Below are positions 1-64,000 of a stretch of 64,000 bases of DNA, piece by piece. Each line of letters begins with the position of its first letter. Positions within the stretch are counted from its first letter, which is position 1. Below the pieces are notes generated by a model that saw only the letters and a list, made by a program, of their open reading frames with translations, made no database searches and was not told where the DNA came from. This DNA is from Cyanobacteria bacterium P01_D01_bin.156 (GTDB lineage: Bacteria > Cyanobacteriota > Cyanobacteriia > Phormidesmidales > Phormidesmidaceae), in the NCBI GenBank assembly GCA_039024555.1, contig JBCCQQ010000020.1, positions 1-64,000 of the forward strand. The letters are read 5' to 3'. The translations under genes were made by a program, and so were the position numbers.

Positions 1-221
1 ACAGCCAAATCAACTATCCATCCATAGTAATATCCATCGTCAACTGTTCTACCTACACCAACCAATTCATCACTGATATAAGCAAAGCGTTTAAAGGAGC
101 TTCTTTCGAATGAAAGTTTAACTTGTTCCGAAAGCCTTTCTCCCCATCCGACAGCTTTGAATATATCGGACACTTCCTTCCAGTTTATAGTTTCTATTGA
201 AGTTGTATATCTGACATGCAT
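1..221 (-). CDS. GNAT family N-acetyltransferase (5' part; runs off the window), candidate first cassette gene
   Basis: Not in the ORF track. Manual translation from ATG at 221 gives MHVRYTTSIETINWKEVSDIFKAVGWGERLSEQVKLSFERSSFKRFAYISDELVGVGRTVDDGYYYGWIVDLA, a typical GNAT N-terminus. The ATG lies 16 nt downstream of GTTAGCT. Confidence 0.8.
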   Translation of the reverse strand, partial: MHVRYTTSIETINWKEVSDIFKAVGWGERLSEQVKLSFERSSFKRFAYISDELVGVGRTVDDGYYYGWIVDLA

Positions 222-237
222 GTCACTACTTTTTGCT

Positions 238-355
238 AGCTAACTCTTATTAGATCGACAGTTTCAGCATATCTGCGTCGAACAGGGTGACTATACTGAT
301 TGTTCGCAGTATATCTCGCTAAGTTGGGTAGATAGGCGGCGAACTGTCCCTATAG
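238..355 (-). repeat. Phased-dyad repeat element copy A ending in an attI-like simple site
   Basis: Minus strand reads ATCTAAT-AAGA-GTTAGCT (255-238). Upstream dyads include the perfect TATACTG-N8-CAGTATA (292-313); right half-sites are at 265, 307 and 348. Motifs are shared with 5302-5466 and 11664-11826. Confidence 0.6.
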
Positions 356-643
356 TACGCTTGCAATCCCCACCGCCGCTAGCCGATCGCGAATATCATC
401 TGCCGTGGCAAAGTCTCGCTGTTGTCAAGTCGTCTGGCGCTGCTGGATCCGGTCAGCGATCGCCGCTCTAAATCTATTTTGAGCCATCGCCACAGCCGTG
501 CAAGACATATCGATGGCCGTAACGTTGGGTGATTTCTCAGTTTTGAACAAGCGATCAATCAGGTCGCCTCCACCCAAGCCAATTTCCTGAATGTGTTGCT
601 CCGCCTACGCATTCAGAGCCTTGAGGGCGATGACATTCATCAT
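350..643 (-). pseudogene. Chimeric pseudogene: class I SAM methyltransferase N-terminal fragment fused in frame to a CysS-like C-terminal fragment
   Basis: One frame reads MMNVIALKALNA*AEQHIQEIGLGGGDLIDRLFKTEKSPNVTAIDMSCTAVAMAQNRFRAAIA then DRIQQRQTT*QQRDFATADDIRDRLAAVGIA. Stops at 605-607 and 425-427. The switch falls at GCGATCGC 456-463. Confidence 0.65.
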
Positions 644-669
644 GGTATGACAACACGCTGTCTATCTGG

Positions 670-1056
670 CTAATTTCGATCCTCAACGATATCGAGAATC
701 AATCCTGCGGGATCCCTGACCATAAAGTGAGTCTGCTGCCAGGGTTCCTCCTTAAGCGCAAAGTGAATATCAAGTTTCCGTTTCTGTGCCTCGACGTAGG
801 TATCTTTGGCATCCGCGACTTCAAACGACAGAACCATACCATCAGTGACTGCTTTGGCATGCAAAAATGGCGGTTGCGTTGCCAAGTTAGGCAACATGAA
901 TCCCAATTGAGCACCATTGTTTGTATTAACCAAATGCAAATAAAAGTCTGGATCGAAAAATGCTACTTGAAATCCGAAATTTTCTGTGTAGAAGGTCTGT
1001 TGGGCCTCTAGATTTTCACAGACATACAGCGGGTACATCAATTTGAACTGAATCAT
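670..1056 (-). CDS. VOC/glyoxalase-bleomycin resistance family protein
   Basis: FYTENFGF and EEPWQQTHFMVRDPAGLILDIVE motifs. Confidence 0.85.
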   Translation of the reverse strand: MIQFKLMYPLYVCENLEAQQTFYTENFGFQVAFFDPDFYLHLVNTNNGAQLGFMLPNLATQPPFLHAKAVTDGMVLSFEVADAKDTYVEAQKRKLDIHFALKEEPWQQTHFMVRDPAGLILDIVEDRN

Positions 1057-1100
1057 GTCACACCTCTATTGCTTGAAGATGTGATTACTTTAGCCAGGGC

Positions 1101-1919
1101 CTACGGCAATAAATTGTAGATTTCGGTCATGCGTCTGATTTGCCCTGGTGTCAACCCAGTCAGATTGCGTATCTCCTTGATTCTATGGGCTTCATCGTAA
1201 AATCCATCGTCCATTGCCAATGTATCGGGATTGAGTAACTCTCGCAGCGAGGCTTGTAAACGCATGATGCGTTGAATTTTCTTCGGGCCAAATCCGAATA
1301 AGGACTGCATGATGCGTCTGAATTGTCTGTCACTCAGGCCAAAATGTCTGGCAATCGCATTGACACCGACTTCACCAACAGATGTTTGCATGGCAGTCAA
1401 AACATTGCTGATATCCAATGTCTTAATTGGAGCGCGATCGTTGGGTGATTGCGCCAAGCGATCGGTTAGAAGTTGGTCTAGTTTGTTCGCTAATTCATTG
1501 TGGTGTTGCAGATTTTGAATTTCGCTTACTAGTTTTTGAATGCCGAGACTTTGGGTTGTGTGTTCACCTGGAGATAAGGACTGTATGAACGATAAATCTA
1601 GGCCAAAAAATGTTGGCATCTGCTCAGTTCTAAAACTGACTCCGATATAGCTGATAGGGCCTGTCAGTGGAATGCTGAATTTTTCAGGAGTGGGTAAATA
1701 CACAATTGAAAATGCATTGATGACGGGTGACATCACCAAGTCGGCTGCATTGTCTGGAATCACTTACAGTAAGGTCTCGCCATCCGCTACATCAAGCCAC
1801 CAATAGTAATGAATAAAGGTGCTTAAACGCTGCGATGGCAACGCACAGTGGCAGGTTAATTTGTCCGTACCAAGTTGATAGAGTTGTAGGGGAAGTGGTT
1901 TTTGGCTATCGATAAACAT
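1101..1919 (-). pseudogene. AraC-family regulator (DUF6597-like N-domain plus HTH) interrupted by an in-frame stop
   Basis: The frame opens at ATG 1919 (MFIDSQKP...FIHYYWWLDVADGETLL*VIPDN) with TAA at 1764-1766. C-terminal AraC HTH: GLSDRQFRR...GFYDEAHRIKEIRNLTGLTP. Confidence 0.8.
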
Positions 1920-1997
1920 GCCATTTACCTTACAACAGTTAACAATATCGATCTATTTGCTGATTGGCTAAAGAGATTGATGTTGTTTGAGGAGTAT

Positions 1998-2399
1998 CTA
2001 ATCAGGTGCCATCGCCGCAGATGGCTGCAGCGGTCTTTCATCGTAGGAAACCTCAGTATCCCCAGTGATGAACAGTAGCCTCGCTGCGGGTCTGGAAATT
2101 TGCCGATGCCACACCCCTTTCGGTACGACACACATGTCTCCGGCCGAGACGATACTCGTTTCTGGATCTGTCTCGTGCCATAGCGTGACTTCAACCGAAC
2201 CATCTAGCACGTACAGGAGTTCGTCTTGCGGATGGCATTCCCAAGGGGTCAGACCGGAAAAGTGGGTCACGCCAGCCATGAGTCCTTCGAAGTGGTCGAG
2301 GATGCGCAGTGCAGCTATCGCGTCCGCTTCAGTGGTGGCGATGGAAAGCTCCAGAAGAGGCAATTCACTTGCTACAGTTTTTGGATTGTGGATTTTCAT
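1998..2399 (-). CDS. Cupin domain protein
   Basis: WECHPQDELLYVLDG and GDMCVVPKGVWHR cupin motifs. Confidence 0.85.
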   Translation of the reverse strand: MKIHNPKTVASELPLLELSIATTEADAIAALRILDHFEGLMAGVTHFSGLTPWECHPQDELLYVLDGSVEVTLWHETDPETSIVSAGDMCVVPKGVWHRQISRPAARLLFITGDTEVSYDERPLQPSAAMAPD

Positions 2400-2444
2400 G
2401 TCTTCCTCTCTTATGACTTATTAGTTGATCAGGACTGCCTGGGT

Positions 2445-2987
2445 TCACCGCTTGGGTAACGTGATGTTGGTTTGCGCTGCAATGGTCTGGTAGAACTGAG
2501 CGATGTCACGGCGCGATCGCAAGTGATAAACCTGTTTTGTCGCCTTTGCGTGCTCCACATAGTCCCGGTATCTGGGGGTCAGTTTGGTATGGCACAGCCA
2601 GACGGTGTAATAACTGTTCAGTGTGCCTCGCAACAGTGGGCTGTTCTCCGGCCAACCAGCAGGCGGCACCCAGCCCCCTTTCAGAAATCGTTTCGTGACC
2701 CACCAGTAGTGCCGCAACACGGGCATATCGATATACACCAAAGTATCGGCCACTTCTAGTCGTTCCCATACGGTATCCAGGGAACCAAAACCATCCATAA
2801 CCCACTGGTTTTGTTGCAGCAGCGCAGTGTGGGCCGCTTTGAACTCGGCATGGGGCACTTCGTCACCACCGATTTTGTATTTCATAGCATCGAGCGGCAT
2901 CCAGGGTAGGCCGGTCATATCCGCTAGACGTTGGCTGAGGGTAGATTTTCCCCCACCCGCATTACCAAAGACAGCCACTTTTTTCAT
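2445..2987 (-). CDS. P-loop kinase, adenylate kinase/FlaR-like
   Basis: GNAGGGKST Walker A and WVMDG motif. Confidence 0.8.
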   Translation of the reverse strand: MKKVAVFGNAGGGKSTLSQRLADMTGLPWMPLDAMKYKIGGDEVPHAEFKAAHTALLQQNQWVMDGFGSLDTVWERLEVADTLVYIDMPVLRHYWWVTKRFLKGGWVPPAGWPENSPLLRGTLNSYYTVWLCHTKLTPRYRDYVEHAKATKQVYHLRSRRDIAQFYQTIAAQTNITLPKR

Positions 2988-3017
2988 GGGCCTTTCCTCC
3001 CTATATCTATTTTTCTT

Positions 3018-3350
3018 CTAATGCTCCTGAGATTGAGCACCCAACCAGTTCTCCTGAAACTCTCCTGACAGCACAAACTTCGGAAATGTATAGAACTGCT
3101 CGGTGTACAGGCGAGTTGCAAAATTCCAGCCACTGCGGAAGGGTTCTGGAGCCTGCACTTCTAGATCATGTCCTTTGCGCTGCAACCCCAGTGATGCCAC
3201 GGCTACGCCAACGCACGTCAAAGCTGGCAAGGGCTTGCGAGAAGAGATTGCGACGACCAATCCTAAATGAGCCAGGATAAACAAGGGAACGGCAACCAAA
3301 TGGAGTAGCAAATTAGTCCGGTGGGCATGGACTTGAGAATAGGGTTTCAT
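3018..3350 (-). CDS. Mpo1/DUF962-like small membrane protein
   Basis: YSQVHAHRTNLLLHLVAVP, QRKGHDLE and EQF motifs; hydrophobic segments. Confidence 0.65.
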   Translation of the reverse strand: MKPYSQVHAHRTNLLLHLVAVPLFILAHLGLVVAISSRKPLPALTCVGVAVASLGLQRKGHDLEVQAPEPFRSGWNFATRLYTEQFYTFPKFVLSGEFQENWLGAQSQEH

Positions 3351-3365
3351 AGCTCATTCCTTCTA

Positions 3366-3419
3366 TTATGTTAACACTGTCAACATAAGGTTAGCGTAGC
3401 AAGTTAACACTGTCAACTT
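3366..3419. promoter_or_regulatory. Tandem palindromic operators, probably bound by the adjacent TetR
   Basis: TTATGTTAACACTGTCAACATAA (3366-3388) and AAGTTAACACTGTCAACTT (3401-3419): two near-perfect palindromes sharing a 15-bp core, between divergent genes. Confidence 0.75.
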
Positions 3420-3459
3420 CTTGTGATACGGTGTTTGTATTTAGTAAGCCACTTCACCA

Positions 3460-4086
3460 ATGCCTAAAGCGCGCTCCAGGGCTACGTATCACCATGGCGA
3501 TTTACGACAAGCGTTGATTGAAGCAGCATTGGCAATCATTGTGGAAGACCGGGATGCTGCTAATGTCTCTCTGCGAGCAGTTGCCCGTCGAGTGGGGGTT
3601 TCCCAAACGGCTCCCTATCGCCACTTTGCTGACAAGGACGCTTTGTTAGCGGCTGTGGCGGAAGAGGGGTTTCAGCGGTTGGTGAAGGCTTTAGACGCCG
3701 ATGCTGGCTCCGGCCCACTCGCAAGGTTGCAGTCCAGTGGGGTAGCCTATGTAAAATTTGCGATCGCCCATCCTGCCCACTACCGGGTGATGTTTAGCAC
3801 CTTCCGAATAGAGCAAGGGAATGATTCATCACTGAACGCAGCGGCGGGGGAGGCGTTTGCCGTGATGGTGGATGCCATCTCCGCAGGGCAAGCAATGGGA
3901 GCAATACAACCTGGCCACCCTCGCCAGTTAGCCTGGATCACCTGGTCATTAGTTCACGGGTTGGCGCTTCTACTGATCGATCGTCAACTGCCAGTCGTCG
4001 ATGAGCAGGACATGTTATCCCTAGTCACCCTGGCAACCCAGAGTTTGGTTTATGGTCTTCAGAAACCAAACTCTGGGTTGCATTAA
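3460..4086 (+). CDS. TetR/AcrR family regulator (WHG-type C-domain)
   Basis: YHHGDLRQALI...SLRAVARRVGVSQTAPYRHF HTH; WSLVHG. Confidence 0.92.
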   Translation: MPKARSRATYHHGDLRQALIEAALAIIVEDRDAANVSLRAVARRVGVSQTAPYRHFADKDALLAAVAEEGFQRLVKALDADAGSGPLARLQSSGVAYVKFAIAHPAHYRVMFSTFRIEQGNDSSLNAAAGEAFAVMVDAISAGQAMGAIQPGHPRQLAWITWSLVHGLALLLIDRQLPVVDEQDMLSLVTLATQSLVYGLQKPNSGLH

Positions 4087-4153
4087 AAATAGTCTGTTGT
4101 TTGAGATGTTTTGCCCTAAAAGTTCTAGCGGTTGGTGAAACGTTATCTCTGCT

Positions 4154-4237
4154 GGCTAACGTGAAGCTGAGCGGCGGTCGGGATTTTAGCATCACTACCT
4201 AATTTCACGCTCCGTCCGCTCCTGCGCAGGGTTAGAC
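4154..4237 (-). mobile_element. attC-like integron cassette recombination site (best conserved copy)
   Basis: Minus strand GTCTAAC-cctgcgcaggagcggacgg...ccgccgctcagcttcac-GTTAGCC: R'' matches RYYYAAC, GAGCGG/CCGCTC inner stem, R' begins GTT; 84 bp. Confidence 0.75.
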
Positions 4238-4332
4238 AGCTTTCAGATGGTAAAAGTCCGCTAAAGCCATACACCTGCCTCAGCTTATAAATTTGTGCTC
4301 ACTTAGCATATTGTAACCAAAGCGAATTGGGG

Positions 4333-4767
4333 TTATTTACTCTGAACAGGGAAATAATCTGTATGGATACTATCGACAAAATGCGTTTGAGGGTCGAGAT
4401 TCTTTTCTTCTACTTCATATTGGTAGAGCATATACTTTGCTTTCTTTAGAAAAACTGTTTCTTTTTTCTTCACTTTTTCCCCGTCAACCTCGTATATGCC
4501 TGAATACTCATACCGACATATCCACCCTGTATTATCTATATAGTCTTCCTTGAGTTCACATGCCCCCGTCCCTTGTCCTTTTACAGTGAGAGCACTCATT
4601 GCTTGTTGAACTTCTCCTAGAAGCATATATTTTCTGATGCTTTTGGATAATGGTGGAGAGGGTTGATATTCGGGTGTATTGTATGCATTTATTCCAGTAA
4701 AAATATAAATTGATGCAAATGTTACACCGAAAATTGTGAGTACTATCTTGTAAAACGTAGAACTCAT
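4333..4767 (-). CDS. Hypothetical membrane-anchored protein (cassette-borne)
   Basis: 144-aa AT-rich ORF with an N-terminal TM helix, between GTTAGAC 5302-5308 and the attC at 4154-4237. Confidence 0.6.
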   Translation of the reverse strand: MSSTFYKIVLTIFGVTFASIYIFTGINAYNTPEYQPSPPLSKSIRKYMLLGEVQQAMSALTVKGQGTGACELKEDYIDNTGWICRYEYSGIYEVDGEKVKKKETVFLKKAKYMLYQYEVEEKNLDPQTHFVDSIHTDYFPVQSK

Positions 4768-4821
4768 AGTTCTTGTATGAGATGTTGAATGTGACTATCT
4801 TGTATTTCTGTAGATTTTTTG

Positions 4822-5100
4822 TCACCCAAGAGTTGAAAACTTGATTTCAGGCCAATCTTGAAACATTAATCCTTCTCGTTGTGCTTTAGCTATTATTTGT
4901 GATTGCACATTGAAAATCTCATCAAAAGTAGCCTTCTTCAGCGCTCTAGCAGCTTTAGTTACATCTGCCTCCTCTGGGATATGCTTCACATTGTTGAGAG
5001 TATAAGATCCTTTCGGAATCTTCAGAGCCTCTTCTATTGAGTGTTCGGGATGCCAAATCTCTAGATTCATACCTTGATTTTTGAAAATTATGTATGGCAC
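4822..5100 (-). CDS. Hypothetical protein, possibly the 3' remnant of a longer gene (cassette-borne)
   Basis: 92-aa ORF with GTG start; the upstream 200 bp has stop-interrupted frames. Confidence 0.4.
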   Translation of the reverse strand: MPYIIFKNQGMNLEIWHPEHSIEEALKIPKGSYTLNNVKHIPEEADVTKAARALKKATFDEIFNVQSQIIAKAQREGLMFQDWPEIKFSTLG

Positions 5101-5301
5101 ACGGAAAAGTCTTCGCTCGAAAGCCTAGCACTTCTACAGAAGCAGAAATTAACTTTTCTATCTTTCTCTAATATCTTGTATCAAGAATCGTTAAGACGCT
5201 CTTGTGGGTTCTGGATGGAAAATTAATAAAATTTCAAACATGAAGGTCTCTGTTCATTCATAAGCAGTGTGATGCAGTATTTTTTAGACTGGTTTATGGC
5301 G

Positions 5302-5466
5302 GTCTAACTACTTATTAGATCTACTTTTTCAGTCTATCTCCCCTTATCGGCATACTATACTGCAAACTTTCAGTCTATCCATCCAAATTGGCGTACTATA
5401 CTGCAAACTGTCCATATAGCATGCTCATATTAGGTAGATATATGGACAGTTTCAGTCTATCTCCCA
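5302..5466 (-). repeat. Phased-dyad repeat element copy B ending in an attI-like simple site
   Basis: Minus strand ATCTAAT-AAGTA-GTTAGAC (5320-5302). CAGTCTATC at 5330, 5371 and 5453; CTATACTGCAAACT at 5355 and 5396 (41-bp period). Perfect 14-bp inverted repeat at 5405-5418/5439-5452. Confidence 0.7.
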
Positions 5467-5476
5467 TCCAAGAGGA

Positions 5477-5933
5477 TTAAAAAGTAGAGTCTCGTTTATG
5501 AGCAAGCTGAGCTACAAATGCTTGATACATATCTGTTGTAATACTCTGTTGAACTTGAGTAAGCACAGTAGCTAAGTCACTTTTCAAAAGAGCATCTACC
5601 TGTAAATCCAATCCAGGAAATACCTTACTCCGAATAATCTCTTGTCCATCAGACAACAGCAGTACATAATCACCATCCTCTAACGAATACCAACTAATTT
5701 TCTTCTCAGCTACCTGCCAAACAACATACTCCTTTATCCCATTCCAGCGATAAACCGTTTTCTTCTCATACAAATCATAGGCCGCACTACTAGCTGCAAT
5801 TTCAACAATTAGCTCTGGAACCCCTTCCACATAGTCATCATCACTAATACGCGACTGCCCACCATAGGCTTCATAAATCCGCAGTAACGCATCTGGCTGT
5901 GGCTCATTATCTAGATCCAACCGTACTGTTGTG
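5477..5933 (-). pseudogene. 5'-truncated Uma2 (DUF820) endonuclease-fold gene, paralogue of 11828-12535
   Basis: Highly similar to the C-terminal ~150 aa of the intact copy (EPQPDALLRI, PELIVEIAASS); homology ends abruptly at ~5933. Confidence 0.85.
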
Positions 5934-6024
5934 CGTTAGAAAAGTAGCTCTCTGGCTGGTGGTCTGTTCTAGTTGTCTAGAATCTGTCTTGCCGTGTGGT
6001 CTAACTTATTATGTATTAAAGTAA

Positions 6025-6405
6025 CTATGGCTCACATTTTAGCAAAACAGTCTCTGAAAATTGTTGTTGTAATTCTGTTAGCGTTTCAGTGCTGGGAGCC
6101 TGACCAAAGGGATTACCCAGCTCAGCGGGAGTGGGAATTGTTGTCAGAATGGTTTGATCAATATCGGTTACCACGACGACCTGAGAAATCTTACGCTGAT
6201 TCGCCTGACTTTTTTGGTGCAGTTCAGCATAGGGCTGAACCACGGCGGTCTGCCACTGGGCGGGAGGACAATAACTTTGATCAATAATTACTGTTACCTC
6301 CGGTACCTGCACAGCGTAGCGTAAACCCAGGCCCAGGCCACCAAAGGCTAACCAGCCTAAACCTAGGGTACTTATCAAGCGCTTTGTCGGATTTTGTGGA
6401 GCCAT
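6025..6405 (-). CDS. Hypothetical membrane-anchored protein with a degenerate vWA-like domain
   Basis: TM helix followed by VTVIIDQSYC; translationally coupled to the upstream vWA gene. Confidence 0.65.
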   Translation of the reverse strand: MAPQNPTKRLISTLGLGWLAFGGLGLGLRYAVQVPEVTVIIDQSYCPPAQWQTAVVQPYAELHQKSQANQRKISQVVVVTDIDQTILTTIPTPAELGNPFGQAPSTETLTELQQQFSETVLLKCEP

Positions 6406-8153
6406 TACAGATTTACCTGGAATAAGTCCTTAAACAGGGTTTGCACATTTTCGGGATTGCCTTGCTTTACCGTTGATTCCCGCAAACTGGCAATGGCTTG
6501 GAGTTCCGATTCATTCACATTACCGTAGGCAATGGGATAGAAACGCACATCGCTGTATTGCATAATGTCTTTCACATCACGGAAAAGATTCCCTTGATTC
6601 ACCTCGCCATCGGAGAGTAATAACAGATAGAACCGACCATTGGGATCACTGGCGCGTTTTTCCATTAGATCCGCCAGAGCTACCATCACACCATCGTACA
6701 TAGCCGTTCCTCCATCGGCCTGGAGTTGATCAATGGCCGCCAACAGTTTTTTCTGCTGCAGTTCATCATAAGGTGTGAGTTCCAAACGGCGCACAGGCTG
6801 ATCGGCAAAGGTAACCAGACCCACCTGATTGCCCTGGTTAATTTGCTGACTGGCAATACGCAAACCTGCTTGTACCGCCTGTAGAGGTTCTCCATCCATG
6901 GAGCCGCTAGTGTCAATCACCATTTCCAGGTAAACGGTACGACCGCTATCTTTATTAATTTTCCAACTTGATTGTGCTGCTAAGAGAGTCTCTCCATCTG
7001 GGATGGGAGGATGGGACGCCTTCAGATAATCGGTACGTACAAACCCTTGAGCATTGGCTAGCTTTACCATGTCGGGAGATTGGGCAAAGGTGGCAAATTT
7101 TTGTAGGGCGGCAGCGATTTCTGGGTTGTTCCAGCCAAAGCCCACCAGTGGGTTGTTATGGGGAATGCCAAAGGGAATAAACTCGGTGGACTCAAACCCA
7201 GCTACTTGTTTAAGGGCCAGGTAGTTTTGATACTCCAGAGGAAATGCCTGTAGTTTGGTTTGGTCCCTGAGAAAGAGTTCTTGCAGCTCTAAGGTGGTGG
7301 GTGTAGTAATGAGTACCTGGGATTGAAACTGATCAAAGACTGAAGTTACTTGGGGCGTTTGCAGTTCGGCTTTGGTTAAAGTCTCTCCATCCTTTTGGTG
7401 ACCAGCTGCCCGCCAATAAAGGGTATATAGCAAGTTCAGCGCCGTCGAACTTTTGTAAGGGTTAGGGTAAGCGACACTGACCTGCCCCGCTGCGATCGCA
7501 TTGAGCAAACTATCAAAGGTCACATCACTATTGCCCTGAAGCTGCTGGTATACGTCGCCAGGGACCACCCATCCCGCAGTATTGGCCACCAGGCGCTCCG
7601 CCACAGGTGTGGTCTGAATTCCCTGACTCTGGATCATGGATACCCACAAATCATTAGAGGGACTGTAACCTGCCGGTTGGGCTACCCCTGCCCCCAGTAA
7701 GCGGGCGGCGGTTCCCGAAGCGATTTTACGGACACCAACCTGAATAACTTTTCCAGAACTACTCTTTTCTTGCCGCTGGTTAAAGGCATCGGCAACCTCA
7801 ACCAGCCATCGTTCATTTTGCCGATCAATATTGGCCTTTTCTGAAGAGCTATAGATTTCTAGATAAACCTGATCGGCTCTAGGTGAGGCTCCGTAGAGCG
7901 GGAAATCGTCAATGTTGGGTAGGGGTTCTGCAATTTGATCGACCGTGTAGCGACTGGCCAGTTCGTCGGAGACTAAATTGCTAGCCACATTGATTTTGGG
8001 CAGTACCTTCTTATTAAGGGCAGACTGGGCGGTTTCTAAGGAGGTGACTTGGGTTTGACAGCCTCCTAAACCCAGCCCCAGGGTAACTAGCAACCCTAAT
8101 ACAACGCTCAACAGTTGACGATAGGTGCGGTTCGGAATAAGTCTTTTAAGCAT
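6405..8153 (-). CDS. Lipoprotein with substrate-binding-like domain and C-terminal vWA domain
   Basis: Lipobox-like LGGC; MIDAS motif IDTSGSM...GGTAMYD...LLSDG. Confidence 0.85.
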   Translation of the reverse strand: MLKRLIPNRTYRQLLSVVLGLLVTLGLGLGGCQTQVTSLETAQSALNKKVLPKINVASNLVSDELASRYTVDQIAEPLPNIDDFPLYGASPRADQVYLEIYSSSEKANIDRQNERWLVEVADAFNQRQEKSSSGKVIQVGVRKIASGTAARLLGAGVAQPAGYSPSNDLWVSMIQSQGIQTTPVAERLVANTAGWVVPGDVYQQLQGNSDVTFDSLLNAIAAGQVSVAYPNPYKSSTALNLLYTLYWRAAGHQKDGETLTKAELQTPQVTSVFDQFQSQVLITTPTTLELQELFLRDQTKLQAFPLEYQNYLALKQVAGFESTEFIPFGIPHNNPLVGFGWNNPEIAAALQKFATFAQSPDMVKLANAQGFVRTDYLKASHPPIPDGETLLAAQSSWKINKDSGRTVYLEMVIDTSGSMDGEPLQAVQAGLRIASQQINQGNQVGLVTFADQPVRRLELTPYDELQQKKLLAAIDQLQADGGTAMYDGVMVALADLMEKRASDPNGRFYLLLLSDGEVNQGNLFRDVKDIMQYSDVRFYPIAYGNVNESELQAIASLRESTVKQGNPENVQTLFKDLFQVNL

Positions 8154-8242
8154 CGAGATTATAAGCGGGCTAAACAGTTCTGAGGGGTAGCTGCAGTATG
8201 GTCTTGGATAAAGCCCCTGATTGAGGCTATGCGTTGCACAGA

Positions 8243-8875
8243 CTAGGTTTCTAAAATCTCTTTGTTTGCTGCGATCAAGATTTCTAAACGTTGGGGTAAG
8301 GTGGTATCCCCCTGGGAGAGGCTAGCCAGGGCCACCTGGTCTTGCAGTTGCTGGAGCTGCTGGTGGGTTTGCTGCATGCGATCGCAACTTTTCTGCAGTT
8401 GCTTTTTTGCCATTTGTTGATAGGTGGGGGTTTGAATCTGGGCCTGAACCTGGAGACCATCGGCCACCTGCTGCGCTAAATCTACGACGGTATATAGGGC
8501 TTCTAGTAATTCTGTGTGGAGGGTGGGTTCGCGATCGCAAATACGAACAGCAAACGTTTGTGACTGTAATGCCCAATCTTTAACGGGTTGCCAGGTGCGA
8601 TCATTACCACGAGCTACCTGAGCCTGAATGGCGTCAATACGCTTTTGAAAGCTAACTGGGTTCAGTAAATCGCTGTGGTCATTGCTCTTCAGAGATGACG
8701 TTTGGTAGCCCTTTACCCAACTACTGGCCATAACTGCGGCGACTACACCGCCCCCGACCCAGGTTACAGGTCGGTTACCAGCCAAGGCAATCAGTAGACC
8801 AAAGCCAAATGCTATCCCCAAAAGTAAACCATAGGTCTGAGGTTGTCGTCCTAAGGCCGACCAGTTAATTGGCAT
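8243..8875 (-). CDS. Hypothetical 2-TM coiled-coil protein, first gene of the vWA operon
   Basis: Likely ATG 8875 (MPINWSAL); two hydrophobic helices then a Gln-rich helical region. Confidence 0.7.
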   Translation of the reverse strand: MPINWSALGRQPQTYGLLLGIAFGFGLLIALAGNRPVTWVGGGVVAAVMASSWVKGYQTSSLKSNDHSDLLNPVSFQKRIDAIQAQVARGNDRTWQPVKDWALQSQTFAVRICDREPTLHTELLEALYTVVDLAQQVADGLQVQAQIQTPTYQQMAKKQLQKSCDRMQQTHQQLQQLQDQVALASLSQGDTTLPQRLEILIAANKEILET

Positions 8876-9121
8876 AGGGATTGCAGCTCCATGTACTTTG
8901 CAAACAAACGCGGTAGTCAAGCTGTACTCAATATGAACGTTCCAATGGTAATAGAAGTCGTAACGAATCAAGCATCAGAGGTAATAAAAGGAAAATTACT
9001 TTTCGTCTTGATTTATCGGAACACCTCCATTAGCCAGCGCCTGTTGACAGTCCTTGCAAAATACACATGGTACGACAAACAAGAACAACCATTTTGTCAT
9101 CGTCTGCGATTCTGTTTAGAT

Positions 9122-9211
9122 GTATAAAAACCAAAGTCACCGGACCGTAATGTGTGGCTTTTAATTGGAAATAGCAGGCGAACACATCTCCGATGCATTG
9201 TGTTGTTATGT
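9122..9211 (-). mobile_element. Degenerate attC-like site
   Basis: Minus strand ACATAAC-aacacaatgcatcggag...cggtccggtgactttggtt-TTTATAC. The TAA stop of the phosphatase lies inside R''; the R' GTT is mutated to TTT. Confidence 0.6.
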
Positions 9212-9772
9212 TGACGATATCTCGTAATTAGTAAAGCCCCAATATTCTCTCGATGGTCTCTTTGAGCCTCTCCAGCCATTCTTTAGTAGCTCTTTTACAA
9301 TTAGGCGATTGAATATGCCATGACCTACGTACAGGATATGACCGTGCTCTTTTGACAGTTGCACTAATTTTCTCGATGCTTTTTCTGCTCTGAGCTTTGT
9401 ACTCCCATAGCTTTCAGCATTAGAAGAATAACCAAGAAACCATAAAATCCTGAATATTACAGCCCAGGCAAGAGGATGCAGATTGAGTGCAACATTATTT
9501 GGATAGGGCATTCCTGCCTCTGAAAACTGAGGACTTTTTAGTAAGATTTTGTTCTTCCCAATCTGTTCAGCAGACTCGATAGAGCGAGATAGATCACTGC
9601 ATACTATGAATTTGCAGTCTCGGGCTAACTTTTGAAGCTCTAATGCAGGCTTCGAGTGTTCTGCTAATGGGCTGGCATCATACGCTCGAATCCATTCACC
9701 CATTTTGGAAGCTGGAATTTTCGTTGTAGGTAATTCTCTCGGCTTACCGTGTCGAACTATCGTTATTTTCAA
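9206..9772 (-). CDS. Histidine phosphatase family protein (cassette-borne)
   Basis: IVRHGKP, CSDLSRSIESA and LYVGHG motifs. Confidence 0.88.
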   Translation of the reverse strand: MKITIVRHGKPRELPTTKIPASKMGEWIRAYDASPLAEHSKPALELQKLARDCKFIVCSDLSRSIESAEQIGKNKILLKSPQFSEAGMPYPNNVALNLHPLAWAVIFRILWFLGYSSNAESYGSTKLRAEKASRKLVQLSKEHGHILYVGHGIFNRLIVKELLKNGWRGSKRPSREYWGFTNYEISST

Positions 9773-9858
9773 AGTTACGCCTCAAATTAGCGGCGACATG
9801 TAACTTAAAAGTCAACATCCATAGTAGCCAATCGTCCGCTACATTTGAATTTTTATGT
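9772..9858 (-). mobile_element. Degenerate attC-like site
   Basis: Minus strand ACATAAA-aattcaaatgtagcggacg...gtcgccgctaatttgaggc-GTAACTT. Stem TCAAAT(G)TAGCGG/CCGCTAATTTGA with a single bulged base; both R boxes mutated. Confidence 0.6.
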
Positions 9859-9875
9859 AGTAAATTCCCTTTTTG

Positions 9876-11354
9876 CTAAAAAAGTTGCTTTAAGCCAGTA
9901 AGCATTTGTCGATAATTAAAGCAGTATTGTGCAAACGGATGGGAGAGGCTAGAGCCCTGTTTTATCCAGGTAAATATATCCCAACCTGACTCTACAAGAT
10001 CAGAAGCTGCGAAAACAAATTCTAGAGTATCAGTAAAAAATTGAACCTGATTAGAATGAACACTGTAATCAATTTTCGTACCTGATCCGTGGACATAGTA
10101 GTTCCGACAGTTAATAGCCTGATCTGTAACAAATTCAAGTTCTGGAAATCGATCGCCTACGACATCCGTAATCAGCTTGACTCGACTCTGAACCTTTCGT
10201 TTAAGTGATGGTTTTCCTATTCGACCTAAGGCGTTCAAGACGCTATCTCGCTCTGGACTAACAGGCAATTCCTTAAACAACTTACGTGTCTTTTGTTTGG
10301 CTTCAATTATATCAGGTGCTAGGGGAGTTGAAGAAGGATATGTAGACGAGGGAAGGATATCAAACATGTTAGCTGCGCCAACAATTCGGTCTATGGTGTA
10401 TCTATTTTGATGGGCAAAAGCTGTGGAAAATCTTGCCCTAGCACTTCTCCACTCGTCATTTCGTTCCAACCAATGCTTCAGAACATTGCTGAACTCATCC
10501 GGCTTAATTGCTGCTTGCAAGGGTAAATCAGCCGGATATGGCTTACGGGATCCATCATTGCGATTACGGTGTGGTGGCTCACACCAATACACGTCAAAAA
10601 GACTGAACTGTTCTTTTGTGTTCAAAGGCAAGAAGATCAGGTCAGAAATGTTCTGACATCTGCCTGCAATAACTTCTATAAACCTTAAAATATCAAGGAT
10701 GTTTCTGACTGATTCATCTATATCCTTCACAGAGTCAAACACTATGTTAATTTTGATCGTGTTGTTAATTTGTATACCCTTTGGTCCCGGCGACTGAAAT
10801 GAAGGGGCATGCGTCGCTGAAATTTTACCAAGGATAGTATCTGCTTCAAATATCTCATATTTGCCAGTGAAGTAAAAGAGACTAGGATGTTCTCCAAGCT
10901 CAATCTCTCTTCCCACTTTTGATGCCTTTCCCTCTAAGATATTCTTCAAATAAGACTTCGCATTTAATGCTAAGCCAAAAGCATCAAAATCATAGAATAT
11001 AGTCGCTGCATCATCAATACTGAAGCTGAGACTATGAATTATTTGGCATGAGGAGTGGATGTATTGATCACCAAAAATAACAAAGTGAGGAAAAATACTG
11101 ATTTTGTAACAGGGAGTTTCACCCTCTTTCACAAAATGTCTTGACCTTTCCATTTCAACACAGTTAATGAGTGATACTTTCTCCCCGTTAAAGAAAATTC
11201 CACAAATATCTGTACTTGTAATACTATTAACAGGCGATTCTGAATACAGCTCAAGAGCCGTTGCCGCTCCATCTAGAGATAGCTCGCCCTGCAATTTTAT
11301 ACCATTCATGAGCGTAAAGCACCCCGCCTTCTTAAAACCCTTGTACTTTTTCAT
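9876..11354 (-). CDS. ApeA-like protein (N-terminal domain plus HEPN RNase domain), putative anti-phage effector
   Basis: 492 aa, AT-rich; C-terminal R-x4-H motif (RNYYVH); beta-rich N-terminus consistent with ApeA-type architecture. Confidence 0.7.
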   Translation of the reverse strand: MKKYKGFKKAGCFTLMNGIKLQGELSLDGAATALELYSESPVNSITSTDICGIFFNGEKVSLINCVEMERSRHFVKEGETPCYKISIFPHFVIFGDQYIHSSCQIIHSLSFSIDDAATIFYDFDAFGLALNAKSYLKNILEGKASKVGREIELGEHPSLFYFTGKYEIFEADTILGKISATHAPSFQSPGPKGIQINNTIKINIVFDSVKDIDESVRNILDILRFIEVIAGRCQNISDLIFLPLNTKEQFSLFDVYWCEPPHRNRNDGSRKPYPADLPLQAAIKPDEFSNVLKHWLERNDEWRSARARFSTAFAHQNRYTIDRIVGAANMFDILPSSTYPSSTPLAPDIIEAKQKTRKLFKELPVSPERDSVLNALGRIGKPSLKRKVQSRVKLITDVVGDRFPELEFVTDQAINCRNYYVHGSGTKIDYSVHSNQVQFFTDTLEFVFAASDLVESGWDIFTWIKQGSSLSHPFAQYCFNYRQMLTGLKQLF

Positions 11355-11507
11355 TACTGGAGTGCTTTTCCCAATCTTAAATATTCATTGATTCTTTTAA
11401 AGAAGAAAGAATTTATCCTCACTAGAGATATTTAAGGACTCAAATACAAATTCTAGTCATTACTATTGAGTCGGTGCAAGACATACGGAAGATCACAGAC
11501 TACTGTG

Positions 11508-11596
11508 GCAGAAGCATTAAGCTGAGCCACAGACGCCGTCGAGTACAACGCCGTTGGACTAGCGGTCGTTTGTCGGTTCCAGCGAGATTGTTCTTC
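11508..11596 (-). mobile_element. Degenerate attC-like site
   Basis: Minus strand GAAGAAC-aatctcgctggaaccgac...gtctgtggctcagcttaatg-CTTCTGC; L-box-like GCTGGAACC/GGCTCAGC; R' G mutated to C. Confidence 0.55.
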
Positions 11597-11663
11597 CGTA
11601 GCTTTCGCGATTTTATCATATAGCACCAAACGTTTGTACTATTGCTACGATAAAACTATGGAC

Positions 11664-11826
11664 TAGATCTACTTTTTCGGTCTATCTCCCCTTATCAACA
11701 GACTATACTGCAAACTTCCAGTCTATCCATCTAGATTGATGCACTATACTACTGCAAATTGTCCGCATAGCATGATCTTACTGGGAAGATATATGGAAAC
11801 ATTCAGTCTATCTCCTAACCCAAATC
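11664..11826 (-). repeat. Phased-dyad repeat element copy C (GTT core missing)
   Basis: Colinear with 5316-5476 (TAGATCTACTTTTTC.GTCTATCTCCCCTTATC...CTATACTGCAAACT); diverges just where the GTT core would follow. Confidence 0.75.
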
Positions 11827-11827
11827 A

Positions 11828-12535
11828 TTAAAAACTTGATTGAGAGTCTTGTTTCTGATCAAGCTGAGCGACAAATGCTTGATGCTTATCTGTTGTAATA
11901 CTTCGCTGAACTTGGGTAAGAACAGTCGCTAAATCTCCTTTCAAAAGAGCTTCTACCGGTAGTTCTAATCCAGGAAATATCTTACTCTGAACAACCCCCT
12001 CATCATCAGGTAAAAGTAGTACGTAATCGCCATCTTTTAGCGAATACCAACTAATTTTATTCTCAGCCACCTGCCAAACAACATACTCCCTCACCCCATT
12101 ACGGCGATAAACCGTTTTCTTCTCATACAAATCATAGGCCGCACTACTAGCTGCAATCTCAACAATTAGTTCTGGAGCCCCTTCCACATAATCATCATCG
12201 CTAATACGCGACTGCCCACCACACGCTTCATCAATCCGCAGTAACGCATCTGGCTGTGGTTCATTATCCAAGTCCAACCGTACTGTGGTGTTATCAGCTA
12301 CCTCAGTCCCCGGCGTAAACGCTGCGTAGGCCGCCAGCCAACCCATAATTGCACTGTGAGGTTTTCCATGGCGTCGATATCTCAGCGCTGCAGGCACGTA
12401 AACCACTCCTTCAATCAGTTCTGCTTTCTTCAAATGAGGCATCGCCGCATAACGCCGCTCAAATTCTTGACGACTCAGATGATCGCCATTTTCTAAGGGC
12501 AGTGGTTTAACAGTGGCTACATTGGCTAAGGTCAT
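11828..12535 (-). CDS. Uma2 (DUF820) family endonuclease-fold protein
   Basis: LENGDHLSRQEFERRY, AELIEGVVY, EPQPD and PELIVEIAASS motifs. Confidence 0.92.
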   Translation of the reverse strand: MTLANVATVKPLPLENGDHLSRQEFERRYAAMPHLKKAELIEGVVYVPAALRYRRHGKPHSAIMGWLAAYAAFTPGTEVADNTTVRLDLDNEPQPDALLRIDEACGGQSRISDDDYVEGAPELIVEIAASSAAYDLYEKKTVYRRNGVREYVVWQVAENKISWYSLKDGDYVLLLPDDEGVVQSKIFPGLELPVEALLKGDLATVLTQVQRSITTDKHQAFVAQLDQKQDSQSSF

Positions 12536-12600
12536 TGGCTGAAAAACCTGGCTAACGTCTCATTCCAGAACGTCTGCGCTGATTCTAACGCATTAACTCT

Positions 12601-14094
12601 CTATGGCTGCTTTTGCTGATATTGTTCCTCAACAGACTGACGTACTTCAGTCTGTAATCTTTCCAACGCCGAATCACTCTTGGCATTATTCACAATGGTA
12701 CGCATCAAAGTCTTAATCCCCTGCGGTCCCCAAGAACATCCCTGCTCTAAATACACCCGAGCCGCCTGCCCCACTGCGTAGGTTCCATAGCCAGCCGCTG
12801 CTGCCTGGGCACCCATCGCCCCCGCATAGGCCGTTAATCCAGAAGTACCATCCACCAAACTCCACAGAGCCGCACCACTTTTACCAATGCCCAATAGCAA
12901 CGTACTGCCCAGCTCGCTCAACACCAGCGTCCCAGAGCTACGAACAATCGCCTGCCATAGCTTGCTAGCTTCAAAATTGGTCATGGGAAAACCATAGAGC
13001 TTTGCCAGGTTGCGAATCATCACCAGGTCTGACGTAACCCCACCGAGGATATCGAGAACTGCCACTGGGTTGAGTGCGATCGCAGCCGCCTTATACTTAG
13101 CAAACTGCAAAATAATCTCATCCGCCGCCACCTGGTTGAGCTCTGTTGTCGCCTTAGCCAGCTCCGTATCCACCCGATTTGCCTGATGCAGCGTATTCAG
13201 CGCCACCAGCGTCGGCCCTTCTGATTGGATTAGCTCAATCAATGCCGTTTGCAACGGCTCAATCTCCGATGGTAGCGTCTCCCAGTCTTCCGTAATGCGA
13301 CCATCGGGCCACTCTGTCCGCACCTGAATGGGCGCAGGTTCCGCCGCTACCAAAATCACCTCATCTACCAGAGGTAAATCTGTTTCAGGGACAGCAGAAG
13401 TCTCTTCCGTAGTATCGTCTTTCTCTTCTTGTTCTTTATTGAGCTGGGTCTGTAACCGCTGCAGGTTATCGTAAACCGCTTGTTTATCCGTATCTGGATA
13501 TAAATCTGTTTTGTTAAACACCAGCAGTAGCGGCTTGCGAGTCTCGTACAAAGTTTGCAAGGCTGTGTACTCAGTGCGGGTAATATCTCCAGCCACCACA
13601 AACAGAATTAAGTCTGCCTGCTGCGCCACATCTTGGGCCACCTGCCCCCGTTCTGCTCCTTCAATTTCATCGAGACCAGGGGTATCAATCAGTTCAATTT
13701 TTAGGGTAGAAGGTCCCTCTTCCGATTCCACAGCGGGTGTCCAATAAATAGACCGTGGCCACTGGGTCACGCCATTTAGGGGACCTGTTTCTAGAATTTT
13801 CTCCCCTACCAGGGCATTGAGCACCGCCGATTTACCACGACTCACCAGACCAAAAACCGCCACCCGTAGCAGGGTACTATCGAGCTTATTTAACAATGTG
13901 GTCAGCTGATCGATGCCAGACTTTACAGCCGCCTGACGCTTGAGTTCGTCAGCATTCGACCGGGTCAGCTCAAGCTGGGGAATGTAGCGATCAATGGTTT
14001 GTCGGAGACTTTCACGGGCCTGTTCTACCAGTGGGTAGGGGTTAGCCTCCACTGGGGCGTCGGTAACATCCTGCAAAATGGCTGGGTCTGTCAT
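12601..14094 (-). CDS. Era-like GTPase with DUF697 domain
   Basis: GLVSRGKS, DTPG and NKTD GTPase motifs; ALNPVAVLD DUF697 region. Confidence 0.88.
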   Translation of the reverse strand: MTDPAILQDVTDAPVEANPYPLVEQARESLRQTIDRYIPQLELTRSNADELKRQAAVKSGIDQLTTLLNKLDSTLLRVAVFGLVSRGKSAVLNALVGEKILETGPLNGVTQWPRSIYWTPAVESEEGPSTLKIELIDTPGLDEIEGAERGQVAQDVAQQADLILFVVAGDITRTEYTALQTLYETRKPLLLVFNKTDLYPDTDKQAVYDNLQRLQTQLNKEQEEKDDTTEETSAVPETDLPLVDEVILVAAEPAPIQVRTEWPDGRITEDWETLPSEIEPLQTALIELIQSEGPTLVALNTLHQANRVDTELAKATTELNQVAADEIILQFAKYKAAAIALNPVAVLDILGGVTSDLVMIRNLAKLYGFPMTNFEASKLWQAIVRSSGTLVLSELGSTLLLGIGKSGAALWSLVDGTSGLTAYAGAMGAQAAAAGYGTYAVGQAARVYLEQGCSWGPQGIKTLMRTIVNNAKSDSALERLQTEVRQSVEEQYQQKQP

Positions 14095-14135
14095 GGTAGA
14101 GGGCGAGTAAGTAGATAATCCCAGTCGGATAGGGG

Positions 14136-14215
14136 GGAATTTGGAATTCGGAAGTCTGAATTCGGAAGTTTGAAAGAGTGAGCATTCCGAATTCCTAACT
14201 CCGAATTCCTAACTC
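14136..14215. repeat. STRR-like short tandem repeats in inverted arrangement
   Basis: GAATTCGGAAGT(C/T)T x2 facing CCGAATTCCTAACT x2 (7/14-bp units). Confidence 0.7.
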
Positions 14216-14266
14216 TAGTTTCCTTGGGAAAATCATTCCGCTTTATGTGGATACCCCAACAGCAGT

Positions 14267-15652
14267 CTAGTTAGCTGCAGCCGCTATGGGCAGATGGGGA
14301 ATCGCCTGGACAACAAAGTCCTTAAGAGCCAATCCCTGCCGCGCCTTTTGGAAGAGCGTTTGTAGCCGGTCGCCCAGCCCTTCAAAGTTCAGCTCAGTCG
14401 CCTCTAGAAGACTCTGCTCTTCGAAGTAATCAATCAGCGTCAGACCCGCTAATCGAGTTAGATAGGCCGCACTAACTCCCTGTAGGGCACCCCCAGCCAC
14501 ATAGGTGGTTACATGGCCTTTGAGCACAGTACCCAGCGCTTGGGTGGCCAGTTCCACGAGACCCAACTTTACGGTGAGTTCAGCAATGGTGCTGGCAGCA
14601 GCTTTTGCCTGTTCCATGGAAAACGTTTGACCATAGATTGCGCCTAAGTCCAACACCAGCTGGCCCGTAATGGCTGCTGCCGCCAACAGATCAACGGTGG
14701 CAATGGGGTTCGCAAAGGCGGTCCCTGCTGCAATCCACTGCATTTGTTCAATCACAGGCATTGCCCGTTGGCGGCGATACTCGTTCAAGGTGTGGGTAAT
14801 CCGCTGCTGCAAGGCCTTTGTCTGGCGTAGGGTAGTTGCCATCACTAGGGGAGTCGGATCTGCAATAGCGGCTTCTAGCTTCTTGCTCAAAGCAGCTACA
14901 TCAGCGGCAGGCTGCTCAAAGAACTCGGTAACCTCTCCAGAGTCTGCATGGCGACGTACTTTAATAGGGTTAGGATTAGCTGCGATCGCAACCACTTCTA
15001 CATTCCGTGCGGCCAGCCTTTGTTTCACACTATCTAACACCACCGCCTTATCCATGGGGGTGTACTGGTCCTGTTTGTTTAGCACCACCAGTACCTGGTA
15101 ACCCTCATCGATCAGGCTTTCCACCCGATTTAGTTCAGACGCCGTCATATCCCCGGCAATGGTGAGCAGCACGAGATCGGCATCGCCCAGATTATCGGGT
15201 TGGTCGGCAACGGTAACGTTAGAAAAGTCAGTCGCCTCAAGACAGTTAAAGAGCGCGGTTTTTCCAGTGGACTTATTACCCGTAATGGCAACGGCCAGGT
15301 TAGTGCGCTCCAGGCTATCTAACAGTAGGTCGTGCTCAGTGCGATAAATTTCTGCCTGGGCAGCGGCTTTAATATCTTCAGTAAGCAACAGGTCAATCAG
15401 CTGGTCGGCCTTTTCCAAAGCTTTATCAATCGTATCTCGCTTAACGCTTACCTGCTTCTTAGGCACTGCAATAACGGTAGAGCGCTGCTGATTTAGCCAC
15501 CAAAGGCTAGAACCCAGTGCGATCGCCCCTAGCATTAGGGACCCGTCTGGTATGTGATGGACAATGTCGAGCAGCCATAGACTGGCGCTTAACCCCAAAC
15601 CACCGATCAGAATAGGACGCTTGATTGCGATGTCCATAGTCCCTATACCCAC
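14267..15652 (-). CDS. YcjF/DUF697 family protein with a degenerate GTPase domain
   Basis: GNKSTGKT and LNKQD motifs; AFANPIATVDLL. Confidence 0.8.
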   Translation of the reverse strand: MGIGTMDIAIKRPILIGGLGLSASLWLLDIVHHIPDGSLMLGAIALGSSLWWLNQQRSTVIAVPKKQVSVKRDTIDKALEKADQLIDLLLTEDIKAAAQAEIYRTEHDLLLDSLERTNLAVAITGNKSTGKTALFNCLEATDFSNVTVADQPDNLGDADLVLLTIAGDMTASELNRVESLIDEGYQVLVVLNKQDQYTPMDKAVVLDSVKQRLAARNVEVVAIAANPNPIKVRRHADSGEVTEFFEQPAADVAALSKKLEAAIADPTPLVMATTLRQTKALQQRITHTLNEYRRQRAMPVIEQMQWIAAGTAFANPIATVDLLAAAAITGQLVLDLGAIYGQTFSMEQAKAAASTIAELTVKLGLVELATQALGTVLKGHVTTYVAGGALQGVSAAYLTRLAGLTLIDYFEEQSLLEATELNFEGLGDRLQTLFQKARQGLALKDFVVQAIPHLPIAAAAN

Positions 15653-15872
15653 GAGTTGTGTTTTCTACATTACCGTGCTGATTTAGAAGCTAAAACACTC
15701 TGTCAATTCAGCTAGCCCGGATGTAACCACTACGGTTAGTCCAAAGGTTAGTAACGCTCCTATATTTTATAAAGCCCGGTAGTCGCTACTAGGTGGAAAA
15801 CCCAACAGATTTAATACAAGGCTTAAAGATCGGCCAATTGGCGGTGTGGTTTATACGCCATCGCTAAGCCTG

Positions 15873-15928
15873 AAGTCGGAATTTGGAGTTTGGAGTTCGG
15901 AGTGCCCTTCCTTTCCGAACTCCAAACT
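15873..15928. repeat. STRR-like heptamer repeats forming a hairpin
   Basis: Perfect 15-bp inverted repeat AGTTTGGAGTTCGGA (15887-15901) / TCCGAACTCCAAACT (15914-15928). Confidence 0.7.
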
Positions 15929-15982
15929 GGGCTCCCTCAAGAGTGCTATAACTCAGGTGTCCCCACCACATTACTGATAGTT

Positions 15983-16801
15983 ATGGTCGCGTCTGTTCTT
16001 CGCCACAGTACCCTCCTGGGTCGCTTAATGTTGGACTATGACACCACCGATGAATTGGGTATGGTGGATGGTTTATTGGTGAATATCGCCCAAGCCACTG
16101 TGGTCGGCATCGTTATCCAAGGTCCCCTATGGCAACGACAACGCCCCATTTACGGCTGGAGCCAGGTGACTAATGTTGGCGATAGCCTGGTCCTGCAGCG
16201 TCGTTCTGGGGAACCCCCTAGTGCTGCGGCCCAACCGATGGTGGGGTTGGAAGTATGGACGGATACGGGCAACTGCCTAGGTAAAATTGTGGACTATCGG
16301 TTTGAACGCCAGGGTGCCATCAGCCAATACCTTTTTGCACAACCTGAACGGCCTGGACTGTATGGGCTCCCCCCAGAGGCTATTATTAGCGCCGGTCGCA
16401 AACGAATTATGGTGTCAGAACAGTCGGCAGCTCGGGCGGAGCATTTTGCCGATGAAACAGTGCCTATGGATCAACAGGACTGGCAAACAACGGCTCAATC
16501 TACGGCCCAGTCTTTCGTAGGTCAAGTACAGCAGCGTGCCCAGGGGTTATCGGACTATGCCCAAGAACGTTGGCTGGCAGAGGAGCAGCTACAGTCAACA
16601 TCTCAACAGTTTCAGGAACGCACCCAGGGGTTGCGATCGCAGCTGAATCAACAAGTTTCCAAGGCTAAAAAACGACTAGGTCCCCTTAATAAAGCCCTAG
16701 AAAACAGACTAGAGAATACGCTGGACAAGTTTAATCAGTCATCTGAAACTCCGTCCATCGATTTGGACTCTTTTGAAGTATGGGAAGAAGACGAGCAGTA
16801 A
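15983..16801 (+). CDS. PRC-barrel domain protein
   Basis: Two PRC-like repeats (LLGRLMLDYDTTDELGMV; MVGLEVWTDTGNCLGKIVDY). ATG 15983 is preferred because the longer ORF starts inside the repeat. Confidence 0.8.
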   Translation: MVASVLRHSTLLGRLMLDYDTTDELGMVDGLLVNIAQATVVGIVIQGPLWQRQRPIYGWSQVTNVGDSLVLQRRSGEPPSAAAQPMVGLEVWTDTGNCLGKIVDYRFERQGAISQYLFAQPERPGLYGLPPEAIISAGRKRIMVSEQSAARAEHFADETVPMDQQDWQTTAQSTAQSFVGQVQQRAQGLSDYAQERWLAEEQLQSTSQQFQERTQGLRSQLNQQVSKAKKRLGPLNKALENRLENTLDKFNQSSETPSIDLDSFEVWEEDEQ

Positions 16802-17089
16802 AGCTGACCTTCCCCTTACCATAAAGACTTTAGCCAAGTTAGCCTATTGGGCGAAATAGTAGCCATATTGAGTGCGTTGAAAAATACATTCCAGTTTGCT
16901 TTCTTCGGAATCAAAAATATACCTCTCAAGTATGGAACATTTATACGATGGGACGTATTGACCTATTCTAGGTTCCACGACGGAAGTTCTTGGCTCAATA
17001 ACTGTTCCAGGGAGATTGCTGACTGAATCTTTGAGATAAGCCACTGGTTTGCCTAATGAGACCAGAAAAGCTTTGAGCGTTCCAGCAAT

Positions 17090-17307
17090 AAAGTTCCTCC
17101 TACAGCCTCACAGTCATGTGAACCCATAGGAGAAAGCAAAATGTCGAATTTGGATCAAAGCCTTTAACGGTCGAAGTGGGATTGTAAGTACCACGTGATA
17201 TGCCTAAATATCGAAAGAACGCAAAATTGGGACTAAATGTCGAAAGAACGAAATATTAGGAGATATTCGTTGCCATTTAGTCCCAATTATTCATGGAACT
17301 TACGTGA
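17090..17307 (+). mobile_element. IS200/IS605-family tnpA remnant with left-end hairpin
   Basis: From ATG 17141: MSNLDQSL*RSKWDCKYHVI..PKYRK..GDIRCHLVPII. Upstream hairpin TCACAGTCATGTGA and RBS AGGAG. Confidence 0.75.
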
Positions 17308-17312
17308 CTTAG

Positions 17313-20300
17313 CTAGCTTGCTGTAATAAAGTCTGATGACATCAATGTTCCAGAAAAGCTTGTTAGCTCCGCTAAGGTATCTCCATTGGTCTCTATAAAT
17401 AACTTACCGTTTCTCTGGGTTTGTTCAATTGCGCCGAAAGTCAGGCCATCGGACAGCTCTAGCTGATCGCTACCAGACTCAAAATCTCGGATAATAAGAT
17501 GTCCGCTGCCAGAGTTCAACACAAAGACATCATCACCACCACGACCAAAGGTAATGTCATAACGAGATGCAGTGCCCGCGTCAAATCGCTCCGCTGCATC
17601 AGTACCCTTGAGTTTGTCATCACCACTGGTGCCAGTCAGCAAATCTCTGGTGATGGTTGTTCCACCCGTATTGCTAAGCACCGGATCGTTACCAGTCGGC
17701 TCTGGTGCAGACGTCGGCGCTGTAGGTGCAGCAGACGTTGGTTGAGTTGCAACCTTAATAGAACCACCCACCTGTTCTAGCTCCACATAATCCAGATTAA
17801 AACCACTACTAAGCATATCCACTCGCAATGTATGGGTACCCTTAGAAAGCTGGAGAACATTGTTACCCTCAGCAGATTGCCAATTTTGCCAACCGTCCGT
17901 TTCCTTAAAGTTGGCCTTAGTTGACTCACCATCAACTGTCACTTTCAGACTGTGATTACGCTTGATTTTAGATGCAATGCTCGCATTGATGCGATACTCA
18001 CCCGCTTCCGGCACCTCGATAGTATAGGTAAGGTATTCTCCTTTACTAATCCAGCCAACATTAAAGCCGCCGTCTCCACCTTTACCCACATCAACCGCCA
18101 AAGAACGACGTAGGGCATCGCCCGCACCACCTCGGTTAGCGGTATTCACATCCTTAAAGTCATCGACGTTATAGCGTTCGGCCTGCACCCGAATTGTGTT
18201 GTTGCTGCCAAAGATAACATCTGGTTGATGACCGTCAGTTCCTGAATCTGACCCATCATTATGGTTATGGGACATGTCATCCACCGGATCTTGATGATTG
18301 TGGCCATCATGTCCCTGGTCTCCATGGTTGTCGTGTCCTTGGTCATTATGACCGTCGTTCCCATTGTGATCATGGGGCTGTTCTACAACAGGCGGCTCAG
18401 TCGTTGGAGGTTGAGAGTTTTTGGGGCGAAGGGATTCAGGCTGCAGGTTCTTTTGAACAAATTCTGGATAATCCGCAGATAAAGAATCGTAGGAAATAAT
18501 TTTGTTATCTTGCTTCAGCTGACTGGGGTTGAGGGTACCCAGATGTCGGGCATTCTGGGTCCAGTTTTTGTTTTCTAGGGTGACGACAAAGCTGTACTTT
18601 TTCATATCGCCGGTTAAGCGATCGCTAATGTACTCATCCACCACCACGGCCCGCTGTCCATTGGTCAGAGTGTAATACCCCTGTTGTTCTACCAGGCTAC
18701 GCAGCTGATGCACCGGGTAGCCTAGGGTCTCATTACCGAAGGGGAGCACAATGGTGCCTAAGGAATCGGTTTTGGTACCATAAATGGCTGCCGCCGCTGA
18801 AGAACTGGTTTCATTGGATTTGGCTGCAAAATCGCTTTTGCTACCGTTGAGCTGAAAACTTAGATTATTGGACTTAATATCACTGCTGCTAAGAAACTTA
18901 TCTACTTTACGATCCAGGTTGTGCCAATCTTTGTCGTTATTTTTCACCTCGGGGTCAATAAAGATATAACCCCAATCGTTCAGAGATTTGACCACCCTGG
19001 TTTCTTTATTCAGATGCACACCTGTGCCAAATCCTTCAGTTTTTAGATTATCAAAGACGATGTCTTCGACATTATGAAATAAATGGACACCATTGTTCTC
19101 TACATTTTTTCTCAGTGATGTTTCAGTACCCACTAGGTCAAAATCTTTGAGGGTGTAATGGGCGGTGTACTGTAAATTTGTTCCTTGAGCGACTTCCCAT
19201 GCCGTAAAGCCATCTAGAACAGTACGGGCATCGTGGTGTTGAACCTGAGAATTTTTGATAACAACTAGGCCGTTGTTAGAACCCAAGACTTCGTTGTCCT
19301 TAAAGCCCATGATTGGTGGATCACTTGTTAAAACGGTGCTTTGTCCTTTAGCCCAAGCTTCTATGGCTAGGTTTTCGGCTAGGGGATCAATTTCATCAAC
19401 GCCACGGTGGAAGTAAAAGATACCTGCACCGCTATTACCGGCAGCTACATTCCCTTCAAGTTCAACCAAGCGACCTTGAGCCCAAAAGCCATGTCCACCA
19501 AATCCTAAATCGTGGTTGTAGGCACCACTCTTTTCGTTTTGAGGGCGGCCTTCGTTCTTAATGGAAATATTGTTGCGCCATGCACCAATTTCGTTGCCGG
19601 TTTCACTCACAAATCCGGCACCAAAAACATCGTAGGCCACATTGTTTTCTAGCACTGCGTAGCTATCATGCTGTACAATACCCCAGCCAGGAGAACCAAT
19701 CACACTATTACCAACTAGGACCGCAGGTGTCTCGTCTCCATTTACTCCTGTCCGATGCAGATGTACAGCATAGCGACCGCGAATGTTGGTACGTTCTCCA
19801 GTGATGGGCTCTCCATCTTTCAGAATGCGTTTAGGGGCGTGGCCGCTCGTAACTTTAAAGTCATCTAACAGCTGGGATTTGTCAGTGCGGCCCAGTTCGT
19901 TAAATTCTACGTAGCGCACATCCACATTATCGGAGTGCATAAACATAATGTGCCCCCTCTGATTAGCGGGTAGCTTATCACCATTTTCTGTAGCGACAAC
20001 AATGTTGCGGCTCTGGTTCGCGACATAGGCTTTCAGATCGCTTCTAGGCGTGTCATGGTTATAGCTCAGGGCCTTATCGAGGGTAATGCGGTTGCCATTG
20101 ATGGCTGTGATGGTGCGTTGCTCATCTTGGGTACCGTTGACTTGATATTCAGTACCGGTGAGAACAATTTGATCTCCCACCTGCCAATTGATAGGGACAT
20201 CGCTTAAGGCAATAGTTTTATCTCCGGCAGAAGGATCTTTGGCTACTTTTAAGTGGGAGGTTTTTGCCTGGCCATGGATGGAGACTGTACCGTGGGAAAC

Positions 20301-20762
20301 GATACCTCGACTGAGCTGCTCGGGATCCCATTTGGTGTCAATGGCACCGTTGTCGGCAATCAGGATCTCGGTTTTAACATTACCCTGTACTGGATTATCT
20401 TCTGTTCCAATAGTGAGGGTACCTTGGGAAGACACCAAAAATGTATCGATGACCATTTTGGTGTCGGCATTGGTGGCAAAGTCGAGATGACCATCCACAC
20501 GTAACCCAAAGAGTCGAGTATTACTAACGTTGTCGTAGTTAACTTTGATACCGTCGGGAACAAAAACCTTTGCATTTTGCCCCGGAATCCGTCCACCTGC
20601 CCAGGTTTTAGGATCAAACCAGGAACCGCTTTTAATAGCTCTGTGGGTGGCGTTTTGATGGGTGATCAGGTTATGTGCTGCGGTATGTTCTGACTGTTTG
20701 CTGGGGTCGTCAGGGTGGGCATGGAGACCGCTATTGTGATTGTGCATTGATGTGGCGTTCAT
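17313..20762 (-). CDS. Large secreted protein: G8 domain, beta-helix region, His-rich linker, CBM6-like module and RTX-like C-terminus
   Basis: SGSWFDPKTWAGGRIP and GTLTIGTEDNP (G8); GRYAVHLH; GWISKGEYLTY...GFNLDY (CBM6); GTSGDDKLKG, GRGGDDVF and IRDFESGSDQLEL (RTX/T1SS-type tail). Confidence 0.85.
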   Translation of the reverse strand: MNATSMHNHNSGLHAHPDDPSKQSEHTAAHNLITHQNATHRAIKSGSWFDPKTWAGGRIPGQNAKVFVPDGIKVNYDNVSNTRLFGLRVDGHLDFATNADTKMVIDTFLVSSQGTLTIGTEDNPVQGNVKTEILIADNGAIDTKWDPEQLSRGIVSHGTVSIHGQAKTSHLKVAKDPSAGDKTIALSDVPINWQVGDQIVLTGTEYQVNGTQDEQRTITAINGNRITLDKALSYNHDTPRSDLKAYVANQSRNIVVATENGDKLPANQRGHIMFMHSDNVDVRYVEFNELGRTDKSQLLDDFKVTSGHAPKRILKDGEPITGERTNIRGRYAVHLHRTGVNGDETPAVLVGNSVIGSPGWGIVQHDSYAVLENNVAYDVFGAGFVSETGNEIGAWRNNISIKNEGRPQNEKSGAYNHDLGFGGHGFWAQGRLVELEGNVAAGNSGAGIFYFHRGVDEIDPLAENLAIEAWAKGQSTVLTSDPPIMGFKDNEVLGSNNGLVVIKNSQVQHHDARTVLDGFTAWEVAQGTNLQYTAHYTLKDFDLVGTETSLRKNVENNGVHLFHNVEDIVFDNLKTEGFGTGVHLNKETRVVKSLNDWGYIFIDPEVKNNDKDWHNLDRKVDKFLSSSDIKSNNLSFQLNGSKSDFAAKSNETSSSAAAAIYGTKTDSLGTIVLPFGNETLGYPVHQLRSLVEQQGYYTLTNGQRAVVVDEYISDRLTGDMKKYSFVVTLENKNWTQNARHLGTLNPSQLKQDNKIISYDSLSADYPEFVQKNLQPESLRPKNSQPPTTEPPVVEQPHDHNGNDGHNDQGHDNHGDQGHDGHNHQDPVDDMSHNHNDGSDSGTDGHQPDVIFGSNNTIRVQAERYNVDDFKDVNTANRGGAGDALRRSLAVDVGKGGDGGFNVGWISKGEYLTYTIEVPEAGEYRINASIASKIKRNHSLKVTVDGESTKANFKETDGWQNWQSAEGNNVLQLSKGTHTLRVDMLSSGFNLDYVELEQVGGSIKVATQPTSAAPTAPTSAPEPTGNDPVLSNTGGTTITRDLLTGTSGDDKLKGTDAAERFDAGTASRYDITFGRGGDDVFVLNSGSGHLIIRDFESGSDQLELSDGLTFGAIEQTQRNGKLFIETNGDTLAELTSFSGTLMSSDFITAS

Positions 20763-22529
20763 CAGAAACTCTTCCTAAGTAATAGGTAAAACAGAATAAT
20801 TAGGCACTGTAAACTCTCGGCAGGCAGGCTTATCTCTGAAAGAGATTACAGACTATGCAAACCGTCAGGATGGCAACAGTATTAGTACGGCGATCGGTCT
20901 ATTTGATAGGAGAATCTAAGGCCCTGAAGGGCTACAGTGTGGAGCAATAAAAAATAAAGTCATCGGAAAGCCAAAAAAACAGTCGCTGCAACAATACAGC
21001 GGAAGTTTGTTGCCCACATGGGCACGGTAGATAATTGATAGGTTGCGATCGCACAAAGCAGTACATGCACTCCCATGCATGCCATTGCAATGCCACAGGC
21101 GTGGGGCATCTGCCGATCGTCAATTCACAAGCCTAAGTTGTTACATTTCAGCTATCGGATCTAGAGCCCTGTAAGCATGTGAACATACTTAGCCAGTCTC
21201 CATATCAACCAGATTGACTGTTTATTCTTTCAACTCAACACATTCTGGAAAACCAGCAGCTAAGCCATGGGCATCGTACTGTTAACAAAAATCCAGAACA
21301 GAAAGACATCAGTAAAAATCAAACACTGCAATGTAAATGAACAACACTACAGGTGAAACACGTGTTCAGTATTGCATACCGTTCTTTACATTGTGTAAGC
21401 GTTTTATGAATTTCAGATAAAGTGCTGTGTTTCAATTATTGCCAGAATTATATGAAGTTAATCCTAGAGTTCTAAGCTTCAGCTATAGGCCTTGTGAGCA
21501 TTGGTTTTGTGTATGCTGTCAACATTTGTATATAAATGCCGAAAGATCTTAAATGAACTCTATATCAAGTTGGTTTAAATATTCTTCATTATTTACTCTT
21601 TACCGTAGCTTGTCATGAGTCAGCATGTATTTAATCCAAGTTTCTAACAACTTATGCCGCAAAAGCTGAACGTCTTTACAGAATACTCATAGTCTTTTCA
21701 CTCTACATAGCTGTCATACGACTCCTATGCGAGATAACTTATGTGAAGTGTGTTCAAACAATCATCTTGCAAAGCTTAAATACCGCTTTGCGCACTGTGG
21801 TAATTTGGTTGCATTTTGGCAACTTATTGTTTTCTTGGCATAATTGGCTACCAATCTATAGGTCAGAGACATCTGACTACAGGATTAGTCTATTTCTTAG
21901 AATACCCGGAAGCTTCATGCGCAAAACAATCAATTACTCTTAATTATTGGTGGCAATTCATGAAAAAGTATCTTTCACTGCAAAAACTGTGGTGAAACAG
22001 TGTTGTGGGATTGTGACTCAAGTCTAATAAATAACAGAATTGAAGAGAACAACAATAACCAAACCTTTAAGTTCCACAACTGACAAGAAAAATATGACTA
22101 TCGGGACTGCAGTGAAAGTGAACCGTCTTAGATACGATAAGCAGTATCGTGAGACAGTGACAAAAGAGTCCAATAGCATTACCGCTGAATATGAAATGAA
22201 ATTTCAGTTCATGCAACCTGAGCGGGAAAAATTCAACTTTCGGGCTTCCGATAATCAGCAACACTTTCCATAACATCCGAGATTGGTAGGACTTTCTCAG
22301 ATTCGTCCATGGAGTGCTCTGTCTCAAGGGCAGATTGCTCTTGACGAGATTATTTGTCTAAACTCCAGTAATACAAATTCTTTCGCGAATGCTCAAGCCT
22401 AGGATATTTTTTACCTCAAAGCCCTACTTTGCTTGGAACTTTTTCTAATCTGTAATAGACGTATGAAGCAGGGCTTAGCTCATCTCTTCAGCAATCGGCC
22501 TACCTTTGCCTCGTTTGTCTTTTATCTAG

Positions 22530-24944
22530 ATGACAACTATGTTTGAAAGTTTAATTTCTTTAGTTCTGAGCCTCGGTAGGCCCAATTCCTGTCAGTCACC
22601 CGTCACACAGCAGAACTCTAGCTTAATTAAGCGCATCTTCAGCCAATCTTCCGATGAATCTATTAAGGTTGAGCATGTTTCTACTGTGCGAGCTGATGTC
22701 ATCGCTCTGCATATCAAAACTGGCGAACTCATTCGCGGTAAGCAGGTTCCCTACATAAAACATGGAGGCCATGTTGCCAATGAAGACGGATGGATATTTT
22801 GTGGCGGTGAGCCCATTGGCAAGTTACTACCTGCCGATGACGATACCATTTGGCTAGTAGATCGCTACAGGGGTAAAAAGCTAAATACAGCTTGGGCTGA
22901 CAAAAATCACAACTATCAGGTGATTACCAAAGATAATCAGCGTATTACGCCTACGGCAGTCCATCGCAAAAGTAAGATCAGTACGACTGTACAAACCGGT
23001 CAATGGGACTTTGAGTGGCCCATGGAACATACAGTATATCTGCAACTGCCTGCACCGCTAACCTCTGGGCAAACCTATAACATTAGGTTCACTAACGATG
23101 AGCTCAAAAGTACTGAATTAGTTTATCGTCCTGAAAACACTCGGAGTGATGCAGTCCATGTCTCTCATCTTGGTTTTCATCCAAACGATCCTGCCAAGGT
23201 CTCTTTTCTATCTACCTGGATGGGAGATGGAAAAGGCTTAGATTATCCAGAAAATTTATCTTTTTGGCTTATAAATACGGCTACTGGCGAAAAAGTATAC
23301 GCAGGTAAAACAGTTCTTTCTAAAGCGGCGGATGCCCCTGAAGACACTAACAACAGAAATCATAATGACACTGATGTTTTTCTGATGGACTTTAGTGACT
23401 TTGACCAGCCTGGTGAGTACGTCGTGTACGTGGATAGCATTGGTACTTCCTACAGCTTTGAAATTGGAGATAATACCTGGCAGGATGCCTTTTATGTGTC
23501 TGCACGAGGTATGTATCACCAACGCAGTGGTATTGAATTAAAGGCCCCGTACACGGACTATCACCGTCCTCGTCCATTTCATCCTGATGATGGTGTGACT
23601 GTTTATCAGTCAACTGTGCCACATATGGATACCAGCATGAGCATTAACTATCCAATTTCCAAGCCTGATGCGTTTGAGTCCCTGAAATCTACCCGTACCG
23701 ATGAGGTGCTTGATAACGCTTGGGGCGGTTGGATGGATGCTGGTGACTGGGATCGACGGATCGAGCATCTGCAGGTTACCCATGCATTTCTGGAACTTAT
23801 TGATTTGTATCCAGAGTATTTTGAAAGTATTGACTTAAATTTACCGGAGTCAGATAACAATTTACCTGACCTTATGGATGAGGCCCTGTGGGGACTAGAT
23901 GTATTTCGTCGCCTTCAGGCTGACCATGGTGGAGTGTCCGGTGGAATTGAGTCAGCGGGGCACCCGCTACGTTTTGAAGGGAGTTGGCAAGAATCTCAAA
24001 CTATCATGGCCTACGGTCCTGGTATTTGGTCGAGCTACTACTATGCTGGGGCTGCAGCGCGAGCGGCCTATGTTCTTGAAAAATATGATGCGAATCGGGC
24101 GAAGACTTATCGAGAGACGGCATTGCGGGCCATGGTTTGGGCTAATAATGAACTCGCTAAAGACCCTGAAGGCCGTTACCCTGAGATTTACGATCAGCGT
24201 AATTTAGCAGCTATAGAGCTTTATCGTCTGACGGAAGATCAAAAATGGCATGATTTGTTCCTGCAAACAACAGTCTTTACTGATGCGAGTAAGGACATGC
24301 TTCAATGGCCGGACTATAATCAGCAGGAGGCTGCTTTTGTATATGGTCGCCTACCTGAGGAAAAGGTGAATCCTGAGGTTCAGAAAAATGCAGTTGCTGC
24401 GTTGGTGAGAAAAGCTAATAGAGAGATCGAAGCAATTGGACAGGCGGGCTTTAGATGGAATGTGGAGCCCTATCGGTATCTTGGCTGGGGGGACTTAGGC
24501 ACGCCCAAAACTCATAATCTTTTCCGTGCTCATACCCTAACGGGAGATAAAAAGTATTTAGAGGCTGGGGTTCTAGCAAGTCAGTTTTCTGCCGGGGCTA
24601 ACCCAGATAACATTGTTTATACCATCGGACTGGGCCATGAGAGTCCTAATATGCCTCTTTTGGGTGATATGCGTGCTGTTGGACAAGAGCCACCGCCTGG
24701 AATAACAGTTTATGGCCCAATCGATGTACAAATAAAAGATGGGTATACCAAAAATTTTGGCTGGGCTTTAGACATGATGAATGATGTTACCCATCCCATC
24801 GGTCGAGAATGGCCGACTACTGAGGCTTATTTTGACAACTTTTACTATGTACCCACAACAGAATTTACAGTACATCAATCCATTGGGCCAACAGCCTACA
24901 CCTGGGGTTATTTAGCGGCTCTACATCAAGCGAAAAAAGAGTAG
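22530..24944 (+). CDS. Glycoside hydrolase family 9 with N-terminal Ig-like domain
   Basis: GMYHQRSG, GGWMDAGDWD and C-terminal YFDN...TEFTVHQ catalytic motifs. Confidence 0.88.
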   Translation: MTTMFESLISLVLSLGRPNSCQSPVTQQNSSLIKRIFSQSSDESIKVEHVSTVRADVIALHIKTGELIRGKQVPYIKHGGHVANEDGWIFCGGEPIGKLLPADDDTIWLVDRYRGKKLNTAWADKNHNYQVITKDNQRITPTAVHRKSKISTTVQTGQWDFEWPMEHTVYLQLPAPLTSGQTYNIRFTNDELKSTELVYRPENTRSDAVHVSHLGFHPNDPAKVSFLSTWMGDGKGLDYPENLSFWLINTATGEKVYAGKTVLSKAADAPEDTNNRNHNDTDVFLMDFSDFDQPGEYVVYVDSIGTSYSFEIGDNTWQDAFYVSARGMYHQRSGIELKAPYTDYHRPRPFHPDDGVTVYQSTVPHMDTSMSINYPISKPDAFESLKSTRTDEVLDNAWGGWMDAGDWDRRIEHLQVTHAFLELIDLYPEYFESIDLNLPESDNNLPDLMDEALWGLDVFRRLQADHGGVSGGIESAGHPLRFEGSWQESQTIMAYGPGIWSSYYYAGAAARAAYVLEKYDANRAKTYRETALRAMVWANNELAKDPEGRYPEIYDQRNLAAIELYRLTEDQKWHDLFLQTTVFTDASKDMLQWPDYNQQEAAFVYGRLPEEKVNPEVQKNAVAALVRKANREIEAIGQAGFRWNVEPYRYLGWGDLGTPKTHNLFRAHTLTGDKKYLEAGVLASQFSAGANPDNIVYTIGLGHESPNMPLLGDMRAVGQEPPPGITVYGPIDVQIKDGYTKNFGWALDMMNDVTHPIGREWPTTEAYFDNFYYVPTTEFTVHQSIGPTAYTWGYLAALHQAKKE

Positions 24945-25019
24945 CTAGTGCATCTTCAATCTTCATCTGCCAACTCTCTGAGTGTTGTTAACGTCACTCG
25001 CCAAGTCTAATCTCCCCCC

Positions 25020-25402
25020 GAGAGACCTCAGATAATATCAAGACATTGGTGGCCAGAATAAATCGGTCTTCTCTACGTCGTTACAGAGCGTCTACCTCAG
25101 AATTGAGGCCCAGGGTTGCCTAAACGTGATAGCCCACGGAGGTCGGTTTGGCAGTTTTGGCTGGTTATCTGGGGTGATTATGGTGAGACTATTCTACGAT
25201 TCGAGAGTCGACGATGAGATGATAGTTTAAGGTTTTTTCAAACTGCTTAATGCATGTTGGGCATCCGCTTCAAACTCAAACGGCTGACGACTAAGCCGAT
25301 CTAATTCGGTTTGTTTTCGTTGGGTTGCGTTGGCGAACCGTTTCTCCCATTGTTTTAAGTCTGAGACCTGATGTTGAATCGATTCGGCCACAACCCGCCG
25401 TT
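25020..25402 (-). mobile_element. IS1634-family transposase remnant
   Basis: Stop- and frameshift-broken translation VVAES..QVSDLKQWEKR...FEFEADAQHA...RFILATNVL. Confidence 0.7.
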
Positions 25403-25549
25403 ATCTAGTGAGGTATATGCTTCAAGGTGAACAGCCTGTCGGGCAATGATTCTGCTACACCTCATTTGCATAGAAATCGCTGTAGAGTATATTTCACCTC
25501 ACTAGACCAGGAAACACCATATTTGGATAAAGTCGAGTTCAAATAAAAT

Positions 25550-26299
25550 CTAAACAGAATATCCAAAGTGTTCCATATCCTCTTTATACTTATCTGCAAG
25601 AAAGTTAATATCATCCAAGCTAAAGTACTTACGCCATTCCTTATATTTTCGCTTTGATTTATTAGAATGTGGCAATGGTGTGTCTATCCCAATTTTACTA
25701 GAAACAAATTGCCAGTTGGTTGAAATATCTTCCAGACGACCAACGTAATCTACCAGAAGACAATTGTCTATTTCATTAGACAATTGAGCAAATTGAGACA
25801 TCGTTCCATAGGATTTCCACACGCTATCGGAATGAATAAAATCCGCAATACTATTCGACTTTAAGCAAGCGACTATACCAGGCCATCTGAAAGCATCGTA
25901 CAGTCGAGGGATCTGAGTTAAAGGCTCTGGCACAGGACGAATCTGATCTAAGAAGTACATCAGTCGGATTGCGGACCCACGATACTTACCCAGGTAATGA
26001 GTTTTCAAATATGCATAGTAAGAAACTAGGCGATCGATCGGATGCCTAACAATAGAAAATGTAAAATACTGCTCCCACAACTCATCCCCAATCATTTTTT
26101 TGATGTCGGAAGCAGATGAATGTTTATAGATACCAAATTGCTTGCGGTAAGAGTTCTGAATCATTTCACCGTAAGGAGTACTCCCTAAAATGACATCATT
26201 CCAACGTATGTCTTTAGATAGAGCACGCTCAACACTAGTACCACCACATTTGTGCAGATGGACAAACACAAACTTTTTACTATTAGAAATAAAAGTCAT
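25550..26299 (-). CDS. Sulfotransferase family 2 protein
   Basis: FVHLHKCGGTS (5'-PSB) and FSIVRHPIDRLVSYY (3'-PB). Confidence 0.9.
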   Translation of the reverse strand: MTFISNSKKFVFVHLHKCGGTSVERALSKDIRWNDVILGSTPYGEMIQNSYRKQFGIYKHSSASDIKKMIGDELWEQYFTFSIVRHPIDRLVSYYAYLKTHYLGKYRGSAIRLMYFLDQIRPVPEPLTQIPRLYDAFRWPGIVACLKSNSIADFIHSDSVWKSYGTMSQFAQLSNEIDNCLLVDYVGRLEDISTNWQFVSSKIGIDTPLPHSNKSKRKYKEWRKYFSLDDINFLADKYKEDMEHFGYSV

Positions 26300-26498
26300 T
26301 TTAGAAAATCCAATACGAAGAAATGCCGACTTTATATATGTAACTGTTCTGACTTAACTGAAGTTAAGTATTAGTCTGCTAATCCAAACAAAGAATATGT
26401 TCAATTTATTTCAGCTAAAAATACCAAATAATCGTACAAACCATGACCTAAAGCAGAATGTACACTGCAAAGATACTTACTTAGCGAATTCCAGATAC

Positions 26499-27497
26499 TC
26501 AGAATCCCTTTGCAACATTCATAGCAGCCTGCTCTATCTGAACATATACCTTCATCGGTACTAGATAGAGAAAATAAGCTGCGCCCATAGTAACCAGAGT
26601 TTTCCCCGGTTCTTCTAATAAAATTCGGAGGTCGGTTGCTAAAGAGCGATGCAGCATTTTAACTGCCAAAGAACCATCTCGCATACTTACAGCTCGTCGA
26701 GCAATGTATCTCTGGAAGTAGGCTTTAGCTAAGCTTACAACATCAGCAAATATCTCTGGATAGGCTTTACCGTACTTATCGATAATTTTTTCTAGATACT
26801 CATATTGAAGCAGGACACTGGCCGATAAACCGCCAGGGTTTACTCGGTAAAGTGTTAAGCATTCTGGGATGCCTTCACACCCCCATTGGGTTTCTAACGC
26901 TATGCGTAACCAGCATTCAACATCTTCAGCACGTTTAAAGCTCTCATCAAAATAAAAGACTTCTTCTGTGCCATAGAGATTTGCCTTAAACTCAATATCC
27001 TTGAAAACTTCTCGCTTGAATACAGGCGTTGAACCATTACCAATTGGATTGCGCCGAAGAATATAAGGCGGTGTAATATCTTTGATTTTTGTTGGAATCT
27101 GCCTTACACCCATTAATTCATCGTCTTCGTCAATAAGCTCAGAGTAGCTAAAGCTGATACCGATTTTAGGATTTGTTTCTAAGTGTTCGACATGCTTTTC
27201 TATTTTATCAATCGCCCACAAGTCATCAGCATCAATCAGCGCGATATAGTCACCTGTAGAGTGCCGAATTCCAGTATTGCGGGCACCTGCTAAACCTCGA
27301 TTTGACTGTTGAATAATTTTGATCCTTGGATCTTCAAACTGGCGGCAAACATCAATACTTTCATCGGGTGAACCGTCATCAACGATGATGACTTCTAGCT
27401 CTTTATAGGTTTGCTGCAAAACTGAACGTATCGTTCTCGCTACATAATCCTTAGCTTTATAGACTGGGATTATAACAGACACCAACTTTCTTTTCAT
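26499..27497 (-). CDS. Glycosyltransferase family 2
   Basis: VSVIIPVY, VDDGSPD, ARNTGI and DADD motifs. Confidence 0.92.
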   Translation of the reverse strand: MKRKLVSVIIPVYKAKDYVARTIRSVLQQTYKELEVIIVDDGSPDESIDVCRQFEDPRIKIIQQSNRGLAGARNTGIRHSTGDYIALIDADDLWAIDKIEKHVEHLETNPKIGISFSYSELIDEDDELMGVRQIPTKIKDITPPYILRRNPIGNGSTPVFKREVFKDIEFKANLYGTEEVFYFDESFKRAEDVECWLRIALETQWGCEGIPECLTLYRVNPGGLSASVLLQYEYLEKIIDKYGKAYPEIFADVVSLAKAYFQRYIARRAVSMRDGSLAVKMLHRSLATDLRILLEEPGKTLVTMGAAYFLYLVPMKVYVQIEQAAMNVAKGF

Positions 27498-28042
27498 TAA
27501 CAGTCTTCCACGCTTTAAGAGGCAATCATCTACTTAAACCATACATTTTTGAAGGAAGCTTTCAGATGAAAGCCTAATATTCAAATAAAGAATTTCATGA
27601 TGAGAATTATAAAATCAAGGATAATTTATATCGAGATTAGGACTAATCCCTAATGTCTATGTTCGTGAGCCTTGCAGCCTAGAGAAGACGATAATAAAGG
27701 GTAAATTTACCAAACTTTCTGAGATCTTACCTGAAGGTTTCTTAGATCAAGATCAAACTATAGGCCTAACTCAGTATTCACATCTATGACACCTGAACAG
27801 GCATATCAGGTTGAATTTTATGCGTTGATTTGTTCTCTCTCAGACCATGTGCATAATATTTGGATAAAAGACAATGAGACGTCCTTTGTCACGAAACAAG
27901 TTGACATAGTGAACAGTGAATAAAAGCACAGTGTTCAAAGCCACCTGAGACCTTAGCATATTTTATGGGTATGCCCCCTCGCCAAGCTCCCGCACAGGGT
28001 GGGAACGGACTTAAATTAGCGACAAAAACGGACTTAAATTAA

Positions 28043-29053
28043 TCAAGCACTTTGCGCTACGTCACATGCCTTTAGTGCTAACTGAAAACCATCTCCTGCA
28101 GTCTTTGCTCTGACAAAATGCTTACAAAGCAGAAAGATACGGTTTATGAAATTAACATGCTTAAAATCATGTTCAGTATACATGATGTTGAGAAGCTGAT
28201 GCTCTAAGATTCTAGTATTTTCATCATTGTAGCTTGCAATTATTTTTGCCTTTTGAATCAGCTCTGAGCCGTGCCGATCCAAAAGGTAGCGTAGTATAGC
28301 CTGAGTGGCTTTATTGCATTTTGAGGGCGTAGCTAAACGGCCTGGCAATCTGCTACCGCGTCCCACTGATTTATAATCCCTAATAACAGTATATACGCTA
28401 CCAATACGAGCATCAAAATAGATAGGTTCAACGACCTTTAAACCTCTAAATATTTCTTGATACCAGCCATCCTGAACAGGAAAATCTCCAAGAGCAAAAT
28501 CTGTTTTGATATTTTCTGTATCCCAAAAAAGACCTCCGTTAGAAAGGCCTTCGCAGAAAAACATAGCAGCATGAACCTCTATCGGGCTGTAAACTCCTTG
28601 TTTGAACCATTTACCTCTTGTCGTTTCTCCAGTTGCCTGAGAAATACCGTTATCATCGTCATACCTAATCTCTTGATTCCTCAAAATAATATTGATATTT
28701 TCTTTTTGAAGTGTTTCTATGTTCTCCTTAATCATATTAGGGTATACATAATTATTATCTTCAATAGAAAATGCATATTTCCCACCCAACATACTTTTTG
28801 CCTGCAGGGAAAGATCAATATTCTTAGGCCCACCAATGTTTTTAGGATGTGGCTGATAGATAATCCTATCATCATGCAAATCGCTCACAACATCCTTCGC
28901 TTCCTGCTCAGGAGAATTATCAAAAACAATTGCCTTCCAACAAGGGTAGGTTTGATCTTTCAGGCTCTCTAGCACTCTTCTCAGAGTTTTTGGTCGCTTA
29001 TAGGTTGGTATTCTAACTTCACAAATAGGTAAAGTGTTGCTCTGGGAATTCAT
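28043..29053 (-). CDS. Glycosyltransferase family 2 (divergent)
   Basis: EVRIPTYKRP, VFDNSPE and IEDNN motifs; probable ATG 29053. Confidence 0.8.
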   Translation of the reverse strand: MNSQSNTLPICEVRIPTYKRPKTLRRVLESLKDQTYPCWKAIVFDNSPEQEAKDVVSDLHDDRIIYQPHPKNIGGPKNIDLSLQAKSMLGGKYAFSIEDNNYVYPNMIKENIETLQKENINIILRNQEIRYDDDNGISQATGETTRGKWFKQGVYSPIEVHAAMFFCEGLSNGGLFWDTENIKTDFALGDFPVQDGWYQEIFRGLKVVEPIYFDARIGSVYTVIRDYKSVGRGSRLPGRLATPSKCNKATQAILRYLLDRHGSELIQKAKIIASYNDENTRILEHQLLNIMYTEHDFKHVNFINRIFLLCKHFVRAKTAGDGFQLALKACDVAQSA

Positions 29054-30209
29054 ATCTATTTGAATTTGAAGGTAAATAGTTTGAAAATAGTTTCTAGAGA
29101 CTCTAAAACTATCAGGAGAAATCACACAATTCTCAATTTTGATATGGTCAACTACACTAGCGAGTATATTTTGCTTCTGAATGTGCTAACGATGGAACTT
29201 CTAAAGCGTTAGGCAAGTTACACTAACTTTCACATACTTGTTGTATTTTTCTTTTCACCCACATCCCTTATTACAAGTCGATATTACGTTTGCAGCAAAA
29301 ATTTTAGAAAGTTTGCAAATCCTTAAAGATGGTCAACTTTTATCGAGAAAAGATTATCGCTTTGTCGCCAAGATATGCACACCAAAAAATGCTATTTAAT
29401 TAGTAATTAGATAATTATAAATAACTTTGGAGATAAATCGTTAAAGCATTTATCTAACCCAATTCACAATACTGAACAGGCTTTGTCACATATTGATCTT
29501 GACGGTGAATTACCAAGAATATATTGCACAATGATTTTCTGTAAGAACCAGTCCCTAAAATAGCTACAAAGAAAGAACAGATTTTTTATCAAGAGAGATA
29601 CGGACTAAAAGTTCAAACTACTTTGATAGGATATCTTAATGGACTTCACTAGAGATGAAACCGCTATAAATTTTCAAATGAATGCTACCAGAACTGCAAA
29701 ACCAATTAAATTAACTTGAGCTTCAGCAGCACTTTAAATATTCCTGCATAAAACATTGAGCCGTCTAGATTTACATCTATTGACTTGATAGCTCCTGTTT
29801 ACCTTCAGCATTTGCAGAGACGCTATATCTTCTAACTGCGTTTGTTTTAGCCATCTTTCCATAGGTAAAAGTTTTTATAGTAATAAGATTCCCATCAGAT
29901 GTCATAGACTCAATATTGGCATATAGGTTTCCTTCGTTAACCAGATCAATTTATTAGCTACTTTAAGGTCTCATTTATTGAACTCCTTCTCTAAAAGCAA
30001 AATATTTTAGAAACTAATTAAAATAATCTATTCGAGCATTCTAACTATTCGAAGCAACAGAATAGTTGTTTAATCTTGACATAATCGAGTACATCCTAGT
30101 CTTATAACCTTGAGCTTATGAAAGGTTTTACAGTCTCATATCTTCAAATATGCTCAGGCTTAAGAACTTACACTTGTCGCAAAATTGGGATGCACCTGGC
30201 ACAGCCTTA

Positions 30210-31484
30210 CTAAGCATTTCTCATTTTCTCTAAGTGGTTAGCAACAATCGGAACAGGTGATAGGGAAGCCCAAATATAAAAGATCCAAGTGTCAAGTTGA
30301 AATAAATTACTCTCCGTTAAGTTGCTAAGAATCAAAAAAATAACAACAAGCACGGGGAAAATAGCATAGTTTTCTTTCGTTAGACGAACCATTTGTAAAG
30401 ATCTGATTGCAGCAATCAAAAAACTAGATATGAATAGAATTCCACCAATCCATCCTACAGATAGAAAAAGTTCAAAAAAGCCATTATGCGCATTAGGAAC
30501 AGCCCAACCTGCTACATCTCTAACGTAATCAGCTGGTCCTCCCACTGGCCCCCAAAAACCCTTATATCCATACCCAAGTAATGGTTTTTGCGAAATCATG
30601 TGCCATAAGGCAGGCCAAATTTCATCGCGTCCTGTTAAATCACTGCCCTTGCCAAAAAGTCCAAAAAAGGCATCAGCATTTGTCTGTATAAATAAAGAAA
30701 AACTACCTGCAATCAGAAGAATAAAACTAATTGCAATCACCATAGAACGATAACTGAGCTTTAAGATATTGCAAATAAGAAAGCTGACAATCATAACCAT
30801 GGTGGTTAGTATGCCGTTAGTAGAACCGGCCGCCAACACCAGAAAAATAGACAAGCACATACTAAGTCGCGTTAATAACACAGTTTTCCCCTTAAATAGA
30901 TTGGAATACTGAGCTACTAAAAGAATGCCAGTGGTTAAAGCCATCTGTGAGCCTAATTTATTTTTGTGCGTGTATACTCCCCGCCATGCTCCTGTATGCG
31001 GGGGCGCATGCATTATTCCATATTTTGGGAGTAACAAGCCAAAGACAAAACATAGAAAAACATTTATGCAAAGTGCAATGACTAAAAATCGCAATTGTTG
31101 CTTAATAGAAAAACCGACAGAGAAGAGAACTGCAAGCTCACTCACACCTATGAGGAGAATACTACGTCGCAGAGATATATTTGGATAACCTGACCATAAG
31201 TGTGAGAGAAAAATAATCAACATTAATCCTACGATCAAGACAAATTGAAGGTTGGATTTTAGCCGACTGGCTATAAGTTTCCATCTGAATAAAACAATGC
31301 TAGAGCATAGAGCGAATATCATCATGCTGAAGAGTGGAAGAATAGGACTACTCTGGCGATAAGTCACATCTACTAACTGCCCACCTCCAGCTCCATTTAC
31401 AAGTAAATTGATAGGGTTACCGATAAAAAACCATAGTGCAATACATACAAAAGCACATTCTAAATATCTTGGTACTCGAAGCAT
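30210..31484 (-). CDS. O-antigen ligase/Wzy-like polymerase
   Basis: Multi-TM; WRGVYTHKN, LTGRDEIW, PLLGYG and AHNG motifs. Confidence 0.88.
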   Translation of the reverse strand: MLRVPRYLECAFVCIALWFFIGNPINLLVNGAGGGQLVDVTYRQSSPILPLFSMMIFALCSSIVLFRWKLIASRLKSNLQFVLIVGLMLIIFLSHLWSGYPNISLRRSILLIGVSELAVLFSVGFSIKQQLRFLVIALCINVFLCFVFGLLLPKYGIMHAPPHTGAWRGVYTHKNKLGSQMALTTGILLVAQYSNLFKGKTVLLTRLSMCLSIFLVLAAGSTNGILTTMVMIVSFLICNILKLSYRSMVIAISFILLIAGSFSLFIQTNADAFFGLFGKGSDLTGRDEIWPALWHMISQKPLLGYGYKGFWGPVGGPADYVRDVAGWAVPNAHNGFFELFLSVGWIGGILFISSFLIAAIRSLQMVRLTKENYAIFPVLVVIFLILSNLTESNLFQLDTWIFYIWASLSPVPIVANHLEKMRNA

Positions 31485-31539
31485 ATACTCAGGTATTTTT
31501 AATCAAAAGAATGTCTACTTTAAATATTCTAGATAAGAG

Positions 31540-32481
31540 CTAAATACTAAACCTCAAAACACTAAATAACAGAAACCTAATATATAGGATTATGACCAAT
31601 GCAACCGTTTTCGGCTGTTTATACAAACTCTTCCAACTCTTGAATAATGCTCGATTTATAAGATGAATGCCTAGCGATGGTGACATTTTCAGACGAAGTG
31701 TTTGTCTTGCCCAATATTGTAAATGAGCAGCATGCGCTGCACAGTAATGCTCTTTAACTAAATGAGGAGCCGTTTTGCGTGCTTTCTCCATTAAGTCAAT
31801 CCAGCCGTCTTCCATTTTTTCAAGCTTTGATGACAAACCAGAATCGTGCGAACGATATTTAACGAGTACTTGATCTATCCCTACAATTTTCCATTTTTTT
31901 TTCAAGGCGATTCTAAAAAGAAGATCTATATCTTCAGAATAGTGAATTTTTTTATCAAATCCATCTATCTCTTTAAAGATAGATTTTCTAAGGACAATAT
32001 TTGATGTTGTAACAGTCGGATTAGTATAAAAAAAAGTCTGAGGTTGAATGTTATCAGTAATATTATTGGTAAATTTACCAGTAGTTCTTCCATCAAAATC
32101 CATTAATTCAACTCTGGCAAAGCTTACGCCTATATCCTGATCTATGTTCATGTAGTTAACATGAACTGATAGTTTATCCTTGAACCATATATCATCTGAG
32201 TCTAGAAATGCGACAAGTTCCGCTTTTGCCAGATCAACGCCTAAGTTACGCGCAGCAGAAACACCACTATTCTCCTGATTGACGAGGCGAATTCGCGCGT
32301 CTAACTGACAATATTTTTCGACAACCGCTGTAGTCTCATCGGTTGAGCCATCATTGATCACAATCAGCTCCCAGTCTTGATAGGTTTGTTCGAGGACAGA
32401 TCGAATTACTTCTGGTAGAAATTTGGCTGCATTATAAGCCGGAATAACAACAGAAATAGACGGGTTAATTTCCATAGTCAT
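31540..32481 (-). CDS. Glycosyltransferase family 2
   Basis: SVVIPAYN, INDGSTD and FLDSDD motifs. Confidence 0.92.
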   Translation of the reverse strand: MTMEINPSISVVIPAYNAAKFLPEVIRSVLEQTYQDWELIVINDGSTDETTAVVEKYCQLDARIRLVNQENSGVSAARNLGVDLAKAELVAFLDSDDIWFKDKLSVHVNYMNIDQDIGVSFARVELMDFDGRTTGKFTNNITDNIQPQTFFYTNPTVTTSNIVLRKSIFKEIDGFDKKIHYSEDIDLLFRIALKKKWKIVGIDQVLVKYRSHDSGLSSKLEKMEDGWIDLMEKARKTAPHLVKEHYCAAHAAHLQYWARQTLRLKMSPSLGIHLINRALFKSWKSLYKQPKTVALVIILYIRFLLFSVLRFSI

Positions 32482-32531
32482 ACATTAAGAAAATCTAAGG
32501 GCCAAGTTGTTGATCTTATTTGATAAACCGA

Positions 32532-33800
32532 TCAAGAGACTAAGAACTTCTCTTCGCTGCTTGATAATAGAGATTTTGAAACAAACAGGGTAAATAGGGG
32601 TAGAAGCAATAAATGAATGGCTAAGACAACTGCGGCAACTACAAATATATTGAATTGCGCAGCAATTACAATAGAAATAGCAAATGTTATTGTAAAAAAG
32701 ATATTCCACTTCAAACCATCACTACCACGATCCATAGCGAGCAGGAGCTGTTCTGAAACTAGGGCAAATGGTCTAGGCAGAGCTGATAGGCAAATCATAA
32801 TAAGAATGGGAATTGCTGGAATCCACTTCTCACTAAAAACAATAGGTACATAGATGGGAGCTAATGTGCTCTGTAACAAGACCAGGGGAAATATAATGGC
32901 GGCACAAGTTTTTAGACTCTGAATATAACTTTTTTTCAGTGCAGATAAATTTTCTCGCGCTTCACACAGGTACGGAAACACAGAGTTTGAGAGCATGTTA
33001 ATTGCTGTGAGACTTAACCCTAACCCTGCATTAAAGGCAAAAAAGTATAGCCCCAACTGGTCGACGCTGAACAATCGACCAATCAAGAGGTAGTCAATAT
33101 TTGATCTGAGGTAGTTTAGCATTTCAATCCCCAATGGATATTTGGAAAAATGAAATATGGATTGCCACCTTTCAAAGGTAACTTTTCCACTAGGACGCCA
33201 GGAGTGATTTTTTCTGTACACGATTAGCCAGCAGACCTGGGCACACAAAAGCGCAGTGACGATGCTCCAAATGCCCATGCCCATCAGGGCCAATATGAAT
33301 ATAAGTGATTGATTGACAAACGCACTGAGGGCTGTTGCGATCGCGCCAATCTTCAATTTATTCTCTCGACGTAGCAGCGCATCCTGGACCGCATAAAATG
33401 GATTGAAGAGATATACAGCACTCAGAACAACAATCGGCAAAACCAATTTTTCATTTTCATAGAAAAGCGCAATGGGAAACGCCAACAAACACTGCAGCAA
33501 AGAAAAAGAACCACATAGAACCCAGTTGGTCCAATAAGCCGTATTTGTTAAATCGTCAATCTCATCGTCACTGGCCTGTATTAATTTAGGTGCGATGCCA
33601 CCTTTGTGGATAAATACATGCGCAAAATCAATCAATGCGAACAGAATCGCCATCAGCCCGTATTCTTCAGTGCTGAATTGACGACCTAAAACAACAACAA
33701 TTGCAATCCGAATAACACGCCTAAAAATATGACTAGCAGTTAGCCAGCCCATATTTTTAACAAGTTTGTCAGAAAACAAGCGCTTAATTTTTTCTTGCAT
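32532..33800 (-). CDS. wzx: Polysaccharide flippase (Wzx/WzxC-like)
   Basis: Multi-TM; NIDYLLIGR...LGLYFFAFN; cluster context. Confidence 0.85.
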   Translation of the reverse strand: MQEKIKRLFSDKLVKNMGWLTASHIFRRVIRIAIVVVLGRQFSTEEYGLMAILFALIDFAHVFIHKGGIAPKLIQASDDEIDDLTNTAYWTNWVLCGSFSLLQCLLAFPIALFYENEKLVLPIVVLSAVYLFNPFYAVQDALLRRENKLKIGAIATALSAFVNQSLIFILALMGMGIWSIVTALLCAQVCWLIVYRKNHSWRPSGKVTFERWQSIFHFSKYPLGIEMLNYLRSNIDYLLIGRLFSVDQLGLYFFAFNAGLGLSLTAINMLSNSVFPYLCEARENLSALKKSYIQSLKTCAAIIFPLVLLQSTLAPIYVPIVFSEKWIPAIPILIMICLSALPRPFALVSEQLLLAMDRGSDGLKWNIFFTITFAISIVIAAQFNIFVVAAVVLAIHLLLLPLFTLFVSKSLLSSSEEKFLVS

Positions 33801-33966
33801 TACAGAAATAAGATAGGTCTCTTGATGAGATTAGTTAGCTATAGAAATAATATTTAATGGGTTCTAAGCTGGTCAGAGATAGCTTAGAACATTGCTGTAA
33901 AGGTCAAGATATGACAGAGGACTCCATTTTCAGAAGTGATAAACAGGGTCCTCTGTGAATCGTCAA

Positions 33967-35064
33967 TTATTCAAATACTCTCAGCAAAAAGTTTAACGGA
34001 TTCACTAAACGAGCTGCTAAATCTAAAACCGATCCACCTGTTGTTTTAGGAACAACAATAACATCACCATCTTGCACCTGATAGGTATCAACTAAATTAC
34101 GCAGATCGACTTCCTCTTGCACTACTTCACCTGTAGTGTCATCCATGCGCACAAAAGCGACTTCCTTAAGTCTGGCATCATCGGTTGGACCACCTGCGAT
34201 CGCAACTGCACTTGACAAAGAACTATTGGGCGGAACAGCAACTTCGCCAGGTCTTGTGACTTCCCCTACAACCCTCACCCGCACAGTATTGGGAGCCAAA
34301 CTAGACGATGCGAGCAACCTAGTATCAACAAGTTCTTCGCCATCTGTTAAACGGGGAACAAAAACAAGATCACCATCGCGCAATAACACATCTTCTGGTA
34401 ATGTGGCAGACCAGAGAGAATCCCACAGATTTACTTGCGTTCTTGAAGTCTCACCATTAGGCAATTCACGAATAATCGTAACATTTCGAATATCGGCTGT
34501 TCGACGAATTCCGCCTGCCTGCACTAATGCTTCACTAACGGATGGAGGAGCATAAGCAAAGTCATTATTATTATTACCGACAAAATTAGTTGTCTCTTGA
34601 AGCTCAAAAGGGCCTGGACGATAAACCTCTCCTGCAACATTGATTAGAATAGGACGCAGGGCGTTTAGCGTAACGGTAACAGACGGATTAACTAGAATAC
34701 GATTTAGAGTAGTAGTTAGCTCCTGGGTTAACTGCTCAGTGGTTTTTCCTGCAACAAAGATATTACCCACAATAGGTAACACGATCGAGCCATCCGGTAG
34801 AACTGATGTAGGCCCTGTATACTCTGGATAACCATAGACAGAAATATCGATGCGATCTCCAGGACCTAACAAGTAGGACGATGAAATGCTACTTCTGTTC
34901 AGAGTCCTGGCATCGGAAGCGTTAACACCAAACGGTAGGTCAGGTTGCGTGGATGGAGGAAGCTCTCGTAATGATTGGGCGCTTACAGATTTAGGTATGA
35001 CGCACACCAGTCCCAACATAATCGGCACTGTAGCGGCTAGTCGACTGTAGTTAAGCTGAATCAT
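33967..35064 (-). CDS. wza: Polysaccharide export protein with SLBB repeats
   Basis: YLLGPGDRIDISV, DGSIVLP and GEVTRPG motifs. Confidence 0.9.
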   Translation of the reverse strand: MIQLNYSRLAATVPIMLGLVCVIPKSVSAQSLRELPPSTQPDLPFGVNASDARTLNRSSISSSYLLGPGDRIDISVYGYPEYTGPTSVLPDGSIVLPIVGNIFVAGKTTEQLTQELTTTLNRILVNPSVTVTLNALRPILINVAGEVYRPGPFELQETTNFVGNNNNDFAYAPPSVSEALVQAGGIRRTADIRNVTIIRELPNGETSRTQVNLWDSLWSATLPEDVLLRDGDLVFVPRLTDGEELVDTRLLASSSLAPNTVRVRVVGEVTRPGEVAVPPNSSLSSAVAIAGGPTDDARLKEVAFVRMDDTTGEVVQEEVDLRNLVDTYQVQDGDVIVVPKTTGGSVLDLAARLVNPLNFLLRVFE

Positions 35065-35134
35065 AGAACAATAAAAGCTAGAGAATTATTGGATATATCT
35101 TTTGTAAGGTCTAGAAGCTGAACATCAATATGCT

Positions 35135-37360
35135 CTAGACACGATGATTAGCGTTAACTGCATGGCTATTATTAAAACTGCTAGGTGCATCGGCAAGCTG
35201 TGATGCCGTCACAGGAACATATGCCTGATTCTGGGAGAAATAGTGATCGGTCTTGCCCTTCACATTAATGCCATTAGCAACCAGACCTAGCACTTGTTGA
35301 CGAGCCTGCGTCAGCATAGCTTTAGTTGTCCGAATACTCTCTGCATCAGCCATTCCAGGTCTCATCACAAGCAAAATACCATCCGTTGCATGTCCTATGG
35401 TTAGGCTATCAGATAGCCCAATGATCGGCGGTGTATCAATGATCACATAGTTGTAAGTCTGCTCACAGGCCTGTATCAGGGAAGTCATGTACTCAGACCC
35501 TAAAATTGCCAATGGATCAAGTGGAATAACCCCAGCAGGCAAGATGTGGAAGTTGGGTTCCTTTACAACAATCACGTCCTGCAGGGAAAGCTCTCCAGTA
35601 GCAAAATTACTCAACCCTCTCATATTGGCAAGATCCCATACTTGGTGCTGCATGGGGCGGCGCAAATCAGCATCAACCAATAGTACCGAATGCCCCAAGT
35701 CCGCTAAAGTAACCGCTAAGTTAGCAGCAACCTCCGATTTTCCTTCCCCAGCGACTGCACTCGTTACTGTGATGGTCTGTACAGGTTTCTCTACATATGA
35801 AAACTTGAGATTAGCCTGTAAAGACTGATATGCCTGGCGAACAGTGTGAGGTTGAGTATCGTCTCGGACAACAATTTCAGGAATTTTCTTATCCTTCACA
35901 CCAAAATGTTTACAAGCTGGAATAACCCCTAGTAGAGGATACTCGTAAAGCTCTTGCCCCTCTTTCACTGTTTTAACAGAGCTATCCATGATGTCCGCTA
36001 AGAACGCTGCGATCACCCCTAACAAGACACCACCAAAGCAACCAGCCATTAGGAACAGCTTTAAGGATGGTCCAATAGATTCCTTAGGCAAAATTGCTGG
36101 TGAAATAACCCGGGCATTACCTGTATTTTGATTTTCTAGAACTTGGGCCTGTTGCAAGTTCTGTAGCAATGCTTCGTAGGTAGTTTGGGCTACTGCCAAA
36201 CGTCGTTCCAATTCACGCTGCTGTCTTTCAAAGACAGGAATCAACCTAGCCCGACTTTGTTGCTGAGAGATGGCAGTCGCCAGTTGTTCAACCTGCTGTT
36301 GAAAACCAGATTGTTCACTCTCAAGCCGAATAAAGTCTGCAATTAGCTCTTGCTCTAGCTGACCTGCCTGCAAATCATCTACAGGGAGAGTCAGCTGATT
36401 GGCGCCTAAAGTGATCCCAATACGTTCTTGGAGTAATGACTGTAATGCGGCTTCTTGGTCACGGATGCTAACTACCTCAGGATGCTCCTCTCGATACCGC
36501 GTGCGTGCCACTGCCAAATTAGCTTGGACGGTTTGCAGCTGCTCTAAAGCATCCTGAACACCAGGGGATTCATTAATCAGACCAACGGTGTAAGCTTCTT
36601 GAGGATTTAGATTTAACTTTTGTTGGATTTGAGATACCTGGGCAGTGCGATCAGCAAATTGCGATTGCAACTGTATTAGGTTATTTTCCAGTGAAAAGAG
36701 GGAGTCTACGAGGTTAGTAGACTCCTCCTCAAGATTGACAATACCGTTGGTTTCTTTAAATCGGCGTAGAGCAGATTCTGCATCCCCTACAGCAGACTCT
36801 GACTCGGGTAACTGGGCACTAAGAAATTCCTGTGCAGCAACAGCGGCAGCTCGATTGGCCTGAATATCATTTTGAATATAAATCTCCGTGATCGAATTAA
36901 CAACGGTTTTAGCTAATTCCGGATCGGGAGCGGCATAGGTGACTCGAAGTACGTCGGTTCCTGGGATACCCGTCACAGTTAGCTGTTTGAGGAGATCTTC
37001 AGGGGTTAATGGCTCACCGTCATCATCTGTCAAACCCAGCTTTTCAATGACCTCTTGGGCAATGGGTACTGAACGAAAAACCTCGATCTGGGTATCCAGA
37101 GGGTTATCGATATTGGTCAGGGCTCTAAGTTCACGGCTAGCACCCTCTAAACCAACTAGAGAAGATGTTTGGTTGGACAATTCAAATAAGAGCTTTGCCT
37201 CAGCCTGATACTCTTCCTCCTGAGTAATGCCAACACCCACAGCAGCAGACGTCGCTAGGCCAAATACGGTGAAGAGAATCAGCCAACGACGCTTGAGAAC
37301 CTGCAAATACTTGTGTATATCTATCTCAATTTCTGGAATAGAGTTATCTTTAGATGCCAT
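35135..37360 (-). CDS. wzc: Polysaccharide co-polymerase / BY-kinase (GumC/Wzc)
   Basis: Two TM segments flanking a coiled coil; GEGKS, VDADLRRP and IIDTPP motifs. Confidence 0.9.
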   Translation of the reverse strand: MASKDNSIPEIEIDIHKYLQVLKRRWLILFTVFGLATSAAVGVGITQEEEYQAEAKLLFELSNQTSSLVGLEGASRELRALTNIDNPLDTQIEVFRSVPIAQEVIEKLGLTDDDGEPLTPEDLLKQLTVTGIPGTDVLRVTYAAPDPELAKTVVNSITEIYIQNDIQANRAAAVAAQEFLSAQLPESESAVGDAESALRRFKETNGIVNLEEESTNLVDSLFSLENNLIQLQSQFADRTAQVSQIQQKLNLNPQEAYTVGLINESPGVQDALEQLQTVQANLAVARTRYREEHPEVVSIRDQEAALQSLLQERIGITLGANQLTLPVDDLQAGQLEQELIADFIRLESEQSGFQQQVEQLATAISQQQSRARLIPVFERQQRELERRLAVAQTTYEALLQNLQQAQVLENQNTGNARVISPAILPKESIGPSLKLFLMAGCFGGVLLGVIAAFLADIMDSSVKTVKEGQELYEYPLLGVIPACKHFGVKDKKIPEIVVRDDTQPHTVRQAYQSLQANLKFSYVEKPVQTITVTSAVAGEGKSEVAANLAVTLADLGHSVLLVDADLRRPMQHQVWDLANMRGLSNFATGELSLQDVIVVKEPNFHILPAGVIPLDPLAILGSEYMTSLIQACEQTYNYVIIDTPPIIGLSDSLTIGHATDGILLVMRPGMADAESIRTTKAMLTQARQQVLGLVANGINVKGKTDHYFSQNQAYVPVTASQLADAPSSFNNSHAVNANHRV

Positions 37361-38270
37361 TGAACCTCATTGGGGAAAGGAACGAACTACGACGAGAAAA
37401 TAGCTTTATTGAATTAGCAGTCAGAAGCGATGTCTGAACCTGAATTCACATGTATAAATTTCAATAATTGGTTCTGCTGCTTACTTAGGTAAAAATTCAG
37501 GACCTGTTAAAACCACCTAAACCAGTACAAACACTTACAATTCACACTTTAGAAAATACAAATTCCCTCAAGTACCATCTACAAAGTTGTACCTATCATT
37601 TCAAGTAAATCAGCAACTAACCGTGATCATTTAGGGAGGACATGAGAACTTTATGGCACCTGCTGATTTTCTAAAAAGCCTATAAAGGTAAGTTGATATC
37701 ACAGCAATTCCTTCAAACCCATCTATCCAAATCCCGAGTTAATCGCAGCTCACTGTAACCAGTAGACGACTTCGTAGCAGAGCAATGTTTCTAGGGCCCG
37801 CAAAAAATTTATAGGGATGACCAAATTAGTAAAGTTTCTACCAAGAAGTCTTTTTATTGCACGAAAATAATAATCTGCCAGCTATTAAATTTGAGTTCAA
37901 TGCAATACCAGTCAAGACTTCAGAACACTAAGGTCTGGAAATTTACCGAGGGATACGTTGAACAATTTGAAGTCTGGATATTGCTACAGGCTGTTGGTAT
38001 AAACTTATTAAAGGTAACGGCTAACCTAGCTCTCTTCTGCACAACCCTGTAGAGGGTTTAGGTTAAAAATGTCGCAACATCGTGAAGAACGTTATTTATA
38101 GATATCCTTTCTCCTCGCTAGAACCTCTAAGATCCGTCCTTAACTTTCCCTGTTTACAAGGTATTCTCACGTCAGTGATAGTATTTTGCACTGGCTCAAC
38201 TAATACCAGTGTTTGCGCAATTTTACTGGTATTTTATCGGGCTCGTCGTAAGGCGATTTAGCGGACGAAC

Positions 38271-40079
38271 TCAGCCCAATAGTTCTCCTGTTTCTTGCAG
38301 TTTGTGTAGTCGCTGATAAAGACCATTCTGATTTAGTAGCTCATGATGGTTACCCATCTCGCTAATACATCCTTGATCTAGAACAACAATTTGATCAGCT
38401 TCACGAACAGTACTTAAACGATGAGCAATAATAATCAATGTACGGGTGCCAAGCAGCGATCGCATCGCTACCTGAATAGCACGTTCTGATTCGTAGTCCA
38501 AGCTAGATGTAGCTTCATCAAATACCAGCACATCAGGGTCCATAATTAGAGCCCGAGCAATGCCAATTCGCTGTCGTTGGCCACCGGACAAACGAACACC
38601 TCGTTCGCCTACAGTTGTCAAATAACCGTCAGGCATCTGGTCAATAAAGCTGTGGGCCTGGGCAATCTTACAAGCTGCTTGAACCTGATTCACCGTGGCA
38701 TTGGGATTACCGTACAGCAAATTTTCCATCAACGTACCGTTAAAGATGTCCACCTCTTGATGAACAATCGCTAAGCGCCGCCGATACCCGGTAACATCCA
38801 AACGGCGTAAATCATGACCATCAATCAAAATGGCACCGCTATCAGGTTCAAAATACCGAAATAGTAGTTTAACCAGGGTAGATTTTCCCGAACCAGACCG
38901 TCCTACAAGCGCCACTGTTTGACGAGGTTGAATCAGTAATTCAATATTCTTTAAAACAGGCTGATTCGGCACATAGCTAAAGGTGAGCTGATGGAAATGA
39001 ACTTTGCCCGTAAACCGATATTCAGGAGTGTCATTTGTTAACTGCCTTACATCGGTTCCGGCAGGGAGTGCAACAAACTCCTGAAAACGAGCCATAGCCC
39101 CATAACGACGGGCAAACATCTCTGCCAGGGTACAGATGGGATCCACTTCAGCGTAGGCCATACTTGACAGGGTAAGAATAGTGACGAAATGCCCTAAGGA
39201 GATGCTGCCTTGCACTGTTGCCCAAAGCGTCAGTGCAAGCACAGCAAAGGTACAAGTTTGAACTACCGTACGTTGCCAGGTACCCAACTTGATATACCCT
39301 AAATGAATTCGGTAATCCACCACCTTAAACTCTCGATCTAAACGCTGTTGCTGGCGTTTTAATTCACGATTTTCTGTTGCAAATGCTTTAACCGTTTTAA
39401 TATTGGTAATAATCTCTGAAGTACGGCTTTCTGTATTCTCCATATATTGATCTAGCTTCTCTTCTTGCTGCGACAATCCTTTAAGACGCAACAAACTATA
39501 GCCAATCACTAATACAAATGAGACTATTACAATGAGGGCAATGGGCCAATCAAGACAGGCAATCACCACAAACACACCTAAGACTCGAAAAATCTTTGGA
39601 ATGAATTGACCAACAATTTCTGGATAGGTCCAAGTGTAGTTTGCAAGACCTTTAGAAACCCGTGCAGCAATTCGACCTGGGTTATTTTCGTCATAGAATT
39701 CTAGGGGAAGAGTTAGGATTTTCTCTAAAGAACGACGAGCCTGGTCGCGTCGAGCACGTAAGGCCGTGTCCCAGTTAAACCAGGACCCAATCCAAGGTTG
39801 AATAGGAGCACGCCCAACCGAAATCAAGCCAACTAGTCCCAACAACACAAGCAATGAAAAATTTGAGGTAACAGGCTGTTGAAGCAACCTAGCAAAAACC
39901 AAAATGAGATTCTCTATAGGATAGTCAAGAGGCTGTTTTGAAAGAATATTGAGCAATTGACCAATGGCATAGGGCACAAAAAGATCCAGTATTTCAAATA
40001 CGCCCATAGCTACGGCATTGAGCACGGTAATCAGCCAATATTTTTTGTAGTATTGAAGAATACGTAAAAATTTACCCAC
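38271..40079 (-). CDS. ABC exporter, fused permease/ATPase
   Basis: GRSGSGKST, LSGGQRQR and DEATSSLD motifs; probable GTG start 40079. Confidence 0.92.
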   Translation of the reverse strand: MGKFLRILQYYKKYWLITVLNAVAMGVFEILDLFVPYAIGQLLNILSKQPLDYPIENLILVFARLLQQPVTSNFSLLVLLGLVGLISVGRAPIQPWIGSWFNWDTALRARRDQARRSLEKILTLPLEFYDENNPGRIAARVSKGLANYTWTYPEIVGQFIPKIFRVLGVFVVIACLDWPIALIVIVSFVLVIGYSLLRLKGLSQQEEKLDQYMENTESRTSEIITNIKTVKAFATENRELKRQQQRLDREFKVVDYRIHLGYIKLGTWQRTVVQTCTFAVLALTLWATVQGSISLGHFVTILTLSSMAYAEVDPICTLAEMFARRYGAMARFQEFVALPAGTDVRQLTNDTPEYRFTGKVHFHQLTFSYVPNQPVLKNIELLIQPRQTVALVGRSGSGKSTLVKLLFRYFEPDSGAILIDGHDLRRLDVTGYRRRLAIVHQEVDIFNGTLMENLLYGNPNATVNQVQAACKIAQAHSFIDQMPDGYLTTVGERGVRLSGGQRQRIGIARALIMDPDVLVFDEATSSLDYESERAIQVAMRSLLGTRTLIIIAHRLSTVREADQIVVLDQGCISEMGNHHELLNQNGLYQRLHKLQETGELLG

Positions 40080-40288
40080 GAGACACCCCCTGATATCGTC
40101 TATCACATGACACTTTGAATAACAAAAGTCGATAGTAAAACCCTACAAACCAGAAGCTGATGGCATCTCTAGCGCACCTGATTCATCTAGGTGAACACTG
40201 AAATTACAGCTATGAGAATTACCGTCGAACTCCTAAAGAAATCAATCTCGATAGGCAAAGCAAGTCCCACTGAGCCGATATTGCTATG

Positions 40289-40999
40289 CTAGCGTTTCAC
40301 TGGCAGAACGGTGTAATGTTCGCTGAGACGTTTAAGGGCCTGGTTTTGGTCGGTTTGAATGGCAATTTGCAGATCGGACAGCTCCTGAAGCTGTGCCTTC
40401 AGCATCCTTGTCCTGTTTTGAGCTACATAGCGTTTGTGCAGGGCGGCTCTCGCCAGGTCCTCTCGATTACGGCTAAGCGCTATTTCAGCAACCTTTTTCC
40501 ACTGCGCGCTATCGTGTTGAAGCTGGTCGTATTCAGGCAGTAGGGTATTGTTTGCGATCGCAATATTATTCAATGCGTTAGTAAATAACTCCACAATCCC
40601 CTGAGGGGTTTCCTCCATGGCCGCTTGCTGAGTTATCCACCTGGGTACATGAATTTGCTCTAGCCGTAGACCGAACCCCTTCAACTGAGGGCTTACACTG
40701 ACCCCAATAGTGCACCAGTTGGCAAAGTGCTCACAGTTATTGAAAAAGAGGTTATAGCGCTGCTCACCTAAACGACTTTCAGCCCGACGGATAACGACAT
40801 CTGGAATAAATCTAACCGACTGTGAAACCTGATACACCAGGTGCCCACGAGCAAAAGATTCACGGTTAGTGCGAGAAATTGTTGCCGTGCCCACCTTCCG
40901 GTAATGGATGACTGTACCATCACCACAGTCAATACCATGATGCTGATAAGGCACCCCCACCATATCCCGTATCACGTACACTTGCTCGCCTCTGGCCAT
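40289..40999 (-). CDS. LRAT/NC-domain (permuted NlpC/P60) protein with PspA-like C-terminal coiled coil
   Basis: HHGIDCGDG and NNCEHFA motifs; AEIALSRNREDLARAAL. Confidence 0.85.
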   Translation of the reverse strand: MARGEQVYVIRDMVGVPYQHHGIDCGDGTVIHYRKVGTATISRTNRESFARGHLVYQVSQSVRFIPDVVIRRAESRLGEQRYNLFFNNCEHFANWCTIGVSVSPQLKGFGLRLEQIHVPRWITQQAAMEETPQGIVELFTNALNNIAIANNTLLPEYDQLQHDSAQWKKVAEIALSRNREDLARAALHKRYVAQNRTRMLKAQLQELSDLQIAIQTDQNQALKRLSEHYTVLPVKR

Positions 41000-41470
41000 C
41001 TAAGTCAGCCCATTACCCTGGGAGTTTGACTGCCTGGAATTGGGTGGCAACTTGTCCCGAATATCTGTTTTGATAACATCTAAGTCCGTCTTATCAGGCT
41101 GTCTAGATGGCACAAACTGTTTACGACGGGCGAGTAATTCTTTAATAGAATCTGTTGAAGATTTTTCTGGCTGATCGATGGAAATTTGCAAATTCGGCCC
41201 AGAGCGTGCCAGACGCACCACCAAACCATCTTCAGCCGTTACGCTTTGGATACGCTTGCCATCCAAGTAGGTACCGTTCGTCCCCAAACTTTGAATTGCC
41301 CAACCAGTCCCCCCCTTATGAATTTCTAAATGATGCCGAGAAACAACCGCACTGTAGAGAACAACATCATTATCGGTAGAACGGCCAATGCGAATAATCT
41401 CTTGTTCCTCAAAGGTCCAATGCTGTATGGGAGTCTTATGCAGGGGGTGGAGCAACGATAGGGTAATCAC
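41000..41470 (-). CDS. FHA domain protein
   Basis: IGRSTDND, VSRHH and GTNGT motifs. Confidence 0.9.
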   Translation of the reverse strand: MITLSLLHPLHKTPIQHWTFEEQEIIRIGRSTDNDVVLYSAVVSRHHLEIHKGGTGWAIQSLGTNGTYLDGKRIQSVTAEDGLVVRLARSGPNLQISIDQPEKSSTDSIKELLARRKQFVPSRQPDKTDLDVIKTDIRDKLPPNSRQSNSQGNGLT

Positions 41471-41549
41471 GTCAATACATCGAAAGGCAATGTGGCAATT
41501 TTGTGTGAAAGAGCACTGTAAACCATTTGAGCCATATCTGATTTAGACT

Positions 41550-42284
41550 TCACACAAGTTGAAAAATAAAGCTCACTTTGTCACCCTTACCAAGGGCAAT
41601 TCGATCACCAGGGCGTAAACGGTGACGATTACCTACAGCAAGGGGCAAATTATTTATATACGTACCATTGGAACTACCGATATCCTCAATATAGTAGACA
41701 TCCCCTTCAATCAACACATTGGCATGGACCCGAGACACAATCTCTGACTCTGGAAAACCAGAGACATCGATATCTGGGGGAACGCGGTCGTTTGGTTTAC
41801 CAATATGTAAACAGTCAATACCAACGGGTAAATCTATAAGCGTGTCAGTCTGCACATGCAACAAACGAGCTGTCAGGCGTTGAATCTGGGTTTGAGCAAC
41901 GGCAGCTGGCTGTGTTATCACCGGTTGTTCACTGGCACTGTTAGCCGATGAAGAGGGGACTGGCGGCACCACCTCAGGCGCTGGCTGGGCTGGTAACGGC
42001 GGCGGCGGCGCGACAGGTAGCGGATCCGGAGGCACTAATGGATCAGGCTCCACCAGTTCAGCAACAGGAGCTGGATCTGTTGCTGACGTAGGTGGTGAGG
42101 CAGCTGGAGTAACCGTGGGTGGGGGTGTTAAACTATAGCCACATTGTCCACAAAAGCTAGCATCTGCCTGCACTTGAGCACCACAGTTAGGGCATGTCAC
42201 TAATGACGGCAGAGGGGTGTAACAGGCTTCACATTGAGAGGCACCCTCTGGGTTTTGATAGTTACAGTTTGGGCAAATAATCAT
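41550..42284 (-). CDS. fraH: FraH-like double zinc ribbon, Pro-rich linker and FHA protein
   Basis: CPNC..CEAC..CPNC..CGQC; VSRVHA and SSNGT motifs. Confidence 0.8.
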   Translation of the reverse strand: MIICPNCNYQNPEGASQCEACYTPLPSLVTCPNCGAQVQADASFCGQCGYSLTPPPTVTPAASPPTSATDPAPVAELVEPDPLVPPDPLPVAPPPPLPAQPAPEVVPPVPSSSANSASEQPVITQPAAVAQTQIQRLTARLLHVQTDTLIDLPVGIDCLHIGKPNDRVPPDIDVSGFPESEIVSRVHANVLIEGDVYYIEDIGSSNGTYINNLPLAVGNRHRLRPGDRIALGKGDKVSFIFQLV

Positions 42285-42483
42285 TAGCGCTTTGATTCAC
42301 ACTAGCCATGTATAAACTACACGGTTTCGGCAAGCTTCTGGCTATAGCTTGAGAGAAGTATAGGCAATCTTCGACTTTGTTCAGTATTTATACGGCAACA
42401 GATGGAACTGACTACACAGGGAAAGACTCCGTAGAGGGGAATCCCCTCGTTATCTCACCGCTCTCATGAACTCACTGACGAGC

Positions 42484-43251
42484 TTAGTGTATAGTGCGTG
42501 CGATAGCATCAGGCAAACCCTTGCTAGCACCAGCATCTAGCATCCATTGCAATACACCCACTGGAGCAATTAACCGTGATGGATACATTGCACTATCCGC
42601 TGTTTCGGCAAATATCTGGGACAGGGCCGTTTGTTTGTTAGTACCTGCCACCAAAAACATAACGTGACGCGCTTGGTTAATCAGGGGGGCTGTAAATGTA
42701 ATGCGGGGTTGATTATCTTTTTGCCCGACAGTCACCCAGCGTTCAGTCTCATTGAGGGCATCGGTATGGGGGAACAAGGATGCAGTATGGCCATCGTCTC
42801 CCATCCCTAGCAAAATGAGGTCGAATTGGGGCAGCTGCGACATGGGCAGGTCAAAGCTGTCCAATAGGACCTGCTGATAGCGGTCGGCACTCTCTTGGGG
42901 AGAGGCCGTGTCTGTAGGTACAACAAAAATATTGTCAGCAGGAATAGCAACGTGATCGAGCCAAGCCTCTTGGGTCATTTTGGCATTGCTATCACTATGG
43001 GTAATAGGGACATAGCGTTCGTCCCCCCAGTAGATGTAAAGTTGCTGCCAGGGTAAATCAGCCTGGGCTAGGGCTTGATAGAGGGGCTTGGGAGTACTAC
43101 CACCGGATAGGGCAAGGGTACAACGACCATGGGCTGAGATCGCACCGCGAATCAGGTCTATGACCTGTTCAGTCGCGGCATTAACCAAAGCAGCTTTATC
43201 AGGAAACACATGCACCTGGGGGATATTTATAGGGGGTGGGGCGACGGTCAT
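42484..43251 (-). CDS. pgl: 6-phosphogluconolactonase
   Basis: LSGGSTP, WGDERYV and LGMGDDGHTASLFP motifs. Confidence 0.95.
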   Translation of the reverse strand: MTVAPPPINIPQVHVFPDKAALVNAATEQVIDLIRGAISAHGRCTLALSGGSTPKPLYQALAQADLPWQQLYIYWGDERYVPITHSDSNAKMTQEAWLDHVAIPADNIFVVPTDTASPQESADRYQQVLLDSFDLPMSQLPQFDLILLGMGDDGHTASLFPHTDALNETERWVTVGQKDNQPRITFTAPLINQARHVMFLVAGTNKQTALSQIFAETADSAMYPSRLIAPVGVLQWMLDAGASKGLPDAIARTIH

Positions 43252-43365
43252 AGGTCAGAAATCACCATAATTAAGAGGAGCAGACGGTTTTGATAGCCGC
43301 CTAACCTGAACGCTAACGCAACTTCTAAAAACTGCTCTTAGTCTTAATAGACTTTGTATTTTTCC

Positions 43366-43456
43366 GGCGTTGCTGATCCTCGCGATAGTTTTATCTGCCA
43401 AATCCAGAACTCTGGCCGGGTGTACAGATCGTTTCATCCTCTAAATCAGCAACGGC
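43366..43456. mobile_element. MITE-like element (91 bp) with terminal inverted repeats
   Basis: GGCGTTGCTGAT...ATCAGCAACGGC (11/12 complementary); internal similarity to 54032-54113. Confidence 0.7.
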
Positions 43457-43601
43457 ATTTTTCCAGTTAGCAAGGTTCACTGTAATGAACATCATCATCA
43501 TCCATCGCTTACAGAACTCCTCATCAGCAATCACACCTCAATAGGACCACAGCCCAAAACTACCCATAAGATATGGGTGAACACATTGGGAAAGCACAGG
43601 T

Positions 43602-44342
43602 GTGGGCATGATTTCGATTGTTTTACCTTGCCTAAACGAAGTCAGGCATGGCTATTTGCCTAATATTTTGGATAACCTTGCCCTGCAACCTGGGGACAAG
43701 CAAATCATTATCGTCCTTAGTCCGGGCACAGACGGCACCTATGAGTTGATTAACCAGCATCCTGCCACTACGGATTTTAAGGTCATTGAAAGTCAGGCTG
43801 CTAATCGGGCTCAGCGCCTCACCATCGGCATTCAAGCTAGCGTAGGAGAGGTTGTTTTACTGCATCACCCGGCCACACTGTTGCCCCCCAACGCTCTGAA
43901 ACAGATTAGCGAACTAATGGCGCAAGAAACGTTTACCTGGGGAGGCTTTTGCCATAGTTTTGACTTTGATCACTGGCTACTACGGTTTACTTCCTGGTAT
44001 TCCACTACCCAGCGCCCTCGGCTAAGCCAAATTCTCTATTTAGACCACTGCATTTTTGCGCGTCGACAGATCCTGATGGAGATAGGAGGTGTCCCCGACA
44101 TGGACATTTTTGAAGATACGGCCCTGAGTAATGCGCTGAAAAAGTATGGTCCACCCCATCTGGTGCCGGGGACTATCGTCACCTCCGCACGTCGTTTTAG
44201 GGAACGGGGAATTTACAAACATGCCGTTCTCAATCAATTGCTCAAGCTGCTCTACCATGCCCGAATAGATCCTAAAAAGATGAATTGGCTCTACGAAGGT
44301 AAGAGCCAAATTAACGTAAGCTACGACAAACACAAATTTTGA
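43602..44342 (+). CDS. GT2 glycosyltransferase, TIGR04283-like
   Basis: ISIVLPCLNE, IGGVPDMDIFED and IVTSARRF motifs. Confidence 0.75.
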   Translation: MGMISIVLPCLNEVRHGYLPNILDNLALQPGDKQIIIVLSPGTDGTYELINQHPATTDFKVIESQAANRAQRLTIGIQASVGEVVLLHHPATLLPPNALKQISELMAQETFTWGGFCHSFDFDHWLLRFTSWYSTTQRPRLSQILYLDHCIFARRQILMEIGGVPDMDIFEDTALSNALKKYGPPHLVPGTIVTSARRFRERGIYKHAVLNQLLKLLYHARIDPKKMNWLYEGKSQINVSYDKHKF

Positions 44343-44360
44343 GTGCTTAGCGCTACCTAA

Positions 44361-45233
44361 ATGTCCCGTACCTATAAAGCCACTGGCATTAACTTAAAAG
44401 CCGCTCCCATGGGGGAAAACGATCGGCTGATGACGATTCTCACTAGAGAGTATGGTTTGCTGCGTGCGATCGCACCGGGGGCAAGGAAACATAAGTCTCG
44501 CTTGGGGGGGCGCAGCGGCCTGTTTGTGGTGAATGAGCTGATGCTATCCAAGGGCAAATCTCTAGACAAGATGATTCAGGCCCAAACTCAGCAATCTTTT
44601 CCGGGTCTGAGCAAAGATCTAGGACGGCTAACTGCAGGCCAATATTTAGCGGAGCTAGTTCTATGTGAAGCCAGCGAACAACCCCAGGAAGCCCTATTTG
44701 AGCTATTGGTGGCTCATCTAGAACGATTGGAAACCGCTTCACCAGGGGCAGTCCTGGCCTGCTTGGCCCAGGGCACATTTCATCTTTTGGCGCTCGCAGG
44801 TGTGGCTCCGGAGCTGCGCTACTGCTGCTTAAGTCGTACCGCCATTCGCCCCCAGCTCAGCCGGGATGAACATCCTTGGAAAGTAGGGTTCAGCATTCCA
44901 GCTGGAGGCGTGATTACCCTAGAGCAGTTAGAACGCCTCGAAAATAATGCTGCCCCCTTGAACACCGGACGTAGTAAACCAATGTATGGTGCGCTAACCA
45001 CCACTATTGGAGCTGCAGAATTAGCTCTGTTACAACAATTAGCGCAGCCAGAGCTTGTGCTCACCCAAGATCATTCTTTACCATCTATAGAGGGAGTTAG
45101 CGCAGCCCCACACAGTTTGTGGCGACGTGTGGAACGTCTTTTACGAAATTACGCCCAGTTCCACTTTGATCGGCCTATCCGGTCCGCTGCGCTAATTGAC
45201 AGCTGCTTTGCTTCATCTGCTTATGCTTCGTGA
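44361..45233 (+). CDS. recO: DNA repair protein RecO
   Basis: MSRTYKATGINLK..GENDRLMTILTREYG...APGARK. Confidence 0.95.
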   Translation: MSRTYKATGINLKAAPMGENDRLMTILTREYGLLRAIAPGARKHKSRLGGRSGLFVVNELMLSKGKSLDKMIQAQTQQSFPGLSKDLGRLTAGQYLAELVLCEASEQPQEALFELLVAHLERLETASPGAVLACLAQGTFHLLALAGVAPELRYCCLSRTAIRPQLSRDEHPWKVGFSIPAGGVITLEQLERLENNAAPLNTGRSKPMYGALTTTIGAAELALLQQLAQPELVLTQDHSLPSIEGVSAAPHSLWRRVERLLRNYAQFHFDRPIRSAALIDSCFASSAYAS

Positions 45234-46635
45234 GTCTGACGCAAGTGAATCGTCTAAGGTGCCTGAAACACCGAGCCAAATCGGCGTCTCTCAAGAGACG
45301 CCGACCAATGGGTTTACTGCTGTCAAACATGCTGAGGGTCAGAAACAGCCAGAACCCGGTTTCTGGCCTGTCCTTAAGAATCGTAATTTTCTGACCCTAT
45401 GGGGTGGGCAGGTCTTTTCTCAGCTAGCCGACAAGGTGTATTTGGTGCTGATGATTGCCATCATCGCTAGCCAATATAAGACCCCTGGCCAAACCATCAG
45501 CGGCTGGGTTTCAGCGGTGATGATTGCATTTACGATTCCTGCGGTGCTATTCGGCTCATTGGCAGGTGTATATGTCGATCGGTGGCTTAAGCAACCGGTA
45601 CTGGTGCTCACTAACCTTTTACGCGGCTTCTTGGTAATCGTTTTACCTCTGGCTTTATGGCTAAGCCAGGATTGGGGCACATTCGCCGGTATTCCCATTA
45701 GCTTCTGTCTACTGTTGGTGGTTACCTTTTTGGTCTCTACTTTGACCCAGTTTTTTGCGCCCGCGGAACAGTCAGCGATTCCTCTGATTGTGGAGGAGCG
45801 GCATTTGCTATCAGCTAACTCTTTGTATACCACCACGATGATGGCATCGGTGATCATTGGATTTGCGGTGGGAGAACCGGTACTTGCGATCGCGGACAAG
45901 CTACTGACGGCTGTGGATCACGGTAGCGGCATTGGCAAAGATATTTTGGTAGGTCTCAGCTACTGCCTGGCGGGAGTGATTTTAACGGCCATGACCACGG
46001 GTGAATCCACAGAAAACCTGACACGCGATAGCCATGTTTGGGCTGATATCAAGGATGGCTTGCGCTACATCCAACAGCGCCCGCCTATCCGCAACGCCAT
46101 TATTCAGCTAGTGCTGTTATTTTCTGTCTTCGCTGCCCTAGCCGTCTTAGCCGTGCGGCTTGCTGAGGTTATTCCAACCCTCAAGTCTTCTCAATTTGGT
46201 GTGTTGCTAGCCGCTGGCGGCGTCGGCATGGGAATTGGTGCAGCCTTAGTGGGCAATCTCGGCCATCGCTTTAAGCGGCGTCATCTCAGCCTGCTAGGTC
46301 TTTCGGGCATGGGCGCGGCCCTAGGCGGTTTATCCATGACGATTCACAGCCTGGGTCTAAGTCTGGGATTGATTGCCATTCTGGGGGTGTTTGCAGCAGC
46401 CGTGGGCATTCCGATGCAGACTACGATTCAAGAACAAACGCCGGAAGATATGCGCGGCAAAGTCTTTGGCCTACAAAACAATTTAGTCAATATTGCCTTG
46501 AGTCTACCCCTAGCCTTGGCCGGTGTCGCTGAAGCCTTTTTTGGTTTACGACTGGTGCTGTTAACCCTGGCTGTTCTGGTGGTACTTGGTGGTCTGCTGA
46601 CCCAAACAGTTTTTACGATACAAGCTGAATCTTAG
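45223..46635 (+). CDS. MFS transporter
   Basis: Multi-TM; NFLTLWGGQVFSQLADK and GSLAGVYVDRW motifs; ATG 45223. Confidence 0.9.
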   Translation: MLRESDASESSKVPETPSQIGVSQETPTNGFTAVKHAEGQKQPEPGFWPVLKNRNFLTLWGGQVFSQLADKVYLVLMIAIIASQYKTPGQTISGWVSAVMIAFTIPAVLFGSLAGVYVDRWLKQPVLVLTNLLRGFLVIVLPLALWLSQDWGTFAGIPISFCLLLVVTFLVSTLTQFFAPAEQSAIPLIVEERHLLSANSLYTTTMMASVIIGFAVGEPVLAIADKLLTAVDHGSGIGKDILVGLSYCLAGVILTAMTTGESTENLTRDSHVWADIKDGLRYIQQRPPIRNAIIQLVLLFSVFAALAVLAVRLAEVIPTLKSSQFGVLLAAGGVGMGIGAALVGNLGHRFKRRHLSLLGLSGMGAALGGLSMTIHSLGLSLGLIAILGVFAAAVGIPMQTTIQEQTPEDMRGKVFGLQNNLVNIALSLPLALAGVAEAFFGLRLVLLTLAVLVVLGGLLTQTVFTIQAES

Positions 46636-46967
46636 CGAACCTCTTCGTAGGACTTACCCTTGGGGCCGACGTAGCTCACTGCCAAGTAAATCCTTAAATA
46701 CTGATAAAGTCATATAAAGCATTCCTAAGGCTGCCTAAGTAATGTAAAGCCGAGTAGTTAGCTGCTTAAGCGTGGCAAGGATGCTCTAGGGCATAGCGCC
46801 AAACGGTTGCCCCGTGCAGCCGTGGACTCGGGTGATTGCATTTGACATATCCCGCTGCTGAATGATTCCATCCGCTGTGCTTTATGGCCAAGGGTTGGAT
46901 AGCGTGTCATAGTCGCGCTCAGCAATGCCTGCTTATAAACAAAACAATTGATTTATAGTCCCCTTAA

Positions 46968-48122
46968 ATGCATATCGCATGGATTGGTAAGAAATCCCCT
47001 TTTTGTGGAAATGTCACCTACGGTCGAGAAATTACCAACGCGCTCCTCGAACGAGGCTACCGGGTAACGTTTCTACACTTCGCAACCAATGCAGAATCAG
47101 CAGGGGAACACGGGGGGTACGAAGAAGTATCGCTACCATTTATCTTCAAATCTCAGATTTTAATTATTCCTAGCTTGCGTTCAGCCCGCCGGCTGGCAGA
47201 GGTGCTAGCGGAACTCAAACCGGATTTAGTCCATGCCTCTTTGTCTTTGTCGCCTCTGGACTTTAAGCTACCGGAAATTTGCCATGAACTCGGTATTCCC
47301 ATAGTGGCCACGTTTCATCCGGCCTTTGACCGCAAACGTCGCAATCTGACATCGGGCACTCAACACTTTACCTATCAAATCTATGCGCCCCGGCTTGCTA
47401 ACTATGACCGAGTGATTGTTTTCTCTAGAATTCAACAAGACCTGTTAGTCAAGCTAGGGGTGCCGTTGGAACGGGTAGAAATTATCCCCAACGGTGTGGA
47501 TGTGTATCGTTACTCCCCAGGACCTTCCCGAATTAAGCAAGAGTTCCGCGCCAGCCAGCTCTATGTTTATCAAGGCAGACTGGCCATTGAAAAGAATGTA
47601 GAGTCCATGCTCAAAGGCTGGAAGCTGGCTAATTTAGGACCGGACCATAAATTACTCATTGTTGGTAGTGGTCCGCTGGAGCTGGCTCTTAAAACAGCCT
47701 ATGGAACTGACGATTCAGTCATTTGGCTAGGATTTATAGCCGATGAGCATCGCCGCATTGAAATTTTACGGGGGGCAGATGCATTTATTTTGCCATCTCT
47801 AATTGAAGGTCTGTCTTTATCTCTATTGGAGGCCATGGCCTGTGGTGCAGCCTGCATTGCGACGGATGCTGGTGCCGATGGGGAAGTACTGGAAAATGGC
47901 GCAGGCATTGTGTTAGATACCCAGCGCGTGGCGCAACAGCTGCACACCATTTTGCCCTTGCTACGCAATCATCCTGAGATGATATCGATTTTGAGCAGCA
48001 AGGCACGACAGCGGGTTTTAGAACGCTACACCCTGAGCACAAACATTACCCAGCTAGAAAATTTATATGCCCAAATGGTCCCCAACAAGGCTCGATATTC
48101 AGTATCCGTCAGTCGTTGGTAA
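46968..48122 (+). CDS. dgdA: GT4 glycosyltransferase, probable digalactosyldiacylglycerol synthase
   Basis: MHIAWIGKKSPFCGNVTYGRE N-terminus recognised from cyanobacterial DgdA; EGLSLSLLEAMACG. Confidence 0.75.
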   Translation: MHIAWIGKKSPFCGNVTYGREITNALLERGYRVTFLHFATNAESAGEHGGYEEVSLPFIFKSQILIIPSLRSARRLAEVLAELKPDLVHASLSLSPLDFKLPEICHELGIPIVATFHPAFDRKRRNLTSGTQHFTYQIYAPRLANYDRVIVFSRIQQDLLVKLGVPLERVEIIPNGVDVYRYSPGPSRIKQEFRASQLYVYQGRLAIEKNVESMLKGWKLANLGPDHKLLIVGSGPLELALKTAYGTDDSVIWLGFIADEHRRIEILRGADAFILPSLIEGLSLSLLEAMACGAACIATDAGADGEVLENGAGIVLDTQRVAQQLHTILPLLRNHPEMISILSSKARQRVLERYTLSTNITQLENLYAQMVPNKARYSVSVSRW

Positions 48123-48137
48123 ACCATGGGTTGCGCC

Positions 48138-48755
48138 CTAGAGACATAGAGGCATTCTGTCTAAAATTTCCAAATCTTCAGGCCGATCCACATCTCGTAG
48201 TTGTTCAAGGGTGGCAATAGAGAGGTTTAGGGTATTTGCGATCGCAACCGTCCGTTCAAATACCTCTCCAGTTCCCCAGGGAATATTTTCGAATAGCTTA
48301 GGTTGGGGTCGACTTAGACCAATCAGGTAATAGCCACCATCAGCAGCTGGCCCTAGTACTAGGTCGTGGCTTTGCAGCTGTCGCAAGGCCTGTTCTAAAT
48401 GACGATGACTCAAATCGGGACAATCAGAGCCGATGGCCACTGCCGCTTCCACCCCCGAATGAAAATTGCCCATAAACGCCTGGTGCAGACGATTACCTAA
48501 ACTACCCCCAAATTGTGGCAAATAGGTAAATCGTCGCCCTAACCAAGACTGCATTTGGGCCAGACACCCACCAGAAAAGTGAATCTGTTGATCAATCTCG
48601 GAGGAGAGAGTGGCCATTTCACGGGTCATCATTGTTGTCATCCACCGTTGCAGCTCAGCAGCCCGGGCTGGCCCCAAGTGAGGAATCAGACGTGTTTTGG
48701 TATTGCCCGCCTCGGGGTACCGCGTGAACAACATGACACAAGCTTGCGTTTCCAC
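48138..48755 (-). CDS. TIGR04282/DUF2064 family glycosyltransferase-like protein
   Basis: FTRYPEAGNTKTRL, IGSDCP, LGPAADGGYYLIG and DVDRPEDL motifs. Confidence 0.88.
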   Translation of the reverse strand: METQACVMLFTRYPEAGNTKTRLIPHLGPARAAELQRWMTTMMTREMATLSSEIDQQIHFSGGCLAQMQSWLGRRFTYLPQFGGSLGNRLHQAFMGNFHSGVEAAVAIGSDCPDLSHRHLEQALRQLQSHDLVLGPAADGGYYLIGLSRPQPKLFENIPWGTGEVFERTVAIANTLNLSIATLEQLRDVDRPEDLEILDRMPLCL

Positions 48756-48836
48756 GACCTACCCTCTTAATTTTTAGATTTACTGCAATGTCTTGAAGGA
48801 GTTCGAGAAGAATCTCAAACTCCCCTATCTCCACTA

Positions 48837-49679
48837 TTACTGGTTATTCAAAGACCAGTCGTAGTCGAAATAACTAACCTTGTAATCACCGGCCTCTAAA
48901 TAAGCCTTATCGTCATCACTGACGTAGTTACTGACGAAATTGAGCACCGCCCGCTCTTCTTTACTACCAGCAAAACCACTATCCACACCGTAGCTAGGGA
49001 TCCAGTCACCACCAAACCAGCTGAAGATCTTGGATAGCTTAACTTCACCAGCTTCCCTATCAATCTTAAAACCATCTGGCCTTGCCAACCACTGCATCAC
49101 TTGCTCATCTAGCTGTTCATCCAACCTTGCGCCAGTGAATGCTTCATTACGCAGTGGAGGACAGCTAATGGCAGCACAGACAATAGCTGCATGCAGACGC
49201 GGTTCATCAAAGTCCACTCGCAGGACATCGTGCTCAATTTCGTTGAGGGTCTTTTGTTTTTGATTAATGGGATGCTTACGTAAACGCCATACCCCTGTAA
49301 TGTCTTTAATGCTGGGCTTTAGAGGAGTTTGATCAACAATTGATTTGAGAGTCAAGGAGTTATAAGCATTGATCCAAAATGCAATTTGTTCCTCTTCGCT
49401 CCAGCCACTTAGCGTGGCATCGTCAATCTCTGCCAAGGCATTATTAAACGTGTCTAACGTCTGTCGAGACTGCTGCAGATCGGCATAGTTAACCCAGCCT
49501 TCACTATCGACATAAGTATCTAAGACATCGTCATAAATGGTGTAATCAACCCCCTGAGCAGAGGCAATCTCCACTTCACCTGAAGAAGCATCGGACGAGG
49601 TTGTCACAGCACTGGTAGAACAACCGACTAAACCCAGGGAGCAAACTAGAAAAAGAGCGGATAAATACTTACGTTTCAT
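48837..49679 (-). CDS. DUF547 lipoprotein
   Basis: Lipobox LVGC; AFWINAYN and EPRLHAAIVCAAISCPPL motifs. Confidence 0.88.
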   Translation of the reverse strand: MKRKYLSALFLVCSLGLVGCSTSAVTTSSDASSGEVEIASAQGVDYTIYDDVLDTYVDSEGWVNYADLQQSRQTLDTFNNALAEIDDATLSGWSEEEQIAFWINAYNSLTLKSIVDQTPLKPSIKDITGVWRLRKHPINQKQKTLNEIEHDVLRVDFDEPRLHAAIVCAAISCPPLRNEAFTGARLDEQLDEQVMQWLARPDGFKIDREAGEVKLSKIFSWFGGDWIPSYGVDSGFAGSKEERAVLNFVSNYVSDDDKAYLEAGDYKVSYFDYDWSLNNQ

Positions 49680-49928
49680 AGGGATTATCTATCAGAGGAG
49701 GAAGTGGCAAGGTGAGGTGATCGGCTACTACCTATAGCTCTAGCCATAGGTAACAACAGCTATGTGCGCAGCAAACTGCTAAATATATTCGGCAGACTAC
49801 ATTTCCCATAGCTATTGCAGGGTTTAAGTAGCATTTAACTACGGGTGCAAAAGGTATATTTTCAATTTCTCATCGCCAACTGAACAAATCCTGAGAGGTG
49901 CCTTAAGTTCTGTTCAATTTTGGGGCCA

Positions 49929-51989
49929 TCAACCGTTCTGGCCAAGTAACCTTGGCACTGGCCAAGTAACCTTGGCACTGCTCCAGGCCACGCCTAACAC
50001 AAATGGCCACCAGAGGAGGTGACGTTGCGTTATCGGCAAAATCCAACTGTAGTCACCCTGGGCAGACATATAGATCAGCGTAAAGTACACATATGCCGAC
50101 AGACTGATCAGTCGCACACCCAGATTACGGCTCAACACCAAAAAGGGCATTAGCCAACTGAGGTACCAAAAATGAATGATGGGGGAAATTACCATCAGAA
50201 AAATTAGATACCACTCGGTAAATTTATGAAACGTGTCGGTGCGCAACAGTAGCCATACAACCACCAGGGCTAAAGGAAATGCATACAGCCAGTTTGCCCA
50301 ACGGGAAGGCTCCCAAAGTTGTTCAACAATGTAGGGAATCAGTTCAGAACAGCGTCCAGTTTCAACAAACGAAGAACCAAACTTGACCAGCGGACAAGCG
50401 GTGGGGCTACAAAACGGCATGGCGGCTACTACTACCGGCATTAACCCTGTGATACCGCTTAACAAGGCGATACCGATACGTCGTCGTCGCAAAGCGTGCC
50501 ACACCAGAAAAGCTAAAACTGGCAATGAAATCCATTTGACAGCAATGCTAATGCCAACAAATAAGGCACTGCCCACATAGGTGAGGGCCGGTGGGTAGAC
50601 CGGTGGCTTCCCTAAGTCAGCAACGGCAGCATTCTCGGCATCAGGCCGATCAAACCAGAGCCAGGCCATAACCAATGGCAGTACAAACCAGCTATCGTAA
50701 TGGCCACCCCCGGCAAAACTATAGAGCACTAAAGGATTCCAAGCATAAAGTAGAGTAGCCAGACGACCAAATCGACGGCTAAGCAACCAGCACACAGCTA
50801 AATCGGCAGCCGCAAAGGTGGCCTTAAACAGTGGGACTGAGAGACCGATACTAGCCAGCGCCCGAAAACCAAACTGAGTCATGGGTGGATAGATGGCCGA
50901 AGCATAGGGATGGTTAATTTGGTCCCACCATTCCGTGCGTAGGGGTTTGAGCACCTGTGAGAGGGGAGAGAAATCGTAGGGGCTAAACCCTTGGAGTTGA
51001 ATGTAGCCCTCCCACAGATAGCGCCAGATATCATTACCGGGGTACATCGCCAACAGCAATAGCCGAGTGGCAATGGCTACCCCCCAAAACCAGACACCGG
51101 GTACGCTGCGTAGCATCCAGGTTAGGATAAAGCCCAGTGCCATAATGGCGCTGCCAATCCAGAAGTGGATAACCGACATGGGTTCGCTAAAGGCACCGTG
51201 GGGCAATGTATAGACGGTTCCAGCTACCAGTAGAAACGCACTGAGAAACAGCAGACCGCGAGGATTTTTTGCGGTGGGCTCTACAGCGCTACCCCGCCAA
51301 AGACGTTGCCAGTACAGGTGAGCCAGTGTGGATAAGATAATGGTGCCGGCTTTGATGCTGCCGGACAGCGTACCTGAGATCTTGGAGCGTCCCCCCTGAC
51401 GTGGCAAATAATTGACCGGCAGTTCACAGATACGTAGACCGCATTCCACCGCTCGGGCCTGCATTTCAACAGTCCAACCAAAGTTGCGATCGCGCATCCC
51501 CATCTTCTCAAGGGCCGTCTTCCGCACCAATCGCAGGGGTCCTAGATCGTGAAATCGATATCCCCAGCCCAGAGCAATTAGAGACCCCGATAACCAGTTG
51601 CCAAAATTCTGCACAGGGCTCAACTGCTGCCGCCCCGTCTCGGTACCGCGACGATTACCTAAAATCAGATCATAGCTTTCCCGCTGAGCAAAAAAGCCTG
51701 GCAGCTGGCTGAGGTCATCACTGCCATCCGCATCGCAAAATAAAATCCACTCAATACTGTTAGGTATCGACTGCAGCCCGCGCCAGCAGGCTTGTCCATA
51801 ACCTTTAATGGGCTCTTGCAACACCTCGGCCCCCGCCCGAATTGCCGCCTCGCTGGTTCCATCGATACTGCCGTTATCCACCACACGAATGTGGGTTAAC
51901 CCTTGCTGGTGGAGATTTTTAACGACACTGCCAATCGTGGCTGCTTCATTAAGCGCTGGAATAATAACGAGGGTATTCTCTAGATTCAT
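49929..51989 (-). CDS. GT2 domain fused to a multi-TM GT-C/GT87-like domain
   Basis: IIPALNE and DADGSD motifs; C-terminal half has DIWRYLWEG, AIYPP and YAWNPL...GHYD. Confidence 0.85.
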   Translation of the reverse strand: MNLENTLVIIPALNEAATIGSVVKNLHQQGLTHIRVVDNGSIDGTSEAAIRAGAEVLQEPIKGYGQACWRGLQSIPNSIEWILFCDADGSDDLSQLPGFFAQRESYDLILGNRRGTETGRQQLSPVQNFGNWLSGSLIALGWGYRFHDLGPLRLVRKTALEKMGMRDRNFGWTVEMQARAVECGLRICELPVNYLPRQGGRSKISGTLSGSIKAGTIILSTLAHLYWQRLWRGSAVEPTAKNPRGLLFLSAFLLVAGTVYTLPHGAFSEPMSVIHFWIGSAIMALGFILTWMLRSVPGVWFWGVAIATRLLLLAMYPGNDIWRYLWEGYIQLQGFSPYDFSPLSQVLKPLRTEWWDQINHPYASAIYPPMTQFGFRALASIGLSVPLFKATFAAADLAVCWLLSRRFGRLATLLYAWNPLVLYSFAGGGHYDSWFVLPLVMAWLWFDRPDAENAAVADLGKPPVYPPALTYVGSALFVGISIAVKWISLPVLAFLVWHALRRRRIGIALLSGITGLMPVVVAAMPFCSPTACPLVKFGSSFVETGRCSELIPYIVEQLWEPSRWANWLYAFPLALVVVWLLLRTDTFHKFTEWYLIFLMVISPIIHFWYLSWLMPFLVLSRNLGVRLISLSAYVYFTLIYMSAQGDYSWILPITQRHLLWWPFVLGVAWSSAKVTWPVPRLLGQNG
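49938..49980. repeat. 20-bp tandem duplication in the 3' end of the GT gene
   Basis: CTGGCCAAGTAACCTTGGCA x2 followed by CTG. Confidence 0.9.
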
Positions 51990-52250
51990 GGCATGCCACG
52001 GGACGATGTCAGCCTTAATTAAATCGGTTTTGGCTGAAATTGCGCTGAGCTAACCACAAACAAATTCTCAGATAAAGAGGGAATGCGCTGTGCTAGGGAG
52101 TGCGTTTACATCGCCCACAAGGAAATCTTCGTTCTTCCCTTTTTCCCCTTGCTCCCTTCACCGTTAACCTATCCATCTCAGCCAAACATCTTAAGTTCCC
52201 TGGACTAATTCCTTACTTATTAATCACCCTCTGTACACTGTAAAAGCGGT

Positions 52251-54014
52251 ATGGAGGATTGGCCCATGGCAACGGAAACAGCAACAATTATTGATCCGCA
52301 GTTGCAAGCCTATCGTTCTGCTCTGGCTAAGCTACTTCAGAAAATGCAGGGGCTAGCCGCCAGTATTAACAACCCGGACCTAGCCGAAACCATTGACAGT
52401 CTGCAGCGCAATATCGATGAACCTTTTTTATTCGTGGTGGTGGGTGAAGTCAAAGCGGGCAAAAGTAGTTTTGTAAATGCCCTGCTCAATGCCGAGGTAT
52501 GTGCCACGGACATTGCCCCCTGTACCGATTCCATTCAACAAATTGTGTACGGTGACGAAGAGACCGTAGAACAAATCGAACCCCACCTACGCAAGCTGAG
52601 TCGGCCCATTGACATTTTGCAGGATGTCTCGATTGTGGATACACCGGGAACCAACTCCCTAGTAGCCGGCCACCAGGTGATTACGGAACGCTATATTCCC
52701 AATAGTGACCTGACGTTTTTTGTCCTATTTGCCAAGAATCCGTATCAAAAAAGCGCCTGGGACTTTTTGGACTATGTCAGCGTGAACTGGCGCAAAAAGG
52801 TGGTGTTTATTCTGCAGCAGGCTGACTTACTACGTCCCGATAATCTAGCCACCAACATCCAACAGGTGCGGGACTATGCTATCCAAAAACAAATTCCTAA
52901 CCCCATGGTATTCGCCACATCAGCGGAAATGGAATTTGAAGGCGACACTGCGAACAGCGGTTTTACTCCAGTGCGCCAGTACATTCGCGACATGGTTTCC
53001 ACTGGGGAGAGCTATAAAGTCAAACTGCGTTCTGTAAGCAGTACAACCCAAAAGCTGATTGAAGCGCTCACCGACGACATTACTACGCTCCAAAAACAAC
53101 TGCAGGAGGACCAGGCAACAGCCGAGCGACTGCGGCAGCAAATTGCTGCAGGGAGAGGGCGATCGCAAACTGAAATCAACACCCTAGTCAGCCGTCTCTC
53201 CGACCGATACGACACTATTTCCAGTCGCATCAAGCTAGAGTTTCGTGACAGTCTGTCTGTAATGACGGTGATGCGTCGTTCCTTTGTTGGCATCTTTAAC
53301 AAGGACGCCTCGCTTCAGACGTGGATCAATGAGTTCAAAGATCGCTGCCAGACGGAACTAAAAACATCCTTAGAAGAACTTTCTAACGAAGGTGCTCAAC
53401 ACTTTGTGGATGGCATTCGACAGCTGCTAGAAGGCTTAACAGACAACCTTAACGCCATCCAAACCCATAAATTACAAAGCAACGTTATTTCGATCAAAAT
53501 TCTGGAACGCCGTCAGGAGGTGATCGAAAGTGTAAAAGCTAAAGTCGGCACCTTACTTACCGATGAAGGATTAACCCGCACCCTAGGTTCAGAAGCTGAA
53601 AGTCTGGCCGCCGAGATCGTTGGCGGGGCCTTTGTAGCCGTGGCTGGCACGATTCTACATATCGTAGAGTTTGCGATCGCAGAGGCCATTATGAATGCCA
53701 TTGGTATTGCCTTTGCCGGCATTGGCGTTATCTTTCTAGCCATTGGTATCGCTTGGCAACGCAGACGCATTATCACCAAATTTGAGAGTGCTCTGGATGG
53801 TGAAAAAGCTCGATTTAAGAGCGACGTCACCGACCGGCTCAACCAAAAGCTCAGCCTGATCTATGAAGAAGTAGAACGAATTTTTGTACAGTTCTACGAC
53901 TATGTAGACCGAGAAACCACAGCCGTTGCCCCAGTCTTAGAGCAGTACACTGACATTCAAACAAATGCCAAAGACCTATTTAAAGAGATGGCCAGCCACA
54001 ATCTAATGGAATAG
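52251..54014 (+). CDS. Dynamin-family GTPase (bacterial dynamin-like)
   Basis: GEVKAGKSS and DTPG motifs; long helical region and C-terminal hydrophobic segment. Confidence 0.85.
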   Translation: MEDWPMATETATIIDPQLQAYRSALAKLLQKMQGLAASINNPDLAETIDSLQRNIDEPFLFVVVGEVKAGKSSFVNALLNAEVCATDIAPCTDSIQQIVYGDEETVEQIEPHLRKLSRPIDILQDVSIVDTPGTNSLVAGHQVITERYIPNSDLTFFVLFAKNPYQKSAWDFLDYVSVNWRKKVVFILQQADLLRPDNLATNIQQVRDYAIQKQIPNPMVFATSAEMEFEGDTANSGFTPVRQYIRDMVSTGESYKVKLRSVSSTTQKLIEALTDDITTLQKQLQEDQATAERLRQQIAAGRGRSQTEINTLVSRLSDRYDTISSRIKLEFRDSLSVMTVMRRSFVGIFNKDASLQTWINEFKDRCQTELKTSLEELSNEGAQHFVDGIRQLLEGLTDNLNAIQTHKLQSNVISIKILERRQEVIESVKAKVGTLLTDEGLTRTLGSEAESLAAEIVGGAFVAVAGTILHIVEFAIAEAIMNAIGIAFAGIGVIFLAIGIAWQRRRIITKFESALDGEKARFKSDVTDRLNQKLSLIYEEVERIFVQFYDYVDRETTAVAPVLEQYTDIQTNAKDLFKEMASHNLME

Positions 54015-54031
54015 AAACCCGAAAAAAGTTA

Positions 54032-54113
54032 GGCGTTGCCGATCCTGGGGATGATTTTATCTAACACAAGCAGTTGGCCAGTAGGCTTTACAGATGGTTT
54101 CATCCCGTAAATC
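54032..54113. mobile_element. Truncated copy of the 43366-43456 MITE-like family
   Basis: GGCGTTGCCGATCCT...TTTTATCT...TACAGAT.GTTTCATCC..TAAATC; the outer part of the right TIR is missing. Confidence 0.6.
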
Positions 54114-54123
54114 TAGGAAAGGT

Positions 54124-54175
54124 AAAAGTTAAGGGCATAGGTGCCGAATACTCAGCACCTATGCCCTTAACTTTT
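54124..54175. terminator. Perfect 21-bp hairpin between convergent genes (probable bidirectional terminator)
   Basis: AAAAGTTAAGGGCATAGGTGC-N10-GCACCTATGCCCTTAACTTTT. Confidence 0.75.
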
Positions 54176-54207
54176 GAAGCCCATTGTGTCCCATGGAACG
54201 CGGGCGG

Positions 54208-54504
54208 TTAATCTTCTTTATCGTCTAGGGCACTACCACCGCCGGAAGATTCGTAAATAGCATCTAGCTGCTCACGAGCATCCTTAATAGAAATAGAGCG
54301 CATGACCAACAATGGCTCATCCAGCACATTCCCAGCATCATCGAGTAGTTCGGGATGAGGCACACGGCGAGGTTGCCTGGGAGCTGATGGAGCCGAACCA
54401 ACCCGCCGAGTTTCGATGCCTAGGCTGATTAAATTACGGACCAAATTGACAATCGCCAACACGGCCAAAATCGAGAACGCAAAAATATAGAGTAAATGCA
54501 GCAT
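54208..54504 (-). CDS. DUF2973 family protein
   Basis: MLHLLYIFAF...HPELLDDAG...EPLLVMRS; ATG 54504. Confidence 0.8.
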   Translation of the reverse strand: MLHLLYIFAFSILAVLAIVNLVRNLISLGIETRRVGSAPSAPRQPRRVPHPELLDDAGNVLDEPLLVMRSISIKDAREQLDAIYESSGGGSALDDKED

Positions 54505-54520
54505 AGGTAAAAGCGCCGAG

Positions 54521-54859
54521 CTAATTATCCTCTGGAAGTTTGTTTGGAGTCTGCTGCTGCCGGAATTGCATAGCAACATTCCAACATTCATGGACCAACC
54601 GATGCCAAGACATTACCACTGACACATCGACACCGGCCTCACTGTCAGTTGCCTGAAATAATGCCTGAGATGCACTCACCAGCTGTTGAGCCTCACGCAC
54701 ACGAGCCAGCAAATCCTGCTGCCGATGCTCACCAAGAAAATCAATCGTCTCAGCCTCGAGGAGAGTGATAGAACGGCCAAACCAATGTTGGAAATCATCC
54801 AAAAGAGGCCCTAAAACCGCTTTCATTAACTGCGTTTCGGGAGCGTTGGAACTGGACAT
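54521..54859 (-). CDS. DUF2605 family protein
   Basis: VLGPLLDDFQHWFGRS...WHRLVHECW. Confidence 0.8.
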   Translation of the reverse strand: MSSSNAPETQLMKAVLGPLLDDFQHWFGRSITLLEAETIDFLGEHRQQDLLARVREAQQLVSASQALFQATDSEAGVDVSVVMSWHRLVHECWNVAMQFRQQQTPNKLPEDN

Positions 54860-55082
54860 CAGCTGCGCTTAAGCTCAATAGAGTAGAAATGATCGTTAAA
54901 CATTAAGAAGTATCACGCACCCCTATTAGCTTAAACAGAACCTGTAGAGATTGCCACCTAGCTTGTGTACTGGAAAACAATAAACACGACTAATGGGCAT
55001 TCAGTAAAGGCTTTCCATCAGCATATATATTAGCGTTATTCCTAAAACAGAATAGTTAAGATATGCCATCGATTTATCCCAA

Positions 55083-55325
55083 CTATTCTGGTATCTGATC
55101 TAAGGTCTGCCAGCCCGCTCGCCACAGCTGACGATTTTTCAGGGCAGTAGCATTAATCCAAAAGCGGACATTGGGGTCACAGGATGCCACCAGCTCAGCA
55201 AACACCAGCTTGCCTTGATTTTTGCGATTGGCCACCTGAAAATGTCGCCACCCCAGAGTCCGCTGCTGTGCAGTCCATTTAGACCCCAACAGATGGGGAA
55301 ATTTTTGTTTTTTGGGTTTAGCCAT
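55083..55325 (-). CDS. TIGR02450 family Trp-rich protein
   Basis: LLGSKWTA...GWRHFQV...W.AGW. Confidence 0.82.
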   Translation of the reverse strand: MAKPKKQKFPHLLGSKWTAQQRTLGWRHFQVANRKNQGKLVFAELVASCDPNVRFWINATALKNRQLWRAGWQTLDQIPE

Positions 55326-55416
55326 TTTGGCAGATTACCAGAGTTAACAAGCTGTTCTGCAGGCCAACGGCACAGAACTGTGACTGCTCCAGGCGGCAGC
55401 AATGCCAGCACAATCA

Positions 55417-55863
55417 CTATCCCAAGGTTTTTTTCAGGCCACGGATATGGACAGCACGGCTGGTAATGTAGGCCATTTTCGGTTCTAAACGGATGTAGAC
55501 CTTACCGGACAAGAGCCCCCTTACATTTTGGCGGGCATATACCACTAGATCCGCAGGTAAACTGTCATCTTCTAGGGGGGTATACCCGAGCTCGGCAAGG
55601 GGCTGACTAATTTGATTGAGAAATACTTTATGCCCCTTAATCGGCTGCTTCAACGTGATTGACCGATTAAAGTAAAGCCCTAAAAAGCCCCCTACTACCC
55701 CCATAACTAAACCTAGCTGGTTAGGTACTGCGCTCATGGGGCTGAGATGGAGCACCAGACTGGCTAAAACAATGGTGATTAGCGTAGTGGTGCCAAAGTA
55801 GTACAAAAAGGTAAGAGAATTCTCAGGTCCTGGGCTGCTGGTAGTCATAGGAAAGTGATGCAT
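55417..55863 (-). CDS. Conserved hypothetical membrane protein
   Basis: Two TM helices; TFLYYFG and GLYFNRS. Confidence 0.65.
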   Translation of the reverse strand: MHHFPMTTSSPGPENSLTFLYYFGTTTLITIVLASLVLHLSPMSAVPNQLGLVMGVVGGFLGLYFNRSITLKQPIKGHKVFLNQISQPLAELGYTPLEDDSLPADLVVYARQNVRGLLSGKVYIRLEPKMAYITSRAVHIRGLKKTLG

Positions 55864-56252
55864 TGTATCTAATCGTTGCTGACTACAGATGTGAGTTTTT
55901 CTGCAGCATAAGGCTCAACCGTAACCTTTTCAGGTGGTTCAGGTCTTAACAGCTTATTTTTGGAGATATAAAGTCTCTTAATGTATTAGGATACTTGCGC
56001 GTTGGGTTAGCGTTCTAGCGCATTTACGGGTTTTGACATAATTATTGCGCAACCCGACCGATGGTTCAGATGATTTTCTGTTGCTGATGTAAAGGACGAA
56101 TCAATTTGTGAATCAGATGAAGCAATCCTGTGGCTTCCATAGAAGTATATCGATGTTGAGCATGCCCATAATTCTATGGCAGTCTTCTTGGAATTCAGTG
56201 GCAGAATGGTCAGGCAGAATTAACCGACCGATGACTATGGGACTGATAAACC

Positions 56253-57356
56253 ATGATTGAGGTAGATCAGCTAAGCAAAGCGTACGGTTCGACCCTAGCC
56301 ATTAGGGATGTGTCTTTTAAGGTGGAACCTGGAGAAATTCTAGGTTTTCTGGGGCCTAATGGCGCTGGTAAAACCACAACCATGCGAATTTTGGCCGGGT
56401 ATTTGCCAGCCACCAGCGGCACCGCACGGATCGCGGACCATGAGGTTCATACCGATTCCATGGCAGTGCGGCAAAATATTGGCTATTTGCCAGAGACACC
56501 GCCGCTTTACCCTGATATGACGGTAGAGGCGTTTCTATACTTTGTGGCGCGGATCAAGGGTGTACCCATTGGCGATCGCAACCAGCGCGTAGGCTCAGCC
56601 ATGGAGCGCTGCAACCTAACCGAAAAGCGTACTATCCTGATTCGCAAGCTCTCCAAGGGATTTCGACAGCGGGTGGGCATTGCCCAAGCGATTGTCCACG
56701 ATCCGCCGGTAATTATTTTGGACGAACCCACGGTGGGTCTGGACCCAAAGCAGATTATTGACGTTCGTAACCTGATTAAAAGTCTGGCGGGGCAGCACAC
56801 CATCATTCTTTCTACTCACATTCTGCCGGAGGTGAGCATGACCTGCGATCGCATCACCATTATTAACAAGGGTCGCATCGTCGCCACCGACACCCCCGAG
56901 AATCTCACAGCGCGATTGGCCGGTCAGCTAGGCTACGCCATTGAGGTGGCAGGCGAGCCGGAACAGACCTGCAATATTCTAAATGGTCTGGACCAGGTGG
57001 AATCCGTAACACCCCTGGTCAGCGAAGGCTTGGCGGAAAATCATCATCGATTTCAGGTCGTATCCGCCACGGAGAACGATCCGGGGGGTGCGATCGCAGC
57101 AGCGATTATTAATGCTGAGCTGGGGCTATATGAACTGTCTCGCAATCGAGTCAGTCTAGAGGATGTCTTTATTAACCTGACCACAGAAGAACCTGCCGCA
57201 GATGTTTCTCCTGAAACTGAGGACGATTCCACAGCCACCGTCACAGCCGAAGCAGATACTGAGCCAACGAGCGCCGAATCAGAGAGTGCCGCAGACGCCA
57301 ATTCTTCCTCAGAAGCAGCCCCCTCAGAAGACCCACAACCCAAAACCGATGGATAG
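56253..57356 (+). CDS. ABC transporter ATP-binding protein (GldA-like)
   Basis: GPNGAGKTT, LSKGFRQRVG and LDEPTVGLD motifs. Confidence 0.92.
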   Translation: MIEVDQLSKAYGSTLAIRDVSFKVEPGEILGFLGPNGAGKTTTMRILAGYLPATSGTARIADHEVHTDSMAVRQNIGYLPETPPLYPDMTVEAFLYFVARIKGVPIGDRNQRVGSAMERCNLTEKRTILIRKLSKGFRQRVGIAQAIVHDPPVIILDEPTVGLDPKQIIDVRNLIKSLAGQHTIILSTHILPEVSMTCDRITIINKGRIVATDTPENLTARLAGQLGYAIEVAGEPEQTCNILNGLDQVESVTPLVSEGLAENHHRFQVVSATENDPGGAIAAAIINAELGLYELSRNRVSLEDVFINLTTEEPAADVSPETEDDSTATVTAEADTEPTSAESESAADANSSSEAAPSEDPQPKTDG

Positions 57357-58158
57357 CATCATTACCGTTATCAGCAATATCGTTGCCATTTACCGCCGGG
57401 AACTTCAGAGCTACTTTGCATCGCCCCTGGCCTACGGCATTGCCACCGTATTTTGGCTCCTGGCCAGCTTCTTACTAGTCATCCTGGTCTTTGGCCCCCA
57501 AGGATTGCTAGAACAGTCCGCCTTTGCCGACCAGGCCGGGTTACAAAGTGCTCCCCTGGACTTGCCTTATGAATTTACCCAGTTTTATCTGGGGCTATTG
57601 GGCTCCCTGGCCATGTTTATCCTCCCCGCACTCTCAATGGGGCTGTATACCGATGAACGCAAACAGGGCACCCTCGAACTTTTGGCCACCTCACCCATCA
57701 CCAACTGGGCAGTGGCTCTGGGTAAACTGCTCGGCGTGGTTACCTTTTTTCTCACCATGGTGCTGCCATTACTGGTATTAGAGTCCTTAATTGTTGGCGC
57801 GTCCGATCCACCCTTTGACCTCAAGCTGCTGTTTATTGGCCACCTGGGCTTAATTCTCATGGCAGCTGGTGTACTTTCTCTAGGAATGTTTATCTCCTCG
57901 CTCACAGAGAGCACGGTGCTGGCGGCTATTCTCACCTTTGCACTGGTGTTAGTGCTATTTGTACTAGAGGGTGTAGCAGGCGGTCTACCAGGTCCAGTAG
58001 GGGATGCCCTAGGCCATCTCTCTCTGCTCAAGCACTACAACAACTTTACCCAAGGTGTGTTTGACATCAGTGGTCTAGTTTTGTTTCTTTCCTATGCGGC
58101 CCTGGGGTTGTTTTTAACTGCGCAATCCATCGAAGCGTTTAGATTTCAGAGAAACTAG
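57349..58158 (+). CDS. ABC-2 permease (GldF-like)
   Basis: RRELQSYFASP and ERKQGTLELLATSP motifs; ATG 57349. Confidence 0.88.
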   Translation: MDSIITVISNIVAIYRRELQSYFASPLAYGIATVFWLLASFLLVILVFGPQGLLEQSAFADQAGLQSAPLDLPYEFTQFYLGLLGSLAMFILPALSMGLYTDERKQGTLELLATSPITNWAVALGKLLGVVTFFLTMVLPLLVLESLIVGASDPPFDLKLLFIGHLGLILMAAGVLSLGMFISSLTESTVLAAILTFALVLVLFVLEGVAGGLPGPVGDALGHLSLLKHYNNFTQGVFDISGLVLFLSYAALGLFLTAQSIEAFRFQRN

Positions 58159-58225
58159 CTGGGTTTAACATGTCACATTTCACCCCATTTTCTCACTGTT
58201 ACCATTTTTCTGTCTGCCCCACGTT

Positions 58226-59881
58226 ATGAAAGCGCTATCTACCTATCGAACGTATCTTCGCTGGTTAATTTGGCCCGGTTTAGCGTTAATCACCGCAGGT
58301 CTAGTATCTGGATTTCTCAACGCTTGGACGGCTCTACCCATCTCTCTCCTAGCGGCAGGTGTGGTTTGCACCTTGCTCAGTCTAATTCTGGGAGGCTTTG
58401 GGTATCGAAGCTTTTGGCAAAGTCGCTCCACCCAGGCAGGCACCAACGCGGTAGTCGCCACCCTATCTGTCCTGATGATTCTTGGGGCGGCAAACTTTTT
58501 AGCCGTTGAGTACGGCCCTCGATTTGACTTAACCGAGGCGGGTCTGTTTACCCTAGCCCCTGAGACCCAGTCAGTGGTCAAAAATCTCAACCAGCCGGTC
58601 AATGTGGTGGTGTTTGATGCGTCTCTTAATCCCAATGACCAACAGCTTTTAGACAGCTATGGCAAGTTTAGTAACAACTTTACCTACGAGCACATCAATC
58701 CGTTTCAGGAACCAGGTATTGCGCGGGAGTTTAACGTCAGTGGAGAAGGTCGTGAAGTCCACCTAGAAACCGGTGACACCAAACTATTTGTTCAAACCTT
58801 GGGGGTACAGGGTGTGAACGAGCAGGATTTGACTAATAAGCTGGCCCAGCTCGGTCGGGAACGCAGCGCCGTTGTTTACTTCCTGCAAGGCCATGATGAG
58901 TTTGCCATTGATGGTAGCACCTCCGGCTATGCCCAGGCCGCTGCTGCCCTAGAAGCTGATGGATTTATCGTCGAGACCTTACGGTTTGATGAAACAGCCA
59001 CGGTTCCAGACAATGCCAACGCCGTGGTGATTGCGGGACCTAAGCAAGCCTTCTTTGAACCGGAGGTGGACGCTCTAGAAGATTATCTAAACCAGGGCGG
59101 CAGCGTTTTACTGATGGTGGACCCTCAAACAGAGCCTGAACTAGAGGGCCTGTTAGACAACTGGGGCGTCACCCTAGATGAACGCCTGATTGTGGATGCT
59201 TCTAATACAGGGCAGTTGGTGGGGTTAGGTCCGGCAGCACCGCTGGTAACCAACTATGGCGAGCATCCCATCAGTGCAGAGTTTAATAACGGTCGGTCGT
59301 TTTATCCGTTGGCTCGACCGGTGCTGATCGACCCGATTGAGGGTGTAGAAGCAACGCCCCTGTTACTCAGCAATGCCCAAAGCTATGCCGAGGAGCTATC
59401 TGAAACGGGAGAACTTAACGTTAATACTGAAGATGGACCGGAAGGACCGTTTAATATCGGTGTTGTTCTCACCAAGGATATTACAGATTCTGCTGTTGAA
59501 ATAACAGATTCGACAACAGAAGACTTATCTGATGAAGATACTAATGAGGAAGACTCTTCTGAAACCAGTGAAGCGACTGATGATGATACAGAAGATGCCG
59601 ATGGGCTTCAGCAAGAGGCCCGTCTAGTCATCATTGGTAACGCAACATTTGCTACGGATGGTCTGTTTGGTCAACAATTAAATGGGGATGTATTCCTCAA
59701 CAGTGTTACTTGGCTCAGCAACTTGGATGATTCTATTTTGTCGATTCGAGCCAAAGAGATTACCAATCGTCGCATTAACATGACCATCTCTCGTCAGATT
59801 TTGGTCATTGTTTTAGCACTGGTGGTCTTGCCGCTGATCGGGCTGATTGGTGCAGGGGTAACTTGGTTCCGTCGTCGTTAG
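58226..59881 (+). CDS. GldG-like ABC auxiliary component
   Basis: RFDLTEAGLFTL, YFLQGHDE and NGDVFLNSVTWL motifs. Confidence 0.85.
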   Translation: MKALSTYRTYLRWLIWPGLALITAGLVSGFLNAWTALPISLLAAGVVCTLLSLILGGFGYRSFWQSRSTQAGTNAVVATLSVLMILGAANFLAVEYGPRFDLTEAGLFTLAPETQSVVKNLNQPVNVVVFDASLNPNDQQLLDSYGKFSNNFTYEHINPFQEPGIAREFNVSGEGREVHLETGDTKLFVQTLGVQGVNEQDLTNKLAQLGRERSAVVYFLQGHDEFAIDGSTSGYAQAAAALEADGFIVETLRFDETATVPDNANAVVIAGPKQAFFEPEVDALEDYLNQGGSVLLMVDPQTEPELEGLLDNWGVTLDERLIVDASNTGQLVGLGPAAPLVTNYGEHPISAEFNNGRSFYPLARPVLIDPIEGVEATPLLLSNAQSYAEELSETGELNVNTEDGPEGPFNIGVVLTKDITDSAVEITDSTTEDLSDEDTNEEDSSETSEATDDDTEDADGLQQEARLVIIGNATFATDGLFGQQLNGDVFLNSVTWLSNLDDSILSIRAKEITNRRINMTISRQILVIVLALVVLPLIGLIGAGVTWFRRR

Positions 59882-59894
59882 GGGAGCATAGACT

Positions 59895-60506
59895 ATGAGA
59901 CTACAGCGGAGTACTGGGGTATTGTTGGGAGTTGCGATCGCACTCGTTGCCACCGTTGCCATCATCGAAACAACTAAGCAAAACCGTCCAGAAAAGGGCG
60001 ACACGCTTTATTCATTTACGGAGGCGGATGTGGATGCGTTTACCATCAACCGTACAGACACAACCCTCTCGTTTGAAAAAACAGATGATACCTGGCAAAT
60101 GCTAGAACCTGAGGATGCACCTGCGGATCCCTCATCCATTGCCTTTTTGCTTAATATCATCACCACAGACCCCATTAAGGAAACGATTGTAGCTAGTGCA
60201 GAGCAGCTAGATGAGTATGGACTAGGCGATCCTAGGGCTACGGTTGATATATCTGTGGCGGATGAAAACTATACTCTGGCGTTAGGAGATGAGGACTTTA
60301 GCGGCACGTCATTGTATGTAATGACAACTGAAGCTACGGCGGAGTCTGAGTCTGGGGAACTGTATTTGATGCCTAAGGCACTACAGTCTGGGATTGGTCG
60401 TCGAATAGATGAGTGGATTGCCTCTGAAGACAGTGAAGAAACAGAGGGTAATGTAACTGAGGAATCATCAGAATCTGACACGCCTGCCAACAATGAGGAC
60501 GAGTAA
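59895..60506 (+). CDS. DUF4340 domain protein
   Basis: N-terminal TM; WQMLEP and LDEYGL motifs; operon position. Confidence 0.75.
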   Translation: MRLQRSTGVLLGVAIALVATVAIIETTKQNRPEKGDTLYSFTEADVDAFTINRTDTTLSFEKTDDTWQMLEPEDAPADPSSIAFLLNIITTDPIKETIVASAEQLDEYGLGDPRATVDISVADENYTLALGDEDFSGTSLYVMTTEATAESESGELYLMPKALQSGIGRRIDEWIASEDSEETEGNVTEESSESDTPANNEDE

Positions 60507-60557
60507 CTATTGTCTAACTGAGGCAAGCCTGTATTGAAGCTTGCATAGGATGAATTA

Positions 60558-60962
60558 TTAGACTTGCCGCCAGTTTTCAGTCTGCATATCAGAGATCCGG
60601 CCAAATTCCCTTTGGTTTGCCGTCACCATAGTCAGACCGTGACATAAAGCAGTAGCTGCAATCAGAATGTCATAGGCTCCGATGGGCTGTCCTTGTTTTT
60701 TCAAGGTTGAACGAATTTGAGCAGCTTGTTCAGCGTCTGCGTCGCTAAATTCCAATATTGATATCGAGTTTAGCAAACTGGTAATGGCTGGCTCAATTTT
60801 CTTAGCTCGTTGGGGGTTGTTGAGCAGGCCATAGCGAAGTTCCATTACGGTGATCACCGAAACGGCAATATCTGCAGGAGATGTTTGTTTGAGTCGAGTT
60901 TGAGTACCTGGTTCACCTTTGATAAAGTCACTGATAACGCAGGTATCGAGCAGATATTGCAT
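60558..60962 (-). CDS. vapC: VapC-type PIN domain toxin
   Basis: YLLDTCVIS, MELRYG, IGAYDILIAATAL and TANQREF motifs. Confidence 0.9.
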   Translation of the reverse strand: MQYLLDTCVISDFIKGEPGTQTRLKQTSPADIAVSVITVMELRYGLLNNPQRAKKIEPAITSLLNSISILEFSDADAEQAAQIRSTLKKQGQPIGAYDILIAATALCHGLTMVTANQREFGRISDMQTENWRQV

Positions 60963-61198
60963 CAGAATAGGTCTGGTTCGCTTGGGGGCAAAAGTTCATC
61001 ACGGTAGCTTTCGAAAGCTGGGAATTCAGGAATACCTTGATATGAAAGGATTGTGTCTGGCCATTGAGGAATCGATGGCTTTTGGGAGATTTGCCGCAGT
61101 ACTTGCAGAATCAATGTGGGCAGTGGAATATTCGATTGTTCTGCTTGGCGCATAAGGTCTTGTTCTAAATCTGGGGGTAAGTCAATTGTGATTTGCAT
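60962..61198 (-). CDS. Putative antitoxin coupled to vapC
   Basis: 78 aa, MQITIDLPPDLEQDL; its stop overlaps the vapC start. Confidence 0.75.
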   Translation of the reverse strand: MQITIDLPPDLEQDLMRQAEQSNIPLPTLILQVLRQISQKPSIPQWPDTILSYQGIPEFPAFESYRDELLPPSEPDLF

Positions 61199-61219
61199 TG
61201 GTACTCTCCATTGATTTGA

Positions 61220-64000
61220 TTATCTCAACGCTGTATTCAAAACAAACGAACGAACGTTGATGGCACTTGAGGTCAAGTCTTTAGCCTGCTGCTCAAAGTA
61301 GTGTTTTGCCTCACCGAGGTCCATTTTGGGCATATCTTTATGCCTTGAGTCTTCAGCATCCCATTGTGGACAAGCAAACCAGCCAACCAGATACAAACCA
61401 TGGCTGTAGGCGTTATCTGCTAGATATCGCTCAACTAATTGAGTTTTCATCGCCGTTTTGACTTCACGGTGCCAGCAGCCTTTGACTTCAATAATCGCTG
61501 TGATTGAGTCATATATCTTGCCATTAGGATGCTTTACTATTGCATCAACGTGGATATCTGTACGTGCTCCAGTGTTTTTCCCATAACTTCGCTTCACCTC
61601 AACTTCTCGGTTGATGATAATGCCCCGTGCCTTTAGATCCTCATCCAGAAATTGCTTGATATAGTCTGACAAGTCGTTTTCATCGACTGGTCTAAAAAGA
61701 TTGCTTTCAGATTTATCCCAAGACTTATCCCATAAAGCTCTAGTAGCGGGAGTCTCTCCTTGCAACTTTTCATCAAGACGTTGCAGGGATTCAATTAATA
61801 CATCAACTAACTGATTCTCATTTTGAACAAGTCGTTTATTTTGATCAGCAATTATTTGTAAAAGTTGTTGTGGTATTAAAGGCTGCCAGGTCTTACGTCG
61901 AGCAAGAGCCTCAGCTTCAGCTAACCTCCATTGGAGCTTTTCTTTTTGCTCAGGAAGCTCATTGATAATTCTCTGAAGTGCCTGACATGCTTCTACGGTA
62001 CCCAACTGCTGAAGCTGTGCTGGAATACGCTCCTTCCACATACTCAAACTATTTTCTGGTGTGATTAACCAATCTGTCGAGTTTCGGACTGTTCCCTTGA
62101 CATTAACCTGTTCTTGAGGCGGTGGATCAGGAAATTGCCTGACCATGAATATATAGAGTTCAGCAATGTGATTTTCGCTAAGGCGTTGTTCCAGAGTGTC
62201 TTCAAGTCTCAGAGGGAAAGACACTGATTCAAGTATTTCCCTTCCGATGTCTGGATACGTTTGGATAAGTTGCCATACTGTAGGCCAAGTGGCATCACCT
62301 GTATATGTTATTAATGCTTGTGCTGCAGTTATAGCCTTTTCCTTACTTCCATTATCGTCATTCAAACTATGAGTGAGTAATGATTCTGCAAAGGAAACAG
62401 CTCCATCAGATTGATACTCCAATAATATTGCCAATAAATCTTTCAAGCTTCTGGAAGTCAGCTCTGTATTGTTCAACTTACAAAGCAAGGTAGCTTCTAA
62501 CTTCTCATCCCAGCAATATTTCAGTTCCTTTATATTGGTGATATTCCCATTTTCTTTATTTGCTTTTTCAATCAAGTGGAAAAATATCCTAATGAATTCA
62601 TTAGATGCGTATTGATACGTCTTTTTGATGAGTTCTTGCCTAGCTTTTCTATTTCTATCTAAAGGATAAGCAAGAATAATTCCTACCCATTTCGCCCAAA
62701 TATGAGAAGAGATATTAGAGAAAAAGTCAGCATCTTTTTCTAAAATTAACCGCAGTGCTTTGTAACTGCTTAATGCAGGATCTGGAAAAATATTTTTGCC
62801 TAACCAAACATTTGTCTCAGGGTCTCCATTATATATATAGTGCTTAGCTGCAGCGATTATTCTAAACCTTGTTGCTTCATCAGCCTCATTCCATCCTGGT
62901 TGCTCGGTCAAAGATGCTCTCCATGTTTGTCCATAAACTGTGTTAGGTAACAACGTGATTGCTCTGCACAAAAGCCACCAGCCATCTAAATTCCCTGCCT
63001 CAAATCTTTCTAGAGATTGAAGAACCCTAGCCTTAGGTGAAGGCTCTAATATGACCTGACTCTCTTGATTAGTTTCGTACTGCGTTCTCTTCAGGTATTG
63101 TTCCTTTTGCTCTTTAGCTATTTCAGAATCCAGTGCAATGGGGTCTATCCAGTGAGAGAGCACATCACGTAAAACTGGCACATCATCGCATGCAAGTATT
63201 ACATTATCAACTTGCTCAACATTATTCATATCTAAATAGTAGGCTATTAATCTTGAATATATTTTTTGTGCTCCCTCATGAATATTTGTTTTAAGCTTTT
63301 CTATCAGCCAGCTAAAGTCTTTAGGCAGAAGATAAAACTGACTCCAGTTATTCCGACTACATAGCCACAACGGATCTTGTTCTGAGTCTTGAATGATTAA
63401 GACAATGCTTTCTAAAAGCAGACGACGTTTATCATCATTTCCTTCAATGCATTTCTTCCAGGTTTCTTCGTCATAATCATCTACTATCCCGATATATTGT
63501 TTCATCCTCGGCACAATCATCTGAGCAAAGCTCGTCCTAACATCTAAATCTGTTAGGTTTTCCCATGCTCTAAAAATCAACTGACTGATTAAATGAGTAA
63601 ACGGATGATAGTTGTAGTCATGAATCACTTCCTGTCTGGCAAACCACCTGAGAGTGAATGCTAGGTCCTTTTTCGGGAGGCGTTCTGTAAAATCATGTGC
63701 TAAAAAGTCTTGATAGGACTCTCCAAAATAGTTGGCTTTAGGTGGTGTCAAATGAACCAGAATTTCTTCTGTTTTTAGATATTTAGGGTACGTTGCTTTT
63801 AAGCCATATCCCTTCAAATGATCTTCTGGGTCATCCTGCTCGTGAATGACTAACTTAGCTAGGTGCTTGTGAGCCAAATCATTATCGGTATTAACTACAA
63901 ATTTTGCAGCTCTTTCTCTAATTTGATAGGGTTGATTTTCATCTAAAGCGATCTTTGCCAGGTCTGACGCAATAGTCACCAAGTTACATTCTTCTGCTAT
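61220..64000 (-). CDS. C-terminal >920 aa of a large helical-repeat protein with a C-terminal PD-(D/E)xK-like domain (possibly NACHT/STAND-associated)
   Basis: Frame is open to the window edge; C-terminus DENDLSD...REVE...RTDIHVD...IIEVKGCW. Confidence 0.65.
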   Translation of the reverse strand: MAEECNLVTIASDLAKIALDENQPYQIRERAAKFVVNTDNDLAHKHLAKLVIHEQDDPEDHLKGYGLKATYPKYLKTEEILVHLTPPKANYFGESYQDFLAHDFTERLPKKDLAFTLRWFARQEVIHDYNYHPFTHLISQLIFRAWENLTDLDVRTSFAQMIVPRMKQYIGIVDDYDEETWKKCIEGNDDKRRLLLESIVLIIQDSEQDPLWLCSRNNWSQFYLLPKDFSWLIEKLKTNIHEGAQKIYSRLIAYYLDMNNVEQVDNVILACDDVPVLRDVLSHWIDPIALDSEIAKEQKEQYLKRTQYETNQESQVILEPSPKARVLQSLERFEAGNLDGWWLLCRAITLLPNTVYGQTWRASLTEQPGWNEADEATRFRIIAAAKHYIYNGDPETNVWLGKNIFPDPALSSYKALRLILEKDADFFSNISSHIWAKWVGIILAYPLDRNRKARQELIKKTYQYASNEFIRIFFHLIEKANKENGNITNIKELKYCWDEKLEATLLCKLNNTELTSRSLKDLLAILLEYQSDGAVSFAESLLTHSLNDDNGSKEKAITAAQALITYTGDATWPTVWQLIQTYPDIGREILESVSFPLRLEDTLEQRLSENHIAELYIFMVRQFPDPPPQEQVNVKGTVRNSTDWLITPENSLSMWKERIPAQLQQLGTVEACQALQRIINELPEQKEKLQWRLAEAEALARRKTWQPLIPQQLLQIIADQNKRLVQNENQLVDVLIESLQRLDEKLQGETPATRALWDKSWDKSESNLFRPVDENDLSDYIKQFLDEDLKARGIIINREVEVKRSYGKNTGARTDIHVDAIVKHPNGKIYDSITAIIEVKGCWHREVKTAMKTQLVERYLADNAYSHGLYLVGWFACPQWDAEDSRHKDMPKMDLGEAKHYFEQQAKDLTSSAINVRSFVLNTALR

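Follow-up and report, generated by a model that had tools for sequence, protein, structure and literature searches.

In a complete integron the integrase gene intI adjoins attI, a simple site in which 4-5 bp separate the L and R boxes (PMC12614218). Most marine attI sites are reported to have no direct repeats (PMC3146285). CALINs, together with one Shewanella CALIN that has an attI, are already in print. CALINs and SALINs are short rows of attC-bearing cassettes with no intI near, in which a degenerate attC represents a step to fixation (PMC4889954; 10.1101/2022.09.11.507474); they are defined irrespective of attI, which is unknown for most integrons. Of CALINs, 95% were reported not to be near an intI pseudogene, but the C-terminal profile behind this figure required 50% coverage, so that N-terminal stumps such as those described below would escape it. 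In Shewanella prophage M16-3 an attI heads an array that lacks intI, and the cognate intI is found within that prophage (PMC9892861); the ilvD integrons of Xanthomonas occupy fixed loci, with deleted or truncated intI and CALINs at conserved positions (10.1101/2025.06.18.660453). In class 1 and 2 integrons, cassettes of the Delta-attI type carry attI-derived sites within arrays, and these sites can recombine; they are short pieces of attI, and the mobile integrons that hold them have a cognate IntI (PMC12901181).

The cyanobacterial arrays described here are likewise short and distant from intI, with partly degenerate attC, but they keep a recognisable attI at their head, as in Shewanella. They differ from that single case in that family-wide spread and cassette turnover were examined only here. 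They share with the Xanthomonas loci fixed positions and damaged intI, and unlike the Delta-attI type they involve whole attI regions together with host-gene fragments. Whereas attI1 has two short direct repeats, an array with a 41-bp period lies upstream of the site here. A literature search, covering sources other than subscription journals, turned up nothing on family-wide orphan attI, nor on integrons in this cyanobacterial family.

The window is a stretch of 64,000 nucleotides of contig JBCCQQ010000020.1 of Cyanobacteria bacterium P01_D01_bin.156, and it carries three minus-strand copies of a repeat of about 165 bp, called pads here (Table 1). That there are three had been noticed in an earlier, sequence-only reading; they align, and a DNA profile built without this genome's copies recovers them at 155, 102 and 84 bits. 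Two termini also proved to be as first read, ATCTAAT-N4-GTTAG in the copy at 238 and ATCTAAT-N5-GTTAG in that at 5302, and the third, ATCTAGT-N5-GTTTT, extends 8 bp beyond the limit given before.

Table 1. Features of the integron-like region of the window
Feature	Position	Strand	Remarks
First cassette of pad 1	1..243	-	AT-rich gene, ORF 3-221, runs off contig
attI pad 1	244..361	-	Orphan, type B, 4-bp spacer, crossover G 244, first unit deleted
cysS (cysteinyl-tRNA synthetase) 3' fragment	363..467	-	Left edge at HIP1 octamer
Kinase-like, Mpo1-like, TetR genes	2445..4159		After 4154 attC
attC, intact	4154..4237	-	R'' GTCTAAC, R' GTTAGCC, crossover G 4160; 56.8 bits, E 8e-13
First cassette of pad 2	4160..5307	-	1148 bp, two ORFs without assigned family (4822-5100, 4333-4767)
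attI pad 2	5308..5467	-	Orphan, type A, 5-bp spacer, crossover G 5308
Second Uma2 gene, 3' part	5477..5934	-	Abuts pad 2, open frame
Short piece GTTAGAC to TTCTAAC	5935..6005	-	Links VWA operon to Uma2 fragment
VWA operon, three genes	6025..8971	-	Ordinary chromosomal genes, not cassettes
Degenerate attC after histidine-phosphatase gene	9122..9211	-	Crossover triplet TTT
Histidine-phosphatase-family cassette gene	9206..9772	-	PF00300
Degenerate attC after apeA	9773..9858	-	Both R boxes damaged; match 9784-9845
ApeA-type HEPN gene	9876..11354	-	PF18862, PF18739; PADLOC Cas13-ApeA E 9e-7
Gene-less first cassette of pad 3	11508..11655	-	Carries degenerate attC
Degenerate attC of gene-less cassette	11508..11596	-	Crossover triplet CTT
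attI pad 3	11656..11818	-	Orphan, type A, degenerate, crossover G 11656
Uma2 gene, full	11828..12535	-	PF05685; abuts pad 3

The short core TCTAAT-N4/5-GTT is frequent by itself (119 occurrences in 6.6 Mb), so the evidence for attI rests on the whole element. This begins with three 41-bp units, which contain an inner inverted repeat, and ends in a simple site with an L box (one change in pad 3), a spacer of 4-5 bp and G/TT, the slash marking the crossover; a TAAT-N4-6-GTT core is present in 51 of the 67 places that reach the profile's 3' end. Similarity among copies ends sharply at G/TT. In relatives, homologues of the element lie divergently beside the 5' end of full-length intI in 7 loci, 55-68 bp from its start, with co-oriented cassettes on the opposite strand, as in an ordinary integron platform. 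This position and the sharp end at G/TT identify the repeat as the attI region belonging to one clade of cyanobacterial integrons, and the earlier description of the repeats as attI-like was correct. A repeat of mobile or regulatory kind, such as a MITE or an operator array, with cassettes entering through secondary (attG) sites, would also account for an internal palindrome that makes the profile match both strands and for copies at many unrelated loci, but it is largely refuted by the adjacency to intI. The co-variation of attI type with IntI clade, the intI-side spacer or stump retained by many orphan copies, the restriction of attC to one side and an Rfam search of positions 1-14000 with nothing at E<=1 also argue against it, and it is very improbable. 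The motif was not found on viral contigs, a plasmid database gave no match, and a Pc promoter scan of 5100-5600 found one sigma-70-like site against 1.5 expected by chance.

The window's contig has no PF00589 or TIGR02249 match, in agreement with the initial failure to see a tyrosine recombinase, and none of its pads adjoins intI or a stump. The idea of many dispersed pads was borne out: the element occurs at 8 places in the genome, at none of them next to intI, and tblastn for stumps at these places gave chance-level matches only. Compared with the standard integron platform, the window's pads lack intI, and there are several platforms per genome.

Pad 1 is of the 4-bp spacer type that adjoins an intact intI in one relative (L077). 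Its cassette gene is one that we take, from its motif, to be GNAT-like; the partial protein had no Pfam match. Contigs of two other metagenomes match the pad up to 244-245 and then diverge. The cysS fragment behind it shows that pad 1 has moved here as a part of the platform known from relatives, in which cysS is followed by an intI stump and attI. Pad 2 is complete, with three 41-bp units and a half unit, and is 88% identical to the attI beside an intact intI in another relative (L008). The 5' heptamer of its first cassette is the exact complement of that cassette's own R'' (7/7 bases), and atlas searches yielded no usable family for its two ORFs. No one metagenome contig extends across pad 2, pieces ending at 5339 and beginning at 5352, in a comparison in which run X1 may be the source sample. 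The kinase-like, Mpo1-like and TetR block is probably older cassette cargo: in L056 it follows another cassette's attC at the same junction, in L076 it lies inside the array of a complete integron, and a covariance model finds no attC within it.

On the other side of pad 2, the Uma2 fragment shows a dN/dS of 0.22 and a dS of 0.40 relative to the full gene; its edge lies two bases away from an exact integrase crossover. The piece at 5935..6005, with no homologue in the fetched loci or the own genome, is possibly a cassette remnant. The VWA operon is kept in 12/12 relatives fetched and is followed by an intI stump and attI in one of them (L042). At pad 3, the gene-less cassette has a counterpart in L093, with 86.5% identity, that comes first after an attI with a stump; it is matched by other metagenome contigs from 11516 onward, and agrees at its start with its own R'' at 2/4 free positions. 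Relatives with DUF697-Uma2 (L057, L058) have no attI at this spot. The two Uma2-attI alleles of the window have a common junction and different cassettes, and this junction was found in this genome only among 151 searched (three candidates scored per genome). Uma2 was discarded as a general partner of the element, being absent from it at 29/29 other loci and in every other genome among the 151. The ApeA-type HEPN gene is probably an anti-phage cassette locked in place.

Four co-oriented attC-like hairpins had been proposed, with no coordinates, and four were found, all on the minus strand, of which one is intact and three are degenerate. They were scored with a covariance model trained on 16 attC from relatives' complete integrons, its structure supported by covariation. 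This check, suggested at the outset, gave a significant match at 4154-4237, where an R''-L''-L'-R' hairpin with AAC/GTT and extrahelical bases is present. The site after apeA reaches 25.2 bits (E 2e-4) through its L-box stem, with unmatched R boxes; that after the histidine-phosphatase gene, at 12.3 bits (E 0.69), is within background, the best match in the other 52 kb being 11.1. At the gene-less cassette the model gives nothing, and the L093 homologue scores 23.9. In these three attC, which belong to the pad 3 array, the crossover triplet is gone. Free folding of the four hairpins gave z-scores of -2.7 (4154 site), -0.2, -2.5 and -3.8, which are not counted as proof since the attC register is not always kept. 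A home-made attC grammar missed the true 4154 site, gave false matches and was replaced by the covariance model. With this model the region classes as a CALIN (at least two attC, no intI near), its two passing sites lying 5.5 kb apart, beyond the 4-kb clustering of IntegronFinder, and each array alone having one. Cassette genes have a GC of 0.36-0.41 against 0.47 for the genome, as the expected AT-rich genes should, but the copy at 11656 precedes a gene-less cassette. Pad 2 is intact and predicted to accept cassettes, pad 1 has been shortened, and pad 3 is a fossil together with its array.

Across 79 fetched places, full-length intI lies beside the element at 7 and a stump of intI at 16, and neither was detected at the remaining 56; six of these carry a micro-stump under the tblastn limit, so 56 overstates the stump-free pads. 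In the genomes of five well-assembled relatives, 3/39 places are beside full-length intI. An attC on the same strand within 2.5 kb lies downstream at 31/43 non-intact places, upstream at 1/43, and on the opposite strand at 0/43; the association of copies elsewhere with attC held at most places, 12/43 having none nearby. At 31 non-intact places, the bases that open the first cassette agree with that cassette's own R'' at 3.06 of 4 free positions, compared with 2.09 when shuffled, and 0 of 10,000 shuffles reach the observed value. This cyanobacterial family carries many orphan attI sites heading short cassette rows.

The proposed comparison of occupancy among relatives was informative. One junction, cysS - intI codon ~26, is common to 11 loci in 10 genomes and 2 genera, and none of these loci are alike in the 400 bp past GTT, their first cassettes being different. 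After glnA, a further pair of orthologous loci (L113, L115) lacks any trace of intI and again carries different cassettes. Since one shared intI-deletion junction is combined with different first cassettes, loading would have continued after intI loss, which suggests that an enzyme whose gene lies elsewhere went on filling the sites. Without any loading in trans, the pads would be dead integron remains whose cassettes differ through homologous replacement from complete integrons, with a crossover inside the 165-bp element, or through deletions in old arrays. Every stage of decay exists, the window itself has three degenerate attC and one degenerate attI, gene-fragment duplications indicate much homologous traffic, and the terminal halves of two cysS-type elements (L054, L123) are closer to another locus type, mosaics from which homologous exchange inside the element does occur. 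Xanthomonas strains with a common intI lesion usually have common arrays (10.1101/2025.06.18.660453), whereas the junction-sharing loci here all differ, but these belong to different species separated by more time. This alternative is nevertheless unlikely: junctions are precise at G/TT with R'/R'' complementarity, and the cysS-type pads retain a distinct terminal signature as far as the G, their last 45 bp being nearest to other orphans (87-96%) and less close to sampled intact integrons (78-89%). Their core is also conserved above neutral proxies, the last 14 bp of 10 cysS-junction loci being 94% pairwise identical, compared with 80% in the stump and 79% at third positions of cysS, in figures inflated by the choice of loci by similarity to the element and drawn from kin that are not independent.

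A distant IntI acting in trans had been envisaged, and IntI genes do exist elsewhere in the genome: one is intact, on contig C49 (full length, 481 bits against a TIGR02249 cut-off of 265), and two are broken and form a third clade. A tblastn search with two pad-associated IntIs retrieved only C49, C92, C102 and a 47-residue piece. Present service of all pads by the C49 enzyme would suit a genome whose 8 places all lack an adjoining intI, and most well-assembled relatives lack a cognate IntI yet have many pads, which would fit cross-talk. This enzyme, however, is 60-62% identical to the IntIs adjoining the window's attI type and falls in a separate clade (100/100 support), whose three members have a common, different attI core; IntIs are described as recognising strictly their own attI (PMC2095811), and pad 3 has decayed despite the resident enzyme. 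Such service is quite doubtful. By tree and attI cores, no cognate-clade IntI was found in this assembly (99%-complete, 149 contigs), so a trans enzyme would most likely have been encoded elsewhere in the genome at one time or have been transient. Of the trans hypothesis, the turnover of relatives' cassettes after intI loss stands, and the resident intact enzyme is of the wrong clade.

Taken as a whole, the best explanation, and a reasonably probable one from comparison of these loci, is that of intI-deleted attI platforms spread with gene fragments and loaded in trans. The adjacent intI has been deleted piecemeal, leaving a stump with attI or attI alone, all stages of which exist, and the intI-less platforms persist across species. 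For the three window pads, an origin by intI deletion is inferred from relatives. Platforms also spread further, by duplication or import, as modules of host-gene fragment, attI and cassettes, as is seen with cysS, cadA-like and Uma2 fragments; the route would probably be the uptake of DNA from kin, which then recombines in the gene held in common. The edges of cysS fragments lie just before HIP1 at cysS 1345 in three cases and near HIP1 at 961 in three, with the rest scattered, which ruled out a start at HIP1 for all. After intI loss, an integrase in trans would insert cassettes at G/TT, most likely a cognate-clade IntI formerly elsewhere in the genome or transiently arrived. The organisation differs from the single-platform integron in its several platforms per genome, as first supposed, but the pads are integrons that have lost intI and been spread along with pieces of flanking genes; they do not form a network designed around one enzyme.

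A further-reaching possibility, held tentatively, is a distributed integron, in which intI-free pads at many loci are under selection, spread as modules and are loaded by any integrase present or passing, including non-cognate ones reading the shared 41-bp accessory architecture. If this were true, most "CALINs" in such genomes would be live insertion platforms. Integrase-less arrays are mostly reported without intI remains, and their origin has been partly ascribed to secondary-site insertion. With a lineage-specific attI model, many arrays in this family keep a true attI, often with a tiny intI stump. Matched IntI clades and attI types, intact and orphan, provide material for tests of attI specificity and trans loading, and an attI pad can point the way to hidden cargo, of which the ApeA-type defence gene is one example.

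The roughly 165-bp repeat which the sequence-only reading described as attI-like is the attI region of an integron. The three copies claimed in the window are real and all end at G/TT; the crossover G, read on the minus strand, lies at 244, 5308 and 11656 (pads 1, 2 and 3). Homologues were fetched from 79 places in 27 genomes, selected on score and not on intI status from several hundred strand-level matches (two orientations were set by hand). At seven of these places a full-length intI, divergent from the element, starts 55-68 bp away; at 16 the element adjoins an intI fragment, and at 56, two of which have a flank below 1.2 kb, tblastn found no intI beside it. The integrase has been lost in stages, from full-length gene through stump (a leftover fragment) to none; for 39 of 40 places in five well-assembled genomes, the corresponding counts are 3, 6 and 30. 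The element period is 41 bp, and in attI regions of other IntI clades, too, the simple site is preceded by an array with a period of 40-42 bp, whose motifs are particular to the clade. Since the unit motif differs by IntI clade, the units are putative accessory integrase-binding sites.

BLAST recovered the element in 25/36 Phormidesmidaceae genomes and, weakly, in one of 24 outside the family, and profile searches in 35/36 and 80/100 family genomes (two genome sets). Named records with the motif include Leptolyngbya sp. PCC 7375 and Leptolyngbya cf. ectocarpi LEGE 11479 (13 stretches); these records and the HIP1 octamers (0.39 per kb) assign the source genome to the filamentous Leptolyngbya-like cyanobacteria. 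The motif also occurs on a 2.3-kb contig (L152) in a record titled Gammaproteobacteria, probably a binning error.

The assembly of the source genome (6.6 Mb, 149 contigs, 99% complete), in which the window forms the first 64 kb of contig C20, holds element matches in five further places, on contigs C34, C44, C104 and C106, plus a partial copy on C141. In keeping with the proposed integrase-less organisation of dispersed pads, all eight places lack an adjacent intI, no stump was detected at any of them, and the copies on C34 and C44 are each followed downstream by two same-strand attC matches. An intact IntI does exist elsewhere in the genome, on C49, and is a candidate, though not the likelier one, for the distant enzyme postulated. 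In a tree of 18 IntI proteins, clades each have their own attI core; that of the window pads matches the clade of three relatives' loci (L008, L077, L079). The intact C49 protein and the broken ones of C92 and C102 fall in two other clades, and the attI regions of these integrons are unlike the window's. Strong attC matches on C80, C5, C132, C21 and C16, contigs with no element match, are arrays without a recognised head.

Coordinates of the intact window attC and of the integrons on other contigs of the genome
Feature	Location	Remark
Intact attC	window 4154-4237	56.8 bits, covariance model
Complete integron	C49:233-4360	two attC
Integron with broken intI	C102:9343-11889	intI frameshifted, stop-bearing
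Truncated intI	C92:17915-19008	cut at 5' end by foreign sequence, at contig end

The attC covariance model was trained on 16 attC from relatives' complete integrons, chosen by our own grammar scan, and its base pairs covary at a level reached in 0/500 shuffles. Under this model, the four attC-like hairpins claimed for the window stood in part: one is intact, a second retains the L-box stem (25.2 bits), a third does not rise above background (12.3 bits) and the fourth received no score. The three attC of the array at 11656 carry CTT, GT- and TTT in place of the required GTT. The first-cassette start at pad 2 is the exact complement of its own R'', and contigs of other metagenomes part from the window sequence at two predicted cassette edges, 244-245 and 11516. 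The region 21000-34000, mainly of low GC (minimum 0.33) and holding several long ORFs on the minus strand, gave no significant attC or element match. The window also features a 22-bp inverted repeat (4033-4081, 95% complementary) overlapping the TetR gene 3' end and, between the two DUF697 genes, short GGAATT-type tandem repeats (14136-14215, 15878-15901) which make up a 31-bp inverted repeat.

Cassettes at orphan elements, i.e. those without a full-length intI beside them, are placed with polarity and precision. Of the 43 non-intact places whose flank was long enough, 31 carry an attC on the same strand no more than 2.5 kb downstream, one carries an attC upstream and none has one on the opposite strand; first-cassette starts are complementary to their own R'' at 3.06 of 4 positions, versus 2.09 of 4 in shuffled pairing (n=31). 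Gene-less cassettes of 137-185 bp occupy the first position at several orphan pads (L091, L093, L141, L142, window 11508-11655) and may be promoter cassettes.

A 3' fragment of cysS lies ahead of pad 1. A single shared junction links cysS (full length in L080 and L118) with the first ~26 intI codons, followed by spacer and element, at 11 loci from 10 genomes and two genera, none of which has its 400 bp past GTT in common with another. One junction with different sequences beyond GTT is most simply read as a single deletion followed by independent cassette insertions. A glnA-linked locus pair likewise carries different cassettes at an intI-less element. Core conservation at 10 cysS-type loci is 94%, versus 80% in the stump and 79% at third codon positions, a comparison subject to selection bias; apart from two mosaic elements, the terminal sequences at these loci are nearer to those of other orphans than to those of the intact integrons sampled. 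The Uma2 fragment abutting pad 2 retains an open frame and, compared with the full Uma2 before pad 3, has dN/dS 0.22 at dS 0.40, so that it diverged as a working gene; the intI-less Uma2-attI platform of pad 3 thus probably recurs at pad 2 as an imported allele, with another cassette. Cassettes would, in all likelihood, have been inserted in trans after intI loss. The loading enzyme was more likely a cognate IntI, since gone from this assembly; a resident non-cognate IntI is less likely because IntI is stated to be strictly specific for its own attI in the available text of PMC2095811.

Modules of gene fragment and attI have been duplicated, and may have spread through uptake of kin DNA followed by recombination in the shared gene. 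In several relatives, units with cysS fragments and cadA-like fragments stand in tandem, separated by toxin-antitoxin pairs; we presume these gene names from our own reading of the translations. L049 and L051, L052, L053 and L054 have two to three tandem cysS 3' fragments, 1.2-3 kb apart, with toxin-antitoxin-like pairs between them and a full attI at the last unit only. In L050 (4667, 6084), L130 and L143, heavy-metal ATPase-like 5' fragments fused to attI, also in tandem, constitute another type of module close to the cysS locus. In the source genome, a second cysS 3' fragment (C142:1137-1340) starts at the same HIP1 octamer as the window's and is followed by element remains; no attI lies behind the full cysS on C68. 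In one relative (L042, 9840-10149), an intI stump and attI directly follow the VWA operon, a spot occupied in the window by the Uma2 fragment and pad 2.

In the available text of the sources, the CALIN definition takes no account of attI and 95% of CALINs reportedly have no intI pseudogene nearby (PMC4889954), secondary-site insertion is one proposed origin (10.1101/2022.09.11.507474), and CALIN cassettes are said to be mobilised in trans in both excision and capture (PMC9668308, 10.1101/2025.06.18.660453). According to the accessible part of PMC2426708, intI pseudogenes are frequent and genomes with several intI are known. One attI-headed CALIN, in a Shewanella prophage, is described in the text available for PMC9892861 and resembles the window arrays in having attI at its head; our literature searches turned up no description of orphan attI across a whole family. 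Judged from genome sequences, orphan attI are a real, family-wide integron variant, composed of intI-less platforms which quite probably gained cassettes in trans after losing the integrase.

Follow-up and report, generated by a model that had tools for sequence, protein, structure and literature searches.

Sequence evidence for an integron gene cassette joined to an attI platform that has no adjoining integrase gene in a cyanobacterial genome

Our results support the view that a two-ORF block near the start of the window (i.e., the whole 64,000-nt stretch of cyanobacterial DNA analysed here) is, as far as sequence comparison can tell, an integron gene cassette joined at G|TT to a genuine attI. 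The cassette is ordinary for an integron; the unusual part is its site, an attI platform next to which no intI gene is found. It is highly probable that the cassette is a product of IntI at a true attI, and, on balance, it would probably have arrived after the loss of the local intI, loaded by an integrase acting in trans.

The cassette and its ends

4160..5307, minus strand: gene cassette, 1,148 bp from G to G, with two ORFs without annotation and a canonical attC
4822..5070, minus strand: ORF1, 82 aa, member of a small family of unknown function
4333..4767, minus strand: ORF2, 144 aa, with a hydrophobic N-terminus
4154..4237, minus strand: attC, 84 nt, with R'' at 4237-4231, an L''/L' stem with extrahelical bases, and R' at 4160-4154

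The cassette starts with GTTAGACCGC (5308-5299, minus strand), and the R'' of its attC (4237-4231) lies within GCTGTCTAAC (4240-4231, minus strand). That is, a (G)TTRRRY start is combined here with an attC that carries both R'' (RYYYAAC) and R' (4160-4154, minus strand), which is how a cassette is recognized. The motif positions of the preliminary description, and its match between the start and the complement of R'' (7/7 in the core, 9/10 overall), were reproduced from the sequence, and the cassette of about 1.15 kb with two unknown ORFs that it proposed corresponds to the 1,148 bp and the ORFs of 82 and 144 aa listed above. GC content is lower in the cassette (37%; 500-nt bins 4501-5500), and its first 24 nt (5307-5284) form a small inverted repeat of 8 pairs.

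The attC, whose crossover position is after G 4160, shows the L''/L' pairing and the extrahelical bases of a bottom-strand hairpin. In the integrated form, the 90-nt attC region gives a single-stem fold on its bottom strand (z = -3.98 vs. -2.43 for the top strand; 300 shuffles each), and the computed fold of the reconstructed circle junction, which had been proposed as a check, was also better for the bottom strand (z = -3.18 vs. top -2.86; 300 shuffles each). An attC covariance model assigned 57.8 bits to this attC, a sequence that was among the 15 used for training. In the corresponding 15-site alignment, 88.4% of cells were paired and two-sided changes occurred in 14/22 pairs, with 0/500 shuffles as high, figures that are inflated by seeds picked by a folding filter and by a structure supplied by the analyst. 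Four other contigs of the same genome carry related attC sites.

The complementarity of the two ends had been taken as the signature of an integrated circular cassette, which holds for cassettes as a class, but alone it is weak evidence at one locus (about 15% by chance), because the downstream R' pairs with the same R'' (9/10 overall, 6/7 in the core) and 8/55 other first cassettes match the complement of R'' at 9/10 or better. The same starting 7-mer is present in 9/55 first cassettes at related attI sites, the studied cassette counted. For cassettes taken together, the signature is genuine: among the 25 first cassettes whose attC was scored, the start agrees with the cassette's own R'' at all four variable positions in 11 cases vs. 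2.3 expected, and the downstream R' shows such agreement in 4/25. None of 100,000 permutations reached 11/25, the relatives being non-independent samples; the comparison omitted attC matches below 24 bits or more than 2.5 kb away, as well as one duplicate (G024:C1b; G and L numbers are our labels for genomes and loci, and C numbers for contigs).

Homologues of ORF1 were P0003 (74%) and one protein in G071 (53%), and the region in common begins at the Met of ORF1. The G071 homologue (L237) is located outside any detected array, is flanked by direct repeats of about 26 nt and has Uma2-like genes nearby. The N-terminus of ORF2, judged by eye, may be a signal or a membrane anchor. A search for ORF2 relatives among 5.8 billion proteins returned itself only, and one partial match (E 8e-6) lies within a 2,389-aa protein. 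Neither ORF matched Pfam, NCBIfam or PADLOC, their atlas matches were all under 0.9, and their predicted structures were unusable (pLDDT 42 and 46). The cassette DNA was not found in 400 other genomes of the class apart from a single partial match to ORF1, a metagenome scan with ORF1 gave no match, and neither did an Rfam search of the window.

The attI platform

5306..5470, minus strand: attI platform without adjoining intI, called 'type A' in this analysis, 88% identical to an intI-adjacent attI
5302..5321, minus strand: attI simple site, with L box 5321-5314, a 5-nt spacer and R box 5308-5302

The preliminary description had placed the insertion at an 'attI-like core'. The attI is real, and its extent was understated: what precedes the cassette is a full platform of about 165 bp without its intI. 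Inverted 9-nt boxes begin at 5461, 5445, 5420, 5403, 5379, 5362 and 5338, with a period of about 40 bp, and are followed by the simple site, where the crossover G|TT falls at 5308/5307. These seven further boxes may bind IntI, judging from their likeness to the core boxes. Over 161 nt, the platform shares 88% identity with the attI next to the intact integrase in G032:C36 (the neighbour gene scores 476 bits on TIGR02249); this homology to an intI-adjacent attI, together with the inverted arrangement of the L and R boxes, marks the site as a true attI. Its score on the type-A profile, of which it is a training member, was 163.7 bits. A search for sigma-70-like promoters in the platform gave one weak match (5381-5354), i.e., 1 vs. 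4.1 by chance.

Positions 5465-5305 match 24/36 genomes of the family and 0/24 genomes from other families, and the exact core pattern occurs in 12 cyanobacterial named records (Leptolyngbya, Leptolyngbyaceae and unclassified) and on one short contig whose bin bears the title Gammaproteobacteria. Homology to relatives upstream of the cassette ends at the GTT, a left junction of the kind found in 57/68 platform matches that reach the core, while the DNA downstream of the cassette begins at the same position in G015 and G088. The boundaries thus coincide with the GTT positions, and the proposal that IntI integrated the cassette is sustained by the G|TT junction to the platform and by these flank comparisons. 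Insertion of the platform itself by crossover at its leftmost box was unsupported, because repeat-like sequence, and often also spacer or intI stubs, reach further left. No intI or intI remnant was found in the 1.3-1.45 kb searched upstream of the platform at this locus; the upstream position, where intI adjoins attI in a complete integron, is occupied by Uma2.

An empty site or a circle had also been suggested as something to look for. No joint of 5308 with 4160 was found in contigs of four public runs over positions 1-12,800; contigs drop rare forms and therefore the missing joint shows nothing on absence. Run X1, which is probably the source sample and thus non-independent, contains a single contig that matches 3931-5339 exactly, with a depth (17.9) similar to that of its neighbours. 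The exact empty site was not found in relatives, the Uma2-platform junction being unseen in 150 genomes of the family; in G013, Uma2 is followed by other genes.

Neighbourhood in the window

5477..5932, minus strand: 5'-truncated gene for Uma2 (PF05685), immediately upstream of the platform
11654..11818, minus strand: second type-A platform, with a degenerate L box, which follows a full Uma2 copy and heads a different array
242..361, minus strand: third platform, 5'-shortened, variant A', behind a cysS 3' fragment
362..4159: downstream block (TetR, Mpo1-like, kinase-like, cupin, AraC and glyoxalase genes), which begins at the R' of the attC

Three platforms are present in the first 12 kb of the window. 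The truncated Uma2 gene is 87% identical to the full copy at 12535-11828, behind which the second platform heads an array (11656-9140, minus strand) composed of a short first cassette without an ORF, an ApeA-HEPN gene (attC 9858-9773), which likely has an anti-phage function, and a histidine-phosphatase gene; the first cassette of this array is 86.5% identical over 141 nt to the first cassette of G021. The third platform heads a cassette that is interrupted by the contig end. The downstream block is 95.6% identical over 4,096 nt, third platform included, to G088, which belongs to another genus; in G088 and G015, it lies behind a different attC or an attC remnant.

Between a vWA operon and the truncated Uma2 gene, a 70-nt piece (6002-5933, minus strand) has a cassette-like 7-mer start and an R''-like end without any further attC, and may be the joint of a duplicated Uma2-attI module. 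GTTAGCC before the full Uma2 copy was considered as a cassette start and rejected, since it is not conserved in G013. The genes that directly follow Uma2 in G013 were found on G000:C65:1-2430 (also L170), after a cupin gene that bears an attC-like half site, and the island probably runs from Uma2 past the contig start into C65.

Platforms and integrases across genomes

Platforms without intI predominate in this group. The type-A profile gave 82 placed matches in 37 genomes, which are fetched loci rather than a census and include three sampled intact donors: 3 matches adjoin a full-length intI (in one case with an internal stop), 14 adjoin a protein-level intI remnant and 65 adjoin neither, and 62 of these 65 have at least 1 kb of upstream sequence. 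Every stage of intI decay was seen among the remnants at other loci, which therefore point to deletion of intI in place.

In the host genome, 13 platforms have a recognisable core and fall into four sequence types; three more are partial. Two of the 13 are beside an intI (intact on C49, frameshifted on C102), and 13/20 attC matches, from a search that scored 150 of 887 candidates, lie no more than 6 kb downstream of a platform. A type-A integrase was not found in this genome, a draft that is 99% complete; the one intact IntI found in it (C49) shares 62.5% identity with the type-A (G032) enzyme and has a different attI type, and the integrase copies on C92 and C102 are broken and show about 92% identity to a third type. 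In G034 (99% complete), at least 5 platforms and 45 attC matches were found but no intI above the cut-off, and platforms therefore persist without any enzyme. Identity was 86% at box positions vs. 79% at stub and non-box positions (Fisher p = 0.11), a weak sign of selection on the platform boxes.

Cassette loading after integrase loss

Circular cassettes are integrated by IntI-mediated attC x attI recombination at G|TT, and the gain or precise loss of a first cassette requires an integrase. The cysS locus is informative in this respect. Relatives carry an integron downstream of cysS, with intI convergent on cysS, and in 10 genomes of two genera the cysS stop is joined to an intI stub of about 26 codons with a 3-nt microhomology. 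The same junction is carried by G117, of a third genus (the junction pattern matched 10/13 cysS loci and missed G117, G019b and G016, the junctions of which are visible nonetheless). The simplest reading would be one ancestral deletion. The first cassettes behind this junction differ from G|TT on (0/45 pairs share a start, with one weak internal 47-nt match), and the GTT is mutated at the cysS platform of G002. A similar divergence at the GTT, behind a common flank without intI, was seen in the orthologous pairs G010/G008 (90%) and G163/G161 (94%), and the two Uma2-platform copies of the window hold different first cassettes as well. Where a platform had no protein-level intI match, its first cassette had perfect ends in 8/18 cases. 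Different first cassettes behind one deletion, together with the requirement for an integrase, imply that an integrase acted in trans, the other possibility being that homologous exchange brought in arrays from intact integrons outside the sample; some of the integrase-less platforms of this group thus appear to have kept acquiring cassettes.

At the studied locus, an intI between Uma2 and the platform would have been deleted, as the staged remnants elsewhere suggest, with the platform and its simple site left intact. The platform would have stayed usable, an integrase encoded elsewhere, or present for a time, loading and unloading cassettes in trans, and IntI would have integrated the circular cassette by attC x attI recombination at G|TT 5308/5307. 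Reloading need have happened at only one of the two Uma2 copies, whichever it was; therefore, the studied cassette may predate the loss of intI.

Alternatively, the cassette might have been integrated beside an intI that was deleted later, with the array static ever since. We view such a history as rather unlikely, yet several observations fit it: the host genome has no cognate integrase, the platforms of G034 have no intact intI, every stage of intI decay is present, the conservation of the boxes is not significant, and G000 and G088 share the same first cassette (98%) at the third platform. However, a static array cannot explain the different first cassettes behind one deletion in 10 genomes or the divergence in the G010/G008 and G163/G161 pairs, and here it could account for no more than one of the two Uma2 copies. 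An explanation without IntI at this site is that DNA taken up from a relative underwent homologous recombination, within either Uma2 or the 165-bp platform, and brought the cassette along, which the stacked 3' fragments of upstream genes (Uma2; cysS in 17/20 regions that were selected largely for this feature), the 4.1-kb platform-bearing block that is 95.6% identical between two genera, and the replacement of attI types by each other at cysS would all favor. Exchange of this kind relocates G|TT junctions but cannot create them, and, at their right ends, the cysS platforms cluster with integrase-less platforms and not with the sampled intact ones (in 10/11 cases the right 57 nt is nearer to a group member than to any of the three intact-intI platforms, the 11th being mis-anchored). 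Hence, we consider it improbable for the studied cassette.

Integration at a secondary site (attG), or a GTT match that arose by chance, is the reading that the chance rate of the end match (about 15%) would leave room for, and attG insertion is documented in the available portion of 10.1101/2022.09.11.507474; nevertheless, according to the same portion, attG sites have a GWT consensus only, while the 161 nt upstream of the cassette are 88% identical to an intI-adjacent attI, which makes this reading very improbable. Accordingly, the reading that we prefer for the junction itself is integration by IntI at a true attI.

A wider, and speculative, version of the loading-in-trans reading is that these filamentous cyanobacteria run a distributed integron, in which a dozen or more integrase-less platforms of several types would be live landing sites, served in trans even by a non-cognate integrase (about 62% identical), and in which platforms would reach new loci as cargo in blocks that start at an attC crossover. 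We consider this broader proposal unlikely as it stands. The 4.1-kb platform block that starts at an attC crossover, together with short attI ends joined at G|TT, indicates that attI sequence can also travel as cargo. In addition, 17/20 fetched cysS regions, chosen largely for this feature, hold at least two cysS 3' ends; the stacked ends (L216-L233) are spaced at 1-9 kb, and an intI or attI often follows them; the cysS locus has different attI types in different genomes. Such stacked 3' fragments of Uma2 and cysS point to repeated homology-anchored uptake, and the routes of platform spread are mostly inferred from patterns of this kind. The HIP1 palindrome served as the motif in a comparison of cysS breakpoints; breakage of the cysS fragments at HIP1 was rejected as a rule, the breakpoints varying from residue 156 to 391.

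Relation to known integron systems

The studied cassette resembles a class 1 cassette in its GTTRRRY start, RYYYAAC R'', bottom-strand attC hairpin, G|TT crossover and inverted L box 5 nt before R. In the available part of PMC12901181, the class 1 attI1 comprises the L and R boxes plus DR1 and DR2 within 65 bp; the platform here differs in its length of about 165 bp and in having seven further boxes in inverted pairs vs. two direct repeats. Also unlike a class 1 integron, there is no adjoining intI, and one genome has many platforms, of four sequence types. Unusual delta-attI-type cassettes, as presented in the same part of that source, are comparable in that attI pieces travel within arrays (L051, L054), but here a normal attC ends the studied cassette and whole platforms, not short pieces, are dispersed.

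With one or few attC sites and no integrase nearby, the locus would count as a SALIN or a small CALIN under the definitions in the available parts of PMC4889954 and 10.1101/2022.09.11.507474. The origins proposed there for CALINs and SALINs are intI loss, rearrangement or attG insertion, and, in these same parts, IntegronFinder matches only class 1-3 attI, and exactly. Unlike CALINs and SALINs as described, a true attI heads the array here; standard annotation is blind to non-clinical attI sites. In the Xanthomonas ilvD integron, strains with a common intI deletion usually keep identical arrays, and CALIN cassettes are mobilisable in trans (available part of 10.1101/2025.06.18.660453). The cyanobacterial case is similar in being sedentary, beside a housekeeping gene (cysS in relatives) and with shared intI deletions, and differs in that 10 genomes with one deletion hold different first cassettes, a contrast that is not like for like because the time depth is far greater here (about 79% identity at neutral positions).

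A search of titles and abstract starts, with most subscription journals outside its scope, returned no description of multiple integrase-less attI sites, and cassette uptake at an integrase-less attI is the part without a published description in the literature so searched. If integrase-less platforms do keep acquiring cassettes, loss of intI does not end integron activity and gene capture extends over many loci; and if the distributed arrangement outlined above is true, many SALINs and small CALINs would be active attI-headed arrays rather than fossils or off-target insertions. The shared cysS deletion represents a natural experiment on cassette loading after intI loss.

Additional observations on related integrons

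In the complete genome G024, the integrons L022 (359 kb) and L144 (3.54 Mb) on C1 are 84% identical on their intI sides and 100% identical over 400 nt in their first cassettes; one intI of this pair carries an internal stop. Type-B integrons at L051 and L054 contain, joined at a G|TT, the last 30 nt or so of a type-C attI, which start at an accessory box. In several genomes with different attI types (L043, L053, L056 and L188), one structured-looking sequence recurs behind the attI crossover, and would be a widespread cassette or, perhaps, an intron end. At L038, L039, L044 and L052, palindromes just upstream of intI, in the stretch that separates its start from the platform, resemble the cyanobacterial LexA box, and are absent from the platform of the window. 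Finally, four near-full type-D platform matches in G021, which lie away from its single intact intI, share their start position and three of them have near-equal scores, which suggests that they were recently copied.
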